From: Candidatus Udaeobacter sp.
GTDB lineage: Bacteria; Eisenbacteria; RBG-16-71-46
Length of the DNA stretch: 57,038 nucleotides
Assembly: GCA_035496475.1 (NCBI GenBank)
Contig: DATJEP010000021.1
Coordinates: forward strand, 1 to 57,038
Direction of reading: 5' to 3'
Shown in pieces: positions 1 through 57,038 of the stretch. Numbering within the stretch: position 1 is the stretch's first letter; every line of letters starts with the position of its first letter. The position numbers and the translations under genes are program-made. The notes below the pieces were generated by a model, which made no database searches, was not told the DNA's origin, and worked only from the letters and a program-made list of their open reading frames with translations.

Positions 1-34
1 TCCGGCGCGGGCGGCGCGAATCACCGGCGATTCG

Positions 35-2077
35 GTGGGCTGGAGTCCGCTGCGGCCTCTCGCCGCGCCCGATTCATCACTCATCGACCCACCGCTCTCG
101 ATCGGCGGCCGCCCGATCTGGAGAATCGCGGAGGGCCGCGAGTCGCGGAACGCGGGACCGAAGCGTCCAATGCGAGCGGTTGCGGCGGAGCCAGCTTCTG
201 ATCCCTTCGCGAACGGCGGCCTGCGCCTCAGCTTCCAACTGCATCGCCGTGCCGCGTTGAGCGCGATGGCCGGCGACACGACGGTCGCCGAGTCGTGCGG
301 GTCCGCGCTGTCCCGTCGACCGAGCCCGTGGCGGTGGGAGGCGACGCGTGCGCTCGAGGACCGTGCGCTGGCGCGCGGCGACACGACCTCGATGGCGTCG
401 TTCCTCAGTCAGCGGCAACGATTCCGATCCCAGAGCGAAGACGTCGAGTGCCAGCTCTATCGGGCCCGCATGCAGCTCGCGCGACGCGATTCAGCCGGCG
501 CGCTCGGAACCTGCGTCAGCCTCCTCATCAGGAATCCCACCGCCGCGCCCCGCGAGGCGGTGAGTCTGTTCGATCAGTTGTCGTCGTTCTCCCGCGACTC
601 GGCCGAGGCCGCGGTTCGTCAGACCGCCGCCGCCGAAGTCGAGTTCAATCAGGGCAGCCGCGACGCGGCGATTCGCCGGCTCCGCGTCGTGTTCCGGCCC
701 ACCGCGCGACCGGCGGGGCGCGGCAATCCCTTCCTCGACGCGGGCTGGCACCTCGGCGGCATGCTCCAGAGATCGCGCCGATATGACGAAGCGCTCGCCG
801 TCTTCGACACGCTGAGGAAGTTCTCGCCCGATACGATGGCCCACGCGATGGCGGCGCTGTCGAGCGCGCGAGCCCTTCGCGACGCCGGACGGGTCGACTC
901 CGCGTTCGCGGAATACCGTCGCGCCGCGGCGCTCTTTCCCGCCGCGTCATGGTGGGAGACCGGCCGGGAGGCCGAGGAGCGGGGCCAATTCGCGACGGCG
1001 CGCGATGCCTACACGTCGCTGCTCGCGGCGGGAGATGGGCGCGGGCGCCTGCGCCTCGGTCTCCTCGAGCTCGCCAGCGGCCGCCGCGATGCAGCGCGAG
1101 CGTGGTTCGCCGGCGATACCAGTGAAGCCGGCCGCTTCTGGCGGGCGATCTCGCTGCGGGATTCGGCGCGCGCGAGCGCCGACAGCATTCTCAGGGTCCT
1201 TGCCGCGCTCCCGGGCTACACCTTCTATAGGACGTGCGCTCGCGAGACCCTCGGCGTCCGCGCCGGTCCGATCACCCTGCCGCGCGGATCCGAGACGGTC
1301 GAGCGGGACCGCGCGCTGCTCTTCGTCCGCGAGCTGGTCGAAGCCGGGCTGAGCTCGGACGCGGCGCAGCTGCTCGAGCGCTGGGCCGGCTCCGATCCCG
1401 AGGCCGGTGCTCCCGAAGGACCAGGCCCCGCGATGCCGACCCTCGCGCGACTCCACGCGATCGAGTGGGCGAACGCGTGCGGCCGGTTTCGCATGGCACT
1501 ACAGATGGCGCTCCGCGCCCGCGATGTCGGGTCGGCGATGGCGGCCAGCCCGGATTCCGCCGCGACGGCGCCGGTCGATTTCGTTCCCTACGCCTATCCG
1601 CCGCACTACGCGGACTTGATCGGGGCGCTCTCGCGCGATCGACGCGTCGGCATCGAGCGCGAGCTCCTGCAGGCCGTGGTCTGGCAGGAGAGTCGATTCG
1701 ACAGCGGCGCGGTATCGCGCGTCGGAGCGACGGGTCTGACCCAGCTCACACCCAACGCCATCACGAGCGTTGCCGCCCGGCTTCACGAGCGCGCTCCTTC
1801 GCTGGAGGCGTTGACCGACGCGCGCCTCAACCTTCGCTACGGCGCCTGGCACCTGAAGCAGCTGCTCGACCACTTCCATGGGCGGGTGCCGCTGGCGCTG
1901 GCGGCGTACAATGCCGGAGTCCCGGCCGCCGAGCGCTGGATGAAGCTCGCGCCCGTCGGGGGAGACGCCCTGCTGTGCGAGATGATGGCGTACACCGAGA
2001 CGCGCGACTACGTGAAGAGCATTCTCGCGGCGCGGCAGGCCTACCGGGACCTCAAGCCCTACGTCCTCGCGCCGTGA
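35..2077 (+). CDS. soluble lytic murein transglycosylase (Slt-like); 5' end may lie upstream of the window
   Basis: C-terminal SLT catalytic region (VVWQESRFDSGAVSRVGATGLTQLTP ... AAYNAGV) follows a long Ala/Arg-rich helical N-region. The frame stays open back to base 2 and no signal peptide is seen after the first start codon. Confidence 0.8.
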   Translation: MGWSPLRPLAAPDSSLIDPPLSIGGRPIWRIAEGRESRNAGPKRPMRAVAAEPASDPFANGGLRLSFQLHRRAALSAMAGDTTVAESCGSALSRRPSPWRWEATRALEDRALARGDTTSMASFLSQRQRFRSQSEDVECQLYRARMQLARRDSAGALGTCVSLLIRNPTAAPREAVSLFDQLSSFSRDSAEAAVRQTAAAEVEFNQGSRDAAIRRLRVVFRPTARPAGRGNPFLDAGWHLGGMLQRSRRYDEALAVFDTLRKFSPDTMAHAMAALSSARALRDAGRVDSAFAEYRRAAALFPAASWWETGREAEERGQFATARDAYTSLLAAGDGRGRLRLGLLELASGRRDAARAWFAGDTSEAGRFWRAISLRDSARASADSILRVLAALPGYTFYRTCARETLGVRAGPITLPRGSETVERDRALLFVRELVEAGLSSDAAQLLERWAGSDPEAGAPEGPGPAMPTLARLHAIEWANACGRFRMALQMALRARDVGSAMAASPDSAATAPVDFVPYAYPPHYADLIGALSRDRRVGIERELLQAVVWQESRFDSGAVSRVGATGLTQLTPNAITSVAARLHERAPSLEALTDARLNLRYGAWHLKQLLDHFHGRVPLALAAYNAGVPAAERWMKLAPVGGDALLCEMMAYTETRDYVKSILAARQAYRDLKPYVLAP

Positions 2078-2157
2078 CGGCCTCTGCTCCGACGGCCTCG
2101 ATTCCGGCCGCCGACGGAGCATCCCACTCCCGCCTCACCTTCGATAAGATGTAGGCC

Positions 2158-2805
2158 ATGACCGCCCATCGCCGGCTGGACGATCCGCTCGAGCCGCTGC
2201 GCTCGCGGAGCTGGCTGGTCGAGGCGCGCCGCAAGGCGATCCATCTGTCGTTCATGGTGCTGCCACTCGATCTCCTGTTCGAGCTGCTGCCGTGGCCGCG
2301 GGGGAAGCGCGAGTGGCGGCTCTTCCTGATCGCGCTCAGCCTCGGCGCGATCACGATCGACCTGTTCCGGATTCACGAGCGCCGCGTCCGACAGTTCTTC
2401 CGCGAATTCTTCGGACGCATGATCCGCGAGCACGAGGAGTTCAGCCTGATGGGCTCGACCTACCTCCTCATCGCCTCGCTGCTCTCGGTCGAGATCTTCT
2501 CGCGCGAAGTCGCCGCCGCGGCGATCGGCTTCACGGTGATCGGCGACGCCTTCGCCGCCATGGTGGGCAAGGCATGGGGCCGGCGCCGATTCTTCCGCAA
2601 GACCCTGGAAGGCGCGCTCGGTGGTCTGGCCGCCTGTCTGGCGTGGGCGGCACTGCTGGCGGGCAGCGGACACCTTCCCTGGGGGGTCGCGGTGGCCGGG
2701 GCGGTGGCCGCAAGTCTGGTCGAGCTTCTGCCGATACCTCTGGACGACAATCTCGGCATGACGCTGGTCTCGGGCTACGCCATGAAGCTGCTCGCGGGTT
2801 CGTAG
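2158..2805 (+). CDS. CdsA-superfamily polyprenol/phytol/dolichol kinase-like membrane protein
   Basis: Multi-TM protein with GDAFAAMVGKAWGRRRF..KTLEGALGG, which is typical of the CTP-dependent kinase / phosphatidate cytidylyltransferase superfamily. Confidence 0.6.
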   Translation: MTAHRRLDDPLEPLRSRSWLVEARRKAIHLSFMVLPLDLLFELLPWPRGKREWRLFLIALSLGAITIDLFRIHERRVRQFFREFFGRMIREHEEFSLMGSTYLLIASLLSVEIFSREVAAAAIGFTVIGDAFAAMVGKAWGRRRFFRKTLEGALGGLAACLAWAALLAGSGHLPWGVAVAGAVAASLVELLPIPLDDNLGMTLVSGYAMKLLAGS

Positions 2806-2834
2806 CCGCGGGGCCTGCCGTTACGGAGGCCGCC

Positions 2835-3791
2835 CTGAAACCCGATCGATCCCTCGATCCCTCACCGCTCTACGAGCCGGCAATCGCCTGCGCGGAGACC
2901 GGACGCTTCGCCGAAGCGGTGGCGCGGGCGCTCGAGGTCGCGGCGAAGAACACCGGTGACTCGCATTCCGCCGCCGCGGCGCAGGCGCTGTTTCGGATCG
3001 CGCGCATCGCGGATGCCGGCGATGATCTCGCGAGCGCCGAGCGCGCGCTCGAGCAGGCGGTGCGCCTGCGGCCGGGATTCGCCGACGTTCACTTTCATCT
3101 CGGCTCGGTATTCGCGCGGCGCGGGCGCCGGGCCGAGGCGCGTCGCGAGTTGGAGCTGGCGCTGCGCCACAATGCCGGCTACCTCGCCGCGCGCGTCGAG
3201 CTGGCGATGCTGGATGCACGCGAGGGCCGCATCGGCGAGGCGCTCGAGTCCCTGCGCGGGCTCCAGCGCGACGCGCGGATTGCCGAGCCGCGCGCGTTTC
3301 AGCAGGGTCTGATGCGTCTCGAGAGCGCCGACTGGGACGCGGCCGATACGCTGATCCGTCGCGCGGTGAGGCCCGTCGATCCCAGGATCGAGGAGGCGAT
3401 CGCGAGCTACCGGACGCTGATGGCGGAGGGCGCTCCCGATCGGGCGGCCGACGCGCTGTCGGGGGTGATCCAGCGTCACTCGGGCTATCCCGATCTTCAC
3501 GCTCTGGTCGGCGCCGCCGAGATCGCGCTCGGTCACTACGACGACGCGGTGGATTCGATTGCCCGTGCGCTCGAGCTCAATCCCGACTATCACGCGGCGC
3601 GCGTTCAGCTCGCGATCGCCTTCGACGCGCTCGGCGATCGCTCCGCGGCGATTGAACAGCTCACGATGGTGCTCGACGCCGACGCCGGAAACTCCGCCGC
3701 GCGCGAGATGCTGGAGCGATGGAGCCCGCGTTCGCGTCCGGCCCGCGAGGGCGCGAGCGGGCGCGAATCATCGCCTCGCAAAGAAGCTTGA
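2835..3791 (+). CDS. TPR repeat protein (start uncertain, possibly CTG)
   Basis: Repeated TPR-like helix pairs (AERALEQAVRLRPGFADVHFHLGSVF, ALELNPDYHAARVQLAIAF). Only the part of the 2292-3791 ORF after the upstream stop at 2805 looks coding. GGAGG at 2825-2829 lies 5 nt before CTG 2835, and the next canonical start is GTG 2919. Confidence 0.6.
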   Translation: MKPDRSLDPSPLYEPAIACAETGRFAEAVARALEVAAKNTGDSHSAAAAQALFRIARIADAGDDLASAERALEQAVRLRPGFADVHFHLGSVFARRGRRAEARRELELALRHNAGYLAARVELAMLDAREGRIGEALESLRGLQRDARIAEPRAFQQGLMRLESADWDAADTLIRRAVRPVDPRIEEAIASYRTLMAEGAPDRAADALSGVIQRHSGYPDLHALVGAAEIALGHYDDAVDSIARALELNPDYHAARVQLAIAFDALGDRSAAIEQLTMVLDADAGNSAAREMLERWSPRSRPAREGASGRESSPRKEA

Positions 3792-3867
3792 CCGCGGGCC
3801 CCGCCCGCGCCAAGCTGTCTCCTGTCTCGGGCGAGATCGAGGCATCCGCAGCACAGGAGGGCGCTCC

Positions 3868-4068
3868 ATGGCGCGTGGCACGGTCAAATGGTTCAGCGAC
3901 CAGCGCGGTTACGGATTCATCACGTCGGATGCGCAGGAAGTCTTCGTCCATCACTCGGCGATCGAGGGCAACGGTTTTCGAACACTTCACGAGGGCGAGC
4001 AGGTCGAATTCGAATTGAAGAGCAGTGACCGGGGGGCCGAGGCCGCCCACGTGACCCGGATCTTTTGA
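3868..4068 (+). CDS. cspA: cold-shock protein (CspA family)
   Basis: 66 aa, MARGTVKWFSDQRGYGFI...VFVHHSAI (RNP1/RNP2 motifs), with AGGAGG 8 nt upstream of the ATG. Confidence 0.95.
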   Translation: MARGTVKWFSDQRGYGFITSDAQEVFVHHSAIEGNGFRTLHEGEQVEFELKSSDRGAEAAHVTRIF

Positions 4069-4090
4069 AGTTACCCGCCCGAGACCGCGC

Positions 4091-4124
4091 GGCCCGATGC
4101 TGAAGCATCGGGCCGTGTCGTTTT
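4091..4124 (+). terminator. rho-independent terminator after csp
   Basis: Perfect 10-bp stem GGCCCGATGC / GCATCGGGCC with a TGAA loop, followed by GTGTCGTTTT. Confidence 0.65.
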
Positions 4125-4230
4125 ACATCCAAGGGAACGCCGCCACGCCGACCTCCGGTGCCGATCCAGGCAGAGCGCCCACCGCTGTTCCTCCGGGGCG
4201 CGGCTTGACACAACCTCTATTCTGGAGCCC

Positions 4231-7184
<2,954 letters not shown>

Positions 7185-7185
<1 letters not shown>

Positions 7186-7661
7186 TGGACGAAGCGACGA
7201 ATCAGAGGATCGCGCGGCTCATGCGCCTGCTCGCCGAGCGGCTCGAGTTCTACCTCGAGGGCGACGAGCTGGCGTTCGAGACGCTGGGCGAGGCGCTCGA
7301 GGACGAAGGCTTCGGCCCCGACGACCTGCAGGCGGCGGCATGGATGCTGCGCGGCCTGACCGACAGCACGGGCGCGGCCGCGGCGCCGGGTGCGGCGCCC
7401 GGCAAGCACGCGCAGCGCGTGTTGAGCGCCGAAGAGCGCGCGACGCTGAGTCCCGATGCGTGGGGCTACCTGCTCGAGCTGCAGCGCCGCGGTTCCCTCG
7501 ACGCGGGACAGATCGAGCGCGTGCTCGACCTGGTGGCCGAGTCCGAGGTGCGGCCGGTGGACGTCGACCTGGCGCGCGAGATCGCGACCCGGGTCGCGCT
7601 GCTCGGCGAGACCTCGTCCCCCGGTGAGATTCCCAATGGCGACATCGACGTCATCCACTAG
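7185..7661 (+). CDS. smg: Smg (DUF494) family protein
   Basis: 158 aa acidic protein (RLMRLLAERLEFYLEGDE...DDLQAAAWML). TGATG overlap with the secA stop, and it lies directly upstream of topA as smg does in many bacteria. Confidence 0.75.
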
Positions 7662-7671
7662 GAAGAACCTC

Positions 7672-10137
7672 ATGCGCAAGGACGGCGCAGGAACCGGGAA
7701 GACCGAGTCCCCGAAGAGCCGGAAGAAGGCGGCGCCGAAACGCGCCGCGGCGAAGGCGCGCCGATCGCCCGCGAAGCCGGCGGTCGCAAAGGCGAAGAGC
7801 CCGGCGCCCGCCGCCCGGCGAGGCGCGGGAGCGAAGCCGGCGAAGGACGGCCGTGGATCCGGTGCTCCCAGCGCGCGGGGCAAGACACTGGTCATCGTCG
7901 AGTCCCCGACCAAGTCGCGGACGCTGACCAAGTTTCTCGGCCGCGGCTTCACCGTGATGGCCTCGAACGGGCACATCATGGATCTGCCGAAGAGCAAGCT
8001 GGGCGTCGATCTCGAGAACGGCTTCGAGCCGCAGTACGAGCCGATCAAGACCAAGCAGAACACGCTCGCCAAGCTCCAGCAGGCCGCGCGCGGCGCCGAG
8101 CGCATCTACCTCGCGCCCGATCCCGATCGTGAAGGCGAAGCCATCGCCTGGCATCTTGCCGGTGCGCTCAAGGCGTCGAAGCGCCCGCTCCAGCGGCTCA
8201 CGTTCAACGAGATCACCGAGCGCGCGGTCAAGCAGGCGCTCGAGCATCCCCGCGACCTCGACATGAATCTGGTCAACGCGCAGCAGGCGCGACGCGTGCT
8301 CGACCGGCTGGTGGGCTACAAGGTCAGTCCATTCCTCTGGAAGACGATGTACTTCGGCCTCTCCGCCGGCCGCGTGCAGAGCGTGGCCCTGCGGCTGATC
8401 TGCGAGCGCGAGGACGCGATCGAGGCCTTCGTCCCGGTCGAATACTGGACGCTCGAGGTGGATTACGAGACGGCGGGGGGCGAGCGCTTCACCGCGAGGC
8501 TCGCCCGCGTCGGCGAGGAAGACCTCGAACAGGGGCAGATTCGCGGCGAAGACGCCGAGCAGCGCGCGCGTGCGCTGGCGGTCGAGCTGCAGGGCGCGGC
8601 CGCGCGCGTCGCCAGCGTCGAGACCAGCCCGAAGCAGGTCCATCCGCGCCCGCCGTTCATCACCAGCACGCTCCAGCAGACGGCGTTCAACCGGCTCGGC
8701 TTCACCAGCCAGCGCACCATGAAGATCGCGCAGCAGCTCTACGAGGGCGTCGCGCTCGGGCCGCAGGGAAGCGTCGGACTCATCACCTACATGCGCACCG
8801 ATTCGCCGCGCCTGGCGGGCGAGGCCATCGCCGAGTTTCGGGGCTGGATCGGAAGCCATCTCGGGCCCGAGTATCTGCCCGAATCCCCGCGCAACTTCCG
8901 CGGCAAGAAGAGCGCTCAGGACGCACACGAAGCGATCCGGCCGACCGCGGCCGAGCGCTCGCCGGATTCGGTGCGCGCGTTCCTCAGCGAGGAACAGTTC
9001 CGGCTCTACGATCTGATCTGGAAGCGTGCGCTCGCCTCTCAGGCGGCGTCGGCCGAGTACCTCGCCACCAGCGTCGACGTCGAATCGGGACGCCTCGGCC
9101 TGCGGGCCAGCGGCCGCATCCTCAAGTTCGCCGGCTTCCAGAAGCTCTACGGCATCGACGAGGAGGACGACGAGAACGAATCGCGCCTGCCCGCGCTGAC
9201 CTCGGGCGAGTCGCTGAGCGTGGCGCGCCAGCCGATCGCCGAGGAGACCGAGCCGGTGCGGCCGGCGCAGCATTTCACCCAGCCGCCGCCGCGCTACACC
9301 GAAGCGTCGCTGGTCAAGTCGCTCGAAGAAGAGAACATCGGCAGGCCGAGCACGTACGCCACCATCGTCTCGACCATCACCGGGCGCAAGTACGTCGAGC
9401 GCGACAAGGGCCGCCTGGTGCCGACCGAGGTCGGACGCGCGGTCAATCGCCTGCTGGTGAGCACGTTCTCGGACGTCTTCGATGTTTCCTTTACCCGCAC
9501 CATGGAAGAGGAGCTGGACGGAATCGAAGAGGGCCAGCAGGATTGGCATCACGTGGTGCAGGACTTCTGGAGCCCGCTCAGCCACGATCTCAGCAAAGCC
9601 GAGAAGGACGTCGGCCACCACCGCAAGACGGTGGAGGAAGAGACCGACATCCCGTGCCCGAACTGCGGCCGGAAGCTGGTGCGGAAGTTCGGCCGGCGCG
9701 GCGCGTTCCTCGCGTGCCCCGGCTATCCGGAATGCAAGTACACGCGCCCGGTCGATGACGCCGAGCTGCCGACGCCGGTCCCCGGCACCTGCGATCTCTG
9801 CGGCGCGCCGCTGGTGGCGCGGAACGGGCCCTATGGCCGGTTCATCTCGTGCTCGCGGCGACCCGACTGCAAGTTCACGAAGAAGCTGACCCTCGGCATC
9901 ACCTGCCCCGAGTGCGGGCTCGGCGAGATCGCCGAGAAGCGCACGCGCCGCGGCAAGGTCTTCTACAGCTGCACGCGCTACCCCGATTGCAAGTTCGCGG
10001 CCTGGGACAAGCCGCGCCTCACGCCCTGCCCGAATTGCCAGGCCCCGTTCCTGGTCGAGAAGGAGACGAAGAAGGGACTGGTACTGCGCTGCCTCAAGTG
10101 CAAGTCCACGTTCCAGCCGGAAGCCGTCGGTGCGTGA
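7672..10137 (+). CDS. topA: DNA topoisomerase I with Lys/Ala/Pro-rich N-terminal extension
   Basis: TOPRIM start TLVIVESPTKSRTL, the type IA core, and four C-terminal Cys4 zinc ribbons (CPNCGRKL, CDLCGAPL, CPECGLGE, CPNCQAPF). The first ~70 aa are a basic AKP-rich tail. Confidence 0.95.
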   Translation: MRKDGAGTGKTESPKSRKKAAPKRAAAKARRSPAKPAVAKAKSPAPAARRGAGAKPAKDGRGSGAPSARGKTLVIVESPTKSRTLTKFLGRGFTVMASNGHIMDLPKSKLGVDLENGFEPQYEPIKTKQNTLAKLQQAARGAERIYLAPDPDREGEAIAWHLAGALKASKRPLQRLTFNEITERAVKQALEHPRDLDMNLVNAQQARRVLDRLVGYKVSPFLWKTMYFGLSAGRVQSVALRLICEREDAIEAFVPVEYWTLEVDYETAGGERFTARLARVGEEDLEQGQIRGEDAEQRARALAVELQGAAARVASVETSPKQVHPRPPFITSTLQQTAFNRLGFTSQRTMKIAQQLYEGVALGPQGSVGLITYMRTDSPRLAGEAIAEFRGWIGSHLGPEYLPESPRNFRGKKSAQDAHEAIRPTAAERSPDSVRAFLSEEQFRLYDLIWKRALASQAASAEYLATSVDVESGRLGLRASGRILKFAGFQKLYGIDEEDDENESRLPALTSGESLSVARQPIAEETEPVRPAQHFTQPPPRYTEASLVKSLEEENIGRPSTYATIVSTITGRKYVERDKGRLVPTEVGRAVNRLLVSTFSDVFDVSFTRTMEEELDGIEEGQQDWHHVVQDFWSPLSHDLSKAEKDVGHHRKTVEEETDIPCPNCGRKLVRKFGRRGAFLACPGYPECKYTRPVDDAELPTPVPGTCDLCGAPLVARNGPYGRFISCSRRPDCKFTKKLTLGITCPECGLGEIAEKRTRRGKVFYSCTRYPDCKFAAWDKPRLTPCPNCQAPFLVEKETKKGLVLRCLKCKSTFQPEAVGA

Positions 10138-11014
10138 CGCGCTCCGGCGCTTCCTCGACGAGCTCGCGGCGCAGCGTCGCGCCTCACCGCACACCCTCTC
10201 CGCCTATCGCCGCGACGTGACGCGCGTGCTCGACCTCGCGTCGGAACCCGGGAAGCCGGTCGCGCCCGAGGCGTGGACGCGCGAGCTGCTGGAGCAGGGG
10301 ATGCGCGACCTCCACCGCACGCGGCATTCGACCGCGAGCGCGGCGCGCGCGCTGGCGGCGTGGCGCAGCTTCTCGCGATACTGCATGCGGCGCGGCATCA
10401 TCGGCGTCGATCCGGCGCGGCGGCTGGCGTTTCCGCGCCTTCCGCGCCGGCTGCCGCGCACGCTGCCCGAGGGCGATCTCTCCGCCGCGCTCGACCGCAT
10501 CACCGGCGGCGATGCCGCGGCGCGGCGCGATCGCGCGCTGCTCGAGCTCGCCTATTCCTCCGGGCTGCGGCTCTCCGAGCTGACCGGTCTCAACCACGGT
10601 GACGTCGATCGCGGCGCCGGCGTGCTGCGCGTGCGCGGCAAGGGGCGTCGCGAACGCATCGTGCCGGTCGGCTCGCGGGCACTCGCCGCGCTCGATGCGC
10701 ACCTGTCGGCCGCCGGTCGCGGCGTGGCGCGCGGCGATCAGCCGATATTCCTCGGCCGCGCGGACGCGCGGCTCTCGAACCGCACCGTGCAGCGCGTGGT
10801 GAGCCGAAGGCTGGCGGGCGTGGCGGCCGGGCTCGGGGTCTCCCCGCACGCGCTGCGGCATTCGTTCGCCAGCCATCTGCTCGATCGCGGCGCGGATCTT
10901 CGCGCGATCCAGGAGCTGCTCGGCCACCGCTCGCTCGCGAGCACGCAGGTCTACACCCACGTTTCGAGCGCGCGCCTGCGCAAGGCGTACAAACAGGCGC
11001 ATCCGCGCGCGTGA
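10130..11014 (+). CDS. xerC: tyrosine recombinase XerC
   Basis: N-terminal SAM-like domain (SPHTLSAYRRDV) and catalytic ...HALRHSFASHLL..GADLRAIQELLGHRSLASTQVYTHV. GTG start overlaps the topA stop. Confidence 0.85.
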   Translation: MRDALRRFLDELAAQRRASPHTLSAYRRDVTRVLDLASEPGKPVAPEAWTRELLEQGMRDLHRTRHSTASAARALAAWRSFSRYCMRRGIIGVDPARRLAFPRLPRRLPRTLPEGDLSAALDRITGGDAAARRDRALLELAYSSGLRLSELTGLNHGDVDRGAGVLRVRGKGRRERIVPVGSRALAALDAHLSAAGRGVARGDQPIFLGRADARLSNRTVQRVVSRRLAGVAAGLGVSPHALRHSFASHLLDRGADLRAIQELLGHRSLASTQVYTHVSSARLRKAYKQAHPRA

Positions 11015-12060
11015 GGATCCGCGCGTGGGGAGCCCCGCTCGCCGCGCTGCTCCTCGCACCGGGGTGCGCGAAGCGCGAGCCGCCCTCGGGAGGGCCGCTC
11101 GACATCGAGCCTCCGCGCGTCATCGCCTCGTCGCCGGATTCCGGCGCCGCCGGCGTGGCGCGCGACGCGCGCCTGTCCCTGACGTTCAGCGAGAGCATGG
11201 AGCCGCGCAGCACCGGGGACGCCATCGCGCTGGCGCCGCGCGTCGACATCCGGCAGCGGCGCTGGTCCGGACGCACGCTGTCGCTGGTGCTCACCGACAC
11301 GCTGCAGACCGGCCGCACCTACACACTGTTCGTGAGCTCCGGAGCGAAGGACGTGCACGGCAACGCGCTCGAGAATGGGAAGACCATCGTCTTCAGCACC
11401 GTCACGCCGTTTCCGCCGGGCGTGATCCAGGGAGAGATCGAAGCCCGCGGTTTCCCGGCGGCCGGCACCTACCTCTGGTGCTATGACGCGACGACCGGCC
11501 ACACCCCGGACAGCACCGCGCGCGACTTCAACGCGGTCGGGCTCGCCGACAAGCTCGGCGTGTTTCGTATCTCGGGGCTCGAGGTGCCGGGACGCTACCG
11601 GCTGTGGGCGTTCGCAGATCTCAATTTGAATCGATCGTTCGAGCCCGCGTCCGACATTCTCGCTCCGGTCGACACGGTGTTCGAGCTGACCGGTGCTCAT
11701 CCGATCGCCGCCGGCGTTCACGTCCGCGTCGTCAATCCGCGCGCGCCTGGGAGGGTCCGGGGCGCTGTGCTAGACTCGCTCGCGGACAGTCTCGGCGTGC
11801 TGCGCGTCCTGGTCTACACGCCTCCCGACACCGTGCGGGGGCTGCAGTTCGACGCCGATCTCGAGGCCCAGTTCGACTTCACGCTGCCGCCGGGAACCTA
11901 TGCCGCGCGCGCCTATCGAGATCTCGACCGCAGCCATTCGTGGCAGGCCGATCGCGAGCCCGCCAGCGATCTCGTCACCCTGATCGTGCCGCCGGCGGGT
12001 GACCTTCTGAACGTGCGCCTGGTGCTGCGAAGGGCGCGGGAGAGGCCCTCAGGTCGATGA
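11011..12060 (+). CDS. lipoprotein with SbsA/Big-type Ig-like domain
   Basis: Lipobox LLLAPGC, then SSPDSGAAGV..LSLTFSESMEP...TYTLFVSSGAKDVHGNAL, typical of bacterial Ig-like (Big_5/SbsA) domains. Overlaps the xerC stop. Confidence 0.55.
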   Translation: MRIRAWGAPLAALLLAPGCAKREPPSGGPLDIEPPRVIASSPDSGAAGVARDARLSLTFSESMEPRSTGDAIALAPRVDIRQRRWSGRTLSLVLTDTLQTGRTYTLFVSSGAKDVHGNALENGKTIVFSTVTPFPPGVIQGEIEARGFPAAGTYLWCYDATTGHTPDSTARDFNAVGLADKLGVFRISGLEVPGRYRLWAFADLNLNRSFEPASDILAPVDTVFELTGAHPIAAGVHVRVVNPRAPGRVRGAVLDSLADSLGVLRVLVYTPPDTVRGLQFDADLEAQFDFTLPPGTYAARAYRDLDRSHSWQADREPASDLVTLIVPPAGDLLNVRLVLRRARERPSGR

Positions 12061-12884
12061 GTCTTCCCTTCCTGAAGATGCACGGCGCCGGCAACGACTT
12101 CATCGTCATCGATCACCGTGACGGCGACCTCGGCCCCGATCTCGAGCAGCGGGTGGCGCGACTCTGCGATCGCCGGCGGGGAGTGGGAGCCGACGGCGTC
12201 CTGCTGCTCGAGCGCGATCCCGAGCTCGATTTCGCGATGCGATACTTCAACTCCGACGGCCGGCCGGCGGAATTCTGCGGCAACGGGGCGCGCTGCCTGG
12301 CGAGGCTCGCGCTCGATCTCGGTCTCGGTCGCTCGGGAACCGTGCGCTTCCGCACCGAAGCCGGCGTTCAGTCGGCGCGCCGAACCGCGGACGGCCGCGG
12401 TATCGAGCTCCATTTCGGGCGGATCGAGGCGCCGGGCGATCCCGTCACGCTCGAAGCCGCGGGCCGGACGTTCGAAGGCCGTATCGCCGTCGCCGGCGTT
12501 CCCCATCTCGTGATCGCGGTCGAGCGGGTGGAGTGGATCCCGGTCGGCGAGTGGGGCAGCGCGCTGCGGCATCATCCGCGCTTCGCGCCGGCCGGAACCA
12601 ATGTGGACTTCGTCGCCCGGCTGGGTGGCTCGCGGATCGCGATGCGCACGTACGAGCGCGGCGTCGAAGCCGAAACGCTGGCATGCGGCAGCGGCGCGAT
12701 CGCCTCGGCGCTGTGTGCGACGATGGCCGGCGACCGGCCGCCGATCGCCGTCGTCACCGCCGGTGGCGACGAGCTTCTGGTCGGCCTGAAGCCGATCGAC
12801 GATGCGTGGGACGCGACTCTGTCGGGCCCTGCCGAAGTGGCGTTCTCCGGTGCGTGGAACGAGCCCGCGCCGGTCGGATCCTGA
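12057..12884 (+). CDS. dapF: diaminopimelate epimerase
   Basis: FLKMHGAGNDFIVID, FNSDGRPAEFCGNGARCLARL, and a second catalytic Cys context ETLACGSGA. Confidence 0.92.
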   Translation: MSLPFLKMHGAGNDFIVIDHRDGDLGPDLEQRVARLCDRRRGVGADGVLLLERDPELDFAMRYFNSDGRPAEFCGNGARCLARLALDLGLGRSGTVRFRTEAGVQSARRTADGRGIELHFGRIEAPGDPVTLEAAGRTFEGRIAVAGVPHLVIAVERVEWIPVGEWGSALRHHPRFAPAGTNVDFVARLGGSRIAMRTYERGVEAETLACGSGAIASALCATMAGDRPPIAVVTAGGDELLVGLKPIDDAWDATLSGPAEVAFSGAWNEPAPVGS

Positions 12885-12894
12885 GGAGGCAATC

Positions 12895-13794
12895 ATGTTC
12901 GACGGACTGACGGTCGCGATGGTGACGCCGTTTCGCGGCGGCGAGATCGATTACGAAGCGACCGAATCGCTGATCGACTTCATGATCGACGGCGGAGTGC
13001 AGGGCCTCGTCGTCTCGGGCTCGACCGGCGAAGCGGCGACCTGCTCGGTGGACGAGCGCCGGCGCCTGTGGGGCTTCACGAAGACGCGGGTGCGGGGCCG
13101 TGTGCCGGTGGTCGCCGGGACGGGAACGAACTCGACTTCGGAGAGCATCACGCTGACGCGCATCGCCGAAGAGATCGGTCTCGATGGGGCGATGATCGTG
13201 ACGCCGTTCTACAACAAGCCGACTCCGAAGGGCCAGATCGCGCACTTCGCCGCGGTCGCGAAGAGCACGAAACTGCCGCTCATCCTCTACAACGTGCCGG
13301 GACGGACGGCGACCAACACGCTGCCCGACACGCTGGCCGAGGTTCAGCACCTTCCGAACATCGTGGCGGTCAAGGAGGCTTCGGGCAGCCTCGACCAGGC
13401 CAGCGCGGTTCGCGCGCGCACGCGGCTGACGCTGCTCTCGGGCGACGACTCCCTGACGCTGCCGATGATCGCGATCGGCGCGACCGGCGTGGTGTCGGTC
13501 GCCGGCAACGTCGCCCCCGCGGCGATGCGGGCGCTGTGCGACCACGCCCGCGCCGGCCGGATCGCGGAAGCGGAGGCGCTGCATCGGCGGCTGATGCCGC
13601 TGTTCAAGGCGCTGTTCGTCGAGTCGAACCCGGGTCCGGTCAAGTTCCTGCTCTCGGCGATGGGCCGGATCGCGAACGAGCTGCGACTGCCGCTGGTTCC
13701 GGTCGAGCCCTCGACCGAGTCCGTGCTGCTCGCCGCCGCGGCCGCCTGCGGACTCACCACCACCGCATCGACTCCGGCCAGCGCCCGGGCATGA
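12895..13794 (+). CDS. dapA: 4-hydroxy-tetrahydrodipicolinate synthase
   Basis: MFDGLTVAMVTPF...GVQGLVVSGSTGEAAT...ILYNVPGRT...AVKEASG, with GAGGAGG upstream of ATG 12895. Confidence 0.95.
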   Translation: MFDGLTVAMVTPFRGGEIDYEATESLIDFMIDGGVQGLVVSGSTGEAATCSVDERRRLWGFTKTRVRGRVPVVAGTGTNSTSESITLTRIAEEIGLDGAMIVTPFYNKPTPKGQIAHFAAVAKSTKLPLILYNVPGRTATNTLPDTLAEVQHLPNIVAVKEASGSLDQASAVRARTRLTLLSGDDSLTLPMIAIGATGVVSVAGNVAPAAMRALCDHARAGRIAEAEALHRRLMPLFKALFVESNPGPVKFLLSAMGRIANELRLPLVPVEPSTESVLLAAAAACGLTTTASTPASARA

Positions 13795-14585
13795 TTGCGA
13801 TCGTTCTGATCGGCGCCGGAGGACGCATGGGCCGCGCGGTCGACGAGGCGGCCCGGCTGAACGACGCGTTCTCGATCCGGGCGCGGGTGGACCGCGCCGC
13901 GCCGCCGGCCGCCACGATTCCACCCGATGCGAACTCGAGCGCGGCCTCCGGGGTATGGAGCGAAGACGCCGCGAGCGTGGTGCGGGCCGGGGACGTGGTG
14001 ATCGAGTTCAGCAGTCCGGAAGGCTGCCGCACCGCCGCGAGGCTGTGCGCGGAGCGGGGCGCCGCACTGGTCAGCGGCACGACCGGCCTCGGTCCCGAGG
14101 ACGAGCGGGCGGTTCGCGAAGCCGCGGCGCGCGTGGCGGTCCTCCGGGCGGCGAACTTCAGCCTCGGCGTCGCCGCGCTCCATCGTGCGCTCGAAGCCGC
14201 GATCGCCGCGCTTCCCCCGACATGGGACATCGAGATCGTGGAGCGCCATCATCGGCGCAAGGTCGACAGTCCTTCGGGCACGGCGCTCGGGCTGGCTCGG
14301 CACGCCGGCGAGAAACGCGGACTCGGCGAGTCGGCGCTGAAGCTGGGGCGCAGCGGGCGCACGGGGGAGAGGCCGCGCGACGAGATCGGAGTGCACTCGG
14401 TGCGCGGCGGGAGTCTGGTCGGGGATCACGCCGTGCTGATCGCGGGGGATGGGGAATGGATCGAGATCAGGCACGTGGCCGAAGATCGTTCCGCCTTCGC
14501 GCATGGTGCGCTCGCCGCGGCCCGATTCGTGGCGGCCGCGAAGCCGGGCCTCTATACTATGGACCACGTGCTCGGCTCGAAGTGA
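13791..14585 (+). CDS. dapB: 4-hydroxy-tetrahydrodipicolinate reductase
   Basis: MIAIVLIGAGGRMGRAV..., ERHHRRKVDSPSGTAL, and VHSVRGGSLVGDHAVL. ATGA overlap with dapA. Confidence 0.9.
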   Translation: MIAIVLIGAGGRMGRAVDEAARLNDAFSIRARVDRAAPPAATIPPDANSSAASGVWSEDAASVVRAGDVVIEFSSPEGCRTAARLCAERGAALVSGTTGLGPEDERAVREAAARVAVLRAANFSLGVAALHRALEAAIAALPPTWDIEIVERHHRRKVDSPSGTALGLARHAGEKRGLGESALKLGRSGRTGERPRDEIGVHSVRGGSLVGDHAVLIAGDGEWIEIRHVAEDRSAFAHGALAAARFVAAAKPGLYTMDHVLGSK

Positions 14586-14625
14586 CCGCGGACCGGGCGG
14601 CCGCGAAACCCGACCCGGAGTCCCG

Positions 14626-17421
14626 ATGCGTCTGTCCCGCGCGGCGCTGATCGCGCTCCTCGCCGCGATTCCGCTCGCCGCGCCCTCCCTCGTCGGCGCG
14701 CAGGGATTCGGCAAGAACAAGGTCCAGTACGAGCCGCTCGAATGGGCGGTGCTCGAGACGCCCCACGTCCGCCTTCACTATTACGCGGAAGAAGAGAGCC
14801 TGGCGCGGCACCTCGCCGCGTTCGCCGAGAGTGTCTGCGTGGAGTACGACGCGCGCTTCCATGTCGCGCCCCGGCACCGTGTGCCGTTCCTTCTGTACTC
14901 CACGCATCACCTGTTCCAGCAGAGCAACGCGACACCTGAGCTCATCACCGAGGCGGTCGGCGGCCTGACCGAGCTGGTCAAGGGCCGCGTGCTGATTCCG
15001 CACAACGGCTCGTGGACCCGGCTGGTGTGGGTGACGCGTCACGAGCTGACCCACTGGTACATGCTGGAGAAGATCAGCCGCGTGATGCACGACCATCATC
15101 GCAGCCAGCCCTACATGCCGCCGCTGTGGTTCATCGAGGGCATCGCCGAGTACTGCGGCACGCACTGGGACGAGGACGCCGAGGGCCTCCTGCGCGACGC
15201 GGTGATGTCGGGCGAGGCGGTTCCGCTGACGAGGAGCGAGTCGATCTGGGGCTCGGTGCTGATGTACAAGGAGGGGCAGTCCTTCCTGCTCTACGTGCGC
15301 GATCACTACGGCGACTCGCGGATCTTCCAGATCTTCGAGAACTGGTGGCGGGCCGACGATTTCGAGACCGCGTTCCGGATGACGCTCGGGATTCCGTTGG
15401 CGAAGGTCGACGAGGAATGGTTCGCCTCGCTGAGGCGGCACTACTACCCGGTCGCCGCCACCGCCCAGGAGCCGCAGGAGATGTCGCGGCGGATGACGCT
15501 GCACGGCCACTACAATCTCGGACCGCGCGCGATCGCCGAGGGCGCCAAGAACGATTCGACGCTGACGTTCTGCTACTTCGCCGCGGGCGAGAACGGCATT
15601 CATCTCGTCGTCAGCGAGCCGCGCGGTCACGGCCGCCGTCGCGAGCGGCGCCTTCTGAGCGGCGGACAGTCTCCGTCCTACGAATCCTTCCACCTGTTCC
15701 AGAACCGGCCGGACGCGTCGGCCGGGCACATCGTGCTGTCGTCGAAGCACGGCGGGCGCGACGCGCTCTACGTGCTCGACGCGCGGAGCGGCGCGGTCTC
15801 GAGGCGCGCCGAGTTCCCCCAGCTGGTGGCCATCAACGATCCCTGTTTCGTTCCCGGCGATTCCGCGGTGGTGTTCTCGGCGCAGGATTATGGCGGCCGC
15901 AGTGATCTCTACCGCGTGAGCTGGCCCGGCGGCGCGGTGCGGCTGGAGCGGCTGACCGACGACGACTACGACGACCTCGATCCCGACGTCTCGCCCGACG
16001 GCCAATGGGTGGTGTTCGCCTCGGACCGCGGCGATCGGGGCGGCCGCTATTCGCTGTTCCGCCTCTCGCTCAGGGGCGGGGAACCGGAGCGGCTGAGCGA
16101 TCCGCCGCACGGCGACGACCGGCAGCCCGCCTATTCGCCGGACGGGCGCTGGATCGCGTTCCGCTCGACGCGCGACGGCACCAGCGATCTCTACATTCGA
16201 TCGACGACGCCTTCGCCGGAGGTGAGGCGCGTGTCGCGCCTGATCGGTCCGGCCAGTGATCCCGACTGGCTGCCGGGGAGCGAGGGCCTGCTCTTCACCG
16301 CCGAGAACGCGATCACGTTCCAGACCTATTCGGTGCGGTTCAAACCCGACACGCTGGCGGTCTCGACCGAAGGGCACGAGGCGCCGGCGCCCGCGCTGAC
16401 CACGCTGAGATACGACGGACCGGCGCGCCCCTACGAGCGACACCTGAGCCTCGACCTGGTGCAGAACGCGGTCGCGCTCGACCCCGTGCTCGGCACCAAC
16501 GCCGCGGCGCAGATCGCGCTCAGCGACGTGCTCGGCAACGAGCAGTATCAGATCTTCCTGGCCAACGACGGCGGGCGCTTCGGCGGCAGCTTCTGGGACG
16601 GGCTGGAGGGTTCAGTCACCTACATCAACCAGGGGCAGAGGCTGAACTACGGCGTCGGGGCGTTTCGTCTCACCGAGCTCTACGACGCCGACCTCGATCA
16701 GGTACGCCGCGAGCAGCGCGTGGGCGGGCTCGGAATCGTCAGCTATCCCTTCAATCGCTTCGACCGGATCGAAGCGACGCTGGTGCTGCGGCACGCCGAC
16801 AACCATCTGTTGCGGAGCGGAATCTTCCAGAACGAGAACCTGCTCTCGAACTATCTGACGCTGGTCCACGACAACGTGATGTGGACGCAGACCGGGCCGA
16901 GCACCGGGACGCGCGCCTTCGTTTCCGGAGGATTCACCCGCGATCTCACCTACGCGCAGGGGGACTTCGCCTCGATGCTGGCCGAGGTGCGCCACTATGA
17001 GCTGCCGGTTCCATCGCTGGTGTGGGCCTCACGCGTCCAGGGCCTGAGCAGCGCCGGCCGCGACGCGCAGCGGTTCTATCTCGGCGGCTACGGCTCGATC
17101 GCCGGCTATGACCGGCGCTCGCTCTCCGGCACGCAGACGCTGCTGGTGCAGCAGGAGCTGCGCGCCCCGCTGATCCGCGGCCTGATCGTCGCCGCCCCGG
17201 TGCCGTGGCTGCTGCCGCCGATCGGCGGTGCGGCGTTCGTTCACGGCGCGTGGGCGTGGCAGGCCGGCATTCCGGATCACCTCGGCAGCGCCGGGCTCGC
17301 GGTCTACATCGGCGGCGGTTATTTCCCGGCGTTCCGCTGGGACTACGCCTGGCTGACCAGCGACTTCAAGACGTTCACGCGGCATCCGCGCACGCAGTTC
17401 TGGATCGGCTACAACTTCTAA
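14626..17421 (+). CDS. outer-membrane fusion protein: peptidase-MA-like domain + PD40/TolB beta-propeller + Omp85-type barrel
   Basis: Signal peptide MRLSRAALIALLAAIPLAAPSLVGAQG. HELTH...WFIEGIAEY (HExxH MA clan). PD40 repeats (VSPDGQWVVFASDR, YSPDGRWIAFRSTRDG). C-terminal FYLGGYGSIAGYDRRSLSG..ELRAPL and a terminal WIGYNF beta-signal. Confidence 0.7.
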   Translation: MRLSRAALIALLAAIPLAAPSLVGAQGFGKNKVQYEPLEWAVLETPHVRLHYYAEEESLARHLAAFAESVCVEYDARFHVAPRHRVPFLLYSTHHLFQQSNATPELITEAVGGLTELVKGRVLIPHNGSWTRLVWVTRHELTHWYMLEKISRVMHDHHRSQPYMPPLWFIEGIAEYCGTHWDEDAEGLLRDAVMSGEAVPLTRSESIWGSVLMYKEGQSFLLYVRDHYGDSRIFQIFENWWRADDFETAFRMTLGIPLAKVDEEWFASLRRHYYPVAATAQEPQEMSRRMTLHGHYNLGPRAIAEGAKNDSTLTFCYFAAGENGIHLVVSEPRGHGRRRERRLLSGGQSPSYESFHLFQNRPDASAGHIVLSSKHGGRDALYVLDARSGAVSRRAEFPQLVAINDPCFVPGDSAVVFSAQDYGGRSDLYRVSWPGGAVRLERLTDDDYDDLDPDVSPDGQWVVFASDRGDRGGRYSLFRLSLRGGEPERLSDPPHGDDRQPAYSPDGRWIAFRSTRDGTSDLYIRSTTPSPEVRRVSRLIGPASDPDWLPGSEGLLFTAENAITFQTYSVRFKPDTLAVSTEGHEAPAPALTTLRYDGPARPYERHLSLDLVQNAVALDPVLGTNAAAQIALSDVLGNEQYQIFLANDGGRFGGSFWDGLEGSVTYINQGQRLNYGVGAFRLTELYDADLDQVRREQRVGGLGIVSYPFNRFDRIEATLVLRHADNHLLRSGIFQNENLLSNYLTLVHDNVMWTQTGPSTGTRAFVSGGFTRDLTYAQGDFASMLAEVRHYELPVPSLVWASRVQGLSSAGRDAQRFYLGGYGSIAGYDRRSLSGTQTLLVQQELRAPLIRGLIVAAPVPWLLPPIGGAAFVHGAWAWQAGIPDHLGSAGLAVYIGGGYFPAFRWDYAWLTSDFKTFTRHPRTQFWIGYNF

Positions 17422-17426
17422 GGAGC

Positions 17427-18689
17427 CTAGGGGAAGACGCCGATCGAGATGCCGTAGGGCTGCGAGAATCCTCCGGTGTGCTGGAGCACCACGCCGGTGG
17501 GGGAGATCACCGCCACTTCTCCGTGCGCGAGCAGCGTCACCCAGGCGTTGCCGCTCTGGGGATCGACCGCGACCTCACGCGGCTCGCCGAGGCCGGCGAC
17601 CCGGAACTCGAGCGACGCGTCACGGCGCAGCGCGACCACCGCGTTCCCCGCCGCGTCCGCCACCCAGATCCTGCCGCGTCGCGGATCGACGGCGATGCCG
17701 ATCGGCCCTGAAGCCGCGGTCGAGCTGTCACGCGTCGCGGGCGTGTTCGAGATCACGAACACCTTCCCGGTGGTGAACGAGGTGACCCACGCCGCATGAG
17801 TCACCGAGTCGACGTCGACGCGCGAGGGCGCGGCGAGATCGACCGATCCCGCCGCCGTTCCGGACACGAGGAAACGCCGGACGCGATTGCCGCCGCGCTC
17901 GCACACCCACACCGATCGATCGAGGGGATCGGTGGCGACGTCGAGCGGCTGGCTGATGCCGGAAAGCTCGAATGGCGAGGCGGAGGATCCATCGTCCTGA
18001 AAATGGCGAAGGGCGTCGAGCTGCGCATCGCAGACCCAGCCGCTCCCGTCCACGGGATCGAGCGCGATCGCGCCGGGGTCGCTGACCGCGCTGATCGACA
18101 CGCGCTGCCCCGAGGAAGGCGTGACGACGATGACGTGGCTGCTGAGGGGGTCCGAGATCCACAGGCGATCGCGTACCGCGTCGGCGGCGACGTCGCTGGG
18201 TCCGCTCACGAAGGTGTCGGTACTCAGGATGTGGTGGCCGTCGGAGGTCATCAGCTCGACCCCGGGCCGCCCATAGTCGGCCACCCACGGCATCAGCGGC
18301 CCCGGCGTCGCGTCATCCTCGGCCGGCAGCCCGCCGCTGCCGCCGGCGAACACGTAATACAGGCGATAGAAATGATCCACGCCGTTCTGCAGGCCGAAGT
18401 CGCCGCGCTGGGTCGTGCCGGCCGGGATCAGTCCGCCGAGCGCGGTGAACGTGCTCTCGCGTTCGGTCCGCCGGTAGAGCTGGTAGCCGACCAGGCCGCT
18501 GGTCTCGGTCGCGCTCCAGCGCAGCGTGACCGCCGAGTTCTGGGCCAGCGCTTCGAAGCCGGGAGGCCGCCCGCCGGTCACCGGGTTCGCGGGATCGAAG
18601 GGATTCAGCCGCTCACGCTTTCCGCAGCCGGGCAGCGCGGCCAGCGCGATCAGCGCCGCGAGCGCTAGAAGTTCAGGGCGAGGGCGCAT
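17427..18689 (-). CDS. lipoprotein with Fn3-like domain and six-bladed NHL/YncE-like beta-propeller
   Basis: Lipobox ALPGC. Fn3-like segment VTLRWSATETSGLVGYQLYRR. Six repeats of the xxWVxD type (RLWISDP, GSGWVCDA, RSVWVCER, HAAWVTSF, GRIWVADA, GNAWVTLL). Confidence 0.6.
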   Translation of the reverse strand: MRPRPELLALAALIALAALPGCGKRERLNPFDPANPVTGGRPPGFEALAQNSAVTLRWSATETSGLVGYQLYRRTERESTFTALGGLIPAGTTQRGDFGLQNGVDHFYRLYYVFAGGSGGLPAEDDATPGPLMPWVADYGRPGVELMTSDGHHILSTDTFVSGPSDVAADAVRDRLWISDPLSSHVIVVTPSSGQRVSISAVSDPGAIALDPVDGSGWVCDAQLDALRHFQDDGSSASPFELSGISQPLDVATDPLDRSVWVCERGGNRVRRFLVSGTAAGSVDLAAPSRVDVDSVTHAAWVTSFTTGKVFVISNTPATRDSSTAASGPIGIAVDPRRGRIWVADAAGNAVVALRRDASLEFRVAGLGEPREVAVDPQSGNAWVTLLAHGEVAVISPTGVVLQHTGGFSQPYGISIGVFP

Positions 18690-19087
18690 CGGCGAGAATC
18701 GAGGAGGACGCCGACGCTCGAGCCGTGCGAATGACGGATGAATCGCAGCGTGAGGCCGGTGGCGAGAAGCACGTTCCCCGTCACGAGCGAAGCGCTCGAG
18801 AGCCGGTCGAAGCGCGTGGTCCGGTCGTAGAGGTCGGTGATGCGTGCGGGATCGCTGGCCGCGAGGTATTCGTCGTAGCTGCGATCGGCCGTGCGTTCGA
18901 ACGCGAAGGAGGCCGCGATCAGCGCCACGCCCGAGACCATCGAGACGTTCGCGAGCCGGTGCGATTCGTGTCGCGTCGGGGGCACGTTGACGACCGGAAA
19001 CGGACCGGCCGTCTGCGCGAGGGCGCAGGCGGCCGGGACCAGGATTCCGCACAGAGCCGCGATGCTGCCGGCCCGGAAGCGCTTCAT
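18665..19087 (-). CDS. small secreted/outer-membrane hypothetical protein
   Basis: 140 aa with signal peptide MKRFRAGSIAALCGILVPAACALA and a C-terminal ...ALALNF. Lies 10 nt downstream of rpsT, and its 3' end overlaps the next gene by 25 nt. Confidence 0.45.
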   Translation of the reverse strand: MKRFRAGSIAALCGILVPAACALAQTAGPFPVVNVPPTRHESHRLANVSMVSGVALIAASFAFERTADRSYDEYLAASDPARITDLYDRTTRFDRLSSASLVTGNVLLATGLTLRFIRHSHGSSVGVLLDSRRCALALNF

Positions 19088-19097
19088 GCCAGGGCTC

Positions 19098-19355
19098 TCA
19101 CCCCGGAAGGCGGGCGGCGAAACGCGCCAGACGCGCCTTGTGGCGGTTGGCGGTCTCCTTCTTGATGATGCCCTTCGCGGCGCCGCGGTCGAGCACCGAG
19201 CAGGCGTTGCGATAGGCGGCCTGCGCGTCGGCGCGCGTGGTCGAGGCACGCAGATCCCGCACGGCATTGCGCATGCGGGAGCGGGCCGCGACGTTGCGGA
19301 CGCGGGCTTTCTCGTTGGTGATGACTCGCTTGGCCGCGGATTTGTGATGCGGCAT
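19098..19355 (-). CDS. rpsT: 30S ribosomal protein S20
   Basis: 85 aa, MPHHKSAAKRVITNEKARVRN...AAKGIIKKETANRHKARL. Confidence 0.95.
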   Translation of the reverse strand: MPHHKSAAKRVITNEKARVRNVAARSRMRNAVRDLRASTTRADAQAAYRNACSVLDRGAAKGIIKKETANRHKARLARFAARLPG

Positions 19356-19515
19356 GCCCTGTCCTCCGTGAGCTCCGTGAGATCGATCGAGTTCGAGCCC
19401 GAGGACACTACGGGGCCGCGCGCTTCGCTGTCAAGGCTCGCGCGATGCGAACCGCGTTGTGCGCTGGCCAAACGCGGTGTAAGGTTCCAAGCCTCGTGAA
19501 TCCTCCGAGTACCGT

Positions 19516-21393
19516 GTGGGGGTCCGATTGAGCGCGTTGGACGACAAAGTCCAGAATCTCCCTGCCGTTCCGGGGGTTTACCTGTTCAAGGACGCCTCCG
19601 GGAAGGTGCTCTATGTCGGCAAGGCCAAGAGCCTTCTGCACCGGGTCCGGAGCTATCTCAGCCTGGACAGTCCGCTTCCCCACATCGCCGAGCTGATGTC
19701 GCGTGCCGTCGACGTGGACACCATCCTGACCGACACCGAGGCCGAGGCCCTGCTGCTCGAGGCCACGCTGATCCGGCAGCATCGGCCGCACTACAACATC
19801 CTGCTCAAGGACGACAAGAGCTATCCCTACGTGAAGATCAGCGTTCAGGAGGAATTCCCGCGGCTTTCGGTCACGCGCCGGGTGCTGAACGACGGGGCCC
19901 GCTACCTCGGGCCCTACACCGACGTCAAGAGCCTGCGCCGGATGCTGCGCGAGATCCGCCGCATCTTTCCGGTCCGAACCTGCCGGAACTTCGAAGATTA
20001 TCGCCGCTCGAACCGGCCGTGCCTGTACTTCCACATTGGCCGGTGCGTCGGTCCGTGCACCACGCGCTCCAAGGTCAGCCGCGATGAATACCGGGCGCTG
20101 GTCGACGGGCTCCTCTGGTTCCTGACCGGCCGCGATCAGGAGCTGATGCACCGCCTTCGCGCCGGCATGGAAGAAGCGTCGGCCGCGCGCCGGTACGAAC
20201 AGGCGGCGCGCCTGCGCGATCAGATCGAGCTGCTCGAGAAGATGCGCGCCCCTCAGAGCGTGATGACCCTCCACGCCAAGGACGCCGACGTGCTCGGCAT
20301 CGCGCGCTTCGGCTCGCGAGCGGCGGTGGCGGCGCTGCTCCTGCGCGGCGGCCGCGTGGTGGGGAAGGAGACCCGCGTGCTCGACCATGTCGAGGGTCGC
20401 GCCGACGCCACGGTGCTGGCCTCCTTCATCGCTCAACACTACCTCGGTCTCGCGACGCCTCCGCGCCGCCTCGTCGCGGACGCGCCGCCCGAGGATCAGG
20501 AGACGCTGCTCGATGCGCTTTCGCGCCGCGCCGGCGGACGGGTCGAGCTGTCGGTGCCTCAGCGGGGACGCGAGCGGCTGCTGCTCAGGAACGCGGAGCG
20601 GAACGCCGCGCTCGCGCTCGAGGATCTCGAGGCGCGGGCGGCGGGACGACGTGCGCGACACTCGCCCGAGATGCTCGAGCTGCAGCGCCTGCTCGGATTG
20701 GCCCGCCCGCCTCAGCGCATGGTCTGCTTCGACATCTCGAACCTCGGCGCCGATCATGCGGTCGCGGCGATCGTGGCGAGCGAGAACGGCGCACCGCGCC
20801 GCGGTCTCTACCGCCGCATGCGCATCCGGCGTCCCGGTCCCGACGACTTCGCCATGATCGGCGAAGCGGTCGAGCGCTACTGGACCCGGGTCGAATCCGG
20901 CGAGATGCCGCGTCCCGATCTGGTCGTGATCGACGGCGGCCTCGGTCAGCTCGGCGCGGCGCGCGCCGCGCTCGACCGCGTGGCCACGCGGCCGGTCGAC
21001 CTGATCGCCTTGGCGAAGCGCGAGGAGACGGTGGTGCGCGAGAACGCGTCTCCTCTCCGGCTGCCGCGGCGGAGTCCCGCGCTGCGCGCGCTGCAGCGGC
21101 TGCGCGACGAGGCCCACCGGTTCGGACTTTCCTACCACCGTCTGCTGCGCACGCGCTCGCGGCTGGTGAGCGACGTCGATCGTGTCGAGGGTGTGGGTCC
21201 GGCGCGCCGCGCGGCGATGCTCAAGGCCTTCGGCTCGGTGGCGGCGTTGCGTGAGGCCGAGCCGGCCGAGATCGCGGAACGGGCTGGATTACCGCTGGCG
21301 GTCGCGGAGCGCGTGGTCCGCGTGCTGGGCGCGGCGCATGAAGCGGACGAAACGAGCGAAGGCCACGCCGCCGGCGAGCGGAGGCGCGCGTGA
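19516..21393 (+). CDS. uvrC: excinuclease ABC subunit C
   Basis: GIY-YIG start (PGVYLFKDASGKVLYVGKAKSL), a UVR domain (YEQAARLRDQIELL), and C-terminal endonuclease plus HhH regions. Confidence 0.95.
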   Translation: MGVRLSALDDKVQNLPAVPGVYLFKDASGKVLYVGKAKSLLHRVRSYLSLDSPLPHIAELMSRAVDVDTILTDTEAEALLLEATLIRQHRPHYNILLKDDKSYPYVKISVQEEFPRLSVTRRVLNDGARYLGPYTDVKSLRRMLREIRRIFPVRTCRNFEDYRRSNRPCLYFHIGRCVGPCTTRSKVSRDEYRALVDGLLWFLTGRDQELMHRLRAGMEEASAARRYEQAARLRDQIELLEKMRAPQSVMTLHAKDADVLGIARFGSRAAVAALLLRGGRVVGKETRVLDHVEGRADATVLASFIAQHYLGLATPPRRLVADAPPEDQETLLDALSRRAGGRVELSVPQRGRERLLLRNAERNAALALEDLEARAAGRRARHSPEMLELQRLLGLARPPQRMVCFDISNLGADHAVAAIVASENGAPRRGLYRRMRIRRPGPDDFAMIGEAVERYWTRVESGEMPRPDLVVIDGGLGQLGAARAALDRVATRPVDLIALAKREETVVRENASPLRLPRRSPALRALQRLRDEAHRFGLSYHRLLRTRSRLVSDVDRVEGVGPARRAAMLKAFGSVAALREAEPAEIAERAGLPLAVAERVVRVLGAAHEADETSEGHAAGERRRA

Positions 21394-22346
21394 GCCACGC
21401 GGCGACCTCGTCGTCTCGGGAGGCGGCGCGGCGCGCCCGCGCCGTTCCATCGCCGGCGCTCGACCCGTCGCTCGAGGGATTCCTCGATCACCTGCGCACC
21501 GGACGTCGGATGAGCGCGAACACCGTCGATGCGTACGCGCGCGATCTCTCCGACTACCGGACGTTCGCCCTGCGCCACGCGCTGACCGGCTGGAACCAGG
21601 TGACCCCGGCATTCGTCGACGGCTACTTCGCGCTGCTGATGAAGCGCGGGCTGTCGGGCGCCACCGTGGCGCGGCGTCGATCCGCGCTGCGCGGATTCCA
21701 CGCCTGGCTCGAAGCGCGCGGCGATGGCGGCGCGCACGGGCTCGCCGAGCTGCCGCCGCCGCGGCGCGAGCGACGGCTTCCGCACGCGCTCCCGGTCGAC
21801 GAGATCGAGCGGCTGCTGGCGCAGCCCGCGCTCGACCGCCCGCTGGGCCTGCGCGATCGCGCGCTGCTCGAGCTCGCGTACGCCAGCGGCCTGCGCGTGT
21901 CCGAGCTCTGCGGCCTCCGCCGGCATCAGCTCACGATGTCGGATCGCACCGTGACCGTGACCGGCAAGGGCGGGAAGCAGCGCAGCGTGCCGTTCGGGCG
22001 CGCGGCGGAGAGCGCGCTGGAGGAATGGCTGGAACGGGGCCGGCCCATTCTGGCGGCGCGATCCCGCAGCGACACGGTATTCGTCAATCGCCGGGGCACC
22101 GCGCTCTCACGGATGGGATTCTGGAAAATCCTGCGCGGGCACGCGCGCGCCGCCGGCATCGCCTCCCGCGTGCACCCGCACGTGCTGCGTCATTCGTTCG
22201 CGACCCATCTGCTCGAAGGCGGCGCCGATCTTCGCGTGGTGCAGGAGCTGCTCGGCCACGCCTCGGTCTCGACCACCGCCATCTACACGCATCTCGATCG
22301 CGGCTACCTGCGCGAGGTCCATCGCAGCTTTCACCCCCGAGCCTGA
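21390..22346 (+). CDS. xerD: tyrosine recombinase XerD
   Basis: FLDHLRTGRRMSANTVDAYARDLSDY...LRVSELCGL...HVLRHSFATHLLEGGADLRVVQELLGHASVSTTAIYTHL. Overlaps the uvrC stop. Confidence 0.85.
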   Translation: MSHAATSSSREAARRARAVPSPALDPSLEGFLDHLRTGRRMSANTVDAYARDLSDYRTFALRHALTGWNQVTPAFVDGYFALLMKRGLSGATVARRRSALRGFHAWLEARGDGGAHGLAELPPPRRERRLPHALPVDEIERLLAQPALDRPLGLRDRALLELAYASGLRVSELCGLRRHQLTMSDRTVTVTGKGGKQRSVPFGRAAESALEEWLERGRPILAARSRSDTVFVNRRGTALSRMGFWKILRGHARAAGIASRVHPHVLRHSFATHLLEGGADLRVVQELLGHASVSTTAIYTHLDRGYLREVHRSFHPRA

Positions 22347-22378
22347 GGTTCGTCCCGACCGGAGAACGAGGAGAAGGC

Positions 22379-22984
22379 ATGAGGAGTCGAAACGTCTGGT
22401 GGTGCCTGACGGTGATGGCGATCGCGGCCGTGGAGGCGCGTTCCGCGGCGGCCGCGCTGCCGCTGGTGCTGCCGCGCCCCGGCCAGATCGGATTCTCGCT
22501 GCAGGGTCAGGTCAGCGACTTCGTGAAGACCGGACTTCTCGGTAAGGAGTTCGGTAGCGGAGGCGGGATCGCGGTTCGGGTGCGCTATCGGATGCGTTAC
22601 GAGCGCGCGCTCGGGCTCTCGTTCGAGGCGGTGAACCTCGACGCGCGCGCTCCGGCCGACTCGTCCACCGCCCGCACGCGGCTCAACATGCTGCTGTCGG
22701 GGGCGGACGTCTACCAGATGTTCAACACCGATTCGCGCACGCAGGGGATGATCAACCTGAGCGCCGGGCTCGCCCAGGTTCACTATTCCCTGCGCGACGG
22801 CGAGACCGAATATCCGAACGAGGGCGACGGCGTCTACGTCGCGGCCGGCGGCGGCGTGGAGCGCTTCTTCTATCGCAGCCTGGCGTTCGATCTCAGCGCC
22901 CGCTATCTGGCGGTCGTCCATGGCGGCAAGACCAACCACGGCCTGAACGCTTCGGCCGGTCTGATCTTCTACGCGAGCTACTGA
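22379..22984 (+). CDS. small outer-membrane beta-barrel protein
   Basis: Signal peptide, alternating beta-strand pattern, and an aromatic C-terminus (GLIFYASY). Confidence 0.55.
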   Translation: MRSRNVWWCLTVMAIAAVEARSAAAALPLVLPRPGQIGFSLQGQVSDFVKTGLLGKEFGSGGGIAVRVRYRMRYERALGLSFEAVNLDARAPADSSTARTRLNMLLSGADVYQMFNTDSRTQGMINLSAGLAQVHYSLRDGETEYPNEGDGVYVAAGGGVERFFYRSLAFDLSARYLAVVHGGKTNHGLNASAGLIFYASY

Positions 22985-23030
22985 TCATGCGTCGCGTCCC
23001 GCACCACGCCGCCCGACCGGAGGCTCCGCG

Positions 23031-24998
23031 ATGGAGATGACGGCGACGCGCTACCAGATCGGGCAGCGGCTCCGCCATCCGCATTTCGGCGAGGGTCTGG
23101 TGGTCGAGGTCCACACCGATCGCGGACGTGAAGTGCTCGAGGTGGTGTTCGACGGGGAGCTGCGCCGGCTCTCGGCGCAGCGCGACTGGGAGGTGGTCGA
23201 AGGCAGCGCGCCGCTCCTGCCCGAGCCGACCGGGGGAGACTCGCTCCCGCCGCCGCCCGGCGCGCTCACGCGCCACTGGCATCCTCAGGGCGACGCGCTG
23301 CTCCGGAAGTGGCGCGGGGGAGAGGCCGGATCGTCGGTGCACTTCGACCTTCGCTCATCGGCGGAGCGCTGGGCGGGATGGGCCGGCACCGACCACCTGA
23401 TCTCGCTCGACTCGCTGCGCGGCGTGGAGCGATTCCCGCACCAGATCCGCGCATGCCTCAAGGTCATGCGTGACCTCAACGGCCGCGGCATCCTGGCCGA
23501 CGAGGTCGGACTGGGCAAGACCATCGAGGCCGGAATCGTGGTCAAGGAGTATCTGCTGCGCGGCGCGGTGCGCACGGTGCTGGTGCTGGTGCCGGCGTCG
23601 CTGTGTGAGCAGTGGCGGGCCGAGTTGTGGGAGAAGTTCGAGCTCGACTTCGTCGTGTCGCGCGGGCCGGCCGGTCAATGGGGCCGTCATCCGCTCGTCA
23701 TCTCGTCGCTCGAGACCGCGCGTCACGAGCGTCATCGCCGCCGCGTGCGCGGCGCGAACTACGATCTGGTGGTGGTGGACGAGGCCCATCGCCTGCGCAA
23801 TCACCTGACGCTGGGGTGGAAGTTCATCAACGACCTCAATCCCCGCTACCTGCTGCTCCTGACCGCGACGCCGGTGCAGAACGACATGCGCGAGCTCTAC
23901 AACCTGGCCACGCTGGTGCGTCCGGGCACGGTTGGCACGTTCTCGCAGTTCCGGCGAGACTTCCTGAGCGGCCACGACAAACGGACGCCGCGCAACACGC
24001 CGCGGCTGCGCGGGCTGCTGGAGTCGGTGATGATCCGCACACGACGCGTCGACACCGACCTCACGTTCGCGCCGCGCAAGGTCGAGACGCTTTGGGTCGG
24101 CCAGACTCCGCCGGAGCGGAAGCTCTACCGAGACGTCAGCGACTTCGTGGCCGAGTCGGTCGCCGCCGACATCGGGCAGCCCGGCCGGCCGCACTACTTC
24201 ACGCTGATCGTCCTGCAGAAGGAGATGGGCTCGTCGTGGAACGCGGCGCGGGCCACGCTGGAAAAACTGGCCCGCCATCCCGATGGGCTGGACCAGAAGA
24301 AGCTGCGCGCGCTCGGCGCCCGCGCCGCCGAGGCCAGCCAGAGTCCGAGCAAGGTACGCTCGCTGCTGCGCTGCATCGGCTCGCTGGGTGGCGAGAAGTG
24401 CATCGTCTTCACCCAGTTCCGCTCGACCCAGGATGCGATCGTCGGCGCGCTGCGGGCGATCGGCACCGAGCCCGCGGTGTTCCATGGCGAGCTCGGCTGG
24501 CGCGAGAAGGAAGAGGCGCTCGAGACGTTCCGCACCACCGCGCCGGTGCTGGTCAGCACCGAGGCCGGAGGAGAGGGGCGCAACCTCCAGTTCTGCCGCA
24601 TCGTCATCAACTACGACCTGCCGTGGAATCCCATGCGCCTCGAGCAGCGCATCGGCCGCGTGCACCGGCTCGGCCAGGAGCATCCGGTGCGGGTGATCAA
24701 CCTCGCCGCGCGCGGAACCATCGAGGCCTACGTGCTCGAGATCCTCGATCGCAAGATCCGCATGTTCGAGCTGGTGGTCGGCGAGATGGAAGAGATCCTC
24801 GGCACCTGGCAGCCCCACGCATCGTTCGAGGACGAAGTGTTCCGTCGCTGGACCGAGTCCACCAATCCGCGCGCGCGCAAGCGCCGCTTCGCCGAGCTGG
24901 CCCAGCAGCTCGGACTGGCGCGGCGCATGTACCAGGAACAGAAGGACCGGCAGCAGTGGCTGTTCCCGGCCCCGCGCGAAGAGGAGAGCGGATCATGA
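23031..24998 (+). CDS. SNF2-family (RapA/HepA-like) helicase/translocase with Tudor-like N-domain
   Basis: Motif I ILADEVGLGKTIEAG, motif II VVVDEAHRLRN, and C-terminal helicase motifs (LVSTEAGGEGRNLQ, QRIGRVHRLGQ). The N-terminal YQIGQRLRHPHFGEGLVVEV... resembles the UvrD/PcrA-type Tudor fold. Confidence 0.9.
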   Translation: MEMTATRYQIGQRLRHPHFGEGLVVEVHTDRGREVLEVVFDGELRRLSAQRDWEVVEGSAPLLPEPTGGDSLPPPPGALTRHWHPQGDALLRKWRGGEAGSSVHFDLRSSAERWAGWAGTDHLISLDSLRGVERFPHQIRACLKVMRDLNGRGILADEVGLGKTIEAGIVVKEYLLRGAVRTVLVLVPASLCEQWRAELWEKFELDFVVSRGPAGQWGRHPLVISSLETARHERHRRRVRGANYDLVVVDEAHRLRNHLTLGWKFINDLNPRYLLLLTATPVQNDMRELYNLATLVRPGTVGTFSQFRRDFLSGHDKRTPRNTPRLRGLLESVMIRTRRVDTDLTFAPRKVETLWVGQTPPERKLYRDVSDFVAESVAADIGQPGRPHYFTLIVLQKEMGSSWNAARATLEKLARHPDGLDQKKLRALGARAAEASQSPSKVRSLLRCIGSLGGEKCIVFTQFRSTQDAIVGALRAIGTEPAVFHGELGWREKEEALETFRTTAPVLVSTEAGGEGRNLQFCRIVINYDLPWNPMRLEQRIGRVHRLGQEHPVRVINLAARGTIEAYVLEILDRKIRMFELVVGEMEEILGTWQPHASFEDEVFRRWTESTNPRARKRRFAELAQQLGLARRMYQEQKDRQQWLFPAPREEESGS

Positions 24999-26122
24999 GC
25001 GTCGCTCCCGCGATTCGGCCCCGTGGACGCGCCGCGCGCAGGAACGGCGCGGTGGTGATGCCGCAGGCGCCGGCCTCCGCGCTGCCCGCTCTGCCTCCGG
25101 AGTGGCGGACCTTCGTCGGTCACTGGCTCGAATCCACCGGATGCGTGATTCGCGACGCCGCGCGCGGGGACTGGGAGGTCGAGCTGTCGCCGGCCCTGCG
25201 GCGGCGGTGGCGTCGGCAGCGGGTGCGGCTGGTGTTCGATCCGCTGCGGCCGACGCTGCCGCGCGGCGCGTGGTTCACGGCGCCGGGCAGCGGCGCCGGA
25301 CGGCGCATCCTCGACGCGGCGCTCGAGGATCCGATGGTGACGCGGCGCACCGCGCTGGCGCAGGTTCCGGGCGCGCCGGATGACGGCATCGCTTCGGTGT
25401 GCAAGGTGCGCGGCCTGACCTGGGGACCGCCGCGACTCGGTCCGGTTCGTTACGAGCGGCGTATGGCGTTCCATGCAGTGGTCACGCGTTGGGGCGGTCT
25501 GCCGCTTCAGGAGTCGTGGGTGGTGCTGATCGGAAACGACGGACACATTCTCGAGAGCGTTCAGGGCCTCACGCTTCCCGACGTTCGCCCGCGCGAGGGG
25601 CTCTACCAGATCACCGACGAGCTGGCCGAGCCGGAGCGCGAGCGCTGGATGACCTGGGCGCGCGAGGCGCACGAGAGTCTGTTGGCCGAGCGCGAGCGGG
25701 AATGGGAGCGGAGCATCGCCCGGCTGCGCGACGACGAGCTCGAGCGCCTGGGCGCGTTCTTCTCGGCGCGGATCGAAGAGGAGGAGGAGCGGCTGCGCCG
25801 TCGCGCGTCGCATCCCGAGGATCCGGAGATGTCGCACGGTGACGCCACCTCGCTGAAGCTCGAGTGGGAGCGCCGGGCCGCCGAGGTTCGCCATCGCTGG
25901 GCGATCCGCACCGAGGTGCGGCTGTGGGGTCTCGAGGAATGGTCGTGGCCGGTGGCGGAGATCGAGCAGGAGGTGCGCGCCGGCGCGGTTCACGTCCGGC
26001 TGACCAGCGAGGTCGACGTGGCGCGCGGCCGGCCGGCGCTTCCCGCCTGCCCGACCTGCGGCACGGCGGCCGAGATGCTGGTGCGCTCCCGGGGCATCGT
26101 GGTGTGCGCGCGTTGCGCTTGA
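24995..26122 (+). CDS. YqhG-like partner protein of the SNF2 helicase (function unknown)
   Basis: ATGA-coupled to the helicase. The N-region FVGHWLESTGCVIRD..WEVELSP matches my recollection of the B. subtilis YqhG pattern. Charged coiled-coil middle and a C-terminal CPTCG...CARC pair. Alternative start 21 codons downstream. Confidence 0.5.
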   Translation: MSVAPAIRPRGRAARRNGAVVMPQAPASALPALPPEWRTFVGHWLESTGCVIRDAARGDWEVELSPALRRRWRRQRVRLVFDPLRPTLPRGAWFTAPGSGAGRRILDAALEDPMVTRRTALAQVPGAPDDGIASVCKVRGLTWGPPRLGPVRYERRMAFHAVVTRWGGLPLQESWVVLIGNDGHILESVQGLTLPDVRPREGLYQITDELAEPERERWMTWAREAHESLLAEREREWERSIARLRDDELERLGAFFSARIEEEEERLRRRASHPEDPEMSHGDATSLKLEWERRAAEVRHRWAIRTEVRLWGLEEWSWPVAEIEQEVRAGAVHVRLTSEVDVARGRPALPACPTCGTAAEMLVRSRGIVVCARCA

Positions 26123-26214
26123 CGCCCCGAACCCGAGCCGTTAAGGTGCACCGCGCTCGCGCCCCACGACCCCACGAAATCACATGATATGAATCGAATA
26201 ACCGGAGGCATCAC

Positions 26215-26874
26215 TTGAGTTTGGAGTCTCGCAGAGCACACCTTTCCGATCCCAGCGCGGAATGGCTCGGCAACCTGACGTCGTTCTGGGACCGCAACCA
26301 GCGCGTGGTTCTCGGCAGTGCCGCGGTGCTGCTCGTCGTCGCCGCCGGAACGTTCTTCACCATGCGCTCGCGCGCCACGCAGGAGGAGGCGGCGTCCGGA
26401 CGACTGGCCGAGGCCGATCTTCTGTTCTGGCAGGGCGACTATCCGCGCGCCCAGCAGGTCGCGAAAGAGGTGGCGCAGCAGTACGGCTCGACCCCGAGCG
26501 GCCTCGACGCGCATCGGCTGACCGGCGATGCGGCGTACTGGGCCGGCGATTTCAAGACCGCCGCCGAGGAGTACCAGACCTACCTCGCCCGCCAGAAGAA
26601 CGGCGTGCTCGGGAACGCGGCGAAGCGCAGCCTCGCCTACACCTACGAGAGCGGCGGGCAGCTCGCCAAGGCGGTGCCGCTCTACGATCAGCTGGTCGGC
26701 GTGTTCGATCGTGAGTCCTCGGCCGAGTTCCTGATGGCGGGCGCGCGCTGCGAGGCCGGCCTTCACCAGAAGGCCGAAGCGATCAAGCGACTGCAGCGCC
26801 TCGGCGACGAGTTCGGTGACACCTCGCTCGCCGCGCGGGCGCGCGAAATGATCGGCGAGCTCCAGGCGCGCTGA
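26215..26874 (+). CDS. membrane-anchored TPR protein (YfgM-like)
   Basis: One N-terminal TM (VVLGSAAVLLVVAAGTFF) followed by TPR-like helices. GGAGG lies upstream of the TTG start. Confidence 0.55.
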   Translation: MSLESRRAHLSDPSAEWLGNLTSFWDRNQRVVLGSAAVLLVVAAGTFFTMRSRATQEEAASGRLAEADLLFWQGDYPRAQQVAKEVAQQYGSTPSGLDAHRLTGDAAYWAGDFKTAAEEYQTYLARQKNGVLGNAAKRSLAYTYESGGQLAKAVPLYDQLVGVFDRESSAEFLMAGARCEAGLHQKAEAIKRLQRLGDEFGDTSLAARAREMIGELQAR

Positions 26875-26922
26875 CGTCGATCGCGCGCGGGCGGCCGAGC
26901 GGCGGTCCCGGGAGGTTCGGCG

Positions 26923-29019
26923 ATGAGCGCTGAGGCGCCGGTCGACCTCGTTCTCCTCTGGCATCACCACCAGCCCGATTACCGTCTGCCGAAGGGCGGC
27001 GCCGCGGTGCTGCCCTGGGTGCGGCTGCACGCCACCAAGGACTACCTCGACATGGCGCTGCGTCTCGGGCGCCATCCGCGTCTGCGCTCGGTCTTCAATT
27101 TCGTCCCGTCGCTGCTCGATCAGCTCGACGACGCCTCGCGCGGCGGCCGCGATCTCCTGTTCGAGCTGCTCGGGCGCGCGCCTTCCGGTCTCTCGCCCGA
27201 GGAGCGGCTCGAGGTCACGCGGCGCGCGGGCGCCGCCCCGAGCTGGGCGTTCGAGCGCTGGCCTTCCTATCAGACGCTGGCGAGACGCGCGGGCGCGGGA
27301 GAGGAGCTCGACGACGACGAGCTGATCGCGCTCGAATGCGCGTTCCTGCTCGCCTGGCTGGATCCCATGTTCCATGGCGACGCCGAAGCCGCCGCGGCGC
27401 TGGCGGCGATGCCGCGGCCTTCCACCGCGCATCGGGACGGTCTGCTCGAGCTCCACCGGAGGCGCGTCGCCGAAGTGATCCCGGCCTATCGCGATCTCGC
27501 CGGCAAGGGGCAGATCGAGGTCACCACCTCGGCCTACGATCATCCGATCCTGCCGCTGCTGGTCGATTCCCGGCAGGCGCTGCGCGCGCGGCCGGCCACG
27601 GTGATTCCCGATCCTCCGTTCGTGGCGCCGGAAGACGCTGATGCCCAGATCGCGCGCGCCCTCGAGCGCCATGCCGCGGCGTTCGGCGCGAAGCCGGACG
27701 GACTCTGGCCGCCGGAAGGATCGGTCAGCCCCGAGGCGCTGGCGATCGCGGCGCGGCGCGGCGTGCGATGGGTGGCGACCGACGAGGCGGTGTTGTGGAG
27801 GACGCTCGGCGCGAACGTGCGCGGTCGCGAGTCGCTCTACCGTCCGTGGAAGCTCGGGACCGAGGCGGGAGAGATCGGCATTCTCTTCCGCGATCACGAG
27901 CTGTCGGACCGGATCGGCTTCGTCTATCAGCGGTGGAACGCGCGCGAGGCGGCCGAGGATCTGCTGTCGCGCATCACCCAGATCGGGCGCGATCATGCCG
28001 GCGCTTCGCCGCCGCTGGTCTCACTGATCCTCGACGGCGAGAATTGCTGGGAGCATTACGCCGACGATGGCGGACCATTTCTCGACACCTTCTTCGACCT
28101 GCTCGATCAGGCGCCGCACGTGCGCACGCGTCTGCCGCGCGACGTCTTCTCCGCCGGCGAGGCGCAGCCGCTGCCCGGCCTGCACACCGGCTCGTGGATC
28201 GACGCCGACTTTCACATCTGGATCGGCCACCCCGAGAAGAATCGCGCCTGGGAACTACTCGGGCGCGCACGCCGTGCGCTGATCGACGCCGGTCATGCGC
28301 CCGAGCGCGGTGGACCGGCGTGGGAATCCCTTCACGCCGCCGAGGGCTCGGACTGGTTCTGGTGGTTCGGCGATGACCATGCCACGCTCGATCGCGCGCT
28401 GTTCGACCGCCTGTTCCGCGAGCACGTGATCGCCGTCTATGAGCGTGCCGGGCTCGAGGCGCCGGGCGCGCTGCACATTCCGATCAGCGGAGCCGCGCGC
28501 GGCGCCGACGCGGCCCTGCCGATCGGACCCCTGAGCCCGGTGATCGACGGACACCAGACCAGCTTCTACGAATGGCACGAGGCCGGCGTGCTGACGCCCC
28601 CGGCCGGCGGCTCGATGCACCGCGCCGAACGAAGGCTCACGCGACTCCACTACGGGCTCGATTCGGACTCGCTGTTCCTGCGCCTCGATCCTGCCGGACC
28701 CATCCCCGACGTGATCGAGATCGAGTTCCTCGCGCCTCGGGCGCTGCGGATTCGCGTGTCGGCGCTGAACGCGGCGCCCCGGATCGAGCGGATCGAAGAC
28801 TCGGAGCGCGAGCCGCTGGCCGGCGCGCATGCCGCGGCAGGACGCCTGATCGAGATCGCCCTGCCGCGCGCGCCGCTCGGCCTCGAGGGCGGTACGACGA
28901 TCGCCCTGATCGTGCATGTCATCGAGGACGATCGACCGGTCGAGAGCCTGCCCGAGGACGACGCCCTGAGATTCATCGCGCCGGGCAAGGACTTCGCCGC
29001 CGAGATGTGGAACGCCTGA
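26923..29019 (+). CDS. glycoside hydrolase family 57 protein (alpha-amylase / 4-alpha-glucanotransferase type)
   Basis: N-terminal LWHHHQPDY ... LPWVRLHATKDYLDM, ...ILDGENCWEHY, and HTGSWIDADFHIWIGH, characteristic of GH57 with a C-terminal extension. Confidence 0.85.
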   Translation: MSAEAPVDLVLLWHHHQPDYRLPKGGAAVLPWVRLHATKDYLDMALRLGRHPRLRSVFNFVPSLLDQLDDASRGGRDLLFELLGRAPSGLSPEERLEVTRRAGAAPSWAFERWPSYQTLARRAGAGEELDDDELIALECAFLLAWLDPMFHGDAEAAAALAAMPRPSTAHRDGLLELHRRRVAEVIPAYRDLAGKGQIEVTTSAYDHPILPLLVDSRQALRARPATVIPDPPFVAPEDADAQIARALERHAAAFGAKPDGLWPPEGSVSPEALAIAARRGVRWVATDEAVLWRTLGANVRGRESLYRPWKLGTEAGEIGILFRDHELSDRIGFVYQRWNAREAAEDLLSRITQIGRDHAGASPPLVSLILDGENCWEHYADDGGPFLDTFFDLLDQAPHVRTRLPRDVFSAGEAQPLPGLHTGSWIDADFHIWIGHPEKNRAWELLGRARRALIDAGHAPERGGPAWESLHAAEGSDWFWWFGDDHATLDRALFDRLFREHVIAVYERAGLEAPGALHIPISGAARGADAALPIGPLSPVIDGHQTSFYEWHEAGVLTPPAGGSMHRAERRLTRLHYGLDSDSLFLRLDPAGPIPDVIEIEFLAPRALRIRVSALNAAPRIERIEDSEREPLAGAHAAAGRLIEIALPRAPLGLEGGTTIALIVHVIEDDRPVESLPEDDALRFIAPGKDFAAEMWNA

Positions 29020-29031
29020 GCTTCGCGCCGC

Positions 29032-30423
29032 TCAGGTCTTCTCGATCCACACCGTCTTCAGGTTCACGAACTCGCGAGCGCCTTCGCGGCCGAGCTCACG
29101 GCCCCATCCCGAGCTCTTGATCCCGCCGAATGGAATCCTGGGATCGGAGCGCACCATGCCGGTGACGAAGACCGCGCCGGCCTCGATCCGGGCGGCGAGT
29201 CGTTCCCCGCGCGCCGGATCCGAAGTCCACAGGCTGGCGCCCAGACCGAACCGCGACTGATTCGCGAGGCCGATGGCCTCGCCCTCGTCGCGGGCGCGGA
29301 TCACCGCCGCGACCGGACCGAAGGTCTCCTCATCGAACGCCGTCATGCCCGGACGCGCGTCGGTCAGAACGGTTGGCGCGTAGTACCAGCCGCGACGCTC
29401 GAGCGGCGCGCCGCCCAGCGCCAGCCTCGCGCCCTGCTCGAGCGACCTCGCCACCTGGGCGTGGAGCGAGTCCAGAAGATCGGCGCGCGCCAGCGGGCCG
29501 ACCTCGGTCGCGTGGTCGCGCGGGTCTCCGACGCGCAGGGAGCGCATGCGCTCGACCAGGGCCCGTTCGAACGAGGAGGCGACGCGATCGAGAACGATGA
29601 ATCGCTTGGCGGCGATGCAGCTCTGACCCGAGTTCTGCACGCGCGCCGCGGCGGCCCGCGCCGCGGTGGCGACGGGGTCGACGTCGTCGATCACGATGAA
29701 GGGATCCGAGCCGCCGAGCTCGAGCACGCACTTCTTGAGCGCGCGGCCGGCGGTGGCGGCGACCTCGCGGCCGGCCGCCTCGCTGCCGGTCAGCGAGATG
29801 GCGGCGATGCGCGGGTCCTCGATCAGCGGAGCCACCGCGCCCGATGGGGCGAGCAGCGTGGTGACGAGTCCCTTCGGCTCCTCCGGCTCGAACAGCGCCT
29901 CGATCGCCAGAGCGCAGCCGGGAACGTTGGAGGCGTGCTTCAAGACGATCGTATTGCCGGCCATCAGCGCCGGAGCGGCGCAGCGGAACAGCTGCCACAG
30001 CGGAAAATTCCACGGCATGATCGCCAGCACGACGCCGAGCGGCTCGCAGCGGGTGAAGCTTCTCGCGGCGTCGGTCGCGACCGGATCGTCCGCGAGATAG
30101 CTCGCGGCGTGATCGGCGAAGTGCTCACAGGCCCAGGCGCACTTCTCGACCTCGGCCTCGGCCTGGGTGATCGGCTTTCCCATCTCGGACGTGATCCCGG
30201 CCGCGAGCGCGTCGCGCCGCTCGCGCATCCGCCGCGCCACGCTTCGCAGCGTCTCGGAGCGGGCCGTGATCGACAGCGAACCCCAGCGCTCAAATGCGAG
30301 ACGCGCGCGATCGATCCGCCGCGAAAGCTCGCCGGCGTCGTGCGCCGCGAATTCCGCCCGAGTCTCGCCGGTCGAAGGATCGATCGAAACCATCGATCCG
30401 GTCTGGGAGGGAGGCGCCTTCAT
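29032..30423 (-). CDS. NAD(P)-dependent aldehyde dehydrogenase (succinate-semialdehyde dehydrogenase-like)
   Basis: PWNFPLWQ, LKHASNVPG, and VLELGGSDPFIV with the catalytic-Cys context NSGQSCIAAKRF. Alternative start at 30393 (MVSIDPSTGE). Confidence 0.88.
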   Translation of the reverse strand: MKAPPSQTGSMVSIDPSTGETRAEFAAHDAGELSRRIDRARLAFERWGSLSITARSETLRSVARRMRERRDALAAGITSEMGKPITQAEAEVEKCAWACEHFADHAASYLADDPVATDAARSFTRCEPLGVVLAIMPWNFPLWQLFRCAAPALMAGNTIVLKHASNVPGCALAIEALFEPEEPKGLVTTLLAPSGAVAPLIEDPRIAAISLTGSEAAGREVAATAGRALKKCVLELGGSDPFIVIDDVDPVATAARAAAARVQNSGQSCIAAKRFIVLDRVASSFERALVERMRSLRVGDPRDHATEVGPLARADLLDSLHAQVARSLEQGARLALGGAPLERRGWYYAPTVLTDARPGMTAFDEETFGPVAAVIRARDEGEAIGLANQSRFGLGASLWTSDPARGERLAARIEAGAVFVTGMVRSDPRIPFGGIKSSGWGRELGREGAREFVNLKTVWIEKT

Positions 30424-30457
30424 GGAGCCGAGGGTATACCTCGGGCCGCGGCCGATG

Positions 30458-31399
30458 TCAGCCGATCGTGAGCTCGAGCTGCTCCGGCTCCTCGGGCGGA
30501 TGGAGCTTCACCGTCCGTCGATCGGCGATGCCTTCCTGCCGGCGCAGCTCGGCGACCCGAAGACGCAGCGGCTCGGTCTCGCGGGCGGGCAGATAGGCGC
30601 GCCCGGCATAGAGTTTCTCGTAACGCTCGCGCTCCTCGGGCCAGTCGCGCTCGAGATGATCGAGAAAATGTTCGCGCGTTCCGGGACGCAGGTAGAGCAG
30701 GTGCGCTCCGATTCCGGTGGCGCCCGCCGCGCGCGCCGCGCGGATCACGGCCGCCAGCTGATCGGGGCGGTCCGAGAGGCCGGGCAGGATCGGCGCCATC
30801 AGGACACGGGCGTGGATTCCGGCCGCCACCAGCCGGCTCAGCGCCTTGAGCCGCGCCTCAGGACGCGGTGTTCCGGGCTCGGTCGTGCGCCACACGTGCT
30901 CATCCAGCGTCGGGACCGAGAAACACACCGAGACCTCGGCGCGCGTGGCCGCTCGCGTCAGAACGTCGAGGTCGCGAACGATCAGGGGCCCGCGCGTGAT
31001 GATGCTGAACGGGGTGCGTCCATCGCCGAGCGCCTCGATGCAGGCCCGGGTCAGCCGGAAGCGGCCTTCGGCCGGCTGATAGGGATCGGTCGCGGCGCCG
31101 ATCGCCACGCCTTCGCGCATCCACGAGGGACGCGAGAGCTCGAAGCGAAGAACGTCCGCGATGTTGGTCTTGACGCGCACGACCTCGCCGTAGCGGTCGT
31201 CGGACGGACGGTCGGCGCGCCGCTCGAACGCCCGCACGTAACAGAACGTGCAGCGATGGCCGCAGCCCATGTACGGGTTCAGGGACCACTTGAAGGGCAT
31301 CCCGCTGACCCGGTTGAGGGCGCTGCGGCAGGGCTCGAGGCGGTAGGCACTGCGCATATGTGCAGTATAGCGCAGCCCGCAAGGGTTCGCGTGATCCAT
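30458..31399 (-). CDS. radical SAM protein (SplB / DNA-repair-photolyase-like, COG1533 type)
   Basis: LNPYMGCGHRCTFCYV CxxxCxxC cluster motif, about 310 aa. Confidence 0.8.
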   Translation of the reverse strand: MDHANPCGLRYTAHMRSAYRLEPCRSALNRVSGMPFKWSLNPYMGCGHRCTFCYVRAFERRADRPSDDRYGEVVRVKTNIADVLRFELSRPSWMREGVAIGAATDPYQPAEGRFRLTRACIEALGDGRTPFSIITRGPLIVRDLDVLTRAATRAEVSVCFSVPTLDEHVWRTTEPGTPRPEARLKALSRLVAAGIHARVLMAPILPGLSDRPDQLAAVIRAARAAGATGIGAHLLYLRPGTREHFLDHLERDWPEERERYEKLYAGRAYLPARETEPLRLRVAELRRQEGIADRRTVKLHPPEEPEQLELTIG

Positions 31400-31425
31400 G
31401 TCGCATAATCGATATTATGTAAACC
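31398..31425. other. dif: candidate dif site (XerC/XerD chromosome dimer resolution site)
   Basis: ATGTCGCATAA-TCGATA-TTATGTAAACC has the 11-6-11 layout. The inner XerC arm CGCATAA equals E. coli dif, and the XerD arm is 10/11 to B. subtilis dif as I remember them. It is AT-rich in a GC-rich genome and lies next to the gene-orientation switch. Confidence 0.7.
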
Positions 31426-31514
31426 TACGCACGGCGAAACGGCCGGGACCAGCCGTGGGAACTCACCGCGCCTGCAGCGCCGCTTCCCCGCTGTGAAGCG
31501 CGGTCAGGACGCGG

Positions 31515-33977
<2,463 letters not shown>

Positions 33978-33998
33978 GCTCCGTGAATCGGACCGGCG

Positions 33999-34027
33999 AG
34001 ATTACCCGGCGCGAAGCACGATGTCAC
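33999..34027 (-). promoter_or_regulatory. candidate sigma-70 promoter for leuS
   Basis: On the - strand: GTGACA, a 17-nt spacer, then TAATCT, about 20 nt upstream of a GGAG and the leuS ATG. Confidence 0.35.
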
Positions 34028-34053
34028 GCTCGCGACGGTGACGACGCGGGAGA

Positions 34054-35067
34054 TCAGCTCGCGCCGCTGACGTCGCGCGTGGCCTGCTCGAGCAGGGCGA
34101 CCACGTCGGCGCGGCCGCCCTTCCACGCCGACTCGGCCCGATAGACCGCATCGAGGGCGCGGACGAGATCGCCCGAGCCGCGACGCCGCCTCAACGTGTC
34201 GCTCGCGGCGTGGTAGCGCTTCCAGCCGCCGAGCGCGCCGCCCACCACGTTCGAGAGCGCGAACAGGATCGTTCCCTCTCCCACGCCGGCGGCGAGCAGC
34301 CGGCCGAGCCTCTGTCCGGCCAGCCGCGAATCACCGCTCGCGACCGCGGTGACGTAGTCCGGAAGCTCGGCCCCGAGCGCCGGCCTCAGGATCTGAGCGA
34401 CGTCGTCGCGCCCGACCGGCCGCCCGGGATCGGCCCAGGCCGCGAGCACCGACAGCTCGCCGAAGTAGGCGAGCGCCTCGCCGTCGGCGGCTTCGGCGAG
34501 CTGCTCGAGCACGCCGCTCTCCGCGCTGAGGCCATGCTCCTCGAGCTTGAGCGCGCCCCACGCGAGCAGCGCGCGCGCATCGGGCGGAAACGCGGCGACG
34601 CGGGCGGCACAGGTCGAGCGCAGCGGCTCGAGCGACTTGCGCGCGTTCTCGGCCGCCGATTCGATCAGGACCAGGCACGAGGGACCGGGCGGCGCCGAGA
34701 GTCCCGCGGCGAGCGCGGTGACGCGCTTGTCGCTGCGGCCGAGGTCCTCGATCTCGAGGACGAGGATCAGATCACGCGGATTGAAGAGCGACGCGCCCTG
34801 ATAGAGCGCGAGGACCTCCTCGACGCTGCTCTCGGCCGCGCGCAGCACGCGCGGCGGCGCGTTCGGATTGTCGCGGGTCCAGGCGCGCCTCATCGAAGCC
34901 AGCAGCTCGGTCTTGACCGCTTCGCTCGGACCTTCGAGGTAGATCGTCGGCGGGAACTCGCCCGAACGGACGCGGCGCGCGAGATCGAGCGGATCGACCA
35001 TCGCGGACCTGGGGCGTGGCCGGGCCGGCGCGGCGGACTTCGATCGGGCACCGGCCGGTTGCGTCAC
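34054..35067 (-). CDS. holA: DNA polymerase III delta subunit
   Basis: Size, helical C-domain pattern and the classic leuS/lptE/holA neighbourhood. Sequence similarity was judged only by general pattern. GTG start at 35067, with an alternative ATG at 35001. Confidence 0.65.
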   Translation of the reverse strand: MTQPAGARSKSAAPARPRPRSAMVDPLDLARRVRSGEFPPTIYLEGPSEAVKTELLASMRRAWTRDNPNAPPRVLRAAESSVEEVLALYQGASLFNPRDLILVLEIEDLGRSDKRVTALAAGLSAPPGPSCLVLIESAAENARKSLEPLRSTCAARVAAFPPDARALLAWGALKLEEHGLSAESGVLEQLAEAADGEALAYFGELSVLAAWADPGRPVGRDDVAQILRPALGAELPDYVTAVASGDSRLAGQRLGRLLAAGVGEGTILFALSNVVGGALGGWKRYHAASDTLRRRRGSGDLVRALDAVYRAESAWKGGRADVVALLEQATRDVSGAS

Positions 35068-35073
35068 GCCCGG

Positions 35074-35592
35074 TTACCAGCCCTGGACCGAACGCGTCAG
35101 GATCTCATCCGCCAGCTTCGCGATCGCCTGCTTCCGCCCTTCCAGCTCGGTGCTGGCGCCCTGACCGGGCACGTTCTGCACGTAGTAGTTCGCGGTCTTC
35201 ACCAGGTTCTGATCGCTCCACAGCTCGCGATTCTTGACCTGGTCCTTGAACACCGCCGAGATGCCGATGGTGACGCGGTACTCCTGCGCCAGGTTCTGCG
35301 GGGAGATGCCGAACACGGAATTCTTGTAGAGGATGATGCGACCCTTCAGGACCGCGTCCGCGCTGCGCTCGTCGACCACCCGCAGGTGATTGTCGGAGAC
35401 GAAACGCTGGACCACCGCGTCGGTCAGGTCCTGCTCCAGCGTGTATTCGTTGGTGCCGTTCTCGAATACCGGGATGGCGACGGTCTTCAGGTGGGGCGGC
35501 AGCGAGACGCTGCTCGTGGTGTAGGCGCACGCGCCAACGCCGAGCCCGGCGGCGAAGACCAGCACGAGGCTCGGCGTTCGATGCATCGGCAC
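35074..35592 (-). CDS. lptE: LPS-assembly lipoprotein LptE
   Basis: Lipobox GLGVGAC. About 170 aa with VAIPVFENGT..., L.GRI......., as in the LptE/RlpB family. Positioned beside holA and leuS. Confidence 0.65.
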   Translation of the reverse strand: MPMHRTPSLVLVFAAGLGVGACAYTTSSVSLPPHLKTVAIPVFENGTNEYTLEQDLTDAVVQRFVSDNHLRVVDERSADAVLKGRIILYKNSVFGISPQNLAQEYRVTIGISAVFKDQVKNRELWSDQNLVKTANYYVQNVPGQGASTELEGRKQAIAKLADEILTRSVQGW

Positions 35593-37010
<1,418 letters not shown>

Positions 37011-37014
<4 letters not shown>

Positions 37015-38969
37015 GAATTCCCTCCCTGCGGATCGAGCGGCAGCTCGAGTGTGAACACAGTGCCCTCCCCGGGCTGGCTCTGAATGGTCAATGCGCCTCC
37101 GTGGCGCTTCACGATGTCGTGGGTGATGTAGAGGCCAAGCCCGGTCCCGCCGGGCTTGGTGGTGAAGAACGGCTCGAACAGCGTGTTCAGGTGCTCGGGC
37201 GCGATGCCCGCGCCGTGATCCTCGACCCGGATCACCGCTCCCGGCGCCGGAGTGCGCGCCTCGCGCGCGGCGCCCTTCGACCCGGCGGTCCTGCCTCCGG
37301 TCTCGATCGAGACGCGGATCACCCCGCCCTCGGGCGAGGCCTCGATCGCGTTCTTGATCAGATTGATCAGCACCTGCTCCAGCTGATCGTGGTCGTGCGG
37401 CACCGGCGGAACCCGCGGAGCGACGTCGAGGCGCACGTCGATGCGGCGTTCGGCGATCAGCGCCTGCAGCACCTGGATCGCGCGGCCCGCGGTCTGCTCG
37501 AGCGGCAGGGCGCGCAGCTGGAGCCCGCGCGGGTGGGTGATGTCGAACAGGTCCTGAACGATGCGATCGAGACGCTTGATCTCGCTCAGGATGAAGCTCA
37601 GGTGCTCGCGCGCGGGGCCGTTCTCGGCCAGTCCGCGCGAAAGGTACTGGACGCCGGCGGCGATGCCGGTCAGGGGATTCCGGATCTCGTGGGCCACGCT
37701 CGAGGTGAAGCGGCCGAGCGCGGCGAGCCGGTCGAGCTGACGCGCCTGTTCCTCGGCGCGCTTGAGCGGCGTCAGGTCGGCGAACGTGGCGATCGCGCCG
37801 TAGACGTTGCGGCGCTCGTTGCGGAGCAGCGACGTGGTCAGGCTGACCGGGATCGGCGAGCCGCTCTGGGCGCGCAGCACGGTCTCTTCGCGCAACGCCT
37901 CCTGCCCGTGCTCGAGCGCGGCCTGCAGCAGCGCGTCTCCCTCGGGCCCGAACACCTCGCCGAAGGGGCGCCCGAGCACGTCGGCCTCGGCAGGGCCGAG
38001 CAGCTTCTCGGCGGCGCGATTGAAGGCCAGGATCTCGCCGCGCATGTTCACCGCGGCGAGTCCGCTCGCCATGCTGTCGAGCAGGTGCTCGAGAAAGCGC
38101 TCACTCTCCCTCAGGTCCTGGGTGAGTCGCGCGTTCTCGACCATCGGCGCGATCGAGAGCGCGATCGACTCGAGCAGCGTCACGTCACCCTGGACGTCAC
38201 GTCCGGCATTCGATTCGCGTCCAACCGCCAGCACGCCGAGCATGGGCATCAGCTCGCAGGAAAGACAGTGGCGCTGGCGCTCCTCGCGCTCCGACGCCCA
38301 GCGCTCGGCGGCGCGGCCGGGCGGCGGCGCCACCAGCAGCGTGTCACCGACCATGCAGCGCTCGCCGCACAGCTCGGCCGAATCGCCGGGCGGGACCACC
38401 GACTGGCTGCGCTCGAGCGGGACGCACATCGCGGTCTCGACGCCGGCAAGAACGTCCTCGAGCGGGTGGCCGTCGGGCAGCACCATCAGCGGATGGCGGC
38501 GGACGTGATGCTTGACCACGGTGCGGTGCAGCCAGACCGCGCGCGTCAGGGCGCCGGACTCCCCCGTCAGCGGCAGCTCGAGCGGAATGCTCAGGTCCCG
38601 ACCCCCGTCGCGATGGGTCCAGGTTCCCTCGAGGCGGCCGTGCTCGCGGTTCACGAGCAGGAGCGCGACATGCGGGAATCCGAACGCGCGGCACAGGTAG
38701 CGCGTGACGGTGCGTGTGGTCTCCCCCGCGTCGACTGGACCGGTCAGGTGGCTCGCGACTTCACGCAGCGAGACCAGCTGAACGTTGGTTTCGATCAGTC
38801 GCCGATGGCTGTGCTCGAGCTCCTCGACCAGCTCGCGCAGGGTCGAGAGCAGCGCGTCCGGATCGGAGGGATCCAGCGCGGGAGACGACTCGTGCGACCG
38901 CGAGAGACCACGAACCTCGTCGACGCGGCGCAGCAGGTCACGCACGCCATCAGGCAGGGAAGCCGGCAT
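37011..38969 (-). CDS. soluble sensor histidine kinase (GAF with Cys-rich insertion, PAS, HisKA, HATPase_c)
   Basis: H-box SSVAHEIRNPLTGI, N-box LINLIKNAIEA, and G-boxes DHGAGI / GGTGLGL. No TM segment. ATGA overlap with the regulator gene. Confidence 0.9.
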
Positions 38970-39025
38970 GAATCCTGGTTCCGCGCCGGCTCAGGGCATG
39001 CCGGCGCGCGGGCTGGAACCGGGTT

Positions 39026-39067
39026 CGCGGCGCGCCGCCTCCGGGCGGGAGGAAGCGGCGCGCCGCG
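39026..39067 (-). terminator. GC-rich nested hairpin directly after the aminotransferase stop (terminator-like, no U tract)
   Basis: 13-bp perfect arms CGCGGCGCGCCGC / GCGGCGCGCCGCG enclose a CTCC...GGAG inner stem. Begins 11 nt past the stop at 39078. Confidence 0.3.
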
Positions 39068-39077
39068 TGGATCGGGA

Positions 39078-40208
39078 CTAGGGGTCGGTGAACTCCCTCA
39101 CACAGGTGGCGACGTAACGGATCTGATCTTCGCTGAGCTCGGGATAGATCGGCAGCGCCAGAGTCTCGGCCGCGGCGGCCTCCGACTGCGGCAGATCGCC
39201 GGCCTTCCCGCCCAGCATGGCGAAGCACTTCTGCAGATGGAGCGGAACCGGATAGTAGATCTCGGTGCCGACGCCGCGCTCGGTGAGGTGCTTCTTCAGC
39301 TCGTCGCGTTTCGGCACCCGGATCACGTACTGGTTGTAGATGTGGCGCGCGCGTGGATCCTTCCACGGCCGTCCCACGTGGGCGCCCTCGAACAGCTGGT
39401 CGTAGAGCGCGGCGTTGCGCGCCCGCGCTTCGCTCCAGCGGTCGAGGTGCTTGAGCTTGACGCGCAGGATCGCGGCCTGCAGCGCATCGAGACGCGAATT
39501 GGTGCCGACCATCGAGTGGTAGTACTTCGGCTTCGATCCATGCTCACGCAGCAGCCGCACGCGTTCGGCGTACTCGGCGTTCTGGGTCACGATCATGCCG
39601 CCGTCGCCCGCCGCGCCGAGGTTCTTGGACGGGAAGAACGAGAAGCAGCCGTAGTCCGACATCGACCCGGCGCGCTTGCCCTCCCACTCCGATCCGATCG
39701 CCTGGGCGGCGTCCTCGATCAGGAACACCCGGCGCTGATCGCAGATCGCACGAATCGCGGTCATGTCGGCGCACTGGCCGTAGAGATGGACCGGCATCAC
39801 CGCCTTGGTGCGCGGCGTGATGGCCGCCTCGAGACGGTGCGCGTCGATGTTGTAGGTGCGGGGATCGATGTCGACGAAGATCGGCGTGGCGCCGTTGTTG
39901 GCGATGGTGCCGGCGCTGGCGAAGAACGAGTACGCGGTGGTGATCACCTCGTCGCCGGGCCCGACGCCGAGCGCCCACAGCGAGAGCAGCAGCGCGTCGG
40001 TGCCGGAAGCGCAGGCGATCGCGTGCGCGCACTGCGAGTAGCGCGCCACTTCCTCCTCGAGCCCGCTGACCTCGGGGCCGCCGATGAAGCGAGCGCTCTC
40101 CATCACCGATCGCACCGCGGCGTCGACGTCGGTGCGGATCTCGGCGTACTGGGCCTTGAGGTCGAGCAGCGGGACCGTCATCGCGGCGCGGGTCGGCATC
40201 GGGCACAT
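39078..40208 (-). CDS. DegT/DnrJ/EryC1/StrS-family sugar aminotransferase (WlbC/WbpE-like)
   Basis: LLDLKAQY...FIGGPEV..LE...CASGTDALLL...FFPSKNLGAAGDGGM (PLP-Lys context). AGGA lies 7 nt upstream of ATG 40208. Confidence 0.9.
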   Translation of the reverse strand: MCPMPTRAAMTVPLLDLKAQYAEIRTDVDAAVRSVMESARFIGGPEVSGLEEEVARYSQCAHAIACASGTDALLLSLWALGVGPGDEVITTAYSFFASAGTIANNGATPIFVDIDPRTYNIDAHRLEAAITPRTKAVMPVHLYGQCADMTAIRAICDQRRVFLIEDAAQAIGSEWEGKRAGSMSDYGCFSFFPSKNLGAAGDGGMIVTQNAEYAERVRLLREHGSKPKYYHSMVGTNSRLDALQAAILRVKLKHLDRWSEARARNAALYDQLFEGAHVGRPWKDPRARHIYNQYVIRVPKRDELKKHLTERGVGTEIYYPVPLHLQKCFAMLGGKAGDLPQSEAAAAETLALPIYPELSEDQIRYVATCVREFTDP

Positions 40209-40234
40209 GGCGGAGTCCTTTCGAAGATGCGGGT

Positions 40235-40996
40235 CTAGGAATCGACCCAGCCCTGGTTTTCGAGCAGCTGTTCGACCGGAACGTCGCGCCACACGCGCGC
40301 CGGGCTTCCGATCACGATGGTGCGAGGCGGCACGTCGCGGGTCACGACCGAGCCCGCGGCCACGAGTGCGTCCTCGCCGATGACGACACCGGGCAGCGTC
40401 ACGCTGCCGGCGCCGATGCGGCCGCCACGGCGCACCGTGACGCCCTTGAAATGCTTGAACCGCTCCTGGGTGCGGCCGACGAAATTGTCGTTCGACGTCA
40501 CTACGCCGGGAGCGATGAAGACGCGATCCTCGAGCGTGGAGTAGGCGCAGAGGTAGCTCTCGCTCTCGAGCTTGCAGAAGCGCCCCACGGCGCAGAAGTT
40601 CTCGATGGTGACGCCGCGGCCGACGATGGTCTTCCGCCCCACCGTGACGTTCTCGCGCACGGTGCAGAGATCGGCCATCAGCACGCCCACTTCGATCGCC
40701 GCGCCGCGATAGAGCACGACGCCGGTGCCGACGATGCAGCCGTCGCCGACCGTGAGCGGCGGCAGCTCCTGCTCTTTCGTGGTGGCGGAATTCGCGGCCC
40801 GCATCGGCAGCTTGCCGAGCGTGGCGTGATCGTCGATGCGGACGCCGTCGCCGATGCGGGTTCCGTCGTGGATCACGACGTGATGCCCGATCCGGCAGCC
40901 GCGACCGAGCGTGACTGCCGCGCCGATCACGCAGCCTTCGCCGAAGGTGGTGTCCGGGCCCAGCGCGGCGGTCGGATCGATGGCGTGGGCGGTCAT
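40235..40996 (-). CDS. hexapeptide-repeat (left-handed beta-helix) N-acetyltransferase (WlbB/WbpD-like)
   Basis: Serial [LIV]-G-x-x-x-x hexapeptide repeats throughout (IGAAVTLGRGCRIGHHVVIHDGTRIGDGVRI...). Confidence 0.85.
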   Translation of the reverse strand: MTAHAIDPTAALGPDTTFGEGCVIGAAVTLGRGCRIGHHVVIHDGTRIGDGVRIDDHATLGKLPMRAANSATTKEQELPPLTVGDGCIVGTGVVLYRGAAIEVGVLMADLCTVRENVTVGRKTIVGRGVTIENFCAVGRFCKLESESYLCAYSTLEDRVFIAPGVVTSNDNFVGRTQERFKHFKGVTVRRGGRIGAGSVTLPGVVIGEDALVAAGSVVTRDVPPRTIVIGSPARVWRDVPVEQLLENQGWVDS

Positions 40997-42030
40997 GCCA
41001 CCCCCGCGCGCTCGGACGCGATCGCGACCGGCGCGCCGCCGCGCTCGAGCGAGGCCTGCGCCGCCGCCAGCACCTTGACCACGCGGAGTCCGGAGCGCCC
41101 GTCACTGAGCGGCGTCTTGCGCTCGCGCACGCAGTCGACGAAATGCTGGCATTCGATCTTGAGCGGCTCCTGCAGCGAGATCTTCGGAATCAGGATGTCA
41201 CCGCTCCGCACCGTCAGCGCGTCGCCGTAGGGAACGATCTCCCCCGCCCGGTCGACGCCCTTGTCGTAGATGCGGATCTTCTCGCTCGCTTCCATGTCAT
41301 CGAACACCGCCATCTTCTGGCTGCCGACCACGGTGAACTTGCGCAGCTTGTGCGGATCCAGCCACGACACGTGCACGTGCGCGAGCTTGCCGTTGGGGAA
41401 GCGCAGGTCGACGAACACCACGTCCTCGATCTTGCCCTGGAGGAATGCCGAGCCCCGCGCCACGACGTCGACCGGCTCGTCCTCCAGCAGGTGGAGGATC
41501 ACCGAGAGATCGTGAGGGGCGAAGCTCCACAGCGCGTTCTCGTCGGTGCGAACCTTGCCGAGATTCACGCGCTGGGAATAGATGTAGAGCACGTCGCCGA
41601 GCGAGCCCTCGTCGACCAGGCGCTTCAGGTACTGGACCGCCGGGTGATAGAGCAGCAGGTGTCCGACCATCAGCACGCGGTTCTTGTCGCGGGCGAGGCG
41701 GACCAGCTCCTCGGCGTGCTCGACCTTGAGGGTGAGCGGCTTCTCGACGTAGACATCCTTGCCGGCTTCGAGCAGCAATCGGGCGAGGGGGTAGTGGCTG
41801 ATCGCCGAAGCCGAGACCACCGCGGCATGGATGTCGGCCGCCGCCGCGACCTCGCGCGCGTCGGTACAGGCGCGGGCGTCGGGATGCCGTGCGCGGGCGC
41901 GGCCGAGCCGATCGGCGTCCGAGTCGCACAGCATGGCCAGCCGGCCGCCCTTCACGGCGGCGAAATTGCGGACCAGGTTGGCGCCCCAGTCGCCGGTGCC
42001 GACGACGGCGATTCCGACTTCGTTCGACAA
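40993..42030 (-). CDS. Gfo/Idh/MocA-family oxidoreductase (WlbA/WbpB-like)
   Basis: Rossmann start IAVVGTGDWGANL and EKPL motif YVEKPLT. TTG start preceded by AGGAGGA. Confidence 0.88.
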   Translation of the reverse strand: MSNEVGIAVVGTGDWGANLVRNFAAVKGGRLAMLCDSDADRLGRARARHPDARACTDAREVAAAADIHAAVVSASAISHYPLARLLLEAGKDVYVEKPLTLKVEHAEELVRLARDKNRVLMVGHLLLYHPAVQYLKRLVDEGSLGDVLYIYSQRVNLGKVRTDENALWSFAPHDLSVILHLLEDEPVDVVARGSAFLQGKIEDVVFVDLRFPNGKLAHVHVSWLDPHKLRKFTVVGSQKMAVFDDMEASEKIRIYDKGVDRAGEIVPYGDALTVRSGDILIPKISLQEPLKIECQHFVDCVRERKTPLSDGRSGLRVVKVLAAAQASLERGGAPVAIASERAGVA

Positions 42031-42053
42031 CCGTCCTCCTGACGCGGCGCCGC

Positions 42054-42081
42054 AAAAAACCGGACGCGGTTCCTCGTCCGG
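42054..42081 (-). terminator. rho-independent terminator of the GGDEF gene
   Basis: On the - strand: CCGGACG, an 8-nt loop, CGTCCGG, then TTTTTT. Lies 43 nt after the stop at 42124. Confidence 0.75.
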
Positions 42082-42123
42082 GCCGCGGAGTCTAACTGAC
42101 GGATTCGAGCAGGGTCAACGCGT

Positions 42124-43155
42124 TCAGGCCGCGCGATCCTGCACCGTCTCGATACGATTCCGTCCCTGTTGCTTGGCCTGATACAGCGCACGGTCGGATG
42201 CCTGGATCAACCCGCTGGCGTCCGCCGCGTCGTACGGGAACATCGCGATGCCGATGCTGACCGTGATCTGTCCCTGCTGGGCCAGCGGGAACGTGTGGCC
42301 CTCGACCGCCGCGCGAACGCGCTCCCCCACGACGATCGCGCCGTCGCGGCTGGTCTGCGGAAGGATCAGCGTGAATTCGTCGCCGCCGTACTTGGCGACC
42401 AAATCGAACGAGCGCACCTGCTCGGCGAGAAGTCGCGCGATCTCGCGCAGGAGGAAGCTGCCGCGCAGGTGTCCGTGACGGTCGTTGTAACCCTTCAGAT
42501 TGTCGACGTCGATCATCGCCAGCGACAGCTCCTGCCGGAAGCGTCCGGCGCGCTTGATCTCGCGCCGCAGAGCCGTCTTGAGGAAGCGGTAGTTGTAGAC
42601 CTGCGTGAGGTCGTCGGTGACCGCCAGACGCTCGACGTTCTCGGCGAGCCTCAGGTTCTCGATCGCGGTCGCCGCCCAGGTCGAGAGCAGGACCATCGCG
42701 TGGAGCTGATCGGTGGTGAAAGGCGCCGCCCCGCGGGCGCGATAGATGGCGAGCGTCCCGGGCGCCTGCTCGCGCACGCGAAGCGGAACGAACATCGCGG
42801 GACCGGCTTCGACTCCCGGACAATGCTCGCGAAGCGTGAAGCGCTGATCCTGGACCAGGTCGTCGACCATGACCGGCCGGCCGGCGCGCATCAGCAGCCG
42901 CACGAATTCACCGCTGCCGGGACTCGGACTCTCCTCGACCTCGTCGCGCGAGCGCAGTAGCACGGTGCGGTCGGCCGGGCGTCCGGTCGACGCCAGCACG
43001 GTCGCGCCGTCGCTCTGGCTCAGCTGGAGCGCGGCGCGGAGCACCAGCTCGATCAGCGCCGGGCGCGAGCGGGCCGCCGGCCGCGACGACAGCTCGAGCA
43101 GCGTTTCGAGAATGGGTTCGCGGTTGGACATGTGCTCCGGATCCCTGGAACGCAC
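42124..43155 (-). CDS. GAF-GGDEF diguanylate cyclase with I-site
   Basis: N-terminal GAF domain, then DDLTQVYNYRF...RSFDLVAKYGGDEFTLIL (RxxD lies five residues before GGDEF). GTG at 43155, with ATG at 43131 perhaps the true start. Confidence 0.9.
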   Translation of the reverse strand: MRSRDPEHMSNREPILETLLELSSRPAARSRPALIELVLRAALQLSQSDGATVLASTGRPADRTVLLRSRDEVEESPSPGSGEFVRLLMRAGRPVMVDDLVQDQRFTLREHCPGVEAGPAMFVPLRVREQAPGTLAIYRARGAAPFTTDQLHAMVLLSTWAATAIENLRLAENVERLAVTDDLTQVYNYRFLKTALRREIKRAGRFRQELSLAMIDVDNLKGYNDRHGHLRGSFLLREIARLLAEQVRSFDLVAKYGGDEFTLILPQTSRDGAIVVGERVRAAVEGHTFPLAQQGQITVSIGIAMFPYDAADASGLIQASDRALYQAKQQGRNRIETVQDRAA

Positions 43156-43216
43156 CGAGTGAACGTGGAAATACCACCCAGATAGGCAATCGATATGCCA
43201 TGGGCCGACTTCGGGG

Positions 43217-44320
43217 TTATCGGCCGGGAGGGCCGGTCAGCCGCAGCGCAAGCATCAGGGAGCGGGCCGCGAAGACGACGATGCCGCCGACGATGAGTGC
43301 CATGAATCCACGCCGCTGCCACGGCGGCAGCGACAGATCGCCGCTCAGTCCCCGATAGGTCCAGAGCCCGTAGATCAGGGCGAGGAGCAGGATCACCGAC
43401 GTGACCAGCTGGGCCGTGGTCCAGACCCTCCACTCGCGATCGCGAGCCGTGGTGGGTTGGGGCAATTCGCGCGCCCGGGAGCCGCCCCGGCGTGCGTTTC
43501 GCAACGCCGAGCCATTCGCCGCAGCCGCGGCGTCCGCTCCTTTGAGATCGGCCCCATGGTGGACCGAGCCCGCGGACCCGGGCTCGTCTTCGATGCGCGG
43601 GCCGGACCGCCGTGCCACCCACAGCCGCGACGCTCCGAGCAGGAACGAGCGATGCCGCTCGAGCTCGAAGCCGGCATCGCTGAGGTCGCGCTCGAACTCC
43701 TCCCCCGATCCGAAGTCGAAGATCGACTGGCTGAGGTATCGATAGGCGCTCGGGTCGGGCGAGAGCCGCCCCGCCAGCGGAACGACGTAGCGAAGGTGCA
43801 GGGCATGGAACGGGGCGAACCATCCGGGCCGCGGCGCTGCGGCCTCCAGCACCGCGAGCGTGCCGCCGTCGCGGAGGACGCGCGCGATCTCACGCAGGGC
43901 ATCGGGCCTCGGCCGGAGATTCCGGATCCCGAACGCGACCGTCAGCGCGTCGATGCTCGAGGCGCGGAGCGGAAGCCGGAACGCGTCGGCGGCGGCGAGG
44001 CGCGGCGCCCATCCCGCGCCGCTGAAACGCGCGTGCGCATCCTCCAGCATGGCGAGGCTGACGTCGATTCCGAGCACGACACGTCCGGGCCGGCGAAGGG
44101 CCGGCAGCGACACGCCGTTCCCGGTGCAGAGGTCGAGCACCACCCCCGCGCCGGCCGGCACCGCGTTCGCCATCGACGCGCGCCACGCCCGGTCGCGACC
44201 CAGCGTCATCAGGCGATTCAGCAGGTCATAGCGCGAGGAGACCGAGTCGAACATCGACGCCATTTCGCGCGCGGCGTGCGGAGCGAACCGTGCGGGCGTG
44301 GGAGGCGCGTCTGGCTTCAT
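43217..44320 (-). CDS. ubiE: UbiE/MenG-type (demethyl)menaquinone/ubiquinone methyltransferase fused to a C-terminal two-TM tail
   Basis: MFDSVSSRYDLLNRLMTLGRDRAWR and VLDLCTGNG SAM motifs over about 235 aa, then a low-complexity linker and two hydrophobic helices (LVTSVILLLALIYGLW, FMALIVGGIVVFAARSLMLAL). Confidence 0.8.
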   Translation of the reverse strand: MKPDAPPTPARFAPHAAREMASMFDSVSSRYDLLNRLMTLGRDRAWRASMANAVPAGAGVVLDLCTGNGVSLPALRRPGRVVLGIDVSLAMLEDAHARFSGAGWAPRLAAADAFRLPLRASSIDALTVAFGIRNLRPRPDALREIARVLRDGGTLAVLEAAAPRPGWFAPFHALHLRYVVPLAGRLSPDPSAYRYLSQSIFDFGSGEEFERDLSDAGFELERHRSFLLGASRLWVARRSGPRIEDEPGSAGSVHHGADLKGADAAAAANGSALRNARRGGSRARELPQPTTARDREWRVWTTAQLVTSVILLLALIYGLWTYRGLSGDLSLPPWQRRGFMALIVGGIVVFAARSLMLALRLTGPPGR

Positions 44321-44347
44321 GGCATGACGCCCTTCGCGGAGGAGAGC

Positions 44348-44424
44348 TGGTGCGCCCGACAGGAATCGAACCTGTAACCTTTAGCTCCGGAGGCTAACGC
44401 TCTATCCAATTGAGCTACGGGCGC
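44348..44424 (-). tRNA. tRNA-Arg (anticodon CCG), CCA encoded
   Basis: The reverse complement folds by hand into a cloverleaf: acceptor GCGCCCG/CGGGCGC, D arm GCTC/GAGC, anticodon arm TTAGC-CTCCGGA-GCTAA, T arm ACAGG-TTCGATT-CCTGT, and 3' ACCA. Confidence 0.93.
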
Positions 44425-44435
44425 AGCGGGCAGCG

Positions 44436-44464
44436 TTTATAGCACAGCGCGAACGCGCGCGTCA
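44436..44464 (-). promoter_or_regulatory. candidate sigma-70 promoter for tRNA-Arg
   Basis: On the - strand: TGACGC, a 17-nt spacer, then TATAAA, ending 11 nt before the mature tRNA 5' end. Confidence 0.35.
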
Positions 44465-44504
44465 CTCGGCGGACGCGGCGTTCGATCCTCGCGCCGTCGC
44501 CACT

Positions 44505-45326
44505 TCATCGCGGGCGCGGGCGCCGCAGCGCGCGCGAGACCGGCACCGAGCCGTGAATGACCACCGGGCTCGAGACCCGGATCGAGTCCATTCCGCTCGC
44601 GCGGATCACGCCCTGCGTCAGGGACGACGCGGGTGAGCCCGGCCCCGCGATCCGGAGCTCGTCTCCGGTCACCGTGCTGTCGCGAGCGCTCGCGGCGTGG
44701 CGAATCCGGATCTGGGTCGGCTTGTCGTACCGCCAGATCAGCTGAAGACCGCCCATCGGCTGCAGCTCGCCGCGCACGCCGTCCGGCCAGTCCCCGACCT
44801 CGGCGATCTCGCCGGTGGGACGCGAGTCCGACTGCCAGACCACGCTGCCATGATCGGCCACGACGACCCCGACGCGCGGGTTGAGGGTCTTCGGCAGCGA
44901 CGCCGACACGGCAAGGTACGCGATCGCGGGCTTCTTCGGCACCACGTGCGTGACGCGGACGCTGAGCGGCGAGAGTGCTCCCTCGCGCGTCGCGTTCCCG
45001 ATCACCCGCGCGCTCGACGAGCTCACGCGGGCGAGCGCTTCCAGCCAGGGGCCCGTCACCCCCTCCCGCACCGACGGGTCGAGATCGAGCGAGAACGAGC
45101 GGGCAGGCGATACGGCAAGGGAGGCGCCGAATTCCGTCGAGGCCGGTTCGGCCGGAAGAACGGTGCGAATCGTATCGGAGTCGGTTCGCGCATCGAGCAG
45201 GCTGTGCGCCAGCGGGCAGAGATCGATGCCGTTCAGCGGGCGGCAGGGCTCGGCCCGGCCGACGGCGGCGCCGGCAACCAGGGTCAGGAGCAGGACACCG
45301 AAACGGATCCATCGGCCGTTCATCAT
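44505..45326 (-). CDS. hypothetical secreted protein
   Basis: N-terminal signal-like MMNGRWIRFGVLLLTLVAGAAVGRA and GGAGG before the ATG. No recognisable motif. Occupies the slot after trpB. Confidence 0.45.
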   Translation of the reverse strand: MMNGRWIRFGVLLLTLVAGAAVGRAEPCRPLNGIDLCPLAHSLLDARTDSDTIRTVLPAEPASTEFGASLAVSPARSFSLDLDPSVREGVTGPWLEALARVSSSSARVIGNATREGALSPLSVRVTHVVPKKPAIAYLAVSASLPKTLNPRVGVVVADHGSVVWQSDSRPTGEIAEVGDWPDGVRGELQPMGGLQLIWRYDKPTQIRIRHAASARDSTVTGDELRIAGPGSPASSLTQGVIRASGMDSIRVSSPVVIHGSVPVSRALRRPRPR

Positions 45327-45407
45327 CTACCTCCCGGCCGGGACATGCCGGCCCACGCGGCCGTGAACGACGTCGTGGCTCGATCCACTCCGTCGTGAAG
45401 CCCGGCC

Positions 45408-46625
45408 TCAACCGCGGCCGAGCACCCTCAGCACCTCGCTCACGTCCTTGTCGCCGCGTCCCGACAGATTCACGATCAGTCGGGCCTTGCGCGGGAACGT
45501 TCTGCCTTCACGCAGCACCCAGGCGATCGCGTGCGCGCTCTCGAGTGCCGGCAGGATGCCCTCGAGACGCGACAGCTGCTGAAACGCCTCGAGCGCCTCC
45601 GCGTCGGTGGCCGACGAGTATTCCGCCAGGCCCTGCGACGCCAGCCAGGCGTGCTCGGGGCCGAGCGCGGGATAGTCGAGTCCGGCCGACACCGAGTGCG
45701 TCTCGCGGATCATCCCCTGCTCGTCCTGGAGCACGAGCGTACGCGTGCCGTGCAGCACGCCGACGCTCTGCTCGGCCATGCGAGCGGCGTGCTTCCCGCT
45801 TGCGATGCCGTGGCCGCCGGCCTCGACGCCGATCTTTCGCACCTCGCGGTCGCCGAGGAACGCATGGAAGAGTCCGATCGCGTTGCTCCCACCCCCCACG
45901 CACGCGACCAGCGCGGCCGGCGATCCTCCGGCCTGCTCGGCGAACTGTGCCCGCGCTTCCTCTCCGATCACGCGATGAAAATCACGCACCATCATCGGGA
46001 AGGGGTGCGGCCCCAGCACCGAGCCCAGCACGTAGTGCGTGTCGCGAACCCGGGTGACCCAGTCGCGCAGCGCCTCGTTGATGGCGTCCTTCAGCGTGCG
46101 ACTGCCGGCGTCGACACCGCGCACCTCGGCGCCGAGCAGCTTCATGCGCTCGACGTTGAGATGCTGCCGCCGCATGTCCTCGACTCCCATGTACACGCAG
46201 CACTCGAGCCCGAAGCGCGCCGCCGCCGCCGCGGTCGCGACGCCATGCTGCCCGGCGCCGGTCTCGGCGATGACCCGCGGCTTGCCCATCCGCCGCGCCA
46301 GCAGGCACTGGCCGATCGTGTTGTTGATCTTGTGCGCGCCGGTGTGAAGCAGATCCTCGCGCTTGAGGAACACGCGGCAGCCCGCGGCCTCGGAGAGGCG
46401 CGGCGCTTCGATCAACGGCGTCGGCCGCCCGGCGAAATCCCGCAGCTCCGCGGCCAGCAGTTTCTGGAAGGCCGGATCGGAGCGCGCACGGCGGTATTCG
46501 GATTCGAGCTGATCGAGCGCGACGATCAGGGTCTCGGGGACGAAGCGGCCGCCATAGGGTCCGAAGTGTCCGGTGGCGTCGGGGGCCGTGGCCGCGGCCG
46601 CGTCGGTCAAGCGCGGCGGGGTCAT
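45408..46625 (-). CDS. trpB: tryptophan synthase beta chain (TrpB1 type)
   Basis: [22 protein letters not shown] (PLP Lys), and [12 protein letters not shown]. Confidence 0.96.
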
Positions 46626-47281
46626 GGGCGCCGTCCACGCACGCGAATTTCGACGTCACGCACCGCGCTCACGAAGCGCCGCACGCGCCCGGCATCCTTG
46701 ATCCCGGGCTGGCTCTCCAGCCGCGACGATGCGTCCACGCCGTAGGGATTCACGCGCTCGATCGCCTCGGCGACGTTGTCAGGTCCGAGCCCCCCGGCGA
46801 GCAGCACCGCGCGCGCTCCCGCCACGGCGATCGCGGCGTCCCAGGGAAACGTCTCTCCCGTTCCGCCCGCGCGATGCGGGTGGGCGCTGTCGAGCATGAG
46901 CAGGTGGCGGGGGTCGGGCAGCGGCGATGGGATCCCGCGGTCGCTCCCGACCGGAACCACGATCGCGGCGGGCAGCGGGAACTCCGCCGGCCACGTGATC
47001 GGCGGGCGATGGATCTGGACGCGCTGGACTCCGGCGCGCGTCGCGATCGCGAGCGCTTCTTCGGGCGTGACGCCGACCATCACCGCGACGCGCGTCAGCT
47101 CGGGAACGGCGGCGCCGATCTCGGCAGCCTGTTCCGGAGTGATTCGGCGCGGACTCTCGCCGTGGACGATGAAGCCGATCCAGTCGGCGCCGGCGTCCCG
47201 GGCCACGCGGGCATCCTCGATCCGCGTGATGCCGCAGACCTTGACGATGGTCCGGGCCAGGGGCCGCCGCGTCTCGATCAC
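46622..47281 (-). CDS. trpF: phosphoribosylanthranilate isomerase
   Basis: [12 protein letters not shown]...GADWIGFIV...[15 protein letters not shown] overlap with trpB. Confidence 0.9.
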
Positions 47282-47282
47282 G

Positions 47283-48095
47283 TCAGCCCCGCGCGGCGGC
47301 GATCAGCGTGCCGAGCGCGGCGCCGGGGTCGCCGCTCTTCATCAGCACCTCTCCCATCAGCACCGCGTCGCAGCGTGTGGCGCGGAGGCGCGCGAGGTCC
47401 TCGGGCGTCGAGATCCCGCTCTCGGCCACCGCGGTCACCATCGGCGGAACCAGCGGCAGCAAGTCGAGCGCGGTCTCGAGCCGCACTTCGAAGGTCCGGA
47501 GGTCGCGGTTGTTGACGCCGACCAGCGTCGCGCCGGAGCGCAGCGCCACGCGCAGCTCGGCGGCGGTGTGGACCTCGACCAGGCAGTCGAGGCCGACCAG
47601 GCGCGCCTCGGTGATCAGACGCTGGAGCTGGGTCTCCGAGAGCAGCGCCGCGATGAGGAGGATGCCATCGGCGCCGCGCACCGCGGCGTCGAGGATCTGG
47701 TACGAGTCGAGCATGAAATCCTTGAGCAGGATCGGGATCGTGACCTGTGGACGCACCGCGTTCACCCACTCGAGCTCGCCCTGGAAATGATCCGGCTCGG
47801 TCACGATCGAGATCGCCGAGGCGCCCGAGCGCTGGTAGAGCGTCGCCATCGCCACCGGATCGAGATCGGCGCGGAGCACGCCGCGCGAAGGCGACGCGCG
47901 CTTGATCTCGCACAGCAGCTTGAGCGGAGCGCCGGCGCCGCTGCGGCGGAGCGCGCGCTCGAGCCGGCCGGCCGGCTGGATCCGCGGCAGCCGCTCGCGC
48001 AGGCGATGGGCCGGCTGAGCGACCTGCAGCGCCGCGATGCGCCGGCGCCGGTCGTCGGCGATGCGCGACAGGAAATCGGTCCGGCTCGCGCTCAT
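47283..48095 (-). CDS. trpC: indole-3-glycerol-phosphate synthase
   Basis: CEIKRASPSRG...ISIVTEP..F.G......PILLKDF...VGVNNRDLRTFEV. Confidence 0.93.
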   Translation of the reverse strand: MSASRTDFLSRIADDRRRRIAALQVAQPAHRLRERLPRIQPAGRLERALRRSGAGAPLKLLCEIKRASPSRGVLRADLDPVAMATLYQRSGASAISIVTEPDHFQGELEWVNAVRPQVTIPILLKDFMLDSYQILDAAVRGADGILLIAALLSETQLQRLITEARLVGLDCLVEVHTAAELRVALRSGATLVGVNNRDLRTFEVRLETALDLLPLVPPMVTAVAESGISTPEDLARLRATRCDAVLMGEVLMKSGDPGAALGTLIAAARG

Positions 48096-48772
48096 TCCGC
48101 CGCTCCGCGCCGCACCACCAGAGTTCCCGCCAGCATGTCGTGGAGCGCCTGACGGCGCGCCGTGAACGGCTGCACGAGATAGCCGATGAAGAGGATCAGC
48201 TTGGAGAGCAGCTTGCCGAAGAAGCGGCCGGTGGCGCGGGCGAACGAAATGCGGCGGCCCTCGAGGTCGGTGACCTTGATGTTGAGCGCCATCTTGCCGA
48301 GCGTGGCCTGCAGCTTCGAGCTCTCGAGCGTCGCCGAGTAGATCCAGTTGATCAGTGTGCCGATCGCGACCGATGCCATCGACACGCGCATCAGCGTGAG
48401 GATGTCGTCGAAGCTCGGCTCGTCCTGATTCAGGATCCCGAAGATCGGCACCCGCAGCATGAGATTGATCGGGAACATGAAGAAGGTGAGGATCAGCCCG
48501 TCGATCACGACCGCGACGAATCGCCGCCAGAATCCGGCGTAGGGAGCGACCGGCGGGACCACGACCACCGCCGGCGATGCGGCGCGATCCGCCGCTCCCG
48601 TCGATGGCGGCGGAGGTCCGGCCGCGGCGGATGTCGAGGACACGCGCGGATCATCGGAGACCGGAGCCGGCCCCATCGCCGCGACCGGCGCGCCCGAGGG
48701 GGCCGGAGCGCCGCAGCGCGGACAGAATCCGGCGTTCTCGGGCAGAGCGGACCCGCAGCGAGTGCAGAACAC
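48092..48772 (-). CDS. zinc-ribbon + RDD-family membrane protein embedded in the trp operon
   Basis: MFCTRCGSALPENAGFCPRCGAP (double CxxC), a Pro/Ala linker, then an RDD-type core (FWRRFVAVVIDGLIL...ARRQALHDMLAGTLVV). ATGA overlap with trpC. Confidence 0.8.
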   Translation of the reverse strand: MFCTRCGSALPENAGFCPRCGAPAPSGAPVAAMGPAPVSDDPRVSSTSAAAGPPPPSTGAADRAASPAVVVVPPVAPYAGFWRRFVAVVIDGLILTFFMFPINLMLRVPIFGILNQDEPSFDDILTLMRVSMASVAIGTLINWIYSATLESSKLQATLGKMALNIKVTDLEGRRISFARATGRFFGKLLSKLILFIGYLVQPFTARRQALHDMLAGTLVVRRGAAE

Positions 48773-48808
48773 GATCGCCTCCCCGCCGCGCGAAGCGGCT
48801 CGGATGCT

Positions 48809-49816
48809 TCAGTCTCGAAACGCGGCCAGCTCGGCCAGCTTCGCCGCGGCGGCGCCGCGGTCAATCGCCTCGGCCGCACGCGCCACGCCCGACTCCAGCG
48901 TATCGCATACGCCGCCCGCGACGAGAGCGGCCGCGGTATTGAGAAGGACGATGCTGCGGGCCGGCCCCTGCTCGCCCGCGAGCACGGCGCGCACGCGCGC
49001 GGCGTTCTCGGCCGCGACGCCGCCCTGGATGCCGTCGCGATCCTGGTGCGCCAGACCATGCGCCGCCGGATCGACCTCGAATTCGCGGATCTCTCCGTCG
49101 CGCAGCTCGGCGACGTGGCTCTTGTCGAACACCGTGAGCTCGTCGAGCCCGTCGCGCCCGTGCACCACCCAGGCGCGCTCGCTGCCGAGCATGCGCAGCA
49201 CTTCGGCGACCGGACGCACCAGGCTGTCCGAGAACACGCCGAGCAGCTGCCGCGACGCGCCGGCCGGATTGGTGAGCGGGCCGAGCACGTTGAAGACGGT
49301 GCGCACGCCGATCTCGCGCCGCGGTCCGGCCGCGTGGCGCAGGCTGGCGTGGTAGTTCGGCGCGAACAGGAAGGTGATGCCGACGAGATCGAGCGATCGT
49401 GCCGCGCTCTCCGGCGTGAGATCGATCCGGACGCCGAGCGACTCCAGCACGTCGGCGCTGCCGGTGCGGCTCGACACCGCGCGGTTGCCGTGCTTCGCCA
49501 CCGCGATCCCGCAGGCGGCGGTGACGATCGCGACCGTCGTCGAGATGTTGAAGGTGTGAGCGTTGTCGCCGCCGGTGCCGCACGTGTCGATCAGGGGGCT
49601 GCGGCGCGTGCGTATCGGCGGCACGCGCCGGCGCATCGCCATCGCCATGCCGGCGATCTCCTCCGGAGTCTCTTCCTTCATCCGCAGCGCCACCGCGAGC
49701 GCCGCGATCTGCGCCGCGGTCGCCTCGCCGTTCAGGATCTGCTCCATCGCCGTGGTGGCGAGGTCGCGTGACAGCGGCTCCTTCAGCACCGCGCGCGCGA
49801 TCGCCGACTGAATCAC
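48809..49816 (-). CDS. trpD: anthranilate phosphoribosyltransferase
   Basis: [19 protein letters not shown]...[21 protein letters not shown] overlap with the trpG stop. Confidence 0.93.
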
Positions 49817-50400
49817 CGCGCCACCTTCTGCTGCCGGCACAGCGTGAGGAAGTTCTCGATCAGGCGCAGGCCCGGCCGCGTCAGCACCGACTCGGGGTGG
49901 AACTGCACGCCCCAGGTCTCGTGGTCGCGGTGCTTGAGCGCCATGATCTCGCCCTCGGGCGTCCACGCCGTGACTTCGAGCACGTCGGGCAGGCCGTCGC
50001 GCTCGACGATCAGGGAGTGGTAGCGCGTGGCCTCGAACGGATTGTCGAGACCGGCGAAGATTCCGCGGCCGCGATGCAGGATCGGGCTGGTCTTGCCGTG
50101 CATGAGCCGCGGCGCGCGCACGATCCTGCCGCCATAGACCTCGCCGATCGCCTGGTGGCCGAGGCAGACGCCGAGCACCGGCACCTGCCCCGCCAGCTTG
50201 CGCACGGCCTCTTCCGAGATCCCGGCGTCGCGCGGCTCGCCGGGCCCGGGCGAGATCAGCAGTCCCTCGAGAGGCTTGCGCGCCAGCGCGGCGACGTCGA
50301 TGGCGTCGTTGCGATAGACCTCGATCGTCGCGCCCAGCGTGCCGAGGTACTGAACGAGGTTGTAGGTGAAGGAATCGTAGTTGTCGATGACCGCGATCAT
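49813..50400 (-). CDS. trpG: anthranilate synthase component II (glutamine amidotransferase)
   Basis: [19 protein letters not shown]...[10 protein letters not shown]...VQFHPES. Confidence 0.95.
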
Positions 50401-51863
50401 GGACGTCCCTGCTCCGCGCGCTCGACCGCCAGCCACAGCGCACGGCCCTTGTTCAGGGTCTCCTCCCACTCCATCGCCGGATCCGAGTCCGCGACGATGC
50501 CCGCCCCCGCGCCCCAGTAGGCGCGTCCGTTGGCGTAGACCAGCGTGCGGATCGCGATCGCGAGATCGAGGTTCCCATGATAGTCGAAATGCCCGACCGC
50601 GCCCGCATACACGCCGCGGCGCAGCGGCTCGAGCGACTCGATGATCTCCATCGCCCGCACCTTGGGGGCTCCGGACACCGTGCCGGCCGGGAAGCAGGCG
50701 CGCACGATGTCGAGCGGCGAAAGATTCGCCCGCACCCGCCCGCGCACGTTCGACACCAGGTGCATGACCTGCGAATAGCGCTCGACCACCATGTACTCGT
50801 TGGTCTCGACCGATCCGTACTCGCTGACCCGCCCGACGTCGTTGCGGCCGAGATCGACCAGCATGACGTGCTCCGCCCGCTCCTTGTCGCTGGCGCGCAG
50901 CTCCTCCTCGAGCCGGCGATCCTCCTCCGGCGTCCGGCCGCGCGGCCGGGTGCCGGCGATCGGGCGCACCTCGACCACCGAATCGGTGCGCCGCACCAGC
51001 ACCTCGGGCGACGATCCGACCAGCGACACGTCGCCGAGCCTGAGGAAATACATGTACGGCGACGGGTTGGTGACGCGCAGCGCGCGATAGGCCTCGAACG
51101 CCGGTCGCGTGACCGGCGCACTCATGCGGTGCGCGAGCACCACCTGGAAGATGTCGCCGGCGCGGATGTGCTCCTTCGCGGTCTCGACCGCGAGCATGAA
51201 GGGATCGCGCTCGAGCGTGGACTCGGGCTCGCCGGGCTTGGCGCCGGACTCGGGCTCGCTCCAGTCGAGCGGCCTCCTCAGTCGCGCGACCTCGGCATCG
51301 AGATGCGCCACCGCGTCGCGATAGCTGGCCTCGGGATCCGATCCGCCGCGCGCGTGGGTCACCACCTTCAGCGTGTGGGTGAGATTGTCGAACACGCTGA
51401 CCACGTCGCCGAACAGGAACACCGCGTCCGGAAGCCCGAGGTCGTCGCGCGTGCGCTCGGGCAGGCGCTCGAACCAGCGCACCGTGTCGTAGCCGAGATA
51501 GCCGACGGCACCGCCGCAGAAGCGCGGCAGGCCGGGCAGCGCGATCGCCTGGTGCTGATCGAGCAGCGCCGCCAACTCCTCCCACGGTTTGCCCTTTCCC
51601 GCGCGAACCGCGCCGCCTTCGTGAATCTCGGAGCGGTCCCCGCGCGCGATGAACACCACCGACGGGCGGCTGCCGAGCAGCGAGTAACGTCCCCACTTCT
51701 CTCCTCCCTCGACGCTCTCGAGCAGGAAAGAATAGGGACCGTCGTCGATCTTCTTGAACGCCGAGACCGGCGTGTCGAAGTCGGCGAAGACCTCGCGATA
51801 GATCGGGACGAGCTTGCCGCCGCGCGCCAGCGTGCCGAACTCCTGAAGCGTCGGGACGATCAT
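50397..51863 (-). CDS. trpE: anthranilate synthase component I
   Basis: [15 protein letters not shown] and a C-terminal chorismate-binding domain ...[17 protein letters not shown]...RGVYAGAVG. Confidence 0.95.
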
Positions 51864-53653
51864 CGGGAGCCCGCGCGTGACGGCGTTCGGGGCGGACGTC
51901 CGCCGGATTCGGGCGCGTCCATCAGTTCCCGCGCCTGGCGCAGCGTCGTGTCCGTGGCGCGATCGCCGGCCAGCATGCGGGCCAGCTCCTCGATACGCTC
52001 ATCGCCGCGCACGCGCTCGATCCGCGCCGTGGTGCGTCCTCCCTCCACGCGCTTCACGACCCGCAGATGATGACTGGCGAGCGCGGCGATCATGGGCAAG
52101 TGAGTAACACAGAGGATCTGGCGGTGCCGCGCAAGCTTTCGCAGGCGCTCGCCCACCGCGTGGGCGACGGAACCGCCGATCCCAGAATCTACTTCATCGA
52201 AGAGCAGAAGATCAACGCGGTCTTGATCTTCCAGCGCTGACTTGAGAGCCAGCATGACCCTGGAGAGCTCCCCTCCCGAGGCGATCTTCTGGAGCGGACG
52301 CGGCGGCTCGCCGGGGTTCGCGGTGAAGAGGATCGATACCCGATCGACGCCCGCGAGCCCGAAGCTCTCGGCCTCGCGCGCGGATTCCGCGACGGGCGTC
52401 GCGCTCGAGCCGCCGGTCGATTCGTCCGCGGTCGCGGTGCCGCGTCCTTCCGGCTCGACCACGAACTCCAGTCGCGCGGCGGCGAGGCCGAGCGGCCTGA
52501 GGTCGCGCGTCACGCGCACGCTCCATTCGGCCGCGGCGGTGCGCCGCCGGCGCGTCAGCTTGGCGGCGCGATCGCGGCATTCGCGGGCGGCCTCGCGGAC
52601 GCGCTCGTGCGCGCGCTCGAGCGTGCCTTCGGCGTCCTCGCCGCTCGCCAGCTCGTCACGCAGCTCGCTCTGCCACGCGATCAGCTCTTCGATTCCGCGA
52701 CGGTATTTGCGCTGAAGTCGGGACAGCAGCTCGCGCCGCGATTCGATCGATTCGAGCGCGACGGGATCCGCGTCCAGTGCCGACAGGTAGTCGGCGAGCT
52801 GTCGCGCCGCCTCGGCCGCCGCGATCCTCGCCTCTTCGAGCGTGGCGCGCGCCTCGCCGAGACTGGGATCGAGCGCCGCGGCGTGGTCGCATGCGTGCGC
52901 CGCGGCCGAGATGCCGCCGAGCGCGGCGTGATCGCCTTCGCTCAAGCGTTCGAACGCGCCCGCCGCCAGCTCGCGCAGGCGATCGGTGTGCCGCAGGCGG
53001 GCCGATTCGATCTCGAGGCGCTCCTCCTCGCCGGCCACGAGCCTGGCCTGATCGAGCTCGAGCGCGGCGTGCGCGAGGTAGTCGCGGCGCTCCGCGAACG
53101 TGGCGAGCGACTGCTCGAGACGCTCGTGCTCCGCGGCGGCCTCGCGATACGCGGCCAGCGCCTCGCCGTAGTGCCCGCGCTCGGGGCCGAGACCGGCGAG
53201 CCGATCGAGCAGCTCCAGTCCGGCGTCGGCGCGGAGCAGGCTCTGATGCTCGTGCTGACCATGGAGGTCGGCGAGGATCTCGCCGAGCCGGCGGAGCGCG
53301 GCCTGAGTGACCGGCGACTGATTGACGGTGGCGCGGCTGCGGCCGCCACTCTGCACTTCACGGCGAACGATCAGGGCGTCGCCCTCGAGCTCGACCGACC
53401 ACGAGGCGAGCAGCTCGCCGATTCGCTTCGCGTTCTCGCCGGCGAGACGGAACTCTCCTTCGACGATGGTGACGGTCGCGCCCTCGCGCACCACGTCGGC
53501 GTCGGCCTTGCCACCGACCAGCAGATGAATCGCCTGAACCAGCAGGGTCTTGCCCGCGCCGGTCTCCCCCGTCACCACGTTGAGGCCGGGCTCGAGCGAC
53601 AACTCGGCTTCCTCGACCAGCGCGAGGTCCTTGATCCGGATGCGCTCGAGCAT
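51860..53653 (-). CDS. recN: DNA repair protein RecN
   Basis: [36 protein letters not shown], a long coiled coil, and C-terminal [14 protein letters not shown]...[12 protein letters not shown]. Its stop overlaps the trpE ATG. Confidence 0.93.
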
Positions 53654-54528
53654 CAGAGGCTGCGGCGGGCGCTGCCCTGCCAGCCGAGCTTGGCGTGGAG
53701 CGCGCGCAGGAACGGCCGGCCGGGATTCTCGTAGACGCGAACGGTCTGACGCGCCACCTTGAGATCGACGATGTCGCCGGGCTCGAGCGCGCGCGGCTGC
53801 TGGCCGTCGCAGACCAGCAGCGCGGCGCCGGGGCCGAGCACGCGAACGCTGACCACCGAGCGCGGTCCGAGGACGAGCGAGCGGCTGCCGAGCGCGTGCG
53901 GGCACGCCGGCGTCACCACCATCGCGGCCACGTCGGGCGCCAGCACCGGACCTCCGGCCGAGAGCGAATAGGCGGTCGAGCCCGCGCTGCTGGCGGCAAT
54001 CAGCCCGTCGGCGACCAGGTGTCCGAGGTCATAGCCGAGCGCGTGGAGCCGCATGTGGAGCGCGGCGTAGCTGGTCTCGCTGCGCACCACGGCGTCGTTG
54101 AGCGCGAACGCCCGCGCCACCACGCGCCGGCGCCGGCGCACCACCGCCTGAATGCCGCTGCGCGTCGCGGTCTTCCAGCGGCCGGCGAGCACGGCGCGCA
54201 CCGCGAGATCGAGATCACGCGCCTCCGCCGCGGCGAGAAAACCGAGGCCGCCGAGATTCACGGGCAGGAGCGCGCCGCGCTTTCCCGCCAGCGCGCGTCC
54301 GGCGGTGAGCACGGTGCCGTCGCCGCCGAGCGAGATCATCAGCTGACACCAGCGCGCGATCTCGGCCAGCGAGGCGCCGGGGATGCCGATGCGGCGGCCG
54401 AGCTCGGCCTCGACCCGCACGCGAATGCCGCGGCGCTCGAGCGAGCGCACCAGACGCCGAGCCTCGCGCCTCACTCCGGCGCGATCGAGATGGCCGAGGA
54501 GGGCGACGCGGCGAATCGCGCGGCTCAT
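53653..54528 (-). CDS. nadK: NAD kinase
   Basis: ISLGGDGTVL, NLGGLGFL, and STAYSLSAGGPV motifs. TGATG overlap with recN. Confidence 0.92.
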   Translation of the reverse strand: MSRAIRRVALLGHLDRAGVRREARRLVRSLERRGIRVRVEAELGRRIGIPGASLAEIARWCQLMISLGGDGTVLTAGRALAGKRGALLPVNLGGLGFLAAAEARDLDLAVRAVLAGRWKTATRSGIQAVVRRRRRVVARAFALNDAVVRSETSYAALHMRLHALGYDLGHLVADGLIAASSAGSTAYSLSAGGPVLAPDVAAMVVTPACPHALGSRSLVLGPRSVVSVRVLGPGAALLVCDGQQPRALEPGDIVDLKVARQTVRVYENPGRPFLRALHAKLGWQGSARRSL

Positions 54529-56417
54529 GTGAACTGTCGTTGCTGGATCGCGATCCACTCGAGCGCCCGCGTCGCGATGCCGGCGGGGTCGAGCTGAACC
54601 TTCTGAAGCAGCTCGTCGCGCCGGCCGTGCGTGACGAACTCGTCGGGAAGCGCGAGGCGAAGGAGCGGCGTGCCGGAGAGGCCGAGCCGGTCGAGGCATT
54701 CGGACACGGCGCTGCCGAAGCCGCCGCTCAGGATCGATTCTTCGACGGTGATCAGGCGGCCGACCGACCGCGCCAGCCCGGCGATCATGCGCTCGTCGAC
54801 CGGCGCGGCGAAGCGGGCGTTCACGACCGTGGCCGAAACGCCGGCGGCGGCCATGCGCTCGGCGCCGGCCAGGGCCGGGAGCACCATGGTGCCGAACGCG
54901 ATCAGTGCGACGTCGCCGCCGGCACGCAGCTGCTCGGCGCGTCCGATCTCGATCAGGCGCGGCTCGCGATCGGGGATCGATTCGTCGGGAATCGCCGTAC
55001 GCGGATAACGGACCGCGATCGGCGCGTGCCCGTTCCACTGCGCCGCGGTCCAGATCATGTCGCGCAGCTCCTCGCCGTTCTTCGGCTGCATCACCACCAC
55101 GCCCGGGATCATGCGCAGGTAGCCGACGTCGAACACGCCGTGCTGCGGCGCGCCGTCCTCGCCCACCAGGCCGGCGCGGTCGATGCACAGCACGATCTTC
55201 AGGTTCTGCGCCGCGACGTCGTGGATGATCTGATCGAAGGCGCGCTGCAGGAACGTCGAATAGATGGTGGTGAGCGGCACCAGGCCCTCGGCTGCGAGGC
55301 CGCCCGAGAACGTCACCGCGTGCTCCTCGGCCATGCCGACGTCGAAGAAGCGCTCGGGGTACTTCTCGGCGAAGGTCTTGAGTCCGGTGTTGTCGGTCAT
55401 CGCCGCGGTCACCGCGACCGCGTTGGGCATGCGCTCGGCCACCAGCAGCGCGGCCTCGCCGAACACCTGCGTGTAGGTCTTCTTCGATCCCTTGGAGGCC
55501 GTCCCGGTCTCGGGGTCGAACACGCCGACGCCGTGGAACGTGCGTGCGTCCTTCTCGGCCGGCGCGTAGCCGCGTCCCTTCTGGGTCATGACGTGGAGCA
55601 GAACCGGCTCGTGGAAGCGCTTGAGATCGGACAGCGTTTCCTCCAGCACGTCGAGGTCGTGGCCGTCGATCGGACCGAAGTACTTGAGGCCGAGCTCCTC
55701 GAACAGCACCGTCGGCACCACGAGATTCTGCAGTCCTTCCTTGACGCGGCCGGCCAGAGACTGGGCCTTGCGGCCCTTGGGCAGACCGCCGAGCAGCTCC
55801 CACACGTCGTGCTCGAAGCGGCGGTAGATGCGGCTGGTGGTCAGCTTGGTGAGGTAGCGATGGATCGCCCCGATGTTGGGCGAGATGCTGTGCTCGTTGT
55901 CGTTGAGGATGACGATCAGGCGCCGCTTGAGCTCGCCGGCATTGTTGAGACCTTCGAACGCCATTCCGCCGGTCAGCGCGCCGTCGCCGATCACCGCGAT
56001 CACGTGATGCGATTCACCTTTGAGATCGCGCGCCACCGCGAAGCCGAGCGCCGCCGAGATCGACGTGCTGCCGTGGCTGGTGCCGAAGGGATCATGCTCG
56101 CTCTCGTCCCGGCGCGGGTAGCCGGCGATGCCGCCGAGCGTCCGCAGCGTGTCGAACTGCTCGAATCGTCCGGTCAGGAGCTTGTGGGGATAGGACTGAT
56201 GCCCGACGTCCCAGATGATCTTGTCGGTGGGCGAATCGAAGACCCGGTGCAGAGCGATGGTCAGCTCGACCACGCCGAGATTCGGGGCGAGGTGCCCGGC
56301 CCGGCGCGCCACGGTCTGGATCACCGCGTGGCGGATCTCCTCGGCCAGCGGCTCGAGCTCCTCGCGGTGCAGCTTCTTGAGGTCTGCGGGGGAATGGATC
56401 TGTTCGAGCAGGCTCAT
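54525..56417 (-). CDS. dxs: 1-deoxy-D-xylulose-5-phosphate synthase
   Basis: LLEQIHSPADLK, GHLAPNLGVVELT, GDGALTGGMAFEGLNN. ATG 56417 is preferred over TTG 56429 because it forms an ATGA overlap with the upstream stop. Confidence 0.96.
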   Translation of the reverse strand: MSLLEQIHSPADLKKLHREELEPLAEEIRHAVIQTVARRAGHLAPNLGVVELTIALHRVFDSPTDKIIWDVGHQSYPHKLLTGRFEQFDTLRTLGGIAGYPRRDESEHDPFGTSHGSTSISAALGFAVARDLKGESHHVIAVIGDGALTGGMAFEGLNNAGELKRRLIVILNDNEHSISPNIGAIHRYLTKLTTSRIYRRFEHDVWELLGGLPKGRKAQSLAGRVKEGLQNLVVPTVLFEELGLKYFGPIDGHDLDVLEETLSDLKRFHEPVLLHVMTQKGRGYAPAEKDARTFHGVGVFDPETGTASKGSKKTYTQVFGEAALLVAERMPNAVAVTAAMTDNTGLKTFAEKYPERFFDVGMAEEHAVTFSGGLAAEGLVPLTTIYSTFLQRAFDQIIHDVAAQNLKIVLCIDRAGLVGEDGAPQHGVFDVGYLRMIPGVVVMQPKNGEELRDMIWTAAQWNGHAPIAVRYPRTAIPDESIPDREPRLIEIGRAEQLRAGGDVALIAFGTMVLPALAGAERMAAAGVSATVVNARFAAPVDERMIAGLARSVGRLITVEESILSGGFGSAVSECLDRLGLSGTPLLRLALPDEFVTHGRRDELLQKVQLDPAGIATRALEWIAIQQRQFT

Positions 56418-56776
56418 CGCGTGCCCCAAGAGTACCAGAGCAGTGCGGCCGCGCTGCCGATCAGGGCGCCGACGAGGACTTCGAACGGGGTGTGGCCGAG
56501 CAGTTCCATCAGCTTCTGCGCACCCTTTTCCGGATGCTCGAAGTGCTCGTCGATCAACCGGTTGAGCACCGCGGCATGCCGGCCGGCCGCGCGCCTCAGG
56601 CCCGCGGCATCATACATGACGATCAGGCTGAAAAACAGAGTCACCGCGAACAGCGGCGAGCGGAACCCCGCGCGCATCCCGATCGCGGTCGATAGCGCGC
56701 TCACCGACGCCGCGTGGGAGCTCGGCATGCCGCCGGTCTCGACGAATCGGCGAAGATTCCAACGCCGCGTGCGCAC
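56414..56776 (-). CDS. divergent PAP2 / DUF212 family membrane protein (N-terminus unresolved)
   Basis: ETGGMPSSHAASVSALSTAIG...MYDAAGLRRAAG...ELLGHTPFEVLVGALIG. A further 24 in-frame codons (56777-56848) look like the family's first TM helix, but they lack a canonical start and are bounded by TGA at 56849-56851. Confidence 0.75.
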   Translation of the reverse strand: MRTRRWNLRRFVETGGMPSSHAASVSALSTAIGMRAGFRSPLFAVTLFFSLIVMYDAAGLRRAAGRHAAVLNRLIDEHFEHPEKGAQKLMELLGHTPFEVLVGALIGSAAALLWYSWGTR

Positions 56777-57038
56777 GTAGTCGGCAACGCCCTTGTAGGC
56801 CTGGACCAGAAAGCCGATCGTGAGTGCGAGCCAGAACGGTTCCGTCGATCACCTCGCGGTCGTGTGGCCGTGAGCCGCGCGCGGACCGAGTGAGCACGGG
56901 GTAGCCGCGGCCGGCGAGACGATACGGTGCCGTCGCGTGCGAGGCAACCGGCGCATCATCGGCTGCGTTCCGCCACCGCATCGACGACGCGCAGCACCGG
57001 GTTCGGACGGGGCAACCGCCGGCGGACGTCGTCACGAA

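Follow-up and report, generated by a model that had tools for sequence, protein, structure and literature searches.

Genes and features at the locus

We analyzed a 57,038-nucleotide stretch of DNA, referred to here as the window, which lies within a 356,587-bp JGI metagenome contig (sample 3300045391). The contig carries the housekeeping genes secA, topA, dapF, dapA, uvrC, leuS, holA, lptE, the trp operon, a recN-like gene and dxs, which indicates that it is chromosomal. The nearest labelled relatives are mostly Candidatus Eisenbacteria/Eiseniibacteriota, and one metagenome-assembled genome among them (L069/P0201) is labelled Limnocylindria. The host is probably an uncultured high-GC soil bacterium of the candidate phylum Eisenbacteria.

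The feature under study is a 28-bp site on the + strand at positions 31398-31425, with the sequence ATGTCGCATAATCGATATTATGTAAACC. It is composed of an XerC-type arm of 11 bp (ATGTCGCATAA, 31398-31408), a central spacer of 6 bp (TCGATA, 31409-31414) and an XerD-type arm of 11 bp (TTATGTAAACC, 31415-31425). The XerD-type arm faces leuS. The inner parts of the arms, CATAA and TTATG, form inverted repeats around the 6-bp center. The G+C content of the site is 9/28 (32%), compared to about 70% across the window. The sequence-only reading of this DNA had described an AT-rich 28-mer with an 11-6-11 layout at this position, and its sequence and coordinates are exact.

On the right, the conserved neighbor of the site is leuS, which encodes leucyl-tRNA synthetase (31515-33977, − strand; identified by Pfam and synteny). 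Its stop codon is located 89 nt from the XerD-type arm. On the left, the neighbor is more variable. In the window it is a radical-SAM gene of the Rv2578c family (‘DNA repair photolyase’) on the − strand, at 30458-31357 after correction of its start; this gene is absent in the related locus L028. The open reading frame at 30458-31399 was called 14 codons too long, and the JGI call is 313 amino acids. An ATG is present at 31399-31397 on the − strand. However, another database entry for the same gene and its homologs have 298-304 amino acids, and conservation begins at residue 15 of that reading frame. The true start is most likely the ATG at 31357, 40 nt from the XerC-type arm, as judged from these comparisons. 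The 2-nt overlap between the site and the radical-SAM ATG, which had been claimed earlier, is thus probably an artefact of the over-long reading frame. With the start at 31357, the site is wholly intergenic, in a 157-nt spacer (31358-31514). Rfam, promoter and terminator scans of this spacer region found nothing relevant to the motif.

An 18-bp palindrome, ACTGCGCATATGTGCAGT, straddles the corrected start codon of the radical-SAM gene (31349-31366). It has the form CTG-N10-CAG and resembles a LexA/SOS box, and a TATACT is found just upstream of it on the − strand. The longer form ACTG-N10-CAGT occurs in the window at this position only, and the palindrome is kept in the related loci L001, L002 and L154. 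Possibly it acts as an SOS operator on a gene with a short leader or none.

Further to the left, a GH57 glycoside hydrolase gene (+ strand, ending at 29019) meets an aldehyde dehydrogenase gene (− strand, ending at 29032). Gene orientation converges at this boundary, 2.4 kb from the site, in agreement with the approximate distance given by the sequence-only reading. Far to the right is the trp operon (44505-51863, − strand), with trpE, a 544-residue trpD-containing protein, trpC, trpF and trpB. A gene for an RDD-family zinc-ribbon membrane protein (48092-48772) is inserted between trpD and trpC. A 273-residue reading frame occupies the position expected for trpA (44505-45326); a Pfam search with it gave no match.

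Two genes for tyrosine recombinases are found on the + strand to the left of the site. The first encodes an XerC-like protein of 294 residues (10130-11014); it follows topA immediately, at a distance of 20.4 kb from the site. The second encodes an XerD-like protein of 318 residues (21390-22346), directly after uvrC and 9.05 kb from the site. These measurements match the distances of about 20 and 9 kb noted before. In both the topA-xerC and the uvrC-xerD pairs, the stop and start codons overlap.

The XerD-like protein contains the Pfam domains Phage_integrase and Phage_int_SAM_1. It scores 331.9 bits on NCBIfam NF001399 (tyrosine recombinase subfamily), above the cutoff of 279. On the XerD model TIGR02225 it scores 322 bits (cutoff 329.6), versus 311 bits on the XerC model. 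The XerC-like protein scores 302.8 bits on the XerC model TIGR02224 (cutoff 335), versus 261 bits on the XerD model. Neither protein quite reaches its NCBIfam equivalog cutoff (XerC or XerD), and the assignment of the 318-residue protein to XerD rather than XerC relies on a small score difference. Its best relative of solved structure is E. coli XerD (1A0P), with 198 bits. The GLR, GKGxK, LRHxFATHLL and LLGH...YTH motifs are aligned between the two, and the C-terminal region contains HPRA. The R, K, H-x-x-R, H and Y motifs of the XerC-like protein also align to 1A0P, and the catalytic R-K-H-R-H-Y residues are complete in both proteins.

The block secA-topA-xerC-Big5-dapF-dapA-...-uvrC-xerD (7456-22346 in the window, 1-10963 in L123) is syntenic in relatives. 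L123, which belongs to a 3.62-Mb contig (ERZ25039554 contig_2423) with xerD at about 850 kb, has the order secA-topA-xerC-...-uvrC-xerD-...-GH57 / aldehyde dehydrogenase, with topA adjacent to xerC as in the window. In L125, xerD is located 9.9 kb from its own copy of the site. The XerD homologs P0201 and P0185 are probably encoded on the contigs of L069 and L154, because their longest contigs match these in length (23,947 and 55,859 bp, respectively). A survey of predicted dif sites reported that xerC tends to be located near dif and xerD near the origin (Kono et al., 2011; PMC3025954). The close linkage of xerD to the site is mildly unusual for this reason.

Two further observations come from comparing this region with relatives. 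A gene for a β-CASP/metallo-β-lactamase RNase of about 468 residues is present between the small gene following xerD and the SNF2 helicase gene in L123 (11648-13060), L124 (11614-13020) and L125 (11601-13004); it is missing from the equivalent position in the window (22984-23031). The topA reading frame in the window (7456-10137, 893 residues) overlaps another reading frame (7011-7661), and its match to the topoisomerase I model starts only at residue 145. Relatives have a DUF494 gene between secA and a topA of 816 residues, suggesting that topA in the window probably starts further downstream.

The 28-bp site and its conservation in relatives

To score the site we used a log-odds weight matrix made from 46 distinct published dif predictions; the closest of these, the Heliobacterium site, was excluded. 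The 28-mer scores 38.0 bits on the + strand, which falls within the range of the training sites (28.7-61.0 bits). The next-best position elsewhere in the window scores 6.8 bits, and the best of 200 composition-preserving shuffles reaches 12.0 bits. The score on the − strand is 13.3 bits, which makes the orientation of the site clear: the XerC-type arm is the left one and the XerD-type arm the right one. The 28-mer occurs once in the 57-kb window when up to three mismatches are permitted, and 0 of 100 shuffles contain a match. A search with the relaxed core RCATAA-N6-TTATGT and up to two mismatches also returned the site as the sole match in the window.

Four relatives were identified through neighboring proteins, with no use of the motif itself. 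L001 and L002 were found with the radical-SAM protein (87% and 76% identical to that of the window), L154 with LeuS (80%) and L125 with XerD (75%). Positions 3-11 and 18-27 of the site are invariant among these four loci and the window. The spacers differ: TCGATA in the window, TTGATA in L001 and L154, TTTCTA in L002 and GAGCTA in L125. The flanking DNA is about 50% alike in the same comparison. Invariant arms around a free center are the expected signature of an Xer site and support its identification as dif.

The location of the site is conserved as well. The order GH57 / (aldehyde dehydrogenase/radical SAM) / site / leuS is also found in L001, L002, L154, L061, L069 and L125. The site is kept at leuS and/or GH57, at or near the convergent gene boundary (0-2.4 kb away), across LeuS identities of 45-90%. 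Its orientation relative to leuS and GH57 is constant in every syntenic locus in which it can be read. In L061, L069 and L100 the site is located in the spacer between leuS and the radical-SAM gene, as in the window. In L010 and L119 it is located just past GH57. L028, a Candidatus Eisenbacteria locus with 45% LeuS identity, lacks both the radical-SAM and the aldehyde dehydrogenase genes, and its site is located directly between the convergent GH57 and leuS. Eight of the loci (L006, L012, L028, L034, L061, L069, L100 and L103) were found with the pattern of arms described below, so that their arms are conserved by construction, and we used only their positions and spacers. In the syntenic loci L123 and L124 the site was not found in the DNA examined, which ends 230-350 nt past the aldehyde dehydrogenase gene. 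A leuS-based scan of metagenomes listed matches mostly from other phyla (52-69% identity); of the matches listed, only L154 is close.

L002 shows an additional feature next to its site (3502-3545, read on the − strand). An inverted partial copy of the XerD-type arm, GGTTTACAT, is located about 20 nt beyond that arm, and together the arm and its copy make up the outer section of a long hairpin (ATGTAAACCGCCGGGC ... GCCCGGTGGTTTACAT). Either a leuS terminator recruiting the arm or the remnant of a second half-site could account for this hairpin.

A pattern consisting of the arms alone, TCGCATAA-N6-TTATGTAAAC, searched with one genome per species, matches at least 120 loci in many phyla. The 120 matches listed come from 120 different genomes, one match each. 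Among them, the positions left free in the pattern are far from random: 103/120 have T at position 28, 102/120 have A at position 17, and (T/G)ATATA predominates as the spacer. With free positions so strongly non-random, we take the matches to be real dif sites of one widespread class present in many phyla.

Dif-like sites were also observed 20-116 nt downstream of leuS on three contigs from other lineages of lower G+C content, whose LeuS is 54-62% identical (L134 8525-8552, L132 2734-2761 and L164 6746-6773). The GC-rich background inflates the matrix scores of AT-rich loci, which were left unused; only the L134 site, ACTACGCATAAGATATATTATGTAAACA, is convincing. The adjacency of leuS and dif may be much older than the host lineage.

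Taken together, these results uphold the sequence-only reading of the 28-mer as dif. The evidence consists of the matrix score, a match of 26/28 bases to a published prediction, conserved arms around a variable spacer in relatives, a position and orientation kept beside leuS and GH57, and catalytically complete XerC- and XerD-like genes on the same contig. Judging from sequence comparison, we have high confidence that the 28-mer is the chromosomal dif site of the host bacterium.

The probable replication terminus region and alternative readings

The arrangement of genes around the site is strongly asymmetric. From 35 to 29019, at least 17 of 19 genes are on the + strand, whereas from 29032 to 56776 all genes and a tRNA-Arg are on the − strand, in line with the orientation switch reported earlier. 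These counts are based on open reading frames called by third-position G+C content together with the JGI calls. About 44 of 47 genes over the 57 kb point towards the site. This very strong bias exceeds the usual level of most Gram-negative bacteria, and suggests that the genes of this lineage are strongly co-oriented with replication. The distance of 2.4 kb between the site and the convergence point is explained by two genes that lie between the site and the ancestral convergence point, since the site in L028 sits directly between GH57 and leuS.

The nucleotide skew is less informative. In the window, the GC skew is +0.0125 left of the site (z 1.85) and −0.002 right of it, which has the expected sign but is weak and by itself not significant. 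In relatives, read in the orientation of the window, all of the left arms (8/8 loci) have positive skew and most of the right arms (4/6) negative skew. Because the loci share their genes they are non-independent, and gene strand is confounded with arm. The two counter-oriented genes in the left arm still have positive + strand skew (z about 1.5), which no more than hints that skew goes with the arm and not with the gene. Among 6- to 8-mers, those with the strongest skew (such as GAGCTG and GCTGCT) look codon-derived and are inseparable from gene strand. The KOPS motif of the E. coli type, GGGNAGGG, has four occurrences in the window with no polarity; motifs of E. coli and B. subtilis occur too seldom here to be judged.

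The distance between dif and the skew shift point in Proteobacteria and Firmicutes amounts to 0-1.39% of the genome at 1 sigma (Kono et al., 2011; PMC3025954). Together with the dif site itself and the convergent genes pointing at it, this makes it likely, by analogy with those phyla, that the window lies in the replication terminus region. Replication forks would then probably meet within the window. The earlier claim joined a dif site to a window spanning the terminus. Its first half stands, and its second half is consistent with our results, as a reasonable reading of the site and the convergent genes.

It is also conceivable that the site is a genuine dif but that the forks meet outside the 57-kb window, with the skew shift point tens to hundreds of kb away. 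Replication termination has been placed near dif and not at dif, and in genomes of low skew, for example those of Acidobacteria, the difference between dif and the shift point amounts to 20-27% of replichore length as defined in that study (Kono et al., 2011; PMC3025954). Within the window, too, no clean sign change of the GC skew is seen. The narrow dif-to-shift-point distances in Proteobacteria and Firmicutes, the abrupt change to convergent gene orientation 2.4 kb from the site, with nearly all genes pointing towards it, and the skew signs in the non-independent related loci nonetheless speak against such a displacement. We consider it a possible but somewhat unlikely arrangement.

A second alternative is that the motif is an attachment scar, or pseudo-dif, of a mobile element that uses XerCD (IMEX), and that the functional dif is elsewhere. 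The gene content on the left of the site does vary among relatives (radical SAM and aldehyde dehydrogenase, radical SAM and a peptidase, aldehyde dehydrogenase only, or nothing), and a viral contig with 68% G+C, L217, has a site with identical arms. However, the window and each related locus contain a single dif-like site, with no flanking second copy as would result from integration. The site also remains a neighbor of the housekeeping gene leuS in relatives with as little as 45% LeuS identity, and phage or mobile genes were not found among the annotated genes of the window. An origin as an integration scar is therefore very improbable. The reading of the AT-rich palindrome as an operator or promoter element of the radical-SAM gene is the least credible of all: the site is located 40 nt upstream of the corrected start and has TATAAT-like hexamers, but it persists where that gene is absent (L028, L125, L010 and L119), it is found at distances of 48 to 115 nt from the gene start whereas the palindrome at 31349-31366 is fixed there, a consensus scan found no promoter-like site, and invariant arms of 9-10 bp around a free 6-bp center are the pattern of an Xer site.

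The viral contig deserves a description of its own. L217 (IMGVR_UViG_3300045051_000991) is 39,467 bp long. Its site is on the − strand at 7453-7480 and reads ATGTCGCATAA-TGGGCA-TTATGTAAACC. The arms equal those of the window even at positions 1-3 and 28, with a different spacer between them. The site is located in a gap free of open reading frames. The locus shares no genes with the window and encodes a RusA-like resolvase and a phage DNA methyltransferase. The arms pattern is found in 59 IMG/VR contigs. The L217 site may be the attachment site of a phage that exploits XerCD of the host lineage. If this is true, L217 would be a non-filamentous, integrating phage dependent on XerCD. A broader proposal is that xerC, xerD and dif form a conserved terminus-proximal block of about 20 kb (topA-xerC ... 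uvrC-xerD ... GH57 / dif / leuS) and, at the same time, that the dif of the lineage is exploited by this phage of about 39 kb. This combined proposal is speculative, and we regard it as doubtful.

Predicted dimer resolution and comparison with known Xer systems

The identification of the 28-mer as dif suggests how it would function, by analogy with XerCD-dif of E. coli and B. subtilis. XerC would bind the left arm, ATGTCGCATAA, and XerD the right arm, TTATGTAAACC. The two dif copies of a chromosome dimer would meet at the division septum. XerC and XerD, activated by FtsK, would exchange strands in turn across TCGATA, and the exchange would resolve the dimer to monomers. Binding and cleavage of the 28-mer by XerC and XerD, and dependence on FtsK, are thus what we infer from the known systems. 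The ftsK gene was not found among the annotated genes of the window.

The site provides a chromosome landmark, placed by inference in the terminus region, for a candidate phylum known solely from metagenomes. In these bacteria it should be useful for orienting and closing metagenome-assembled genomes, for checking assemblies and for recognizing mobile elements that depend on XerCD. In the literature library searched, no paper mentions Eisenbacteria and dif together. The site is very probably a canonical XerCD dif, ordinary in its mechanism as far as its sequence can tell, and the new aspect is the lineage that carries it. It leaves the understanding of how Xer recombination works unchanged.

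The E. coli system is similar in several respects. Its dif (GGTGCGCATAA TGTATA TTATGTTAAAT) has the same length of 28 bp and the same 11-6-11 layout, and the inner CGCATAA and TTATGT are identical to those of the window. It likewise employs paired XerC and XerD paralogs, and the location of the site is likewise consistent with the terminus. The xerC and xerD genes of E. coli are far from dif, whereas here both are less than 21 kb away. The outer part of the XerD arm is TAAAT in E. coli and AAACC here, and the spacers differ (TGTATA versus TCGATA). The E. coli-type KOPS also does not show polarity in the window. The CGCATAA shared with E. coli dif, which was pointed out in the sequence-only reading, agrees with the E. 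coli-type sequence GGTGCGCATAATGTATATTATGTTAAAT in a published table (Kono et al., 2011; PMC3025954).

The right arm is closer to that of the Firmicutes. The dif of the B. subtilis/Firmicutes type (ACTTCCTAGAA TATATA TTATGTAAACT), which is recombined by CodV/RipX, contains the XerD arm TTATGTAAAC, identical to that of the window except for the last base. The single difference claimed earlier is likewise confirmed by the published B. subtilis dif, ACTTCCTAGAATATATATTATGTAAACT (PMC3025954). The XerC arm differs: it contains CCTAGAA in the Firmicutes type, and in the window it is of the proteobacterial kind, TCGCATAA. The Firmicutes-type XerD arm is common to many non-proteobacterial phyla (Kono et al., 2011; PMC3025954). 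In the table of the same survey, the right arms of the predicted dif sites of Pelobacter and Syntrophus are TTATGTAAACC, identical to that of the window.

The closest published sequence is the predicted dif of Heliobacterium modesticaldum, ATTTCGCATAATCGATATTATGTAAACT, which shares 26 of 28 bases with the window, including the spacer TCGATA (PMC3025954, suppl. 2). This organism belongs to an unrelated phylum, and its dif is a prediction only. In its genome, that predicted site and the skew shift point are far apart (delta 42.7; Kono et al., 2011; PMC3025954).

Single-recombinase systems, XerS/difSL and XerH/difH, resemble the window in that the recombinase gene is physically linked to the site. 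They consist of one recombinase beside an atypical site, whereas here two paralogs of the XerC/XerD type are located 9 and 20 kb away. The recombinases of the window score 82-96 bits on the XerS model, compared to its cutoff of 267.

Xer sites of the cer/psi type occur on plasmids and combine a center of 7-8 bp with about 180 bp of accessory sequence. A cer-type plasmid site was considered and excluded, given the 6-bp spacer and the 356-kb contig with housekeeping genes. Compared to these known systems, the predicted dif of the window combines an XerC arm of the proteobacterial kind with an XerD arm that is common in Firmicutes and many other phyla.
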